From positions 1 to 35,354 of the IMG/VR virus record IMGVR_UViG_3300011335_000393: a stretch of 35,354 bases of DNA, one strand, 5' to 3'. How positions within the stretch are numbered: the stretch's first letter is position 1; the number at the start of each line of letters is the position of its first letter. The notes under the pieces were generated by a model. That model did not search any database. It saw only the letters and a program-made list of their open reading frames with translations, and was not told the DNA's origin. Of this stretch, positions 1 to 35,354 are shown one piece after another. The stretch comes from a virus (taxonomy: Duplodnaviria > Caudoviricetes). Position numbers and translations under genes: made by a program.

Positions 1-185
1 ATCCCCAAGATTTACGACACACAGCGCATTGCGCGCATCATTGGCGTTGATGGTGAAGTCAGCATGGTCAAAATGGACCCTATGCAGCAAGAGCCTGTCA
101 AGGAAATTCGTGACCAAAATGGCGGTTTGATCGAAAAAATATACAACCCGTCAATCGGCACATACGACGTTATGGTCACTACTGG
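1..185. repeat. Terminal direct repeat, copy 1 (circular assembly overlap)
   Basis: 1-185 matches 35170-35354 except at 127, 132 and 147. Confidence 0.97.
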
Positions 186-762
186 CCCCGGCTACATGAC
201 CAAGCGTCAAGAGGCGCTCGATGCCATGTCGATGATCCTGCAATCCAACCCGCAGCTTTGGACTGTGGCCGGCGATCTGTTCATCAAGAACATGGATTGG
301 CCCGGAGCGCAGGAAATGGCGAAACGGTTTAAGAAAATCCTTGATCCGAAAGTCTTGGAAGAAGGCGATCAATCGCCTGAAATCATGGCTGCCAAGCAAC
401 AGATTGAAGCCTTGTCGCAAGAACTCAACCGTGTCTCTGACATTATGGAAAACATCCAAGACAGCGCGGAACAGCAAAAAATCGCTATCGACAAGTACAA
501 AGCTGAAGTGCAGGCTTACGAAGCTGAAACCAAGCGCATTTCTGCGGTACAGAATAGCATGACACCTGAACAAATTCAGGATATTGTCATGGGTACAATT
601 GCAGGCGCACTGGATACAGGCGACTTGATCGGCGGTTCACCTGAAATGCGCGAAGTACCGCAGATGGACGAACAGATGGCTGAAAGCCACATGATGCCCG
701 ACGGCCAGATGATGCCGGATAACAAAATGCCCGAACAAGCCCCTGAAGGAATGATGTCATGA
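1..762 (+). CDS. P22-like portal protein, C-terminal part (continues in frame from 33691 across the junction; 746 aa total)
   Basis: Position 1 is in frame with ATG 33691 via the overlap (35170-33691=1479). Has YDVMVTTGPGYMTKRQEA and DWPGAQEMAKR motifs and a Q/E-rich coiled-coil barrel. Confidence 0.92.
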   Translation: MPKIYDTQRIARIIGVDGEVSMVKMDPMQQEPVKEIRDQNGGLIEKIYNPSIGTYDVMVTTGPGYMTKRQEALDAMSMILQSNPQLWTVAGDLFIKNMDWPGAQEMAKRFKKILDPKVLEEGDQSPEIMAAKQQIEALSQELNRVSDIMENIQDSAEQQKIAIDKYKAEVQAYEAETKRISAVQNSMTPEQIQDIVMGTIAGALDTGDLIGGSPEMREVPQMDEQMAESHMMPDGQMMPDNKMPEQAPEGMMS

Positions 763-1121
763 GCGCCGCCAATTTTGTAGGTACACTATTTCTTGCGCGC
801 GATGTAACCCATTCGACGCATCTGAACACGCGCAGTTATGCAAAACACAAAGCACTGCAAAAATTTTATGAAAACATAATTGGTTTAGCAGACGATTTTG
901 CAGAAGCATATCAAGGAAAATATGGTCTAATTGGCCCTATTACGCTTATGACAGCTAAAAAAACCAACAACATTATTGAGTTTCTTGAAGGTCAAGTAGA
1001 CGAACTTCAGGAAATGAGGTATAAAGTTGTCGATAAGGATTGCACCCCCTTGCAAAACATTATCGACGGAATTTTTGGGTTGTATTATGCGACCTTGTAC
1101 AAACTGAAATTTTTGGCTTAG
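759..1121 (+). CDS. Ferritin/Dps-like four-helix protein (DUF5856-like)
   Basis: ATGA overlap with portal stop. HSTHLN..SYAKHKAL..FY......DDFAEAYQG resembles the Dps H...D-x-x-A-E pattern. Confidence 0.65.
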   Translation: MSAANFVGTLFLARDVTHSTHLNTRSYAKHKALQKFYENIIGLADDFAEAYQGKYGLIGPITLMTAKKTNNIIEFLEGQVDELQEMRYKVVDKDCTPLQNIIDGIFGLYYATLYKLKFLA

Positions 1122-1131
1122 GATAATATGT

Positions 1132-1410
1132 ATGTCTGCTAATTTTACCGCTTTGAGTGCCACCGCGCAAGTTAAGATTGGTCTTGGCAAGCTGAAGGGT
1201 ATCTTTGTGTCTTCAGGCACTAGCCCTACTATTGCTGTTTACGACTCCGCAACGGCGTCTACCGGCGATCCGCTTGTTATAGCAACTTTTACTGGGGCTA
1301 CCCCCGGTAACTATGTGTTTACCGGCGACGCAGACGGCGTGGTATTTAGCAAGGGTTTGTATATCGTTCTTGGCGGCACAACACCTAAAGTTTCTGTTTT
1401 TTACGAATAA
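1132..1410 (+). CDS. Small beta-rich virion protein (hypothetical)
   Basis: 92 aa, G/T/A/V-rich, upstream AGGA, located in the head module. Confidence 0.7.
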   Translation: MSANFTALSATAQVKIGLGKLKGIFVSSGTSPTIAVYDSATASTGDPLVIATFTGATPGNYVFTGDADGVVFSKGLYIVLGGTTPKVSVFYE

Positions 1411-1452
1411 TATCGTAATTAGCGCGCTATTTTTAATGTGTAAGGACATTCC

Positions 1453-3186
1453 ATGTCAGTATTTCTTTCCCCTTTAGGTGGCGCCGCCGCTCAGTTTTTT
1501 GATAGTAACGGCGTTATCCTGTCGGGCGGTAAGATATATACCTACGCAGCAGGCACAACTACGCCGCAGACAACTTACACTAGTTCGTCAGGTGCTACGG
1601 CGCACGCAAATCCTATTGTTTTGGATAGCGCAGGACGCGTACCGGGCGGTGAGATTTGGCTGACTAACGGTCTGGTATATAAGTTTACCATTGAAACATC
1701 GGCAGCCGTTTTGCTTGGTACATACGACAATGTGTCAGGCATAAATGCAATATCAATTAACGCTACTAATGTTGAATATGATCCGCCGTTTACGGGTGCG
1801 CTCACTAGCGGCTACACAGTAGCGGATAAACTAGAACAGACTGTTTCAGTTAAAGACTTCGGCGCAGTTGGCGATGGCGTGGCAAATGATACCGCGGCAG
1901 TTCAAGCGGCAATCACCGCTTCAAACGCAGTATATTTCCCCGCCGGCACTTACCTGATGACCGCTGCTATTACTGGTGGAAACAAGAGCCTTAGTTTAAT
2001 GGGCGACGGCATTGGCGTAACCGTGCTGCGCTGGTCACAAACTGGCGGGTTTGATTTATCATTTAACGACACGCTCCAAAAACTTACAATTAATAATATG
2101 TCGCTTCAAGCTGCAAAAGCCGACGCAGGTACGGCAATTTCAGCCGCATGGCCACTCGTATCGTCTTCGACATACCCAAGCACCGTAATAGAAAACCTTG
2201 AGATTATCCCCGCCGACGGCCCTACGCAGTATTGGGCAAACGGGATAATTCTGGAAAATGCTTGGAATGGCAAGATTGATAACGTCCTTATCCGCGGGAA
2301 AAACAACTCCTTAGATATGGATCAGGCCATTGCGCTGTATGGTCGGTCTAACGACTTTATTATCTCTAACGTGTTTATTTATTTTTCCAAAGAAGCTGTT
2401 TCAACAGGCGCGACTACCGAAGGAACGCTCTGGTCAAACTCAAAAGTCATATACGTAAACTATGGCGGAGTATTTTCTGGATCAGTCTCAGCGCCGGGTC
2501 TTACTGTGCGCGATGTTCACATATCTTCGTTTATCGCCGGCGTCATTACTGATAATAAACCCCAATCCTGTATTAGCGGCTGCTTGCTTTACAAACGCGC
2601 AGAAAGCACGGTTACTTGGGTAGGCATACAGTATTCCGCTGGTAGCGATGACACCGTGACAACCGATAACTGCTTTGTGGAAGAAGGCGGAGCAACAGGG
2701 GCGACTGTAGCAATAGTTATGGTGGCTGGCGAAAGACATCTTGTATCAAACAATGTCGGTCAGAACATGGACACTTTGGTTGAAGCGCAGGCTGGCGCTT
2801 CTAATTATACTATTACGAATAACCGCCGCGTGAACGGAACAACAACTATATTAGCAAGCGGCACTGGCACAAACGTCATTAGTAACAATATGCCCATTGA
2901 TGGCGTCACAACTTTCACTGCTAATGCAACAACACCAAGCGTGCTTAATTCTCCAAGCAACTTTTTTAATACGGCAAACAGTACTGCCACGACAATCACT
3001 AATTTTGCTGACGGCTACACGGGTCAAACAATTTCCGTATGTGCAAACGATGCCAATACAACCGTTCAAAACAATGCAAATATATCCCTTCAGGGCGCCG
3101 TTAATTTTGTGATGACAAGTGGCGCTATTCTTACGCTTCGACGCGACCCCGGCTTATGGCGGGAAGTTGCGCGGCGGACAGGATAA
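1453..3186 (+). CDS. Tailspike / beta-helix depolymerase with N-terminal virion-binding domain
   Basis: N-terminal QFFD..G..LSGGKIYTYAAGT..NPIVLDSAGR. Pectate_lyase_3-type SVKDFGAVGDGVANDTAAVQAAI..VYFPAGTY followed by Asn/Ile-rich beta-helix rungs. Confidence 0.85.
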   Translation: MSVFLSPLGGAAAQFFDSNGVILSGGKIYTYAAGTTTPQTTYTSSSGATAHANPIVLDSAGRVPGGEIWLTNGLVYKFTIETSAAVLLGTYDNVSGINAISINATNVEYDPPFTGALTSGYTVADKLEQTVSVKDFGAVGDGVANDTAAVQAAITASNAVYFPAGTYLMTAAITGGNKSLSLMGDGIGVTVLRWSQTGGFDLSFNDTLQKLTINNMSLQAAKADAGTAISAAWPLVSSSTYPSTVIENLEIIPADGPTQYWANGIILENAWNGKIDNVLIRGKNNSLDMDQAIALYGRSNDFIISNVFIYFSKEAVSTGATTEGTLWSNSKVIYVNYGGVFSGSVSAPGLTVRDVHISSFIAGVITDNKPQSCISGCLLYKRAESTVTWVGIQYSAGSDDTVTTDNCFVEEGGATGATVAIVMVAGERHLVSNNVGQNMDTLVEAQAGASNYTITNNRRVNGTTTILASGTGTNVISNNMPIDGVTTFTANATTPSVLNSPSNFFNTANSTATTITNFADGYTGQTISVCANDANTTVQNNANISLQGAVNFVMTSGAILTLRRDPGLWREVARRTG

Positions 3187-3192
3187 CTAAGA

Positions 3193-3221
3193 TTGCCAGA
3201 CTGCATCAAATAATGTAGTCT
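3193..3221 (+). promoter_or_regulatory. Putative sigma70 promoter for scaffold/coat, overlapped by an imperfect inverted repeat
   Basis: TTGCCA-N17-TAGTCT; inverted repeat AGACTGCAT (3198-3206) / ATGTAGTCT (3213-3221). Confidence 0.55.
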
Positions 3222-3229
3222 AGCTTACA

Positions 3230-3253
3230 ACCGTACTGATGCGGCTCATCAGG
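3230..3253 (+). promoter_or_regulatory. Structured 5' leader of scaffold gene (hairpin, possible pseudoknot)
   Basis: Stem CTGATG (3236-3241) / CATCAG (3247-3252); loop CGG can pair with upstream CCG (3231-3233). Confidence 0.45.
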
Positions 3254-3272
3254 AACTCTTTAAGGGTTAACC

Positions 3273-4061
3273 ATGGACGATAATGTCTTTACCGAAGCGG
3301 ATGCCTCCGCGCCAGAACTCGAAGCCACGGCAGCAATCGAGCCTGTAGAAAACACGACGCCGGAAGAGCAGTCTGCTGATCAGGAAGCACCTAAGACTTT
3401 TTCACAAGAAGACTTAGACGCCATCGTAGGCAAACGACTCGCAAGAGAGCAGCGTAAATGGGAACGCGAACAGGCTCAAAGGGCAGAGGAAGTGCAGGCA
3501 CGGCAGCAGCCGATCCATGACATAACCCCTGAACAATTTGAGACTTATGAGGATTACGCAGAGGTTTTGGCCGAACGTAAAGCCGAAGAAATGCTGGTAC
3601 GCCGTGAAAGGGATACCCAGCAACGTGCAATGCTAGAGTCTTATCACGAACGTGAAGAGGCGGCGCGGGACAAATATGATGACTTTGAACAAGTCGCATA
3701 CAACCCCAACCTTCCGATCACCGACGCAATGGCAATGGCAATACAAGCATCCGACGTTGGCCCCGACGTGATTTATCACTTAGGTATCAACACTAAAGAT
3801 GCCCAGCGTATTTCGCGTTTAGACCCCATTTTGCAAGCTAGGGAAATTGGAATGATTGAGGCGCGGCTTTCAGCCGAACCTACATTCAAAAAAACATCTA
3901 ACGCCCCTGCACCTATTGCACCTGTCAACGCCCGCACCGCTGGTGCGCCAACATTTGATACGACAGACCCACGGTCAGTAAAGTCCATGAGTACGTCAGA
4001 TTGGATTGAGGCAGAACGGCTACGGCAGATCAAGAAGTACGAGGCACAACGCAACCGATAA
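3273..4061 (+). CDS. Capsid scaffolding protein
   Basis: Acidic N-terminus, KTFSQEDLDAIVGKRLARE coiled coil, APAPIAP and a basic C-terminal helix; directly upstream of the coat gene. Confidence 0.85.
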   Translation: MDDNVFTEADASAPELEATAAIEPVENTTPEEQSADQEAPKTFSQEDLDAIVGKRLAREQRKWEREQAQRAEEVQARQQPIHDITPEQFETYEDYAEVLAERKAEEMLVRRERDTQQRAMLESYHEREEAARDKYDDFEQVAYNPNLPITDAMAMAIQASDVGPDVIYHLGINTKDAQRISRLDPILQAREIGMIEARLSAEPTFKKTSNAPAPIAPVNARTAGAPTFDTTDPRSVKSMSTSDWIEAERLRQIKKYEAQRNR

Positions 4062-4076
4062 ATTAGGATTATTTCC

Positions 4077-5285
4077 ATGAGTAACTCGATTTTAACCATC
4101 GACATGATCACGCGTAAGGCGCTTGAGATTCTCGAAAACAACTTGGTTCTTACACGTAACGTAAACCGTCAGTACGATGACAGCTTTGCTGTTGAAGGTG
4201 CTAAAATTGGTTCAACCCTGCGTATCCGTCTTCCAGACCGCGCACTTGTAACTGATGGCGCAGCCCTTCAGGTACAGGATGACAACGAGCAGTTCACAAC
4301 TCTGACCGTTGCCAACCAGAAGCACATCGGCGTTAACTTCACGACTGCTGAATTGACCATGCAGCTTGACGATTTCGCAGAGCGCGTTCTCAAGCCACGT
4401 ATCTCGCAGCTTGCTTCCAGCATCGACGCTGACGTTGCAAATGCGTACGCAACCATCGGTAACACTGTTGGCACGCCCGGCACTACGCCATCGACTTCGG
4501 CTGTTCTTCTTGCTGCACAGCAGAAGCTCAACGAAAACGCTGCCGTAATGTCGCCACGTTATGCCACTGTCAACCCAGCCGCTAACGCTGGTTTGGTCGA
4601 AGGCATGAAGGGTCTTTTCAACCCAACCGACACTGTCAGCAAGCAGTTCAAGAACGGCATGATGGGTACTGGCGTACTTGGTTTCGAAGAAATCAATATG
4701 TCGCAGTCCATCAAGCAGTTCACCACTGGTTCGCGTACCGCAACTGGCGGAACGACTTCGGCTGCTGTCACGTCGGAAGGCGCGACCACCATTGCCATCA
4801 CTGGCGCTGGTGCATCGGCTACCGTTAAGGCTGGCGACGTGTTCACTGTAGCTGACTGCTTTGCTGTCAACCCACAGACCCGTGAAAGCACTGGTTCGTT
4901 GTTCCAGTTCGTTGCTCTTGCTGACGTCACGCTCAGCGGCGCTGGCGCTGGCAACATCACTGTTGCAGCGGTCTACTCGGCTGCTCACGCACTTGCCACT
5001 GTCAACACACTGCCCGGCAACAGCAAGGCAATCGTGTTCGTCGGTGCAGCTTCTACGCAATATGCTCAGAACCTCGTATACCACAAGGACGCTATCACCT
5101 TCGCAACCGCCGACCTTCTGCTCCCACAGGGTGTAGATATGGCTTCGCGTCAGGTGCATAACGGCATCTCGCTCCGCGTTGTTCGTCAGTACGACATCAA
5201 CAACGACCGTATGCCTTGCCGTATTGACGTTCTGTACGGCTACAGCACGATCCGTCCGCAGATGGCTTGCCGTCTTTGGGGTTAA
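4077..5285 (+). CDS. Major capsid protein, P22 coat (gp5) family
   Basis: MSNSILTIDMITRKALEILENNL, GAKIGSTLRIRLP and C-terminal CRIDVLYG..IRP motifs; strong codon bias. Confidence 0.95.
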   Translation: MSNSILTIDMITRKALEILENNLVLTRNVNRQYDDSFAVEGAKIGSTLRIRLPDRALVTDGAALQVQDDNEQFTTLTVANQKHIGVNFTTAELTMQLDDFAERVLKPRISQLASSIDADVANAYATIGNTVGTPGTTPSTSAVLLAAQQKLNENAAVMSPRYATVNPAANAGLVEGMKGLFNPTDTVSKQFKNGMMGTGVLGFEEINMSQSIKQFTTGSRTATGGTTSAAVTSEGATTIAITGAGASATVKAGDVFTVADCFAVNPQTRESTGSLFQFVALADVTLSGAGAGNITVAAVYSAAHALATVNTLPGNSKAIVFVGAASTQYAQNLVYHKDAITFATADLLLPQGVDMASRQVHNGISLRVVRQYDINNDRMPCRIDVLYGYSTIRPQMACRLWG

Positions 5286-5294
5286 TCTAATACC

Positions 5295-5326
5295 GGCCCC
5301 CAGTTCGCTGGGGGCCAAACTTTTTT
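5295..5326 (+). terminator. UUCG hairpin / probable partial terminator after coat gene
   Basis: GGCCCCCAG-TTCG-CTGGGGGCC, then AAAC and TTTTTT. Confidence 0.75.
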
Positions 5327-5339
5327 AAGGATTTTTAAT

Positions 5340-5738
5340 ATGCCTACTTTACCTAATGGCGCCGGCGGCTATCAACTTGGCGACGGCAATCTGACCGAAG
5401 TCAACATGACAACGTCGCCTATCGCTACTGCATACACCGCAGCAGCTACACTAACTGCTGCTGATTTGGGCGGCGGTCTGGTTGTTTACACTTCTTCAAG
5501 TGCAGCCGACCTCACACTCCCAACGGTTGCTATTGTTAACGCAACCATCAGCAGCGCAAAAACTAACTCAGCGTTTGATGTTGCTTTGGTTGCTACCAGC
5601 ACAGGCGTTCCTACTATCGTAGTTGGCACAGGCTGGACGCTGGTTGGTTCAGGCGCTGGCGTTGCTTCTAAGAGCGTATTATTCCGCGCTGTTAAAACTG
5701 GCGACCTTACGTACAACCTGTACCGTATCGCTGGCTAA
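5340..5738 (+). CDS. Putative head decoration / minor capsid protein
   Basis: 132 aa, T/A/G-rich beta protein directly after the coat gene; AAGGA RBS. Confidence 0.65.
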   Translation: MPTLPNGAGGYQLGDGNLTEVNMTTSPIATAYTAAATLTAADLGGGLVVYTSSSAADLTLPTVAIVNATISSAKTNSAFDVALVATSTGVPTIVVGTGWTLVGSGAGVASKSVLFRAVKTGDLTYNLYRIAG

Positions 5739-5744
5739 TAGGTT

Positions 5745-5773
5745 TGCCCCGGCTACGGTCGGGGCATCCTTTT
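5745..5773 (+). terminator. UACG hairpin / weak terminator
   Basis: TGCCCCGGC-TACG-GTCGGGGCA, then TCCTTTT. Confidence 0.6.
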
Positions 5774-5786
5774 CAGGAGAAAATCA

Positions 5787-6200
5787 ATGGCTAATACAAA
5801 ATCTATTGGTGTTGCTTTCCTCGACCAAGATATTATTGGCGCTCAATATCTCTTGGCTGACGAGCAACTCGGCTACACCGCCGCAGCACAAGGCACAGTC
5901 ACGCAGGCGACAGATAAGTCAACTGCCGTCACGCTGAACAAGTCTGCTGGCCGTATCACTATGAACAACGCGTCTCTAACCACTGCAACTAACGCTACGT
6001 TCACGCTGAACAACAGCTTCATTTCTGCAAATGACACTGTTATTCTTACTATCTCTGGCGGTCAAGCGACCGCTGGATCATACAACGTGTTTGCTAACTC
6101 TTTGGGTGCAGGCACTGTCAGCATCACGCTACGCAACATTTCTGGCGGTACGCTGTCGGAAGCAGTAGTACTTAACTTTGCAATCATTCACTGCGTTTAA
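5787..6200 (+). CDS. Putative virion decoration protein
   Basis: 137 aa, T/A/S/N-rich (VTQATDKSTAVTLNKSAGRITMNNASL); AGGAG RBS. Confidence 0.65.
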   Translation: MANTKSIGVAFLDQDIIGAQYLLADEQLGYTAAAQGTVTQATDKSTAVTLNKSAGRITMNNASLTTATNATFTLNNSFISANDTVILTISGGQATAGSYNVFANSLGAGTVSITLRNISGGTLSEAVVLNFAIIHCV

Positions 6201-6206
6201 CTAATT

Positions 6207-6233
6207 TGGGCGGCTTTCGGGCCGTCCATTTTT
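6207..6233 (+). terminator. Intrinsic terminator
   Basis: TGGGCGGCT-TTCG-GGCCGTCCA followed by TTTTT. Confidence 0.75.
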
Positions 6234-6244
6234 AAAGGTTTTTT

Positions 6245-6424
6245 ATGGCCGTTATCTATCTTGTTCACGATGTCCACGGGGCAAAAGTTGCTATCTCAGA
6301 AGAAGAAGCGATTTATGATGAAGATTTCGGCTGGGAACGCTATAATCCTGACGTGCCTGTAAAGGCGTCAATCAACGAAATGCCGGCAGCCAAAGGTCGC
6401 CGCCGCACAACGCAGGAAGATTAA
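6245..6424 (+). CDS. Hypothetical 59-aa protein (not in ORF track)
   Basis: MAVIYLVHDVHGAKVAISEEEAIYDEDFGWERYNP...GRRRTTQED; AAGG upstream; fills the gap before the adaptor gene. Confidence 0.8.
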   Translation: MAVIYLVHDVHGAKVAISEEEAIYDEDFGWERYNPDVPVKASINEMPAAKGRRRTTQED

Positions 6425-6427
6425 CCA

Positions 6428-7138
6428 ATGGCAACTGCTGGTGACATAATTAATGGCTCGCTTAGACTGCTAGGTGTTCTGGCAGAAGGCGAAGTCCCAT
6501 CGGCAGAAACGTCGCAGGACGCACTGCGCGCCATGAACCAGATGATTGATAGCTGGAACACAGAGCGCCTGTCCGTCTTCTCGACACAAGACCAAGTGTT
6601 CACATGGCCTGCCAGCGTGCTTTCGCGCACGCTTGGGCCAAGCGGTGACTTTGTTGGCAACCGCCCTGTGCTACTTGATGACAGCACTTATTTTAAAGAC
6701 CCCGGCACTGGCGTCAGCTACGGCATCAAATTCATTAACCAGCAGCAGTATGACGGCATTGCGGTCAAGACCGTTACATCGACATACCCGCAAGTGCTTT
6801 TTATTAATATGACATATCCTGACATTGATATGTACATCTATCCAAAACCCACACGCGCTTTGGAATGGCATTTTATTTCTGTTGAAGAACTTACCCAGCC
6901 TGCGTCGCTTGCAACCACACTGCATTTCCCGCCCGGCTATCTCCGTGCGTTCCGCTATAACTTGGCGTGCGAAATGGCGCCTGAGTTTGGCGAAGAGCCA
7001 TCAGCACAGGTTCGCCGGATTGCTATGTCGTCGAAGCGTAACATCAAACGTATCAACAACCCTGATGACATCATGTCGATACCGTACAGCCTCATTGCTT
7101 CACGTCAGCGGTTTAACATCTACGCTGGGAACTACTAA
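6428..7138 (+). CDS. Head-to-tail adaptor, P22 gp4-like
   Basis: MATAGDIINGSLRLLGVLAEGE..DALRAMNQMIDSW and P..Y..A.RYNLA.E.APEFG motifs; precedes the gp10-like gene. Confidence 0.8.
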   Translation: MATAGDIINGSLRLLGVLAEGEVPSAETSQDALRAMNQMIDSWNTERLSVFSTQDQVFTWPASVLSRTLGPSGDFVGNRPVLLDDSTYFKDPGTGVSYGIKFINQQQYDGIAVKTVTSTYPQVLFINMTYPDIDMYIYPKPTRALEWHFISVEELTQPASLATTLHFPPGYLRAFRYNLACEMAPEFGEEPSAQVRRIAMSSKRNIKRINNPDDIMSIPYSLIASRQRFNIYAGNY

Positions 7139-8568
7139 TGAAGACGCCGATCTTGGGGTCGGCGTATGTCGCTAGAAGCGTCAACGCCGCCGACAACCGC
7201 ATGGTCAACCTGTTTCCTGAGATTGTCCCAGAAGGCGGTAAAGAACCCGCGTTCCTTCAGCGCGCACCGGGGCTAACTGTTCTGGCTACAATCGGCAGCG
7301 GCCCTATTCGCGGGTTGTGGACATACGGTGGCTACGGTTACGCAGTATCAGGTAGCATATTGTATCAGATAGACAGCAACTGGAACGCGTATGCCAAAGG
7401 TAGTGTGGGTGGCCTTGGCCCTGTCAGCATGGCTGACAACGGCACACAGCTATTCATTGCCGCTAACCCGCAAGGCTACATCTACAACGCCAACACTGAT
7501 GTGTTCCAGCAAATCTCCGACCCAGACTTCCCCGGCGCGGGTACGGTCGGATACATCGACGGCTATTTTACGTTCAACGAACCCGGCACACAAAAGATTT
7601 GGGTTACGCAGCTATTGGATGGAACAAGTGTTGATCCGCTAGAGTTCTCCAGTGCCGAAGGCAACCCAGACAATGTTGTTGCGGTTTTTGTGGATCACCG
7701 CGAAGTTTGGGTGTTTGGCACAAACTCAACCGAAGTCTGGTACGACGCAGGGCTTCTCGACTTTCCGTTGGCCCGTATTCAAGGTGCGTTTAACGAACTA
7801 GGCTGTGCTGCACCGTACAGCGTTGCCAAGATGGACAACCAAGTCTATTGGCTAGGCAAGGACGCACGCGGTCAAGGGATCGTCTACAAGGCCGCGGGTT
7901 ACATCGGTCAACGCGTGTCTACACACGCTATCGAATGGCAGATGCAAGAGTACGCTGACATCTCAGACGCGACCGGCTACACATATCAGCAAGACGGCCA
8001 TAGCTTCTACGTCCTGAACTTCCCCAGCGCCGATACTACATGGGTATACGATGTCGCTACTGGCGCATGGCATGAGCGCGCGTCATTTGCTGACGGCGAT
8101 TTTAACCGCCACCGCGCTAACAACCAGATGTTCTTTAACAACACTACAGTTGTCGGCGACTACGAAAATGGCAAAATTTATGAGTTTGACCTGAACGTAT
8201 ACGCTGATGATGGCGCGCCGCAGAAATGGCTGCGGTCGTGGCGGGCGCTGCCCACAGGCGCCAACAACCTTGCACGTACTATTCAACACTCAATGCAGCT
8301 TGATTGCGAAACAGGCGTGGGCCTAAACACTGGCCAAGGTAGCGACCCGCAAGTTATGTTGCGTTGGTCGGACGATGGCGGCCATACATTTTCTAACGAA
8401 CATTGGAAGTCAATGGGGGCAATAGGTAAGTTTGGTAAGCGTACCATCTGGCGCCGTCTTGGCGCAACGATGAAGATACGCGACCGTGTCTACGAAGTGT
8501 CTGGGACAGACCCGGTACGGATTTACATCATGGGGGCGGAACTAGCTATTAGCGGAACGAGCGCCTAA
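7138..8568 (+). CDS. Tail hub / packaged-DNA stabilisation protein, P22 gp10-like
   Basis: 476 aa beta-propeller-like protein; SAEGNPD, TWVYDVATGAWHER and MLRWSDDGGHTFS..WRRLG motifs. Confidence 0.88.
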   Translation: MKTPILGSAYVARSVNAADNRMVNLFPEIVPEGGKEPAFLQRAPGLTVLATIGSGPIRGLWTYGGYGYAVSGSILYQIDSNWNAYAKGSVGGLGPVSMADNGTQLFIAANPQGYIYNANTDVFQQISDPDFPGAGTVGYIDGYFTFNEPGTQKIWVTQLLDGTSVDPLEFSSAEGNPDNVVAVFVDHREVWVFGTNSTEVWYDAGLLDFPLARIQGAFNELGCAAPYSVAKMDNQVYWLGKDARGQGIVYKAAGYIGQRVSTHAIEWQMQEYADISDATGYTYQQDGHSFYVLNFPSADTTWVYDVATGAWHERASFADGDFNRHRANNQMFFNNTTVVGDYENGKIYEFDLNVYADDGAPQKWLRSWRALPTGANNLARTIQHSMQLDCETGVGLNTGQGSDPQVMLRWSDDGGHTFSNEHWKSMGAIGKFGKRTIWRRLGATMKIRDRVYEVSGTDPVRIYIMGAELAISGTSA

Positions 8569-11021
8569 TGGCTTTAGCGCCAATCAATCCGACTAACCTT
8601 ACGCCGCCGCGCGTCGAATTTATCGACCCACGGACAGGCGCAATTAGCCGTGAATGGTATCGGTTCTTTTTATCGTTGTTGACAGCTACGCAGGCTACGC
8701 AAGAAGAAGTTACGTTGGGGACGGACACAGCGTCGCTGTTGGCTACCTACGACGCTATGCTGGCAACAGCTACACAAGCAACAGAAGTTACGTCCGATGG
8801 CATGGTGGCAAGCCTAGAAAGCAGCCTAAACAATCTGCAAAATGCTTTCGGTGTTACACCGCCCGATCTCGGCGGCACTGTCACTTCGGTTGCTGCGTCT
8901 GGTGGAACAACCGGCCTGACCTTTACAGGTTCGCCAATTACGACAAGCGGCACACTTACGCTTGGCGGCACGTTGGCTGTAGCTAACGGCGGTACGGGCC
9001 AGACTAGCTATACAAATGGGCAGTTGCTAATTGGCAACACCACTGGCAACACGCTTACTCCAGCCACACTAACTGCTGGCACAAACATTAGTATTACCAA
9101 CGGCGCTGGGGCTATCACGATTAATGCTTCTGATTCGTTTACGGGTACTGTTACCAGCGTTTCTGTAGTATCTGCAAACGGCTTTGCAGGAACCGTTGCT
9201 ACGGCCACCACAACTCCTGCAATCACTCTTTCCACTTCGGTTACAGGTCTGATAAAGGGTAACGGAACTGCACTGTCGGCAGCGGTCGCTGCTACTGACT
9301 ATGTCGCCCCTAGCGCCTATGCTTCGGCCAATGGCCTTACGATGTCTACCAGCCGTCTATTGGGGCGCACTACTGCCAGCACAGGCGCCGCCGAAGAGAT
9401 TAGCGTAGCTGGAGGATTGACGTTGTCTGCTGGCGTTTTGACCGGCACATCTGGCACAGTCACCAGTGTAACTGGAACTTCACCTGTCGTATCTTCTGGC
9501 GGTACAACCCCCGCTATTAGTATGCCTGCCGCAACAACATCAGTTAACGGATACTTGACTAGTACAGATTGGACTACTTTTAACAACAAAGGGTCTGGTA
9601 CGGTCACAAGTGTCACAGGCACATCACCAGTCGTATCCAGCGGTGGTACAACGCCAGCGATTAGTATGCCTGCCGCAACAACATCAGTTAACGGATACCT
9701 TACTAGCACCGATTGGACTACGTTTAATAACAAGGGTTCAGGAACTGTTACCAGCGTCAGCGGAACAGGCACTGTCAACGGCATTACGCTCACAGGAACG
9801 GTAACGTCTACAGGATCGCTTACGCTTGGCGGAACGCTATCTGGTGTCAGCCTTACAACACAAGTCTCAGGCACACTTCCTATTGCCAATGGCGGCACTA
9901 ATGGAACATCTACACCAACAGCAGGGGCTGTGCCTTATGGAACAGGCACGGCCTATGCGTTTACGGCTGCTGGCACATCTGGACAGGTTCTTACATCGGC
10001 AGGGGCTGGCGTCCCTACATGGACAACACCAACCACAGGCACTGTTACTAGCGTCACAGGCACAGCCCCTGTTGTGTCTTCTGGCGGCGCTACTCCAGCT
10101 ATCAGCATGGCCGCAGCCACAACTTCGGTTAACGGATATTTGACAAGTACTGATTGGAATACGTTTAACGGTAAGCAAGCTACATTAGTCAGCGGAACCA
10201 ATATCAAAACGGTCGGCGGCGTATCCTTACTTGGCTCTGGCGATGTCGGCACTATCGGCGCAACTTACGGCGGCACTGGTCAAAGCAGTTATGCAGTTGG
10301 CGACATTCTGTACGCATCAACAACTACTGCGCTGTCAAAATTAGCTGACGTAGCCACTGGCAACGCAATAATATCAGGCGGCGTTGGTGTTGCACCTTCG
10401 TATGGAAAGATTGGCTTGACTACGCATATTAGCGGCACGTTGGCTGTAGCCAACGGTGGCACGGGCGCAACAACACTAACTTCTGGTTATCTGCTCAAGG
10501 GTAACGGCACATCTGCTGTTAGCGCGTCTGTTGTATATGATGACGGCACAAACATCGGGATTGGCACGAATAGCCCCGCAGATTTGTTGCAAATCTATCG
10601 TTCTAGCGGAAGTGGAATTACTTCAGGCATCTCGTTGTCAACTGCTGCTGGCGGAGTCGGCGATGGCAGCTACATAAAATGGCTGAGTGCTGTAACTGCT
10701 GAAAAAGTTGCTCGTATTGATGGCGTGCTAGAAGGCACAGATGTTGGATCACTTAGATTTAACACTGGAAACGGAGCGGATGGATTTGCCGAAAGGATGC
10801 GTTTGGATGCAAGTGGCAACCTTGGAATTGGGACTACAGCTAACGCATCCGCAATTTTGGACGCGCAGTCTACCACTAAAGGCTTTCGTCTACCCAACAT
10901 GACAACAGTTCAAAAGAACGCCATAGCTAGTCCTGCCGCTGGTCTTATGGTATTTGATACTACGCTTGCCAAAGCCTGTGTATATAGTGGTGCGGCTTGG
11001 CAAACGATTACTTCGATATAA
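8568..11021 (+). CDS. Long tail needle/fibre protein (gp26 position) with internal repeats
   Basis: N-terminal PPRVEFIDPRTGAISREWYRFF; T/G/S-rich body with GTVTSV and xxANGGTG repeats; C-terminal ERMRLDASGNLGIGT and STTKGFRLPNMTT..PAAGLMVFDT modules. Confidence 0.8.
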   Translation: MALAPINPTNLTPPRVEFIDPRTGAISREWYRFFLSLLTATQATQEEVTLGTDTASLLATYDAMLATATQATEVTSDGMVASLESSLNNLQNAFGVTPPDLGGTVTSVAASGGTTGLTFTGSPITTSGTLTLGGTLAVANGGTGQTSYTNGQLLIGNTTGNTLTPATLTAGTNISITNGAGAITINASDSFTGTVTSVSVVSANGFAGTVATATTTPAITLSTSVTGLIKGNGTALSAAVAATDYVAPSAYASANGLTMSTSRLLGRTTASTGAAEEISVAGGLTLSAGVLTGTSGTVTSVTGTSPVVSSGGTTPAISMPAATTSVNGYLTSTDWTTFNNKGSGTVTSVTGTSPVVSSGGTTPAISMPAATTSVNGYLTSTDWTTFNNKGSGTVTSVSGTGTVNGITLTGTVTSTGSLTLGGTLSGVSLTTQVSGTLPIANGGTNGTSTPTAGAVPYGTGTAYAFTAAGTSGQVLTSAGAGVPTWTTPTTGTVTSVTGTAPVVSSGGATPAISMAAATTSVNGYLTSTDWNTFNGKQATLVSGTNIKTVGGVSLLGSGDVGTIGATYGGTGQSSYAVGDILYASTTTALSKLADVATGNAIISGGVGVAPSYGKIGLTTHISGTLAVANGGTGATTLTSGYLLKGNGTSAVSASVVYDDGTNIGIGTNSPADLLQIYRSSGSGITSGISLSTAAGGVGDGSYIKWLSAVTAEKVARIDGVLEGTDVGSLRFNTGNGADGFAERMRLDASGNLGIGTTANASAILDAQSTTKGFRLPNMTTVQKNAIASPAAGLMVFDTTLAKACVYSGAAWQTITSI
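9453..9740 (+). repeat. Tandem 144-bp (48-aa) repeat x2 in fibre gene; third diverged copy near 10038-10175
   Basis: GTVTSVTGTSPVVSSGGTTPAISMPAATTSVNGYLTSTDWTTFNNKGS at 9453-9596 and 9597-9740. Confidence 0.95.
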
Positions 11022-11031
11022 GGATTGACCA

Positions 11032-11367
11032 ATGGCCGTATCTATCAGTAACATCATCCCTGCTAAGACAGCGGAAGCAACTCAGGTAACGCAGTACACG
11101 TCAAATGGCGTGCAGACGATCATCGACAAGTTTACGGCTACGAATTATTCGGCGTCGGCAGCAACGATCAGCGTCAACCTAATTACGGCTGCGGGTACAG
11201 CAGGCAATGACAACTTGATCGTAAAGACCAAGACGCTTCAGCCAGCCGAAACATATACGTTTCCTGAACTGGTCGGTCATGTGCTGCCTAATAATGGCTT
11301 CATCAGCACAATCGCTGGCACGGCATCCGCCATCAACATCCGCGCGTCAGGTCGGCTAGTCAGCTAA
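11032..11367 (+). CDS. Small tail-associated beta protein (hypothetical)
   Basis: 111 aa, AAGGA RBS, follows the fibre gene. Confidence 0.75.
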   Translation: MAVSISNIIPAKTAEATQVTQYTSNGVQTIIDKFTATNYSASAATISVNLITAAGTAGNDNLIVKTKTLQPAETYTFPELVGHVLPNNGFISTIAGTASAINIRASGRLVS

Positions 11368-11801
11368 TGCTGGAGCGGTGCTTTGACGTGGATCGAATAA
11401 ACGAGGTGGCTAACCACCCCGACGTTCGTCCATTTATAGGCCCAATAAGTTTAGGTGAGTTAGACTTTGCCGACGCGGTTCAGTTTGACAAGAACTGGTT
11501 TTTACTTGGCGAACATGGTGGATACGTGTTAGCATGGTCTTCACCTAATGTTTACGAAGTACACGTAATGATATTGCCAGAAGGCCGCGGTAAATGGGCG
11601 GCCAAGGCGCGTCAGTTTACGATTGATTACGCCGTAGAAAACGGTGCTGAAACACTATGGGCGCGAATCGCCCCTAACGCGGCTAGCGTATATATGTACG
11701 CGCGCAAGGGGGGTATGCAACCCACAGGCGAAATGATATATACCCTTGGGTCGGCATACGACCTTTATAAGATGGAGTTACCAAAATGCCACCAGCAATA
11801 A
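11367..11801 (+). CDS. GNAT-like head assembly protein (P22 gp14 / DUF2824-like)
   Basis: YEVHVMILPEGRGKWA and NAASVYMYARKGGM GNAT-like motifs; located just before the ejection genes. Confidence 0.7.
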   Translation: MLERCFDVDRINEVANHPDVRPFIGPISLGELDFADAVQFDKNWFLLGEHGGYVLAWSSPNVYEVHVMILPEGRGKWAAKARQFTIDYAVENGAETLWARIAPNAASVYMYARKGGMQPTGEMIYTLGSAYDLYKMELPKCHQQ

Positions 11802-12523
11802 TCGCAGCCGGTATTGGCGCCGCAGCATCGGTCGGCGGCGGTCTTATGGCTAGCAGCGCAGCTAAGAAAGCATCAAGGGCGCAAGTCCAAGCGTCGCAGG
11901 AAGCTAATGCTGCACAACGGCGTATGTTTGAGGAACAAAAGGCTCTACAAGAGCCGTTCCGTCAAGGTGGCTTGACAGCACAGAATGAGATTATGCAGTT
12001 GCTGGGCATCGGCGGCGACAAGGCCGCTGCGGGCTATGGTAGCCTTGGTAAATCCTTTGGCACTGAGCAATTCCAGCAAGACCCCGGCTATGGTTTCCGT
12101 CAAGCAGAAGGCATGAAGGCGCTAGAGCGATCAGCAGCCGCCCGCGGCAATCTGCTATCCGGCTCCACCCTGAAAGGTGTACAGCGTTTCGGGCAAGACC
12201 TTGCCAGCCAAGAATATCAGAACGCATTTAACCGCTATCAAGTTGAGCGGTCTGCCAAGCTAAACCCGCTGCAATCGCTGATGGGTTCTGGTCAGTCTGC
12301 TACAAACGTGATGACCGGCGCCGCAGGACAGATGGGCCAGAACGAAGCGTCTAACCTGTACAACGCTGGTCAAGCCCGTGCGTCTGGCTACGTTGGTTCA
12401 GCTAACGCATTGACAAATGCTCTAGGCCAAGTTGGTTCTATTGCGTCTAACTATCCTATGAACAACGCCATAATGAATTACTACAACAAGGGCGCACCCG
12501 GCGGCGCAATAAAAGGCTCATAA
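11786..12523 (+). CDS. DNA ejection protein, gp7-like
   Basis: Hydrophobic G/A N-terminus, AAKKAS..Q, EPFRQGG, DPGYGFRQAEG, SAAARG.LLSG.TLK. Confidence 0.82.
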   Translation: MPPAIIAAGIGAAASVGGGLMASSAAKKASRAQVQASQEANAAQRRMFEEQKALQEPFRQGGLTAQNEIMQLLGIGGDKAAAGYGSLGKSFGTEQFQQDPGYGFRQAEGMKALERSAAARGNLLSGSTLKGVQRFGQDLASQEYQNAFNRYQVERSAKLNPLQSLMGSGQSATNVMTGAAGQMGQNEASNLYNAGQARASGYVGSANALTNALGQVGSIASNYPMNNAIMNYYNKGAPGGAIKGS

Positions 12524-12524
12524 T

Positions 12525-14150
12525 ATGCCCAACCAAATGATAGCCCTTCAAGCGCGTAATCCTCAGATTGCTGATCCTGCGGCTCAGACTGCAAAATACG
12601 TCAACATGATGAACATGGCAAAGCAGCAAGAAGCCGCGCAGCGTCAAGCGGCCTTGGCGCAGCAACAGATGGACTATAACAAGTCTCAAGAAGCACGCGC
12701 AGTAGAAACGCAAACTTCAACCCAAAAAGAAGCAGCGTTAACACACCTTAAAAATCTAACGCAATTTTATAAAGATAAATTAGCTACCATTAGCCCTGCG
12801 GATAAGGCCCGTTACGGCGCTTTACGGCAACAAATTATTACTGATATTCCATCATTTGATAACGAGTTGCCGCTTCCTGATGAATGGAACCAAGAGTCAA
12901 AAGTAATTACCATTTCAAAAGCCGACGATGTAATTAAATACTCTCTTGCAACGCCAGTCGCCAGTTTGGAACTTTCGCAACAAGGTATGCCTAGATCAGT
13001 TGTTGTCGGTGGTCTTCCGGGCGCGGCTGAACAAAGACCTGTGTTTGACGCGCCAGAAGCAATGGCGGGGACGCCTGCCCCCGCGGCTGCGGCGCCAACT
13101 AACCCCATGTCGGCTAACGCACCCGCGCCAAACGCTGCCGCGGCTGAACCGGGTTCGCTTGGTTTAGTAATTGCGTCTGCTTTGGAAACAGGCATTATGG
13201 CGCAAGCCGACCTCGACCAAATGCTTTCAAAGGTACAGCCTGAAAGCCGTCCCAAGATTATGAATTGGGTGCGTCAGAATGGCATAAATGTTGCACCAAA
13301 TACGCCTGCGCTAGTGGACAACCAAATGCGTGATACGCCAATGGCGTATGATGGTCAGACACCAGAGTCGCAGTTTGCTGTCTACCGCGGTGAGCCAATG
13401 CAATCGCAGACCGCTGGCCTGCGCGGCGCACCATTAATGGAACAGACGCTGGCACAGAACCGCACAAGCACACCGCTTCAAATGCGTAACCCTAACGTGT
13501 CGCCGTTGCCCGGCTCGTCACAAGTGCCTTTAACCCGTGTTGCCGCGGAAGCACAGGCCGGGCGTGAGTCGCCCGCCGAAGCCGCAGCTAAAGCCCGCGC
13601 TGTCGCTGGCGCGACCGCGGATGCTGAAGCCGCCAAGAAAGAAGCCCAGAAATTGCCGGGCCGCAAACAGGTAAGTATGCTGATCAAAAAAGTCCGTGGC
13701 GCATATGAAGCACTGGATAAAGCTGAAGCTATCCCCTCAGAAGCCCGCGGTGGATTTGCAAACGCAATGGATTATTTTGCGTCTTCAAGCCTTGGACGTG
13801 AAGCGCAAAAGATGGTTGGTACGACAACATCTAAGTACCTATCCGAAATCATCAACTCGCGTAAGCTGTTGGCAACCGCTATTAAAAACGCAAACAATAT
13901 GTCCGCGCAGGAAATGAACTCTAACACAGAGTTGCAGTTGATGTTGGACGCGTTGACAGACCCAACGCAGGGTATTGAAGCTGCGCGTAGCACGCTTAAC
14001 ACGCTAGAAGAACTGTACGGCGTAGCGCCGGCTGCCGCTACGGCACGCAGCACACCTACCCTTCAGACTTTGACGCCAGAACAAGTACGCGCCAACCCTA
14101 AGATTAAGCGTTGGAAAACCACCGACGGAAGGATCATGACGCGGCCATGA
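12525..14150 (+). CDS. DNA ejection protein, gp20-like (by position)
   Basis: 541 aa, Q/A-rich helical protein between the gp7-like and gp16-like genes. Confidence 0.65.
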   Translation: MPNQMIALQARNPQIADPAAQTAKYVNMMNMAKQQEAAQRQAALAQQQMDYNKSQEARAVETQTSTQKEAALTHLKNLTQFYKDKLATISPADKARYGALRQQIITDIPSFDNELPLPDEWNQESKVITISKADDVIKYSLATPVASLELSQQGMPRSVVVGGLPGAAEQRPVFDAPEAMAGTPAPAAAAPTNPMSANAPAPNAAAAEPGSLGLVIASALETGIMAQADLDQMLSKVQPESRPKIMNWVRQNGINVAPNTPALVDNQMRDTPMAYDGQTPESQFAVYRGEPMQSQTAGLRGAPLMEQTLAQNRTSTPLQMRNPNVSPLPGSSQVPLTRVAAEAQAGRESPAEAAAKARAVAGATADAEAAKKEAQKLPGRKQVSMLIKKVRGAYEALDKAEAIPSEARGGFANAMDYFASSSLGREAQKMVGTTTSKYLSEIINSRKLLATAIKNANNMSAQEMNSNTELQLMLDALTDPTQGIEAARSTLNTLEELYGVAPAAATARSTPTLQTLTPEQVRANPKIKRWKTTDGRIMTRP

Positions 14151-15790
14151 AAAAGGATGATCCTTACGCGGGGCTAGGCGTTTACGAACAAATAGATGTA
14201 GACCCCTACGCAGACTTAGGTGTTGTTGAAATAACAACGCCCCGCGCTAAAGCCCCCCGTAAAGGCATGGACAAAGCCACGCAAGTGGCCGGCGTCACAT
14301 CAGGCGCGCTGTTGCCATACGCGACCGCGGCTGGTGCTGGCGCGCTGGCTGGCGCACCTTTTGCTGGCGTCGGCGCTGTCCCCGGCGCGGCAGGCGGCGT
14401 ACTAGCGTTAGGTGCGGGCGATCTCGGCACTAGCGTATACAACATGGGTGCATCACTATTTGGCGGTAAGCGTGTCCCGCTGCCGTCAGAGACTATCCGC
14501 CAAGGCTATGAGGCTGTAGGCGTTGGCCGTCAGCCAGAGACAAGCGGCGAACAAGTGTATAACGATATACTGCAAGCGGGCGCAGCAGGGCTTGGTCAAG
14601 CTAAAGGCTTTCAGACGTTAGCTGACGTAGCCGCGTCGCCGCAATCGCAAAACTTTATGCGCGCTTTAGGCCAGAACGTCAGAGGCCAAGTTGGCGCGTC
14701 CATAGGCGGCGCGGCTGCACCGTCGGTTGCGTCGAACTATTTTAATGTAGAAAACCCATATGCGTTAATGGGGCTGTCTTTGGCTGGCGCAGGGCTTGGC
14801 GGTCAAGTTGCTACGGCAGCGCCCAAGCCAGTAACCGCTGCCGCGTTAAAAGAAGAGTCGGGCAATCTGTACCGTGCAATGGAAAATCAAAATGTAAACA
14901 TCGCGCCGCAAGCGATGACCGATTTGGCAGCCACGGCCCGCACAAAATTAAGCGGTTTGCGCTACGATCCAGACACAGACAAGGTAGTCAACGAAGCACT
15001 AAAGCTGTTCGACGTAAAGTCAGGCAAGCCTATAACATTTGATATGCTTGAAAAATTTAGGCGTTCAGTCCGCGATCTGCCATACAGTGAGGCTGGTGGC
15101 AAACGCGGTACGCCCGACGAGCGGGCTATGGTCAAGGTACTTGATGAAACCATAAGCGATTTTATGGATAGCTTGACACCGGCGCAGACAACGTCTGGCG
15201 ACACGGCGGCGGCGGCATCGCTACTTTCCAAGGCGCGCAATGTCCGCGGACGCGGTTATCAAACTGAAACTCTTGAAAATGCGTTCACCGCTGCCACGCG
15301 GGCCTCAAGCACCGCCGATAGCACTAAGACTTTTCCGCGTGCGCTGCGCGATGAGTTTAGCAAGTTAGCTAAGAACGAGCGTAAGCTATCAAAGTTCGAC
15401 AAGCCAACCCAAGAGTTGATCAAGAAAGTTGCTAACGGCACGGTCACGCAAAAAGTTTTGATGGCGCTGGGTAAGCTATCGCCTAGCGCCCGCCTGTTTG
15501 GTACGCAAATGCCTGTTTATGGCGCTGGCTATGGCGGATTGGCGACAATGTCACCTACGGCGGCTGCCGTTGTAGGTGGGACGCAAACCGCAGCGGCGAT
15601 TGCAAAGGGTGTCGCAAACCGCATGACAAAAGGCCAAGCTAACCGTGCGCTTGTGAGTGCCGCCCAGCCCGGCGGCGGTATAAAGCCCGGCGGGCAAGGA
15701 TTCTACGCTCTTTCACCTGTTGCACAGCAGAACGCACTTGCACAAGACCGGGCTAAGCAAGCGGCAGAACGCCGCCGTCTTGGCTTTTAA
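14147..15790 (+). CDS. DNA ejection protein, gp16-like (by position)
   Basis: Start reassigned to ATG 14147 (ATGA overlap). Gly/Ala-rich hydrophobic segments and a long helical body. Confidence 0.65.
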   Translation: MKKDDPYAGLGVYEQIDVDPYADLGVVEITTPRAKAPRKGMDKATQVAGVTSGALLPYATAAGAGALAGAPFAGVGAVPGAAGGVLALGAGDLGTSVYNMGASLFGGKRVPLPSETIRQGYEAVGVGRQPETSGEQVYNDILQAGAAGLGQAKGFQTLADVAASPQSQNFMRALGQNVRGQVGASIGGAAAPSVASNYFNVENPYALMGLSLAGAGLGGQVATAAPKPVTAAALKEESGNLYRAMENQNVNIAPQAMTDLAATARTKLSGLRYDPDTDKVVNEALKLFDVKSGKPITFDMLEKFRRSVRDLPYSEAGGKRGTPDERAMVKVLDETISDFMDSLTPAQTTSGDTAAAASLLSKARNVRGRGYQTETLENAFTAATRASSTADSTKTFPRALRDEFSKLAKNERKLSKFDKPTQELIKKVANGTVTQKVLMALGKLSPSARLFGTQMPVYGAGYGGLATMSPTAAAVVGGTQTAAAIAKGVANRMTKGQANRALVSAAQPGGGIKPGGQGFYALSPVAQQNALAQDRAKQAAERRRLGF

Positions 15791-15805
15791 CTAGAAAGCA
15801 TTCTC

Positions 15806-15988
15806 ATGGCTAGTATCGACGAAACACAAGCGCAGCTTAATACACACGAACAGGTCTGTGCATTTCGGTACGAGAGTATCTGCGCGCGCATGAAGCGTCT
15901 GGAAAGTATTGGCATAGGTGCTTGTGGAACAATCATAATGCTGCTAATTGGAATCTTGTTAAGCATCTTACTAAAGGGTGTTGCGTGA
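15806..15988 (+). CDS. Putative holin (one C-terminal TM helix)
   Basis: HEQVCAFRYESI coiled coil plus IGACGTIIMLLIGILLSILL; GTGA overlap with endolysin. Confidence 0.55.
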   Translation: MASIDETQAQLNTHEQVCAFRYESICARMKRLESIGIGACGTIIMLLIGILLSILLKGVA

Positions 15989-16377
15989 GCATAGTTTTAG
16001 GTCAACGTAGTTTGTCGCGGTTGGAAGGTGTCCACCCTGACCTAGTACGCGTTGTAAAGAAAGCGGCTGCACTGTCAGACCTTGACTTTACTGTATTAGA
16101 GGGTATACGCAGCGTCGAACGGCAGAAGCAATTAGTCAGCCAAGGCGCATCGAAGACTATGAACTCACGTCACATCACTGGACACGCTGTCGATCTGGCG
16201 CCAATGATAGGCGGCGAAGTGAGATGGGATTGGCCGCTGTATCATAAGCTGGCTAAGATAATAAAATCCGCTGCGGCGGATGAGAAAGTCCCGCTTCAAT
16301 GGGGCGGAGATTGGCGCGCGTTCAAGGACGGCCCACATTGGGAACTGCCTTGGAAGTTTTATCCGAAGGGAAAATAA
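15985..16377 (+). CDS. Endolysin, M15-family L-Ala-D-Glu peptidase
   Basis: GTG start at 15985; EGIRSVERQ, SRHITGHAVD and WGGDW..KDGPHWEL zinc-peptidase motifs. Confidence 0.92.
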   Translation: MSIVLGQRSLSRLEGVHPDLVRVVKKAAALSDLDFTVLEGIRSVERQKQLVSQGASKTMNSRHITGHAVDLAPMIGGEVRWDWPLYHKLAKIIKSAAADEKVPLQWGGDWRAFKDGPHWELPWKFYPKGK

Positions 16378-16378
16378 C

Positions 16379-16564
16379 ATGAAAGTCGTATCTTTTTTAG
16401 TTAGCCGTTTGAAAGAGCCTAGCACCTACGCTGGCTTTGCTGGCATTGCCTTAGCCTTTGGCTTGTCCAGTGAAGAATGGTCAGTGATTGCTACCGCTCT
16501 TGCTGGTCTTGCAGGCGTCGCTGCTATGTTTTTAGTTGAGTCGCCAGCACAATCCGCTGAGTAA
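16379..16564 (+). CDS. Putative holin (two TM helices)
   Basis: RLKEPSTYAG followed by two hydrophobic segments; ATG at 16379. Confidence 0.65.
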   Translation: MKVVSFLVSRLKEPSTYAGFAGIALAFGLSSEEWSVIATALAGLAGVAAMFLVESPAQSAE

Positions 16565-16779
16565 TGATAAAGCTACTTTCGTCTTTGCTGTCGCTGCTTG
16601 ACCGCCTTTGGGCGGCGTGGAGTGAAAACAAGTTGCGGCAGCAAGGACGTCAGCAAGCTATCAAGGAAGCTAACGATGAAATCAATCGGCAAATCGAACT
16701 TGGCGAAGCTGCTATTATCATCCCTGATCCTGAGCGCACTGAGCGGCTGCGCGACCGTTTCGACCGTTCCCGTAAATAG
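16564..16779 (+). CDS. Rz: Inner-membrane spanin (Rz-like)
   Basis: N-terminal hydrophobic anchor and coiled coil; overlaps the lipoprotein gene. Confidence 0.65.
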   Translation: MIKLLSSLLSLLDRLWAAWSENKLRQQGRQQAIKEANDEINRQIELGEAAIIIPDPERTERLRDRFDRSRK

Positions 16780-16909
16780 CTATTGTGCTATTGCGAAACC
16801 CATATCCTACGACGCAACAAAAGATACATCAGAAACTGTCAAAGAAATAGAGGCGCATAACAGCGCCTTTATTTGTATCTGCGAGGATGATTGCCCGAAA
16901 GGCAACTAA
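16676..16909 (+). CDS. Rz1: Outer-membrane spanin lipoprotein (Rz1-like)
   Basis: ATG 16676; signal peptide with lipobox LSGC; overlapped in +1 frame with the Rz-like gene. Confidence 0.75.
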   Translation: MKSIGKSNLAKLLLSSLILSALSGCATVSTVPVNSYCAIAKPISYDATKDTSETVKEIEAHNSAFICICEDDCPKGN

Positions 16910-18103
16910 ATGGCTTCTGCCCTAAAAATTGATGAGGCGCTGTACAAATACTGCACGCCAAGACAGCGCGAAGTTCTGGAAGCAATCGAAATACATGGCA
17001 GCGCAAAGGCTGCGTCCATTTCGTTAGGTATCAACGTAGGCGCGGCAAGCGACGCCTTCATCGCAGTTAAAAAGAAGGCTGCGTTGATGGGCTACGCCCC
17101 AGAGAACGACTTCACCCGGCCAGTGCCAAACGGCTATGTTACCAAGGGCGTGTCAACCTACTACAACTCCGAAGGCAAGCCATCAGGCCAGTGGGTCAAA
17201 GCATCACTGACGCATGAGGCGCTTGTGGATGCTATGCGTGAGACTGTCGCTGGCTTCAAGGATCAGATACAGCCAGCGGCAGCTATTGCTGCTCCAGCGG
17301 CTTCTCAAGAGCATCTGTGCAACCTGTACACCTTCACTGACTATCACCTTGGTATGCTGGCATGGCATCAGGAAGGCGGGGCAGATTGGAACGTGTCCAA
17401 GGCAGAGCAAACTATAATTGCTGCGCTGATACAGATGGTCAATCAAAGCCCAACTGCACACACAGCAGTGCTCAATATCCAAGGTGACTTTCTGCATACG
17501 GATGGCAAGACACCTGTAACGCCAGCATCAAAGCACGTTCTGGACGCGGACAGCCGCTTTCCCAAGATACGCCGGGCAGCCATCCGCATCATCCGCTCAC
17601 TGATGGCGATCTGTTTGCAGCGCCATCAGGAAGTCTATCTAATTATAGCCGAAGGCAACCACGACGAAGAAAGCAGCGGCTGGCTGGCCGACCTGTTCGC
17701 GGTGCATTACGAAGAAGAGCCGCGCGTCACTGTCAACGACAGCGTACTGCCGTTCTATGTGTTCGAGTGGGGCAACACCATGCTGGGCGTTCACCACGGC
17801 CACAAAGTCAAGAACGAATCACTGCCGCTGCTGTTCGCCGCGCAGTTCCCGCGAGAGTGGGGCCGGACTACTCGCAGGGAAATTCACTGCGGACATCGCC
17901 ATCACCGCGACGAGAAGGAATACAATGGTGTGACAGTTGTGCAACACCCTACACTTGCCGCTAGGGATGCTTACGCTGCACGCGGCGGTTGGATTGCGGA
18001 TCGTGCGGCGTGGGCCATCACGTACCATAAAGAGTACGGCGCAGTTGGCCGCGTCATGGTCACAACGGAGATGCTAGGTGCGTCTAGCCATCAGGCGGCC
18101 TAG
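16910..18103 (+). CDS. Calcineurin-like metallophosphoesterase with N-terminal HTH
   Basis: TDYHLG, GDFLH.D, GNHD, HHGH and GHRH motifs; N-terminal TPRQREVLEAIEIHGSAKAASISLGI. Confidence 0.82.
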   Translation: MASALKIDEALYKYCTPRQREVLEAIEIHGSAKAASISLGINVGAASDAFIAVKKKAALMGYAPENDFTRPVPNGYVTKGVSTYYNSEGKPSGQWVKASLTHEALVDAMRETVAGFKDQIQPAAAIAAPAASQEHLCNLYTFTDYHLGMLAWHQEGGADWNVSKAEQTIIAALIQMVNQSPTAHTAVLNIQGDFLHTDGKTPVTPASKHVLDADSRFPKIRRAAIRIIRSLMAICLQRHQEVYLIIAEGNHDEESSGWLADLFAVHYEEEPRVTVNDSVLPFYVFEWGNTMLGVHHGHKVKNESLPLLFAAQFPREWGRTTRREIHCGHRHHRDEKEYNGVTVVQHPTLAARDAYAARGGWIADRAAWAITYHKEYGAVGRVMVTTEMLGASSHQAA

Positions 18104-18316
18104 TAGTATCACGGCCTCACCTAAGTCTTCTGGCGCATGGCCTGCCCGCAGCATGGCAAGCACTTTTTCCAATGCCTCCGCCGCGGCTGCCGCGTGGTCT
18201 GTCATTTCTTTATCCTTTTTATGCGGAGGGTATCCACCGGGATAGCAAATCATGCAATACCCGTTATGCCCTGTAAGGTCATTCCACTCACCATGCTCGC
18301 AAGATAGCAGTTTCAT
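18074..18316 (-). CDS. Hypothetical protein (alternative internal start at 18205)
   Basis: ATGA-coupled to the upstream gene; internal AAGGA..ATG gives a 43-aa form. Confidence 0.6.
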   Translation of the reverse strand: MKLLSCEHGEWNDLTGHNGYCMICYPGGYPPHKKDKEMTDHAAAAAEALEKVLAMLRAGHAPEDLGEAVILLGRLMARRT

Positions 18317-18504
18317 TTCTTCAGACCTTTCATAATCTGGACGCGCTCCCGCGCCGTCCGCATCGCAGAATAACGCTGATGCAACCGCCGGGCGATGGCA
18401 GGGCGCTTGTGCGTCTGTAACTCAGCGTCCAGCGCCTGCTTCAGTTCGTCTTCCGTAAGGTCGGACAGCACGGCAATCATCGACCGCCAGTTTAGTTTAC
18501 TCAT
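18313..18504 (-). CDS. Hypothetical protein
   Basis: 63 aa, GAGGA RBS, overlaps the helicase stop. Confidence 0.8.
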   Translation of the reverse strand: MSKLNWRSMIAVLSDLTEDELKQALDAELQTHKRPAIARRLHQRYSAMRTARERVQIMKGLKK

Positions 18505-19810
18505 TTTTTAATTCCTCTAATGCTATGTCGGACACCGCACGCTTGTCGTGCAGCGCCGCCCATATGCGTTCGTCAATACTCTTTTCGGTTAGCATCACAT
18601 AGACCCAGACATCTTTTGTCTGCCCGCTGCGGTGCAGGCGCCCGACAGTCTGCTCGTACAATTCCAGCGACCACGGCAACGACAGAAAGACCATGTGGCA
18701 TCCGCCATGCTGTAGGTTCAGGCCATGGCCTGCCGACTTAGGGTGGGCCAATAGCAACTCGACCTGACCCGCGTTCCAGTGTTCGATTATGTTGGGGTCA
18801 TCCATCGTCTTGGCGTGCGGGAAGCGGCGCTTCAGTTCTGCCAACTCTTCCTGATAGGTGTAGGCAACGATGGTGTTCGCCCGCTGGTTCTCCGCCAGCA
18901 ACTCTTCTAGCCTGTCAAACTTGTGGCTGCTGAACCATATCGAACCGGGGCCAGCGTCGCGGTTGTAGACAAATCCCGACGCCATCTGTTGCAACTTGGT
19001 CGTTACCGCGGCTGCGTTCAACGCTACCACTTGCTCTGCGCCGAAGCGCACGACATAGTCCCGCTTCATTCTTTCGTATGGCGCGCGGTCATCCAGCGGA
19101 ACCCGCACCTCTGTGACATGGCACGGCGGCAGCTTGTCCTTGTACTCGCCCGGCTCAAGCACGAACGTCGCAGGGCGGATGCGAGCCATGACCTGTTCAA
19201 GCGCGCCGGCTGCTGGAACCCATTGGCCAAAGTCGCGGTTGGTGCAGATGAAATACTGTTGCAGGAACGCACCCTTGGCACGGCCCAACAACTCTTGGTT
19301 GATTATCTTGCATTGACCGAAGACATCCTCAAGCCCGTTCGACGTAAATGATCCTGTCAGTCCCCACCTTATCCTCATCGTAGACATAATTTTCTCCATC
19401 GCCTTATAGCGTTTGCCCGACGGGTTCTTCAGCCGCGTCAGTTCGTCAAACACCACCCCATCAAAACTTGATAAATCTTTTAGTTTGTCCAAATTGTCGT
19501 AGTTGATGACCACCACGCTGGCGTTGCTTGCGATTGCTGCTGCGCGCTGCGCTGGCGGCCCGACAGCAAGCGCGGGGACAATGCTAGACCACTTGGGTGC
19601 TTCCACCGGCCAGACATCTGTACAGACACGCTTGGGCGCTACCACCAGCCAGCGTTTGACATGGCCATCGCGCAGCATCTCATCCATCGCTGCCAATGTG
19701 ATCGCGGTCTTGCCAGCGCCAACAGGCGCAAGGATCATGGCGCGGTCACGTTCGTACAAGAACGTCGCCGCTTGTTGCTGGTATGGCCTTAGCTGAAGCG
19801 TTTGAGCCAT
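18497..19810 (-). CDS. SNF2-like SF2 helicase
   Basis: LRPYQ, APVGAGKT, VVFDELT, LTGS, SAGHGLNLQ and QTVGRLHRSGQ; likely start ATG 19810. Confidence 0.92.
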   Translation of the reverse strand: MAQTLQLRPYQQQAATFLYERDRAMILAPVGAGKTAITLAAMDEMLRDGHVKRWLVVAPKRVCTDVWPVEAPKWSSIVPALAVGPPAQRAAAIASNASVVVINYDNLDKLKDLSSFDGVVFDELTRLKNPSGKRYKAMEKIMSTMRIRWGLTGSFTSNGLEDVFGQCKIINQELLGRAKGAFLQQYFICTNRDFGQWVPAAGALEQVMARIRPATFVLEPGEYKDKLPPCHVTEVRVPLDDRAPYERMKRDYVVRFGAEQVVALNAAAVTTKLQQMASGFVYNRDAGPGSIWFSSHKFDRLEELLAENQRANTIVAYTYQEELAELKRRFPHAKTMDDPNIIEHWNAGQVELLLAHPKSAGHGLNLQHGGCHMVFLSLPWSLELYEQTVGRLHRSGQTKDVWVYVMLTEKSIDERIWAALHDKRAVSDIALEELKNE

Positions 19811-20064
19811 GCATCTATGTCCTCTATCGACCACAAGCACGCGTAATGCTGCTTGGTGTGTGCCATCTCGTCTGAAAATATACGCTGCAATGCAGACAGC
19901 CGTCCGTTAGGCTGCTTGATCTCTACAAACCAAGCCTCACCGTTGGGCATACAAGCTATGCGGTCGGCAACGCCTATCTGCGTAACGCTGCGGAACTTAT
20001 AGGCAAAACCGCCCAATGCCCGCACACGTTTGCAAAAGTACCGCTCTATTTCTTTCTCAGTCAT
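19789..20064 (-). CDS. VRR-NUC domain nuclease (resolvase-like)
   Basis: MTEKEIE, GVADRI and FVEIK..GRLSALQ PD-(D/E)XK pattern. Confidence 0.9.
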   Translation of the reverse strand: MTEKEIERYFCKRVRALGGFAYKFRSVTQIGVADRIACMPNGEAWFVEIKQPNGRLSALQRIFSDEMAHTKQHYACLWSIEDIDAWLKRFS

Positions 20065-20073
20065 GCAAGAAGG

Positions 20074-20553
20074 CTACCTTATATTCCGTTTTGCTGCTGC
20101 GTCCTCATACGCGGCGGCGGCGGTTTCAATGTCATCGAACAAGCCTAAATAGACAACGTCGCCGCCTCTACATATGACTGCTTGGTAGCGGATCGTTCCA
20201 TCTTTTCGTTTTAAAACAGTAACACCTTTACGGCCAGAAGCCCCGCGACCTTTCGGGTCTAACGTCCTATTCAAATTATTTTGCGAAGATGAAACATCTC
20301 TTAAATTGCAAATGCGGTTATCGTCGCGCTCACGGTTTATGTGGTCTATAATTTCGCTGGGCCATTCGCCGTAAATGTACAGCCACGCTAAACGATGCGC
20401 GAAATACACGCGCCCCTTTATTTTTATTACGATATATCCTTTAGGGTCAGCGCGGCCTGACGGTCTAACCGGGTAGCGACCTACACGGTAAAAAAGACCT
20501 GTCGCCGCGTCATAAACAAATGTTTGGCGTAGTGTGATTGCATCTATCGTCAT
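20074..20553 (-). CDS. HNH homing endonuclease with AP2 domain
   Basis: AHRLAWLYIYGEWP, IDHINRERDDNRICNLR, SGRKGV and YLGLFD.IETAAAAY. Confidence 0.92.
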   Translation of the reverse strand: MTIDAITLRQTFVYDAATGLFYRVGRYPVRPSGRADPKGYIVIKIKGRVYFAHRLAWLYIYGEWPSEIIDHINRERDDNRICNLRDVSSSQNNLNRTLDPKGRGASGRKGVTVLKRKDGTIRYQAVICRGGDVVYLGLFDDIETAAAAYEDAAAKRNIR

Positions 20554-20560
20554 AGCCAGA

Positions 20561-20620
20561 ATCTTTGCATAAAATTTTATTGCTGTCTAGCCTTGTGCAA
20601 CAAAAAATAATGTGTATGGT
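20561..20620. promoter_or_regulatory. Divergent promoter region with two AT-rich operator-like sites
   Basis: Leftward TAGACA-N17-AAAGAT; rightward CTTGTG-N17-TATGGT; palindrome ATAAAATTTTAT at 20569-20580. Confidence 0.5.
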
Positions 20621-20650
20621 GGCCACTCAAACAGTAAAGTGAGGTACAGT

Positions 20651-21772
20651 ATGCAACATAGTAAGATAGTCGGCGGTTCGACCGCCAAGCGCGTCATAGC
20701 CTGCCCCGGCAGCGTGGCGCTTGTGGACACAGTTCCACCAAAGCCCAGCAGCAGCTACGCCGACGAAGGCACGCTCCTGCATGACACTATAGCTTCTATA
20801 TTAGAACGTGACGTTGATCCGTACAGCATGGTCGGCACAACATACGCTGATAGCGTACTGACCGAAGCGTTGGTGGATGACAAGCTGGTTCCCGCGCTGC
20901 GTGCGCTGGACGAGATAGACCCAAAGGGGGAGATGACTTATGCTGTTGAGAGCCGGGTTGGTTTTGGTGATTTTCTACCTGACGTTTTTGGTTCTACCGA
21001 TCTTCTTGGTCGCATTGGTGATAGAGCGGTCGTTCTGGATTGGAAGTTTGGCGATGGCGTGGCTGTTGAAGCCACCGAAAACGCCCAATTACTCTTCTAC
21101 GCTGCGGCGGCTAGGCGCACGCCGGATACGACATGGGCTTTTGAAGGAGCCAAAGAAGTAGAACTGATCATTGTACAACCCCCGTTTGTAAAGCGGTGGG
21201 TGACAACGCTAGACCGCGTGGACGCGTTTGAGAAAGAACTTGCCGCTGCCGTCAAGATTGCTGCGCGGCCAGACGCGCCGTTGGCATCAGGCGACCATTG
21301 CAAGTGGTGCGCGGCCAAGCCTGTTTGCCCTATCATGACAGGCGCTGTAGACCGCGCACTGAAAGTCCAGATGGAAGCACTGCCTGTCGATCAGATAGCG
21401 CACTATTTGGAGCAGGCGCCCATGATTGAGGCGTTCATTAAGGATTTGCAGCAGTTGGCGCATGGGCTTTTGGAAGCGGGACAGAAAGTCCCCGGCTGGA
21501 AGCTGGTCAACAAACGTGCAACAAGGCAGTGGACAAATGAGGATAAGGCTGTAGCCTTCATGTCTGCTGCCGGCGTAGAGGCATGGGCTGATCCCAAGCC
21601 GCTGTCGCCTGCACAAGCGGAAAAGGCTTTGAAGAAAGCCAAGATAGAATTGCCAGCGGACTTAATCGTCGCTGTCTCAAGTGGTTCAACCCTTGCGCCG
21701 GAAAATGATTCCCGGCCAGCGGTTTTACAAATCGGACAGATGCTTACCAAAGCTATGTCCAAAATCCAGTAA
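20651..21772 (+). CDS. PD-(D/E)XK (Cas4-like, DUF2800-type) exonuclease
   Basis: HS..GGSTAKRVIACPGS, EGTLLH, FGSTD, DWKFGDG, NAQL..YA and HCKWC..KPVC; GAGGT RBS before ATG 20651. Confidence 0.88.
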   Translation: MQHSKIVGGSTAKRVIACPGSVALVDTVPPKPSSSYADEGTLLHDTIASILERDVDPYSMVGTTYADSVLTEALVDDKLVPALRALDEIDPKGEMTYAVESRVGFGDFLPDVFGSTDLLGRIGDRAVVLDWKFGDGVAVEATENAQLLFYAAAARRTPDTTWAFEGAKEVELIIVQPPFVKRWVTTLDRVDAFEKELAAAVKIAARPDAPLASGDHCKWCAAKPVCPIMTGAVDRALKVQMEALPVDQIAHYLEQAPMIEAFIKDLQQLAHGLLEAGQKVPGWKLVNKRATRQWTNEDKAVAFMSAAGVEAWADPKPLSPAQAEKALKKAKIELPADLIVAVSSGSTLAPENDSRPAVLQIGQMLTKAMSKIQ

Positions 21773-21791
21773 CGTAAAAAGGTACAATAAA

Positions 21792-22454
21792 ATGTCGAAT
21801 ATCACTACTTTTGGCGGCGCTAACTTGCCGTCCGTTCAATCACTCTCTGGCGCTTTGCGTTCCATTCAGTCTGAAGTTGCCCCCGGTGGTACAGTCATCC
21901 TGAAAATGGACAAGACAGGCCATTGGGTTTTCGGTGCAGACCAGACCGAAGTTGAGGAAGGCAGCCTTTGGGCCGCTAACCCGTTCTCGTTCGTTCATGG
22001 CTATATTGCATGGGGTAACGGCGAAGTGCTGGCTGAGAAGCTAGTACCAGTGTCAGAGCCGCTGCCAGAGTTAGACCCAGCGCCATCAGGCGCAGCCCGC
22101 GGTTGGGAAATGCAAGTTGGCATGATGCTTGTATGCACCAACGGCGAAGACAAGGATATGCAGGCACGTTTCACGGCTACATCAGTCGGCGGCAAGCGCG
22201 CAGTGCAGGCATTGGCTGTTGCCATTGCTGATCAGGTCGAGAAAGACCAGACCAAGCCTGTGCCATTGCTCGAACTGAAGACTGAGCATTACCAGCACAA
22301 GACCTATGGCCGTATCTTTACACCTATCTTTGACATCACCGATTGGGTGTCTATGGATGCAAATACGGTTGAGAAATCAGATGATGCAGAGTTGGAAGTC
22401 GCTGCTGAACCTGAAGCCGCTGAAGGTGCGCGTCGCCGGCGTCGCGTAGCCTAA
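21792..22454 (+). CDS. Putative single-stranded DNA-binding protein
   Basis: Between nuclease and polymerase; aromatic beta-strands (YQHKTYGRIFTPIF) and acidic C-terminal tail; ATG 21792. Confidence 0.7.
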   Translation: MSNITTFGGANLPSVQSLSGALRSIQSEVAPGGTVILKMDKTGHWVFGADQTEVEEGSLWAANPFSFVHGYIAWGNGEVLAEKLVPVSEPLPELDPAPSGAARGWEMQVGMMLVCTNGEDKDMQARFTATSVGGKRAVQALAVAIADQVEKDQTKPVPLLELKTEHYQHKTYGRIFTPIFDITDWVSMDANTVEKSDDAELEVAAEPEAAEGARRRRRVA

Positions 22455-22466
22455 AGGGGCGTGAAA

Positions 22467-22491
22467 GCCGGGGCGTGTTGGGCGCTCCGGC
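22467..22491 (+). promoter_or_regulatory. GC-rich hairpin in polymerase leader
   Basis: GCCGGGGCG (22467-22475) / CGCTCCGGC (22483-22491); no U tract. Confidence 0.55.
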
Positions 22492-22516
22492 GAGTAGCGG
22501 AAGAGTGAGAACTTCT

Positions 22517-24472
22517 ATGTCTAAATTATGGGTTGACTTTGAAACGCGCAGCCGGTGCGACCTTCGCAGCCGCGGCGTGTACAACTACGCGCAGGACGCC
22601 AGCACTGACGTTCTGTGTATGTCATACGCATTTGATGACGAAGACGTGCAGACGTGGCTTCCCAGTGAGCCTTTCCCGCAGGCCGTCAAAGATCATAAAG
22701 GGCTGGTGTACGCGCACAACGCAGCGTTCGAGCGCCTGATATTCTGGTATGTCCTACAGGTCGAGTTTAAGCTGGAGCAGTTTTATTGCACCGCAGCACA
22801 AGCCCGTGGCAACTGCGCGCCGGGCAGCCTTGAGGATGTGGGCCGCTTCGCTGGCGCCACCATGAAGAAAGACCACCGTGGCGGACAACTGATCCGCCTG
22901 CTATCTATCCCGCAATCAGACGGCACATTCCGCGAAGACGCCAAGCTGATGCAGGAGATGGTTGACTATTGCGAACAGGACGTGCGGGCCATGCGTGCTA
23001 TAGCGCAGGCGCAGCGTCCGCTGTCCGACGAAGAGTTGGCAGACTACCATGTCAACGAGCGCATCAACGACCGCGGCGTGTTGCTTGACAGGTCATTGGC
23101 GCAGGCGGCTGTCCGCTACGCTGAAGCTGAACTGGCTGAGATACAAGACATTGTCGCAGAGATAACAAACGGCGAGATAAAGTCCGTCCGCAGCCCCAAG
23201 ATGAAGAAGTGGGTGCTGGACAGGGTAGGGCCGCAGGCGCTTGAACTGGCGACCATTTACAAGGACGGCGAACCTAAGCGAGCCATTGACAAGAACGTGC
23301 GGGCTAACTGGCTCACAATGGCAGGGGAAAATTCAGATGAAGTACCATCGGAAGTTGCGGAAGTCATCCAGTGCGCGGACGATCTGTGGGCATCGTCCGT
23401 TGCTAAATTCCAACGTGCGGCGGCGCTTGCTGACGAGGAGGATCATAAGGTTAGAGGAGCGTTCGTATTTTCAGGAGGAAGTGCTACTGGCCGTGCTTCA
23501 TCATTTGGGCTTCAAGTCCATAACTTCCCAAGAAAGTGTGCAGCCGACCCGGCATTAGTACGGCAGGCTATGGTGCGCGGCCACAGAATCGTTCCCGATC
23601 ATGGCCGCCGCGTAACTGACGTTCTAAAAGGTATGCTGCGCCCATCGCTGATGGCTGGCAAAGGCAAGCGGCTTGTGGTTGCCGATTGGGCAGCCATTGA
23701 AGCGCGGGTGACGCCGTGGGCGTCCAACAGTAGCTTTGGCGCAAACAAGCTGGACATCTTTGCCAAGGGCGAAGACGTGTACAAGCACAACGCTATGGCG
23801 ACATTCCATGTCGGTTACGGCGATGTCAACACAGACCAGCGCCAGATCGGCAAGGTTCAAGAGTTGGCGTGCGGCTTTGCCGGCGGCGTTGGTGCGTTCG
23901 CCAGCATGGGCCGCATCTACGGATTGCTGATGTCAGAGAGCGATGCAAAGCGCATGGTTGACGCATGGCGCAGGGCTAACAAGTGGGCTGTGCCTTACTG
24001 GTCTGGCCTTGAAGACACCTATATGCGTGCCATGCGAAATAAGAACCGTGAGTTTACAACGGGGCGCGTTACATATTTATTTGATGGATTGCATCTTTGG
24101 TATGCCCTTCCGTCTGGCCGTGTGTTATGTTATCCTTTCGCCCGTTTCGATGAGAAAGGTGACCTGACCTACGCGAAGGCTTCTTGGAAGCCAGCCGCTG
24201 ATGCTAAGGAGTGGCCAAGGGCGAGGCTATGGCGCGGTCTAGCGTGTGAAAACATCACACAGGCTATCGCCAACGACTTGCTGCGCTACGCCTTGCGGCA
24301 GTTGGACGATGTAGTTTTGCACATCCACGATGAAATCGTTTTGGAAGTGCCAGAAGAAGATGCAGAGGCTGCCGCAGCGCGGCTGGTGCAGATAATGTGT
24401 GAGCCGCCACCTTGGGCAGCAGGGCTTCCCCTGAACGCAGAGGTATCTATTATGGATCGTTATGGAAAATAA
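22517..24472 (+). CDS. DNA polymerase family A with 3'-5' exonuclease
   Basis: Exo DFET, HNAAFE, YCEQD; motif A DWAAIEAR, motif B RQIGKVQELACGF, motif C HIHDEI; ATG 22517. Confidence 0.95.
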   Translation: MSKLWVDFETRSRCDLRSRGVYNYAQDASTDVLCMSYAFDDEDVQTWLPSEPFPQAVKDHKGLVYAHNAAFERLIFWYVLQVEFKLEQFYCTAAQARGNCAPGSLEDVGRFAGATMKKDHRGGQLIRLLSIPQSDGTFREDAKLMQEMVDYCEQDVRAMRAIAQAQRPLSDEELADYHVNERINDRGVLLDRSLAQAAVRYAEAELAEIQDIVAEITNGEIKSVRSPKMKKWVLDRVGPQALELATIYKDGEPKRAIDKNVRANWLTMAGENSDEVPSEVAEVIQCADDLWASSVAKFQRAAALADEEDHKVRGAFVFSGGSATGRASSFGLQVHNFPRKCAADPALVRQAMVRGHRIVPDHGRRVTDVLKGMLRPSLMAGKGKRLVVADWAAIEARVTPWASNSSFGANKLDIFAKGEDVYKHNAMATFHVGYGDVNTDQRQIGKVQELACGFAGGVGAFASMGRIYGLLMSESDAKRMVDAWRRANKWAVPYWSGLEDTYMRAMRNKNREFTTGRVTYLFDGLHLWYALPSGRVLCYPFARFDEKGDLTYAKASWKPAADAKEWPRARLWRGLACENITQAIANDLLRYALRQLDDVVLHIHDEIVLEVPEEDAEAAAARLVQIMCEPPPWAAGLPLNAEVSIMDRYGK

Positions 24473-24482
24473 GGAGCAAGCG

Positions 24483-26831
24483 ATGAGTGAGGATCGCAAC
24501 AAGTTCATAGACTATATAGTTGGATTGGCCGCTGGTACAGTGGGCGAGACAGCTTTAGTCGTTCGTCAGAAGCCCACGCATGACAGCGATGGCAACCTGA
24601 TATACCACGCAGATGGTGCGCCAAAGGCAACCTTCCCTGCGTTCCTGCCCGAAAAGGCGCGCATGAAAGAAGGCGAGGCTTGGTATGTCAACACAGGCTC
24701 GTTCGTCGTTGACCGCTTTGTAGACGGCAAGCCCGCTGCTAAGTCGAGCAACGTCGAGTTTGTCCTGTTCATGATGCTGGATGACATCGGCACTAAGTCA
24801 AAGACGCCGCCGCTTGACCCGACATGGATACTGGAAACCAGCGAAGGTTCGTTCCAGTGGGGCTATGCGTTCAACGAACAGCCAAACAAGGGCGACTTCT
24901 GCGCTGCTATCAAAGCTATTGCAGATGCTGGCTACACTGATCCGGGCGCGACTAACGCTGTCCGCAACTGTCGTATTCCCGGCAGCGTCAACATGAAGCG
25001 CGGGCGCGGTGGCTTTCCTGCGCGGCTGGTCGAGTTTCACCCAGAGCTTGAATACACTTTAGAGCAGATTTGTAGTGCGCTGGGCGTCACACCAAAGGAA
25101 GGCGACACCGCAGAGTTTAAGGCTGTGCAGTTGCGCGACAGTGGGCTGGACAACGTCCTGACATGGTTGAGCGAAAAGAGCCTAGTCCTTAGCGCGCCCA
25201 ACACAGACGGCTGGTGCGCCATCGTCTGTCCTAACCATGAACATCACAGCGATGGCATGATCGAGGCGCGCTACAAGCCGCTGGATCGTTCGTTCTGTTG
25301 CTATCATGGGCACTGCCAAGACTTAGACAGCCGCACCTTCCTTGACTGGGTAGCGACTAACGGCGGCCCAAAGGTAACGCCGGGCTTGCGTGATGAGTTA
25401 ATCGCAGAGCGCATGGCATCCATGTATGACAAGATAGCGCCAACGGAAGCCTTCCCTGACGAAGCCGCAGCGCGCGTGCGTGAGGTCGAAAAGAAAGAAG
25501 CAGGACGGCTGGAACAAAGCGAGTGGTTTGATCGTTTCGCTTACATACAGTCTGATGACTGCTACTTTGACATGGTTACACGTCAAGAGATAGCCCGCAA
25601 CGTCTTCAACGCCCTGTTCCGTCACATTGACTGTCGTTCCATACACAACAAAAAACAGGCTGTGCGTGCGTCCGTCTATTACGATGAGCGCCGCCAAGAT
25701 CGCGGTGCGCCTGCACTGGCAGCGGTGACGTTTGCCGCCGGCGATGACGTTCTAGTAACGCGCGACGGATTGGTTTACGGCAACAGGTGGACAAATGCCC
25801 GTCCTGATGTAGCGGCCAGTGATGAGATTGCAGACCATGACGTTGAGACTTGGCTGGAGCATTGCCGCAATCTGGTCGTGGATGATGTCGAACTGGATCA
25901 CATCCTTGACGCTATGGCGTTCAAGATACAGCACCCTAACGTCAAGATTAACCATGCAATCCTAATTGGCGGCGACGAAGGCGTCGGCAAGGACAGTATG
26001 TTTCAGCCGTTCTTGTGGGCGCTTGGTGGTAAGCATTGGCGCAACAGATCAGTCATTGAGGCTGGCGGCTTGGACAGTCAATGGGGTTATTCGCTTGAGG
26101 CTGAAGTGGTCATCCTAAACGAACTAAAGGAACCAGAGGCGCGAGAGCGCCGCGCTATGGCTAACAAGCTAAAGCCACTCATCGCTGCGCCGCCTGAGAC
26201 GCTGTCCGTCAACCGTAAGGGGATGCACCCCTATGAGTTGGTCAATCGCCTAATGGTGGTTGCCTACACGAATGACCCGCTGCCGATCACATTGCCAACA
26301 CAAGATCGTCGATGGTTCTGCGTCTGGACACGCGCGCCGCGCATGACAACAGCAGCAGCTAATGCACTGTGGGCATGGTATGAGGCCGGCGGCTATGAGA
26401 AGTGCGCCGCTTGGCTGCACCAGCGCGACGTGTCGGCGTTCAACCCAGCGGCTGCGCCGCCAGTGACCGAATGGAAGCTGAACATGGTTGAGCATGGCAT
26501 GAGCGTAGCCGAAAGCTACCTTGTGGACATGATGCGGCTGCGGTCGGGCGTCTTTGCCTCTGGTGTCATTGGCGGGCCGTTCCATCGTATCTGTGACGCG
26601 CTGGCGATTAACGTGCCAGCCGGTGTTAAAGTCCCGCAAGCTGCGCTGCTTCATGCGTTGAAGGAAGCGGGCTGGGTTGACATGGGCCGCATTAACTCAA
26701 AAGATCACCCAAATAAGAAGCATATATTTGTCGCGCCTGATCTTGTTAAGAAACACGGCAAGTCAGACTTGCGCCGCATGGCGGAAGAATTGCCTAAGTC
26801 GAGCATTATGCCAAATTTAGGCAAGAATTGA
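24483..26831 (+). CDS. Primase-helicase (RepB-like primase, Zn finger, DUF5906-like P-loop NTPase)
   Basis: MMLDDIG, LETSEGSFQWGY, R.PGS; CPNHEHH..CYHGHC; GGDEGVGKD, ILNE, DRRW; AAGGAG RBS before ATG 24483. Confidence 0.88.
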   Translation: MSEDRNKFIDYIVGLAAGTVGETALVVRQKPTHDSDGNLIYHADGAPKATFPAFLPEKARMKEGEAWYVNTGSFVVDRFVDGKPAAKSSNVEFVLFMMLDDIGTKSKTPPLDPTWILETSEGSFQWGYAFNEQPNKGDFCAAIKAIADAGYTDPGATNAVRNCRIPGSVNMKRGRGGFPARLVEFHPELEYTLEQICSALGVTPKEGDTAEFKAVQLRDSGLDNVLTWLSEKSLVLSAPNTDGWCAIVCPNHEHHSDGMIEARYKPLDRSFCCYHGHCQDLDSRTFLDWVATNGGPKVTPGLRDELIAERMASMYDKIAPTEAFPDEAAARVREVEKKEAGRLEQSEWFDRFAYIQSDDCYFDMVTRQEIARNVFNALFRHIDCRSIHNKKQAVRASVYYDERRQDRGAPALAAVTFAAGDDVLVTRDGLVYGNRWTNARPDVAASDEIADHDVETWLEHCRNLVVDDVELDHILDAMAFKIQHPNVKINHAILIGGDEGVGKDSMFQPFLWALGGKHWRNRSVIEAGGLDSQWGYSLEAEVVILNELKEPEARERRAMANKLKPLIAAPPETLSVNRKGMHPYELVNRLMVVAYTNDPLPITLPTQDRRWFCVWTRAPRMTTAAANALWAWYEAGGYEKCAAWLHQRDVSAFNPAAAPPVTEWKLNMVEHGMSVAESYLVDMMRLRSGVFASGVIGGPFHRICDALAINVPAGVKVPQAALLHALKEAGWVDMGRINSKDHPNKKHIFVAPDLVKKHGKSDLRRMAEELPKSSIMPNLGKN

Positions 26832-26857
26832 CAACTGATATTGTGCGATGATATACT
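26828..26857 (+). promoter_or_regulatory. Near-consensus sigma70 promoter with extended -10 (drives candidate sRNA)
   Basis: TTGACA (26828-26833)-N18-TATACT (26852-26857), with TG at 26849-26850. Confidence 0.75.
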
Positions 26858-26863
26858 GATAAA

Positions 26864-26928
26864 GTCGGTGATGCTCCGCTGACCTTTTTAAGCCGCCGGT
26901 GTCTCACTCCACCGGCGGCTTTTATTTT
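26864..26928 (+). ncRNA. Candidate two-hairpin anti-Shine-Dalgarno small RNA
   Basis: Predicted start coincides with hairpin 1 GTCGGTG-ATGCTC-CGCTGAC. Hairpin 2 is AAGCCGCCGGTG-TCTCACTC-CACCGGCGGCTT plus U tail. Loops are complementary to phage RBSs. Confidence 0.65.
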
Positions 26929-26930
26929 AT
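26890..26930 (+). terminator. Intrinsic terminator (replication operon and sRNA)
   Basis: Perfect 12-bp stem, 8-nt loop, followed by TTATTTTAT. Confidence 0.88.
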
Positions 26931-27106
26931 TCGTCCCATGCTTCTTCAGCGTCTAAGATCAGTTCGCAGGGTGGGTATCGCAGATTGCTGACTTCAATGT
27001 CGGATATTACCCCCATAAAGGCTAGATGCTCCATCAAGCGGTAGGCCAGCGTAGCCTCTGCGCGTTTGTCGTAGTCCTCAAAGGCTTCTGCTTCTTCATC
27101 GGTCAT
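26927..27106 (-). CDS. Hypothetical acidic protein
   Basis: MTDEEAEAFEDY..., ATGA-coupled start at 27106. Confidence 0.7.
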   Translation of the reverse strand: MTDEEAEAFEDYDKRAEATLAYRLMEHLAFMGVISDIEVSNLRYPPCELILDAEEAWDE

Positions 27107-27369
27107 GCTGCTTTCCAATCTTTAGGATAGGGGACTGCTCGATAGCTGGTCATGTGAAGTCTACCATCTTCGCCCCAGTGTTCGTTTATGGTTGAGCCGT
27201 CATCGTTCAGCAAAACGGCAAGGTCGCCATAAATATGTAACGGCTTTCCTGTCTTGGGGTCGATGCGGTAGCGTATGTCGGCAGGGTCTATGAACCCGCC
27301 CTCCGGCCAAGGGTCATCCCGCCATACTGGCCGTGCGGCGTGAATGTATACTGGTATTTTGTCCGTCAC
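27103..27369 (-). CDS. Hypothetical protein
   Basis: GTG start with GAGGAG RBS; GTGA overlap. Confidence 0.75.
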   Translation of the reverse strand: MTDKIPVYIHAARPVWRDDPWPEGGFIDPADIRYRIDPKTGKPLHIYGDLAVLLNDDGSTINEHWGEDGRLHMTSYRAVPYPKDWKAA

Positions 27370-27569
27370 TGGTTTTGCTCCTCTAAATTAAGTTTGTATA
27401 TTTTCCCCGGTCTAGTCCCTTCAGGCACAGCGATCTCAAACGAACCCGGAAGCGCACGCCAATGCGTCCCATCTGGTATTCTGGATAGCGTTGCCATAGT
27501 GGTCTTGCCAGCCGCAGGGCTATCGCCGTAGTCGCGGGTCGTAACCATAGTGCATCTATATTCGGTCAT
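27366..27569 (-). CDS. Hypothetical protein
   Basis: MTEYRCTMV..., AAGGA RBS, ATGA overlap at 27566-27569. Confidence 0.7.
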   Translation of the reverse strand: MTEYRCTMVTTRDYGDSPAAGKTTMATLSRIPDGTHWRALPGSFEIAVPEGTRPGKIYKLNLEEQNQ

Positions 27570-27837
27570 TTGCTTTGTTCCTTGATGTAGTCGGCGCGCT
27601 TGACGCTGTCTGCTAACTGGCGCTGGTTGTAAGCCAAAAACCAATCCGCAATCTTGGTGCGTTCGATCTCCATGCCTTGCCGGATACCTTGTTCAGCAAG
27701 GCGCATCCATACAGTGCGATCTAAGTCGCCTGTTAAATAACGCTGGCTATCGTCATTAGTCTGCCGTTCCGCTTGGATGGAACAGATAGTGCGGGCTGCT
27801 TTTGTAATTTGTTCATCAGTCATTTTCTTTGTTCCTT
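27565..27837. repeat. 19-bp direct repeat pair (18/19) flanking ORF 27566-27823
   Basis: GTCATTTGCTTTGTTCCTT at 27565-27583 and GTCATTTTCTTTGTTCCTT at 27819-27837. Confidence 0.85.
27566..27823 (-). CDS. Hypothetical protein
   Basis: 85 aa, AAGGA RBS. Confidence 0.75.
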   Translation of the reverse strand: MTDEQITKAARTICSIQAERQTNDDSQRYLTGDLDRTVWMRLAEQGIRQGMEIERTKIADWFLAYNQRQLADSVKRADYIKEQSK

Positions 27838-28003
27838 ATTTACGTAAAAGATTTTCTAATTCGCGGATCGCCCACTGGATGCCTTGAATTTCTACGCCCA
27901 TGTCATGCAGGCCGTGTGCGTCCTTGGCGTGTAAAAACACTTCTGACATATCCCAGCAGACGGCTTCGCGCTTCTGTAGGGCTTCAATGCGTTCTTTGAT
28001 CAT
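27836..28003 (-). CDS. Hypothetical 55-aa protein (not in ORF track)
   Basis: MIKERIEALQKREAVCWDMSEVFLHAKDAHGLHDMG...; GAGGTGA upstream. Confidence 0.72.
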   Translation of the reverse strand: MIKERIEALQKREAVCWDMSEVFLHAKDAHGLHDMGVEIQGIQWAIRELENLLRK

Positions 28004-28004
28004 G

Positions 28005-28190
28005 TCACCTCATCCTTGTGATTGTGGTCAAGCCATCCTTAGTTCGACAGATAAAATGCTTATCGTGCCGCTGCCCGTATTGTGATGTGTTGCGGCTTGT
28101 GCGCTTTGCATCGCCCTTGTTAGCGGCTGGCATAGTGGCGCTATCGCCTACGGCCATCGTTCCCATCGGATAGAACATAGGGCGGCTCAC
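28005..28190 (-). CDS. Hypothetical small basic protein
   Basis: GTG 28190 with GGGAG RBS; YPMGTMAVGDSATMP. Confidence 0.7.
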   Translation of the reverse strand: MSRPMFYPMGTMAVGDSATMPAANKGDAKRTSRNTSQYGQRHDKHFICRTKDGLTTITRMR

Positions 28191-28318
28191 TTGCCTTGCT
28201 CCCGTTCTTTGCGGCGCTCTGCAAACGTCTTTCCGTCTAGCCCGCGCAGAGGCCATGCGCTTTCGGACGATACGCGATATTTGCGCCCTAAAGGGGCGGC
28301 TTGGGGTGTCTTAATCAT
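28187..28318 (-). CDS. Hypothetical 43-aa protein (not in ORF track)
   Basis: MIKTPQAAPLGRKYRVSSESAWPLRGLDGKTFAERRKEREQGK; GGAG upstream; GTGA-coupled downstream. Confidence 0.65.
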   Translation of the reverse strand: MIKTPQAAPLGRKYRVSSESAWPLRGLDGKTFAERRKEREQGK

Positions 28319-28322
28319 TTTC

Positions 28323-28661
28323 TTATAGCTCCACTGTTGTCTTAGGTTTAGATCGTTTGTCGTTTAGCCTAGCCAGCCAATATTCTTGCTGCGGCCCGTG
28401 TGATCGTTTGGCATGGTATTTGAATAGCGCCATAGCTAGGTCATCATATCCTTTCCGCTTGTGCGTCACTATCAGCGGCGATGGCATCATCGGTTTATGA
28501 TCGGGACTGTAGAAGCGGCGGCGGTTATCCGCTGTCACTTCGATGATGTCGCGCAGTGTCAGGTTTAGTCCGTGTTCGTTGTTAACGTAGGCGGCGATGA
28601 CGCTGCGGTCGCTGATATAGCTGGCTAGGTGTTGGATTTGCTTTCGCAGTGCGTATTCCAT
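28323..28661 (-). CDS. Hypothetical protein
   Basis: Start ATG 28661 (MEYALRKQI) with AAGGAG RBS and TAATG coupling. Confidence 0.75.
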   Translation of the reverse strand: MEYALRKQIQHLASYISDRSVIAAYVNNEHGLNLTLRDIIEVTADNRRRFYSPDHKPMMPSPLIVTHKRKGYDDLAMALFKYHAKRSHGPQQEYWLARLNDKRSKPKTTVEL

Positions 28662-28816
28662 TAGTTTTGCTCCTTCTTGATTGTTAGCAGTTCGCGGCTT
28701 TCGCGGATCCATGCCCTACGGAACCAATGCCTTTCGGCATTTGTGCGCCATAGGATAAACAAGGTCGTGATTTGCATGGCTAGCAGCGTCACGATTGCGT
28801 ATTTCTCAGGTGTCAT
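28661..28816 (-). CDS. Small membrane protein, 51 aa (not in ORF track)
   Basis: MTPEKYAIVTLLAMQITTLFILWRTNAERHWFRRAW...; GGAGG RBS. Confidence 0.7.
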   Translation of the reverse strand: MTPEKYAIVTLLAMQITTLFILWRTNAERHWFRRAWIRESRELLTIKKEQN

Positions 28817-28876
28817 TTAATCCTCCAGTAATAAGGTCAAAAGGAATAATGCGGCTCCGGCGATTAACGCCGTCAT
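28817..28876 (-). CDS. 19-aa hydrophobic peptide (not in ORF track)
   Basis: MTALIAGAALFLLTLLLED; GAGG RBS; ATGA overlap upstream and TAAATG junction downstream. Confidence 0.55.
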   Translation of the reverse strand: MTALIAGAALFLLTLLLED

Positions 28877-29103
28877 TTGGCCTCTAGTTGTGCGTGCAGG
28901 GTGTTGGCCTGTTCCATCCAACTGTCGAGCCGCTTGTTTAGCTCGTCGATCTCAGTCTTGGCGTCCTCTAGTTCTGCTTCGACGTTCAGCAGTTCGCTAA
29001 GGCGTTCTGCCAGCACAACAGCCAGTTCGTGATTGCGGTCTAATGCCGTGCGGACTAATTCACCGTCCGATAGCATCCGTAGATAGTTGCGGTCATGTGT
29101 CAT
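28873..29103 (-). CDS. Hypothetical coiled-coil protein
   Basis: 76 aa, GAGGA RBS, heptad pattern. Confidence 0.78.
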   Translation of the reverse strand: MTHDRNYLRMLSDGELVRTALDRNHELAVVLAERLSELLNVEAELEDAKTEIDELNKRLDSWMEQANTLHAQLEAK

Positions 29104-29365
29104 GGTTCAGTTTCCTCTTGCTTTAGCGATTGCTTGGTCAATGACATTGCACATAGCTACACTTGCGGCGTCATGCCCGGGCATAGTGTTATATTGTCCA
29201 ACCCACATACGGGCCTTAATAAGCGCATCTAACATATCAGGCGCGGCGGCGACTAGGTGCGCTTCGCGCTCCAACGTTTCAGCGTCAATGCCGGGCGTAT
29301 AGCCACCTTGCATTAGATATTCGTCGATCAGGTATAATGTTTGCGTAGTCATGGTTCAGTTTCCT
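29099..29365. repeat. 18-bp exact direct repeat pair flanking ORF 29107-29352
   Basis: GTCATGGTTCAGTTTCCT at 29099-29116 and 29348-29365. Confidence 0.9.
29107..29352 (-). CDS. Hypothetical protein with A.L.AAAPDMLDAL...AIAKARG motif
   Basis: 81 aa; motif is widespread in small phage early proteins. Confidence 0.8.
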   Translation of the reverse strand: MTTQTLYLIDEYLMQGGYTPGIDAETLEREAHLVAAAPDMLDALIKARMWVGQYNTMPGHDAASVAMCNVIDQAIAKARGN

Positions 29366-29445
29366 TTTAATGTGATTATGATTGATGTGATTGATAGCAC
29401 CAGAACGGCGGCAAAGCCGGCTGTGGCGATAATGTGCGCGATCAC
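29356..29445 (-). CDS. 29-aa single-TM peptide (not in ORF track)
   Basis: MIAHIIATAGFAAVLVLSITSIIITLKGN; GTG start, GGGAG RBS, GTGA overlap. Confidence 0.62.
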   Translation of the reverse strand: MIAHIIATAGFAAVLVLSITSIIITLKGN

Positions 29446-29600
29446 GCGAACCGCTCCCATCCGAAACGGCTGTCAGCCCAATGTGTTTGACCGACCTCTA
29501 GATCGCGTAGTTGCTCAACGATCTGATCGTCTGTCCGCTTGACCTGACCGACAAAATAATTGTCGCTGTCAGCGTCTATAAGATAAAATTTCTTTTCCAT
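29442..29600 (-). CDS. Hypothetical 52-aa protein (not in ORF track)
   Basis: MEKKFYLIDADSDNYFVGQ...FGWERFA; RBS AGGAGTGAGACACT. Confidence 0.72.
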   Translation of the reverse strand: MEKKFYLIDADSDNYFVGQVKRTDDQIVEQLRDLEVGQTHWADSRFGWERFA

Positions 29601-29625
29601 AGTGTCTCACTCCTATTGATTGTGG

Positions 29626-29775
29626 TTATGCTGCGCGGCGTTGTGCCGCTCTTTGCGCGCCTTGCTGCGTTTTGTAGCGCGTTGCGCTGCTAGGTATGCG
29701 TCCGTCGATAGTGACATACCAATAGGTGACGCCATTATGCAAAACGTGGCTTTCGATTCCGTAAACAATGGTCAT
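29626..29775 (-). CDS. Hypothetical 49-aa protein (not in ORF track)
   Basis: MTIVYGIESHVLHNGVTYWYVTIDGRIP..YKTQQGAQRAA; ATGA overlap. Confidence 0.68.
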   Translation of the reverse strand: MTIVYGIESHVLHNGVTYWYVTIDGRIPSSATRYKTQQGAQRAAQRRAA

Positions 29776-29987
29776 GCTATTGCCCCTTTAAATGCGTTTA
29801 TAACGTCTGCGCCGTTGCCAAGTGTAAAGACATGAACGCGGCAATCGGTGCACCCGTGCACGTCTGTTAGCGTTGCGATAATGCGTTGCGCTTGTTCCAT
29901 GCTGGCAATGCCAGCCGTTTCGGATACTAAAAGCGTTTCGTCATCGCTATGCGGCGGCTTGCCCCAAATGATATATTCGCGGTTCAT
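29772..29987 (-). CDS. Hypothetical protein
   Basis: 71 aa, ATGA-coupled on both sides. Confidence 0.75.
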   Translation of the reverse strand: MNREYIIWGKPPHSDDETLLVSETAGIASMEQAQRIIATLTDVHGCTDCRVHVFTLGNGADVINAFKGAIA

Positions 29988-30199
29988 GCTGCGAACTCTT
30001 TAATGTTGCATTTTAAAACTGTGACGCGGCGGCTGTTTAATGTGCCGCTTGCGGTTACAGGCTTGCGGTCGAACTCCACAGGGCAGCACATTGATGGAAT
30101 AGAACTCCACCCAACAGAACTAACAATAGTTGCGGGGCAATAGTCGCTACCAAATATGCGGGCCAATACGCGGTTACCGGCTTTGTATGTATGTGTCAT
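29984..30199 (-). CDS. Hypothetical protein, first gene of the leftward operon (possible SH3-like barrel)
   Basis: Start ATG 30199 with GGAG RBS; YKAGNRVLAR...YCPATIV. Confidence 0.72.
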   Translation of the reverse strand: MTHTYKAGNRVLARIFGSDYCPATIVSSVGWSSIPSMCCPVEFDRKPVTASGTLNSRRVTVLKCNIKEFAA

Positions 30200-30220
30200 T
30201 TCGTTCACTCCGTTGTTGAT

Positions 30221-30263
30221 GCCCTCTTATGTGCCCTCAAACTAATACCGTCAAGCCCTCTTA
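30221..30263 (-). promoter_or_regulatory. Putative early leftward promoter with three GCCCTC direct repeats
   Basis: TTGACG (30254-30249)-N17-CATAAG (30231-30226); GCCCTC at 30221, 30233 and 30255. Confidence 0.6.
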
Positions 30264-30267
30264 AAAG

Positions 30268-30276
30268 TTATCCACA
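30268..30276 (+). promoter_or_regulatory. Consensus DnaA box
   Basis: TTATCCACA exact match in the non-coding region; single copy. Confidence 0.45.
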
Positions 30277-30299
30277 GGTAAATAACATTTATACCGAAT

Positions 30300-30670
30300 A
30301 GTTTTGGCTCTGGCATTTCACCGGGTGAGAATTGCCTGGTGATCGCGCGGCTATATAGTCGTCATTTGTGGCGTCATTTTGCGGGGGTAAATGACGTTCC
30401 GAAAAATGGCTTGAATGCGCCTGTCACAAACAATCGGACGTTAAATAGTTATGGATATGATATTTGTTTATGAATAAAAAATAGAGGTATATAGATACCC
30501 GTGTAATTTCACGGCGACTTCAAACGTCATGACTACATGACTATTTGACGTGATGCAAAAATGTCACACTCACCCAACAATCGACGTTGACGTTAACGTC
30601 AAGCGTTGTGCAGGCGACTTCGATCACGATGGCAACATGACGTCTGTCACTGTGTTAATACAGTAACACA
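30300..30670. other. Putative replication origin (repeat-flanked AT-rich core)
   Basis: No ORF; GTCAT/ATGAC repeats on both sides of an AT-rich block (~30441-30495); 29-bp repeat at 100-bp period; hairpins. Confidence 0.5.
30587..30602. promoter_or_regulatory. Perfect 16-bp palindrome (protein binding site candidate)
   Basis: TTGACGTTAACGTCAA. Confidence 0.55.
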
Positions 30671-30907
30671 CCGACACAGCTAGCCAGCCAATATGTTTTT
30701 CTTAATGCTAACGGCTCGCAATAAGGGAAAGGCCAACCAAAAATCCAGCACATAGAACAAAAGCAGAACGCTGCTGGCAGGGGGTGGCCCCCCCACAGGG
30801 CCGAGCGCCGCGTGGCTGACACGGTCACGGTGCGTGAACAATTTTTTTATTTGTAGAATGTAAGAGCAATTTATTTTTTTTTTAAAATGTCACTGCACCA
30901 AAGCCTG

Positions 30908-30936
30908 TTGCGTATCTGCGCTCAGTAGATTATTGT
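30908..30936 (+). promoter_or_regulatory. Putative terS promoter (leaderless start)
   Basis: TTGCGT-N17-TATTGT, 7 nt before ATG 30944; no SD. Confidence 0.5.
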
Positions 30937-30943
30937 GCAGCTA

Positions 30944-31441
30944 ATGACATTCTACTCACTGCCATTTACACCCGAACGTACCGAGGCTACCGAGTCGCGG
31001 TTAGAGTCTATTTATGAAGCGGCCAAGTATGGGCTAAAGGGTGACAGCCTCGCTATGGCGTCTGGACTGACACCGCGGCAGTTCCGCGTGCTGGCGGATC
31101 AAGACCCGCTGGTCGAGATGGCTGAGATCAAGGGCCGGGCTGACGGCGAGTACACCGCGGCTAAGACGCTGCACGAAGCGGCACGCGATGGCGACGCTAA
31201 GGCTGCGCTGGAAATACTCAAGCATCAGCACGGCTGGGTAGCCAAGCAGCAGATCGACGTGAACATCGACCAACAGATAAGCATTACAGGCGCACTGGAA
31301 AAAGCCCAGCAGCGCGTCATCGAAGGGACGTATCTAGAAATACCCCAGCTAGAGGATAACTCGAATGCAAGCACCGATATACAGCGCATCGGAAGAAATG
31401 GAATTGATGGCAAGGTTGTGGAGTCCGTCTCTAAAGGATGA
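30944..31441 (+). CDS. terS: Terminase small subunit
   Basis: Upstream of and overlapping terL; HTH-like N-terminus, ARDGDAKAALEILKHQHGW helix and beta-strand QIDVNIDQQISI. Confidence 0.75.
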   Translation: MTFYSLPFTPERTEATESRLESIYEAAKYGLKGDSLAMASGLTPRQFRVLADQDPLVEMAEIKGRADGEYTAAKTLHEAARDGDAKAALEILKHQHGWVAKQQIDVNIDQQISITGALEKAQQRVIEGTYLEIPQLEDNSNASTDIQRIGRNGIDGKVVESVSKG

Positions 31442-32900
31442 CCCACTAGCATTTGTCCTGTACACATTCCCGTGGGGCCAAGCTGGCACGCCGCTGGAGA
31501 ACTTCCCCGGCCCGCGTAAATGGCAGCGGCAGATACTAGCTGACTTGCGTGACCACATCAAAGAGAACAACGGCAAGGTTGACTTCGCCACAGCGCGGAT
31601 GGCGATTGCATCAGGACGCGGTATTGGTAAGTCCGCCCTAGTCTCATGGCTGACGATATGGATGCTATCGTCAAGGATCGGCAGCACTACCATCGTGTCG
31701 GCAAACTCCGAAGCGCAGTTGCGGTCGGTAACATGGGCAGAAATTACAAAGTGGCTGGCGATGTCGCTCAACAGTCACTGGTTCGAGATAGCCGCCACGC
31801 GGATCATGCCAGCCAAGTGGCTGACCGAACTGGTCGAGCGCGACCTGAAGAAAGGCACGCGCTACTGGTCAGTCGAGGGCCGGCTGTGGTCGGAAGAAAA
31901 CCCTGACGCGTACGCAGGGGTTCACAACTTCGACGGTGTGATGCTGATCTTCGACGAAGCCAGCGGTATTCCAGATAGTATCTGGTCAGTGAGTGACGGT
32001 TTCTTCACAGAGAACACACCGCACAGGTTCCATCTGGCGTTCTCCAACCCACGGCGCAACACAGGCTATTTCTACGAAACCTTCCACAGCAAGCGGGCGT
32101 TCTGGTCAACGCGGGTGATTGACGCACGCGATGTCGAGGGTACAGACAAACACCTGTATCAGCGCATCATTGATGAATACGGGCCAGACAGCTACCAAGC
32201 CAGTGTCGAAGTCTACGGTAACTTCCCCAGTGAAGGTGACGATCAGTTCATCGGCAGCAATCTGGTCGATGACGCCATGAAGCGGCCACCCATCAAAGAT
32301 GACAGCGCGCCCATCGTCATAGGTGTAGACCCTGCACGCTTTGGGGCGGATGCTACGGTCATCGCCATACGGCGGGGTCGTGACATTCTAGAGTTGCGGA
32401 GACACCGCGGCGCTGACACGATGGAAGTGGCTGGCTACGTCATCGACGCGATAGAGCAATTCAAGCCTGCACTGGTCTGCATTGACGAAGGCGGGCTAGG
32501 CGCAGGCGTCGTGGATCGGCTGAAAGAACAGCGGTACAAGATACGCGGCGTAAACTTCGGCAACAAAGCCAAGAACCAGATAATGTGGGGCAACAAGCGC
32601 GCAGAGATGTGGGGCGCCATGCGTGACTGGCTACGCACAGGCCACATCCCGACAGACAGGTTCCTGAAGACAGACCTTATCAGCCCGCGCACTAAGCCTG
32701 ATAGTAAGGGTACGCTGTTCCTTGAAAGCAAGAAAGATATGAAGTCACGCGGGCTGGCGTCACCTGACGCAGCGGACGCCATAGCGGTCACGTTTGCCTT
32801 TCCTGTAGCATCACAGGATTTTCGACAAGGACGCGTTGACAGACGCTCTTCAAGCGGGTATTCGCCCGCTGGAGTTTCTACAAGCTGGATGGGCAGTTAA
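31365..32900 (+). CDS. terL: Terminase large subunit
   Basis: Walker A SGRGIGKS, Walker B LIFDEA, motif III FSNP, nuclease IGVDPAR and SPDAADA. Confidence 0.96.
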   Translation: MQAPIYSASEEMELMARLWSPSLKDDPLAFVLYTFPWGQAGTPLENFPGPRKWQRQILADLRDHIKENNGKVDFATARMAIASGRGIGKSALVSWLTIWMLSSRIGSTTIVSANSEAQLRSVTWAEITKWLAMSLNSHWFEIAATRIMPAKWLTELVERDLKKGTRYWSVEGRLWSEENPDAYAGVHNFDGVMLIFDEASGIPDSIWSVSDGFFTENTPHRFHLAFSNPRRNTGYFYETFHSKRAFWSTRVIDARDVEGTDKHLYQRIIDEYGPDSYQASVEVYGNFPSEGDDQFIGSNLVDDAMKRPPIKDDSAPIVIGVDPARFGADATVIAIRRGRDILELRRHRGADTMEVAGYVIDAIEQFKPALVCIDEGGLGAGVVDRLKEQRYKIRGVNFGNKAKNQIMWGNKRAEMWGAMRDWLRTGHIPTDRFLKTDLISPRTKPDSKGTLFLESKKDMKSRGLASPDAADAIAVTFAFPVASQDFRQGRVDRRSSSGYSPAGVSTSWMGS

Positions 32901-33166
32901 TGGCAGACAAGAAAAAATCTGTGTCGTTGTCCGTAGGCCGTGGTGAGAAGTTGCCTGTGTCTAAGGGCGCGGGACTGACTGCCGCTGGTAGAGCAAAGTA
33001 TAACGCTGCAACAGGCAGCAATCTAAAGGCACCTGCGCCCAGCCCGAAGACAAAGGCTGACGCAGGACGCAAAGCGTCATTCTGCGCGCGTATGGGTGCA
33101 GTGGCTGCCAAGGCTAAAGATGGCGAACGTGCCAAAGCAAGTTTGAGAAGGTGGAAATGCCCATGA
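32900..33166 (+). CDS. Small basic hypothetical protein
   Basis: 88 aa, K/A/R-rich (GLTAAGRAKYN..GSNLKAP..RKASFCARM); TAATG-coupled to terL. Confidence 0.82.
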   Translation: MADKKKSVSLSVGRGEKLPVSKGAGLTAAGRAKYNAATGSNLKAPAPSPKTKADAGRKASFCARMGAVAAKAKDGERAKASLRRWKCP

Positions 33167-33321
33167 AACCCGGTCTATATGCCAACATCCACGCCAAGAA
33201 AGCCCGCATTGCCGCTGGCTCTGGCGAGAAAATGCGTAAAGTAGGCACTAAGGGCGCCCCCACCGCCAAGGCTTTCAAAGAAAGCGCCAAGACAGCCAAA
33301 CCAGCTAAGAAGGGTAAGTAA
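33163..33321 (+). CDS. Small basic 52-aa protein (not in ORF track)
   Basis: MKPGLYANIHAKKARIAAGSGEKMRK...KGAPTAKAFKESAKTAK; ATGA overlap. Confidence 0.8.
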   Translation: MKPGLYANIHAKKARIAAGSGEKMRKVGTKGAPTAKAFKESAKTAKPAKKGK

Positions 33322-33543
33322 ATGCCAGCCAATAAATACACACGCAGCCTGTACAAAGTCGGGACTGTAGCGGCTGAAAAAGCTGCCATTGCCAACCGCG
33401 ACCCAGCCCGCAAGGCAGCAGCCATGAAGATTATGGCGCAAGAAGGTTCGACAAGCGCAGCCGGTGGACGCCCAGCCAAACCGCCGCAAATCATCCGCAC
33501 AACTGTGGCCATGAAGCCAACGCCAGCGGCAAAGAAACGCTAA
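33322..33543 (+). CDS. Small basic hypothetical protein
   Basis: 73 aa, K/A-rich; TAAATG junction. Confidence 0.75.
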   Translation: MPANKYTRSLYKVGTVAAEKAAIANRDPARKAAAMKIMAQEGSTSAAGGRPAKPPQIIRTTVAMKPTPAAKKR

Positions 33544-33544
33544 A

Positions 33545-33685
33545 GTGCCTCTGGTTAAGTCGCCCAGCAAAGCCGCGTTTCGCAAGAACATCAAGGCTGA
33601 AGTAAACGCCGGAAAACCTGTCAAACAGGCGGTCGCAATCGCGTACAGCGTAAAGCGTGAATCCGCTAAAAAAGGTAAAAAGTAA
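33545..33685 (+). CDS. Small basic 46-aa protein (not in ORF track)
   Basis: GTG start; MPLVKSPSKAAFRKNIKAEVNAGKPVKQAVAIAYSVKRESAKKGKK. Confidence 0.78.
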   Translation: MPLVKSPSKAAFRKNIKAEVNAGKPVKQAVAIAYSVKRESAKKGKK

Positions 33686-33690
33686 CCACA

Positions 33691-35354
33691 ATGGCTGATC
33701 CGACAGGTATTAACAAAGTAGGCGACGTAGCTGACATCGGTAGCGATCCAGCAAACACGCGTGGCGACCCTGATGTAATGGCAACTATGCGCCATCGTAT
33801 GCAGATGGGTATGGCGGCGCTGTCGGACAGCCGTGAAGATGAACTAGACGATCTACGGTTTATGGCCGGCAGCCCTTACAACCAGTGGCAGTGGCCAGCC
33901 GACGTACTGGCGACCCGCGGCGCGGTGCAAGGTCAGACAATCAACGCACGACCATGCCTCACAATTAACAAATTGCCGCAGCACGTCCGTCAGGTGACGA
34001 ACGAACAGCGCCAGAACCGCCCTGCGGGTAAAGTAATACCTGTTGATGACAATGCTGACATTGAAGTGGCAGCGATCTTTGACGGCGTCGTGCGGCACAT
34101 CGAATATATGTCCGACGCTGATGTTGCTTACGACACAGCCTGCGACAATCAGGTAACGTATGGTGAAGGTTACATTCGTCTAATTACAGAGTATTGCAAC
34201 GAAGAAACCTTCGACCAAGACGTTCGCATCATGCGCGTCCGCAACTCGTTTAGCGTTTACATGGATCCAACGATCCAAGACCCATGCGGTTCCGACGCTG
34301 AATGGTGCTTTGTCACACAAGACATGACAAAAGACGAGTATGAGCGCGAATTTCCAGACGCGTCGCCTATTTCGTCGATCATGTCTACCGCTGTTGGCGA
34401 TGAAAGCCTGTCGGCATGGCTTGACGAAGACACTGTCCGCATTGCGGAGTATTTTTACTACAAACGCAAGCGTGAAACGCTGAATTTGTACCCCGATAAC
34501 GTATCTGCGTTCAAAAACACCGACATGGATAAGCAACTGCGCGCTATGTACGGCAAGCCTGTCCGCACCCGCGAAGTAGACCGCAAAAAAGTCATGTGGA
34601 TGAAGACCAATGGCTATGATGTGCTGGATGAACGCGAGTGGCCGGGTAGTTGGATACCTGTCGTGCGCGTCGTAGGCAACGAATTTGAAGTGCAAGGTCA
34701 GATTTACGTATCTGGTCTGGTGCGGAACGCAAAAGACGCGCAGCGTATGTACAACTACTGGACCAGCCAAGAGGCAGAAATGCTTGCGCTGGCGCCAAAA
34801 GCACCATTTATTGCGTATGGCGGCCAATTTGAAGGCTACGAGAACCAGTGGAAGACTGCCAACACAACCAACTGGCCGTATTTGGAAGTCAATCCAGACG
34901 TCACAGACGGTGCTGGGAACGTATTACCGCTTCCGCAGCGTGCAGCACCCCCGCTGCCGCAAACAGGTCTGATACAGGCTAAAATGGGCGCTGGCGAGGA
35001 CATCAAGTCCACCACCGGCCAGTATGACGCATCTTTGGGCGCGCAAGGCAACGAACGGTCTGCAAAAGCCATCACCGCACGCGAAAAGCAGGGCGATGTT
35101 GGCACGTATCACTATGTAGATAACCTAGCCCGTGCGATCCGTCACATTACCCGCCAGCTTGTCGATATTATCCCCAAGATTTACGACACACAGCGCATTG
35201 CGCGCATCATTGGCGTTGATGGTGAAGTCAGCATGGTCAAAATGGACCCTATGCAGCAAGAGCCTGTCAAGGAAATTCGTGACCAAAATGGCGGTCTGAT
35301 TGAAAAAATATACAATCCGTCAATCGGCACATACGACGTTATGGTCACTACTGG
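33691..35354 (+). CDS. P22-like portal protein, N-terminal part (runs off the end, continues at 1)
   Basis: ATG 33691, no stop seen to the window end; DDLRFMAG..QW, RPCLTINKL..V..V.NEQRQNRP, GLVRNAKDAQRMYNYW. Confidence 0.93.
   Translation, partial: MADPTGINKVGDVADIGSDPANTRGDPDVMATMRHRMQMGMAALSDSREDELDDLRFMAGSPYNQWQWPADVLATRGAVQGQTINARPCLTINKLPQHVRQVTNEQRQNRPAGKVIPVDDNADIEVAAIFDGVVRHIEYMSDADVAYDTACDNQVTYGEGYIRLITEYCNEETFDQDVRIMRVRNSFSVYMDPTIQDPCGSDAEWCFVTQDMTKDEYEREFPDASPISSIMSTAVGDESLSAWLDEDTVRIAEYFYYKRKRETLNLYPDNVSAFKNTDMDKQLRAMYGKPVRTREVDRKKVMWMKTNGYDVLDEREWPGSWIPVVRVVGNEFEVQGQIYVSGLVRNAKDAQRMYNYWTSQEAEMLALAPKAPFIAYGGQFEGYENQWKTANTTNWPYLEVNPDVTDGAGNVLPLPQRAAPPLPQTGLIQAKMGAGEDIKSTTGQYDASLGAQGNERSAKAITAREKQGDVGTYHYVDNLARAIRHITRQLVDIIPKIYDTQRIARIIGVDGEVSMVKMDPMQQEPVKEIRDQNGGLIEKIYNPSIGTYDVMVTT
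35170..35354. repeat. Terminal direct repeat, copy 2
   Basis: Matches 1-185 with 3 substitutions (35296, 35301, 35316). Confidence 0.97.

Follow-up and report, generated by a model that had tools for sequence, protein, structure and literature searches.

Gene content and genomic context

The window analysed here is the whole stretch of 35,354 nt, from an apparently circularly complete phage genome. It carries an exonuclease gene, a DNA polymerase (pol) gene and a primase-like gene and, behind the latter, a two-hairpin unit of about 65 bases that is conserved across a family of uncultured phages (Table 1). No integrase or repressor was found among 45 ORFs (PHROGs) or 29 (Pfam), and no tRNA or tmRNA in the window. 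None of the cultured phages carries the unit, which is also absent from the closest annotated record, MW202483 (primase identity 52%). As the GTDB matches fell in MAG bins of conflicting taxa, no host was called.

Table 1 Genes, predicted RNA elements and candidate target sites in the window (SD, Shine-Dalgarno sequence)
Feature	Position	Strand	Remarks
DUF2800 / PD-(D/E)XK exonuclease gene	20651..21772	+	
Family A DNA polymerase gene	22517..24472	+	
Primase-like gene	24483..26831	+	weak RepB primase N-terminal hit, DUF5906 domain
Predicted sigma70-type sRNA promoter	26828..26857	+	TTGACA, 18 nt, extended-10 TG, TATACT; 11/12 consensus
Predicted two-hairpin sRNA	26863..26927	+	putative ends
Loop 1 seed AUGCUC(C)	26871..26877	+	complement of GGAGCA SDs
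Loop 2 seed UCUCACUC(C)	26902..26910	+	in terminator hairpin; complement of AGUGAG / GGAGUGAG
Pol-leader hairpin with predicted AGUA/GAA internal loop (loop E, sarcin-ricin type)	22460..22498	+	holds pol box 1
Pol target hairpin GGAAG-AGUGAGAA-CUUCU	22499..22516	+	immediately 5' of ATG
Primase target hairpin GCGAU-GAGUGAGG-AUCGC	24480..24497	+	stem contains start codon
Loop-2 site AGUGAGG	20638..20644	+	SD of DUF2800 exonuclease
Loop-2 site GGAGUGAGACAC	29602..29613	-	12-nt complement of 26899-26910; SD of early gene starting 29600
Primase SD GGAGCA, possible loop-1 site	24473..24478	+	
Loop-1 site GGAGCA	28668..28673	-	SD of early gene starting 28661
Loop-1 site GGAGCA	28197..28202	-	SD of early gene starting 28190; AGUGAG over GTG start follows
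Loop-1 site GGAGCA	27376..27381	-	SD of early gene starting 27369
Loop-1 site GGAGCAU	27026..27032	-	before possible start 27016 (start uncertain)

A predicted small RNA behind the primase gene

An initial annotation of this DNA had invoked the loops of an sRNA without giving its position, which we located at about 26863-26927 (+). The TTGACA of its predicted promoter overlaps the primase stop, and a promoter-like site of the form TTGnnn..TGnTA is found in 104 of the 111 in-group relatives, in none of 129 outgroup phages and in none of 444 control windows. The unit folds with an MFE of -33.4 (z -6.2), and its 3' hairpin (hairpin 2) doubles as the terminator of the replication operon. Among relatives both stems covary while the loops stay nearly fixed; precisely, the terminator stem shows two-sided change in 7 of 12 pairs, with a covariation score reached by 0/500 shuffles. 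As the compared genomes are related to each other, the counts across them, here and below, are not independent. The unit combines a predicted promoter of its own and an apparent intrinsic terminator with a conserved, putatively unpaired seed that could pair with translation-initiation regions of distant genes, as would be expected of an sRNA. Relatives are present in two RNA runs (share 0.06) as assembled contigs only, which give no ends, strand or level.

The strand of the unit bears on a different explanation, in which a protein, either a repressor of translation or one that binds ssDNA hairpins, recognises the target words, and the locus acts on the - strand, as the 3'-terminal part of the early mRNA, as a decoy with GGAGCA and GAGUGAG in loops. 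Both words do stand in hairpin loops when the - strand is folded, and the early operon points toward the locus in most relatives. However, the + strand is favoured by the U-tract and by the wobble pairs (75 G.U versus 3 A.C in hairpin 1, 6 versus 0 in hairpin 2), the unit is kept in 5 genomes lacking a leftward operon after the primase gene, and PHROGs and Pfam profile searches of the ORFs gave no candidate RNA-binding protein family. We consider this explanation very improbable.

Candidate targets of loop 2

The initial annotation had described a paired motif at the pol and primase starts, a box 1 opposite loop 1 and a box 2 opposite loop 2, but had missed that at both starts box 2 lies within the loop of a 5-bp hairpin. 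Its counts for loop 2 were right, 8/8 pairs at pol and, at primase, 7 Watson-Crick pairs plus one G.U. The pol target hairpin shows compensatory stem changes, and AGUGAG is retained in 77 of 81 unique leaders. At primase, codons 2-5 (AGT GAG GAT CGC) have undergone no synonymous change at all (105/105, 107/107, 103/103 and 108/108, respectively), while a conservation of 98% was reached by 1 of 44 control columns.

The initial annotation had asked for compensatory changes in relatives, and for loop 2 and primase these exist: one lineage changed both partners and another lost both. In both records in which the loop reads CCUCAAU (2/2), it is paired with a primase site AUUGAGG; the joint loss of loop 2 and primase site was seen in 1/1, AGUGAG being kept by the others (92/95). 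On the tree, the clean compensatory change represents a single lineage. Further variant primase sites were sought in three scans, two of which gave viral matches (71 and 4) and one metagenome matches (7). The matches that fell on a start of this primase family came from the AUUGAGG lineage itself (L187, L210, L590) and from a fragment, L589, that is without its sRNA. Because 16 of 31 genomes have ATTGAGR close to starts as well, only the change at the homologous position was counted.

Two counter-examples have to be reported, namely a loop CCUCACC with an unaltered site in two records, and the loss of AGUGAG from one pol leader. Since many leaders have AGUGAGA opposite CCUCACU, the core of the loop 2 pairing is just 6 bp. 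A suggestive seed switch in L159/G024, where the 5' loop reads UUUCCCCUCC and the primase and pol sites read AGGGGAAA and GAGGGG, respectively, was not counted, as starts often carry GGGGAA (14/31 genomes) or GAGGGG (11/31). Taken with one compensatory lineage and one joint loss, box 2 (AGUGAG) is a well supported candidate target of loop 2.

Its word is not confined to the two genes. The 149 AGTGAGR sites include 71 at replication starts, 11 at early and 5 at late ones (at least one of the 11 early matches being the antisense of the sRNA itself), and the 3 genomes with an altered or lost seed have no AGTGAGR at replication or early starts.

Candidate targets of loop 1

Box 1 words are unspecific when taken alone, a point which had been overlooked: the window contains 23 copies of GAGTA and 41 of GAGCA. 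Among SDs of the GGAG type, GGAGCA makes up 80/189 of early, 3/117 of late and 11/381 of outgroup ones. It fits loop 1, mostly at genes other than pol and primase. Primase itself has a GGAGCA SD in 41 of the 60 records with loop UGCUCC and in 5 of the 27 with other loops; the remaining 19/60 have a different SD although loop 1 is intact. The search for compensatory changes of loop 1 gave none: variants with AAACUCC show no gain of GGAGUU, and the record L061 retains GGAGCA SDs. The relation between loop 1 and its putative targets is therefore an association, without compensatory change.

Distribution of the sites across genes and genomes

Loop sites are common at the ribosome-binding regions of replication and early genes and rare at virion genes. 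In the window the exonuclease and early genes also carry them, and the target set is much wider than the pol and primase genes to which the initial annotation had limited it. A ranking of sRNA-mRNA interactions, which that annotation had proposed as a check, placed only early or replication genes in the best 8 of the 52 window starts ordered by duplex energy (ranks 10 and 11 are not true start codons). Considering the 9 protein families common to in-group and outgroup, 54 of 142 leaders have a loop site where the sRNA is present and 3 of 124 where it is absent, and in 20 protein families some members have a loop-1 site and others a loop-2 site. About three quarters of the in-group early ORFs (770/1033) have neither. 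An enrichment of CGAATT was rejected as a start-linked signal, being start-linked in 23 of 204 contexts only.

C-rich loops could fit purine-rich SDs by chance, or through a host anti-SD preference; in fact the seeds are 6-8 nt long and anti-SD-like, and the pattern was defined post hoc. Nevertheless, the words are lacking in the late genes of the same genomes and in homologous early genes of the outgroup, and neither frozen primase codons nor a compensatory change would be expected from coincidence, which the in-group/outgroup comparison within the same families has already largely refuted and to which we give almost no weight.

The pairing could also be real and act in cis or from the 3'-terminal part of the replication mRNA, the terminator loop folding back on the ribosome-binding sites of its own transcript, or could activate primase by opening the hairpin that hides its AUG. 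This would suit an operon terminator with sites on 3 of the 4 operon genes, and a primase AUG inside the target stem. Against it, the unit has a conserved promoter-like site of its own, many sites lie on early genes of the opposite strand and would require action in trans, and the majority of sites coincide at least partly with the SD, so that pairing there should obstruct ribosomes. We regard it as unlikely.

The paired motif and the proposed double contact

The two sites that the initial annotation had reported, GAGTAGCGGAAGAGTGAG (22492-22509) and GAGCAAGCGATGAGTGAG (24474-24491), are the sole matches to the pattern GAGYA-N6-GAGTGAG in the window. These 2 matches compare with 0.01 expected, and 2 were reached in 0/100 shuffles, for a pattern derived after the fact from the same two sites on which it was scored. 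Across 31 genomes the strict motif was counted 26 times, always on the + strand and always either in the pol leader or at the start of primase.

From this spacing it had been concluded that pol and primase are each held by two simultaneous contacts (loop 1 with box 1, loop 2 with box 2), as RNAIII holds rot. The loop 2 half of this proposal is supported at both starts, through the compensatory change, the joint loss, the frozen codons and the G.U strand bias. The loop 1 half is not supported at pol. There, box 1 would form with loop 1 the 5 bp, one of them a wobble, that had been counted, but its GAGUA provides the 3' strand of the predicted AGUA/GAA internal loop (sarcin-ricin type), a motif whose sequence we took from PMC1865062. 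In the pol leaders, which were chosen by this pattern, AGUA stands opposite GAA between predicted flanking helices, and the first base of box 1 covaries with the leader's own 5' strand (A:purine in 62/62, C:pyrimidine in 19/19). The variation of pol box 1 is independent of that of loop 1: 8 of 81 leaders have AAGUA instead, and box 1 is also present in 2 of 64 leaders of outgroup phages, which lack the sRNA.

Box 1 of primase coincides with the SD, and its fit to loop 1 in 41 of the 60 UGCUCC records makes a second contact possible but not required. Box 1 at pol and box 1 at primase are not, by sequence, one element; primase alone would be eligible for a double contact on one mRNA, and the pol mRNA does not appear to need both loops in the manner of RNAIII and rot. 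The box spacing, exactly equal at both sites of the window, the skew of the primase SD toward records with the UGCUCC loop, and the UAGUA-leader clade, which likewise lacks the UGCUC loop, speak for the double contact. The cis-covariation at pol, the primase SDs that differ despite an intact loop 1, and a rough geometric estimate, by which a single molecule would barely span both boxes, speak against it, and on balance it seems improbable.

Proposed role of the unit

The explanation that we favour, and consider probable, is that the conserved unit is an sRNA that represses the translation of replication and early genes, mostly through one loop-site contact per gene. The sRNA would be transcribed from its own host-type promoter and would also form the 3'-terminal part of the replication mRNA. 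Loop 2, through its CUCACU core, would kiss the hairpin loop that presents AGUGAG at the pol and primase starts and lock the start region, and would also mask AGUGAGG/GGAGUGAG SDs, while loop 1 (UGCUCC) would mask the GGAGCA SDs of early genes. Accumulating with time and with genome copy number, the RNA could work as a negative-feedback timer that turns off early and replication proteins and lets virion genes escape. The sign of the regulation, a blocking of translation, is inferred.

The broader picture has in our view about an even chance of being right. It would be an RNA-only off-switch for early genes in an apparently non-integrating phage, in which one 65-nt RNA reads two SD "dialects", dozens of unrelated incoming early genes rewrite their SD to suit either loop, hairpins kiss at the replication genes, and virion genes avoid both words. 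If true, gene leaders have been rewritten to suit an RNA regulator, and a terminator loop serves as a seed. The natural allele pairs CCUCACU/AGUGAGG and CCUCAAU/AUUGAGG make the pairing testable with reporters without culturing the phage.

Comparison with known systems

Early-gene shut-off in phages is usually attributed to proteins, and the c4 antisense RNA of P1 and P7 works by a two-site mechanism. We found no description of the present RNA in the open literature; the text-format files among supplements 3-9 of PMC10690425 gave no match to the motif, which supplements 1 and 2 may contain. In Rfam, nothing in the window matched at E<=1, with the two elements giving sub-threshold matches only, and the unit gave no match to the C4 model.

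Adjacent hairpins with variable stems, fixed anti-SD-like loops and a terminator-like last hairpin are shared with the Cuckoo RNAs ar14 and CcsR/RSs0680, as described in PMC4615179. Those RNAs repeat CCUCCUCCC, whereas the phage unit is phage-encoded and has two different seeds, UGCUCC and CCUCACUCC. We rejected membership of the Cuckoo family, whose definition in that source places CCUCCUCCC in each hairpin loop, and the Rfam ar14 score was 20.1 bits against a gathering cut-off of 58.8 bits.

Loop-mediated repression is described in PMC8383071 for S. aureus RNAIII on rot and coa and for E. coli OxyS on fhlA, where, as proposed here, a trans-encoded RNA presents C-rich hairpin loops to G-rich ribosome-binding regions and makes a loop-loop contact on a target hairpin. 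According to the same account RNAIII requires two such contacts on rot, whereas the two loops of the phage unit would mostly serve different genes, and RNAIII and OxyS are host RNAs, whereas the predicted phage sRNA would target the phage's own genes.

In silencing its own replication genes with a small RNA of short complementarity, the phage would resemble P4 with its CI RNA (PMC4825925) and P1/P7 with c4 (PMC2864571). P4 CI, as described there, belongs to a temperate element and terminates transcription within a single leader (seqA/seqC), whereas the sites proposed here are many and separate ribosome-binding sites, in a genome that yielded no integrase or repressor. Like the trans-acting sRNAs PreS, VpdS and 24B_1 and the antisense RNAs sar, OOP and aQ, reviewed in PMC12197685, the predicted sRNA would belong to the phage small RNAs that tune replication or a developmental switch. 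As presented in that review, the targets of those RNAs are host genes or individual genes of the phage, and none of them reaches a set of several early and replication genes by way of their SDs, whereas the unit described here is predicted to govern a multi-gene self-regulon.

Sites at the polymerase and primase starts

The initial annotation had read the polymerase leader and the primase start as sharing one bipartite site, GAGYA-N6-GAGTGAG, whose first half (box 1) would pair with loop 1 and whose second half (box 2) with loop 2 of a predicted sRNA. Both sites are present, and they were the sole matches to this motif in the window, with 0.01 expected. The proposed contact between loop 2 and box 2 was supported at both starts, on the evidence of hairpin loops, frozen codons and paired change, while box 1 did not prove to be one element. 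From the sequence comparisons, the actual finding is wider than the bipartite site: a likely two-seed phage sRNA regulon.

Features of the window and their coordinates
Feature	Position	Strand	Remarks
DUF5856 / 'starvation-inducible transcriptional regulator' family gene	759-1121	+	adjoins portal gene, directly behind
AGUA/GAA hairpin	22460-22498	+	polymerase leader
Bipartite site, polymerase	22492-22510		
Bipartite site, primase	24473-24491		
Second promoter-like site	26805-26834	-	TTGTCA-18-CATAAT, 10/12
sRNA promoter spacer	26828-26851		palindromes in close relatives
sRNA promoter-like site	26828-26857	+	TTGACA-18-TATACT
Predicted sRNA	3′ of promoter-like site	+	two hairpins, loops AUGCUC and UCUCACUC, then U-tract; z -6.2

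Genome and relatives

The window is apparently the complete genome of a P22-like tailed phage, with a 185-nt overlap between its two ends in which 182 positions are identical. Virion genes lie on the + strand. In the replication arm are genes for a DUF2800 exonuclease, a family A polymerase and a primase-like protein, together with a 220-aa gene whose putative SSB identity comes from its position alone. Small genes of unknown function, all read leftward, cluster between primase and terminase and are labelled early from position and size. No integrase or repressor was found among the window genes. Relatives were gathered via primase homology, and we considered as in-group the primase ends with identity >=64% (111 unique ends), the outgroup being more distant phages that lack the sRNA. 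Gene starts were heuristic calls made in this analysis.

The predicted sRNA

The sRNA, predicted directly 3′ of the primase stop, would be 59-86 nt long across relatives (median 65). TTGnnn-N14/15-TGnTA, a pattern itself derived from the in-group, occurred at 104/111 unique in-group primase ends, 0/129 outgroup ends and 0/444 control windows. In the terminator hairpin (31 aligned) 7 of 12 pairs changed on both sides, with a covariation score matched by 0/500 shuffles, a figure inflated by relatedness; the loop 2 core CUCAC was constant in 68 of 69 unique hairpins, these having been chosen via the loop pattern. G.U wobbles exceeded A.C wobbles by 75 to 3 and 6 to 0, which points to the + strand. 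Judging from these alignments, the predicted unit is under selection.

The promoter spacer is of several types in close relatives, and short palindromes such as CAACCA-N2-TGGTTG and CTGATATCAG occur in many of them; these may be operators differing between phages. The second promoter-like site overlaps the sRNA promoter and faces antisense into the primase 3′ end, with an 8-bp inverted repeat (TTGCCTAA/TTAGGCAA) just upstream of the -35. Four related records (L031, L044, L046, L077) have a three-hairpin form with an extra single-stranded CCUCUU stretch, and GGAGCA Shine-Dalgarno sequences (SDs) are few in their lineages. The outgroup record L292 has ~22-nt tandem repeats, GAGAGCG..TGCCTGCAAAAA, behind the primase stop, where the sRNA would stand.

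Loop 2 and the replication genes

At both starts AGUGAG, the complement of the loop 2 core, lies within the loop of a 5-bp hairpin. Compensatory exchanges alter the stem in the polymerase leader (RGAAG/CUUCU, GGAUG/CAUCC, GGUUG/CAACC), while 77 of 81 unique leaders retain AGUGAG; of the four losses, three are in phages with a changed or vanished seed and one is without explanation. The primase hairpin takes in the start codon, and codons 2-5 have zero synonymous change in 108 sequences (control columns, 1/44). Among 95 primase/sRNA pairs AGUGAG occurs in 92; in two, from one lineage, loop CCUCAAU is paired with site AUUGAGG, a change that also makes Ser into Ile, and in one both loop and site are gone. 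In record L232 the site is relocated 5′ of the ATG and the loop match spans 11 nt. The exonuclease SD is AGUGAGG in many relatives.

Of 149 AGTGAGR sites across 31 genomes, replication starts accounted for 71, early starts for 11 and late starts for 5; three genomes with the seed changed or lost had none at replication or early starts. In early regions, 103/133 unique AGTGAG contexts lie before a start (background 17%). By its pattern of conservation, box 2 behaves as a target of the predicted sRNA.

One lineage (record L159, genome G024) has lost loop 2 and, with it, each of the three AGUGAG sites; its 5′ loop UUUCCCCUCC shows an 8-nt match to the primase SD and a 6-nt match to the polymerase hairpin loop. 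A seed replacement is possible; the matching words are, however, common.

Box 1 and loop 1

As a loop 1 contact, the polymerase box 1 was not upheld. Its GAGUA stands opposite GAAA across a long hairpin, giving AGUA/GAA, the sarcin-ricin sequence (PMC1865062). The base flanking AGUA tracks the leader's own 5′ strand, being a purine with GAAAG (62/62) and a pyrimidine with GAACG (19/19); eight leaders have AAGUA, and the element is present without the sRNA in 2/64 outgroup leaders. That the UAGUA-leader clade also lacks the UGCUC loop counts against separating this box from loop 1. The primase GGAGCA is simply an SD, present in 41/60 records with loop UGCUCC. On this comparative evidence, box 1 is two different things, an AGUA/GAA strand and an SD.

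The AGUA/GAA hairpin stays 3′ of the 220-aa gene stop despite gene insertions before the polymerase (e.g. L016, L022, L236, L252), with extra sequence inside or substituted at the apex in some phages; it could be an independent protein-binding or processing element.

Loop 1 has its main complement in the early cluster. In 25 genomes GGAGCA made up 80/189 early and 3/117 late GGAG-SDs, and 11/381 in the outgroup (118 regions). The hexamer ranked 1/4054 in distant and 5/4075 in close in-group loci, and 273 in loci with a variant loop 1. The top two continuations of GGAG in 180 early protein families were CA (61) and TG (30), complements of loops 1 and 2 respectively. For nine families common to in-group and outgroup, a loop site occurred in 54/142 leaders with the sRNA and 3/124 without. 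Alternation between the two sites was seen in 20 families. In the window there was one at 8/22 early or replication starts and 0/28 late rows. Among early ORFs of the in-group, most (770/1033) had neither site. A compensatory loop 1 change was looked for among relatives and none was found.

Five genomes (G016, G018, G021, G022, G023) have virion and early arms inverted relative to the replication arm; their hairpin 1 carries another C-rich loop (ACCCCAAACCA, CCCCCACCCUA), for which no targets stood out.

Proposed mechanism and comparison with known RNAs

We propose that the sRNA would be made by the host polymerase and build up, loop 2 kissing the polymerase and primase hairpins and covering AGUGAG SDs, and loop 1 covering GGAGCA SDs. 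Two RNA runs gave assembled contigs of relatives and showed no sRNA transcript. Translation of early and replication genes would drop and virion genes would be spared, so that the sRNA might act as a dosage-dependent timer or copy-number brake. Pairing may instead activate primase; repression is favoured because most sites overlap the SD.

The literature search, which covered openly accessible papers and part of the supplementary files of PMC10690425, found no description of this sRNA. Since Rfam gave nothing at threshold, we placed it in none of the groups compared here. Participation of terminator loops in sRNA action has a precedent (PMC11979758). The predicted sRNA would work like RNAIII/OxyS, by loop-mediated blocking of the RBS (PMC8383071), would be alike in purpose to P4 CI RNA (PMC4825925), and is similar in shape to the cuckoo RNAs (PMC4615179).

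Follow-up and report, generated by a model that had tools for sequence, protein, structure and literature searches.

What might be transcribed from a promoter that stands between two convergent operons and faces no open reading frame? The question arises in the window, the whole 35,354-nt stretch of DNA analysed here, in which a rightward exonuclease-ssb-polymerase-primase operon meets small early ORFs on the - strand that converge on the primase end. An earlier note on this DNA had proposed that the promoter drives a two-loop small RNA (sRNA) that pairs with the ribosome sites of replication and early genes. Conservation, covariation and element-less controls, all read from sequence, now back that proposal. 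The locus comprises:

24483..26831, + strand: primase-helicase (phrog_1156; RepB_primase and DUF5906), upstream neighbour of the element and its main predicted target
26828..26857, + strand: sigma-70-type promoter (TTGACA, 18-nt spacer with extended TG, TATACT)
26863..26926, + strand: predicted sRNA of ~62-64 nt, its start placed from the -10 box
26864..26883, + strand: hairpin 1 (HP1), loop AUGCUC(C), with seed UGCUCC at 26872-26877, the complement of GGAGCA
26890..26926, + strand: hairpin 2 (HP2) and intrinsic terminator, loop GUCUCACUCC, with seed CUCACUCC at 26903-26910, the complement of (GG)AGUGAG

The primase, a member of a large family (2285 matches), likely has its true start at 24483. 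The -35 box (26828-26833) overlaps its stop TGA, and TG-A-TATACT occupies 26849-26857. The promoter had been described as the most consensus-like one found, with no ORF ahead of it, and this was confirmed: with 11 of 12 consensus positions it is the best of 13 matches in 17000-35354, where shuffles yield 13.9 matches at the 9-of-12 threshold of the scan. A terminator does close the unit, the HP2 stem-loop (26890-26921) being followed by a T run. The fold of the + strand reached -33.2 kcal/mol (z -7.3), as good as which was none of 200 shuffles, and both loops were unpaired in the structure prediction. The sequence thus carries the traits of the predicted sRNA class, namely its own promoter and intrinsic terminator and no ORF.

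The promoter, the two hairpins and the terminator recur behind the primase in one clade of 35-39 kb podoviruses, whose primases are 68-93% identical. In 79 of the 80 primase loci collected first, the stop codon of the primase is followed by the element; the remaining locus is truncated. Later scans split the phages into five groups: clade A, to which the window belongs; clade B, with the same two loops and the promoter within the last primase codons; clade C, which keeps loop 2 and differs in the first hairpin loop, for which no clear target was found; the switch lineage (L104, L138), with a new loop; and element-less kin (51-64% identity), in which mostly a plain terminator follows the primase. 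In a quick tree built from 54 primases, the phages with the element fall into a single clade (29 rows, SH-aLRT 99), and the switch lineage is nested inside it. The promoter pattern TTG[AC]N2-N18-TA was present in 105 of 110 distinct element regions (A 58/58, B 24/28, C 20/21, switch lineage 3/3) versus 3 of 105 element-less ones. In clade C (L083-L097) both the promoter and the first hairpin overlap the primase coding end, and the early operon is rearranged upstream of the exonuclease. Twelve distinct clade A elements (L009, L012, L040, L064, L079 and others) have an extra module between the hairpins, which looks like a partial duplicate of hairpin 1. Among element-less phages, L158, L160, L205, L208, L220 and L512 carry short tandem direct repeats right after the primase stop, possibly origin iterons.

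Every copy that a model built from the element scored above 27 bits in the phage set was linked to the primase, and the model gave no match above 22 bits elsewhere in the element-less genomes G029-G040. A degenerate pattern gave 30 matches in IMG/VR, of which 27 lie beside this primase, one lies at a contig end with the same sequence and two are unrelated. A cellular homologue was sought with model R1 in 121 sphingomonad genomes and rejected: 25 genomes gave matches of at most 35 bits, and the 10 inspected were ordinary terminators.

The loops are near-invariant across the clade while the stems vary and covary. An alignment was made of 34 elements: that of the window, 28 of the 32 clade A variants with two hairpins, and 5 of 23 variants from clades B and C. 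In it, 96.7% of cells were paired and 11 of 18 pairs showed two-sided changes, which was equalled in 0 of 500 shuffles and approached by no slid control; four clade A variants and the 12 three-hairpin forms are omitted, and kinship inflates the pair-change counts. It had also been claimed that hairpin 1 relies on G-U pairs and folds only on the + strand. This held, with 59 G-U versus 2 A-C cells in HP1, and HP1 was absent from the - strand fold of the window. After the stem, 5-7 of 8 positions belong to a T-tract on the + strand versus 2-5 on the - strand. The preference for G-U over A-C, together with this U-tract, fits an RNA of the + strand.

These strand features bear on the idea that the - strand, which displays GGAGCA and GGAGUGAG in its loops, is a decoy that draws a CsrA-like or phage-encoded protein away from the ribosome sites it binds. 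Read-through from the early operon would show the same motifs as the mRNAs do, and termination on the - strand looks weak. Against this stand the fold of HP1, confined to the + strand, and the promoter and U-tract, which point the same way, so that we regard a decoy as very improbable. A promoter-like site on the - strand (26805-26834), which shares bases with the -35 box, would drive transcription antisense to the end of the primase; being kept in just 24 of 49 clade A regions, it also speaks against a decoy. The early operon ends 5 bases from hairpin 2 (26890-26927, - strand), with a poor U-tract on that strand. Its read-through could give a complete antisense copy able to titrate away the sRNA at an early stage of infection.

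Which transcripts might a + strand RNA recognise? Complements of the loops lie at the following starts in the window:

20638..20644, + strand: loop-2 site AGTGAGG at the ribosome site of the DUF2800 exonuclease (start 20651)
22503..22510, + strand: loop-2 site GAGTGAGA at the ribosome site of DNA polymerase (start 22517)
24473..24491, + strand: primase start region, GGAGCA in the ribosome site (24473-24478) and GAGTGAG over codons 1-3 (24485-24491)
27376..27381, - strand: loop-1 site GGAGCA before an early ORF (start 27369)
28186..28191, - strand: loop-2 site AGTGAG before an early ORF (start 28178)
28668..28673, - strand: loop-1 site GGAGCA before an early ORF (start 28661)
29602..29613, - strand: loop-2 site GGAGTGAGACAC before an early ORF (start 29600)
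30205..30211, - strand: loop-2 site GGAGTGA before the first called early ORF (start 30199)

With hand-checked starts, loop complements of at least 6 nt were found at 8 of 24 non-late starts, those of exonuclease, polymerase, primase and five early genes, compared with 1 of 25 late ones. When the loops were randomised with CTCC kept, they matched a mean of 2.0 starts, giving P=0.006 for the window, and the claim that the loops complement the starts of polymerase, primase and at least five early genes is borne out. The companion claim, that no match was seen at the late structural ribosome sites inspected, holds for the extended seed, which is almost absent there, and does not hold for plain GGAG, which late sites do contain. 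The proposal that late genes avoid GGAG was rejected, with plain GGAG in 16-22% of late sites in the main groups. As plain GGAG in late genes is alike everywhere, at ~17% of sites, the extended seed alone discriminates. A conserved 12-nt complementarity at 29613-29602 was likewise rejected; beyond 8 nt the match is fortuitous, as GGAGTGAGACAC sites persist in relatives whose loop reads GTCCTCACTCC.

The same bias was measured in the window and 39 relatives with genes called by a simple in-house caller (G024 was omitted, G039 was read to 40 kb, and genes spanning 20 kb cuts were lost). Seeds occurred at 73 of 293 non-late versus 8 of 385 late starts in clade A and at 69 of 237 versus 3 of 273 in clade B, and the non-late excess was present in each of the 23 clade A and B genomes. 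The 12 element-less genomes gave 6 of 247 non-late versus 12 of 361 late starts. When hexamers were ranked by how well they separate non-late from late starts, by protein family and blind to the loop sequences, GGAGCA came first of 829 in clade A and first of 876 in clade B, versus 1030th of 1108 in element-less genomes. GGAGTGA was found at 14 of 186 early starts in clade A and at 0 of 160 in clade B. Loop 1 of clade B is mostly TTTGCTCC, and GGAGCAA stands at 36 of its 160 early starts. On the other hand, loop 1 of clade A usually pairs just 6 nt of GGAGCAA, which counts against an sRNA, and the seeds are short (6-9 nt).

The firmest of the predicted loop-site links is that of loop 2 with the replication operon. 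AGTGAG was present at the primase start in all 54 distinct loop-2 starts, in neither of the two of the switch lineage and in 1 of 61 element-less ones. At the polymerase site it was present in 43 of 44 loop-2 phages, the single miss being a parsing artefact, versus 2 of 51 element-less phages. In the primase the motif is written into the codons: Ser2 is AGT in 24 of 25 representatives, and AGT makes up 6% of primase Ser codons. Several observations run against the sRNA reading. The exonuclease loop-2 site is kept in just 22 of 40 loop-2 starts, loop 1 matches the primase site in just 11 of 24 clade B starts, and the element-less L452 has GGAGTGAG at its primase. Predicted duplex energies with own and foreign polymerase sites separated modestly (-12.9 versus -10.5 kcal/mol).

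Two other explanations can be weighed here. The hairpins could form the 3′ terminus of the replication mRNA and work in cis, by contacting the start regions of primase, polymerase and exonuclease within that transcript; the promoter would then be secondary. The strongest conserved sites do lie on the transcript that ends at the element's terminator, and the primase start has both sites. However, a dedicated promoter is kept even against coding constraint, and the early-gene sites are on another transcript; action in cis is therefore judged improbable. We give equally little credence to the second explanation, that these are tandem terminators between convergent operons and that cassette recombination spread the ribosome-site motifs as habits of a lineage, their match to the loops being coincidental or historical. 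HP2 is a textbook terminator, CUCC pairs with any GGAG, the early sites share flanks outside the seed, and the L452 site exists without an element. Against it, the loops are conserved while the stems vary, element-less kin mostly have plain terminators with the promoter motif in the 3 of 105 regions noted above, and the single-copy polymerase and primase sites, including the rare Ser codon, track the loop.

If the loops read these sites, the two should change together, and the earlier note had named such covariation as a check. Judged by their sequences, the nested lineage L104/L138 changed its loop and its polymerase site together. Its loop 1 is TTTCCCCTCC and its loop 2 is gone; its polymerase site is GAGGGG in 2 of 2 phages versus 0 of 95 others, and AGTGAG is lost at polymerase, primase and exonuclease. 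Moreover, the loop of L147 is lengthened to CCCTCACTTCCC and its primase site reads GGGAAGTGAGG, a joint shift of loop and site. Against this, the primase site of the switch lineage, AGGG(G)AAA, is found as well at 3 of 24 primase starts of ordinary clade B phages and at 2 of 61 of element-less ones. The large counts given above are not independent, because the tree shows one gain, one switch and one shift behind the loop-site link. The co-change also bears on a reading of the element as a single-stranded DNA signal, an origin or primase recognition hairpin. The element adjoins the primase-helicase gene and its hairpins could also form in single-stranded DNA, yet such a signal leaves the promoter, the U-tract and the co-change with distant ribosome sites unexplained, and we consider it hardly credible.

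The element itself, the covariation of its stems, its strand and its promoter motif are directly supported, as is the fact that loops and sites occur together and change together. From these, the conserved unit likely makes an RNA of ~62 nt whose two loops are predicted to block the phage's own primase, polymerase, exonuclease and many early starts. A host sigma-70 promoter would drive the RNA, which is perhaps also made as the 3′ end of the replication mRNA. Loop 2 would mainly cover AGUGAG(G) at polymerase and primase and loop 1 GGAGCA(A) at early genes, and pairing over the Shine-Dalgarno region or the first codons would exclude the ribosome. Since the loops mirror the ribosome sites of replication and early genes and hardly any late one, the RNA is likely an sRNA that damps replication as infection proceeds. 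Its output would scale with genome copies and thus provide negative feedback on replication, and translation would be handed over to late genes, which are without seeds.

Several roles had been offered for such an RNA. Replication feedback or an early-to-late switch fits best, while immunity or a carrier state is less likely. The latter is the main rival: the same RNA and pairing could serve immunity, the exclusion of superinfecting phages or the control of copy number while the phage persists as a carrier or plasmid, like the C4 and CI RNAs. The predicted targets are precisely those genes on which a genome, whether newly arrived or resident, depends first, the promoter is of host type, and a head-gene relative is a prophage in a Rhizorhabdus isolate (capsid 84%, head-closure 72% identity). 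However, no integrase was found in the 95%-complete window, and its ORFs, which were scanned separately, include no integrase, repressor or partition family, in agreement with the claim that the genome has no recognisable repressor. Nor was any found in 130 of the 189 non-late families of element-bearing phages, a scan that left out 59 mostly short families and gave one match to a D5-like regulator. No close primase was present in the 401 sphingomonad genomes searched or in the genome of the Rhizorhabdus prophage. Immunity types usually diversify. Two points lower the odds of immunity, namely loops that barely change throughout the clade and the absence of any integrase, repressor or partition gene from these scans; we regard it as rather unlikely, although less so than the other alternatives.

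The 35-kb record contains P22-like head genes. The portal gene is apparently split between the contig ends (33691-35354 and 1-762), so the record is probably a near-complete permuted genome. No cultured close relative was found among 50,697 phage records. Besides the Rhizorhabdus prophage, Burkholderiaceae bins also carry matches, at 67-70%. T at -7 of the promoter was present in 12 of 42 clade A and 1 of 22 clade B regions. Its frequent absence resembles the Alphaproteobacteria, as outlined in PMC7703639, and the pattern hints at an alphaproteobacterial host.

The element was then set beside known RNAs. A search of Rfam gave no match at E<=10 over 26828-26930; this includes the cuckoo/alpha-r14 and c4 (RF01695) models, which also had no match at gathering score in the stretches of 5 relatives. 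The CI RNA of phage P4 pairs in trans with phage mRNA through two separate single-stranded segments. The c4 RNA of P1/P7 is similar to the element in being a phage RNA, and is described as an antisense RNA whose two single-stranded segments pair in trans with phage mRNA (10.1101/2020.03.17.996009). In contrast to c4, the element consists of two plain hairpins with its own promoter, ~eight predicted targets and no sign of lysogeny. The sites of c4 lie upstream of an antirepressor gene, whereas those of the element stand before primase, polymerase, exonuclease and small early ORFs. Neither the window ORFs nor the scanned non-late families gave an antirepressor family.

Like AbcR and cuckoo, the element would be a short RNA of several hairpins, in which the stems vary while the CU-rich anti-Shine-Dalgarno loops are conserved, unpaired and directed at many translation starts. 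AbcR1/2 (alpha-r15) of Alphaproteobacteria are outlined as pairing with many translation starts through such loops (PMC7143759), and cuckoo/NfeR1 (alpha-r14), also of Alphaproteobacteria, as adjacent hairpins with the loop motif CCUCCUCCC (PMC4615179). The element has two adjacent hairpins with variable stems, or three in 12 variants, within the 2-4 of alpha-r14, but its loops carry UGCUCC and CUCACUCC in place of CCUCCUCCC in each. It has two anti-Shine-Dalgarno loops, as alpha-r15 has two CU-rich motifs, but is ~62 nt long with two stem-loops, compared with three stem-loops in 114-120 nt. The AbcR class binds Hfq and represses ABC transporter mRNAs, whereas the predicted targets here are the phage's own replication and early genes with no host transporters among them; unlike both families, the element is phage-encoded and has two different loops. 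The mycobacterial 6C sRNA, whose C-rich loops bind several mRNAs, including that of the helicase gene dnaB, chaperone-free (PMC6486639), shares C-rich loops and several mRNA targets, and differs in being chromosomal and actinobacterial, with other loops and no phage context.

Lambda OOP, P22 sar, PLE SviR, lambda PreS and PAK_P3 sRNA1/2 are phage or satellite sRNAs that regulate development or replication (PMC12197685, PMC4933390). Some are antisense in cis to a single target, others act on genes of the host or helper, and others again have no known target; in the accessible parts of these sources none is described as a multi-target anti-Shine-Dalgarno repressor of its own replication operon. 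The element has conserved accessible seeds complementary to distant translation starts, which would place it in the broad class of trans-acting base-pairing sRNAs. It appears to work like the AbcR/cuckoo and C4 RNAs, yet differs from each in defining traits. The RNA was not found described in the literature searched, including the accessible parts of 10.1101/2022.04.08.487710, PMC2864571, PMC5737381 and 10.1101/2023.10.13.562163, and the motif may sit among the unnamed candidates of the IMG/VR survey outlined in PMC10690425. The regulator is of a known kind and does not amount to a categorically new system. As a candidate sRNA, the element is real and conserved, and its support is unusually good.

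In many phages dependent on the RNA polymerase of the host, no regulator can be recognised that would time the passage from early to late expression or shut off replication. The genomes studied here allow a candidate for such a regulator to be read directly, along with its seeds, its targets and compensatory variants that arose naturally. A broader proposal, which we hold tentatively and at slightly less than an even chance, is that apparently lytic phages run a protein-free developmental switch, made of a tiny RNA and a two-word code set in their ribosome sites and even in primase codons, by which gene dosage would shut off replication and early translation, exempting late genes and with loop and addresses re-codable together. 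If true, multi-target anti-Shine-Dalgarno sRNA control would extend from bacterial metabolism to phage development, and loops that mirror non-late ribosome sites would give a search rule for similar phage RNAs.

Two further structures were observed near ribosome sites. Type II hammerhead ribozymes (RF02276, 37-39 bits), none of which was seen in the window, were present in the early regions of 3 of the 5 stretches scanned from relatives, and each lies shortly before the ribosome site of an early gene:

L266, 5273-5344, + strand: hammerhead RF02276
L280, 1435-1504, + strand: hammerhead RF02276
L262, 9292-9364, - strand: hammerhead RF02276

A second conserved structure lies at 22456-22498 (+ strand), between the ssb-like gene and polymerase and directly before the loop-2 site. 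It consists of GAAAGC, a GC-rich hairpin with a free loop and then GAGTAGC, had no Rfam match and resembles what we take to be a bulged-G/loop E motif. It was present in 57 of 57 distinct element-bearing regions versus 9 of 74 others, and is possibly an autoregulatory or processing site.
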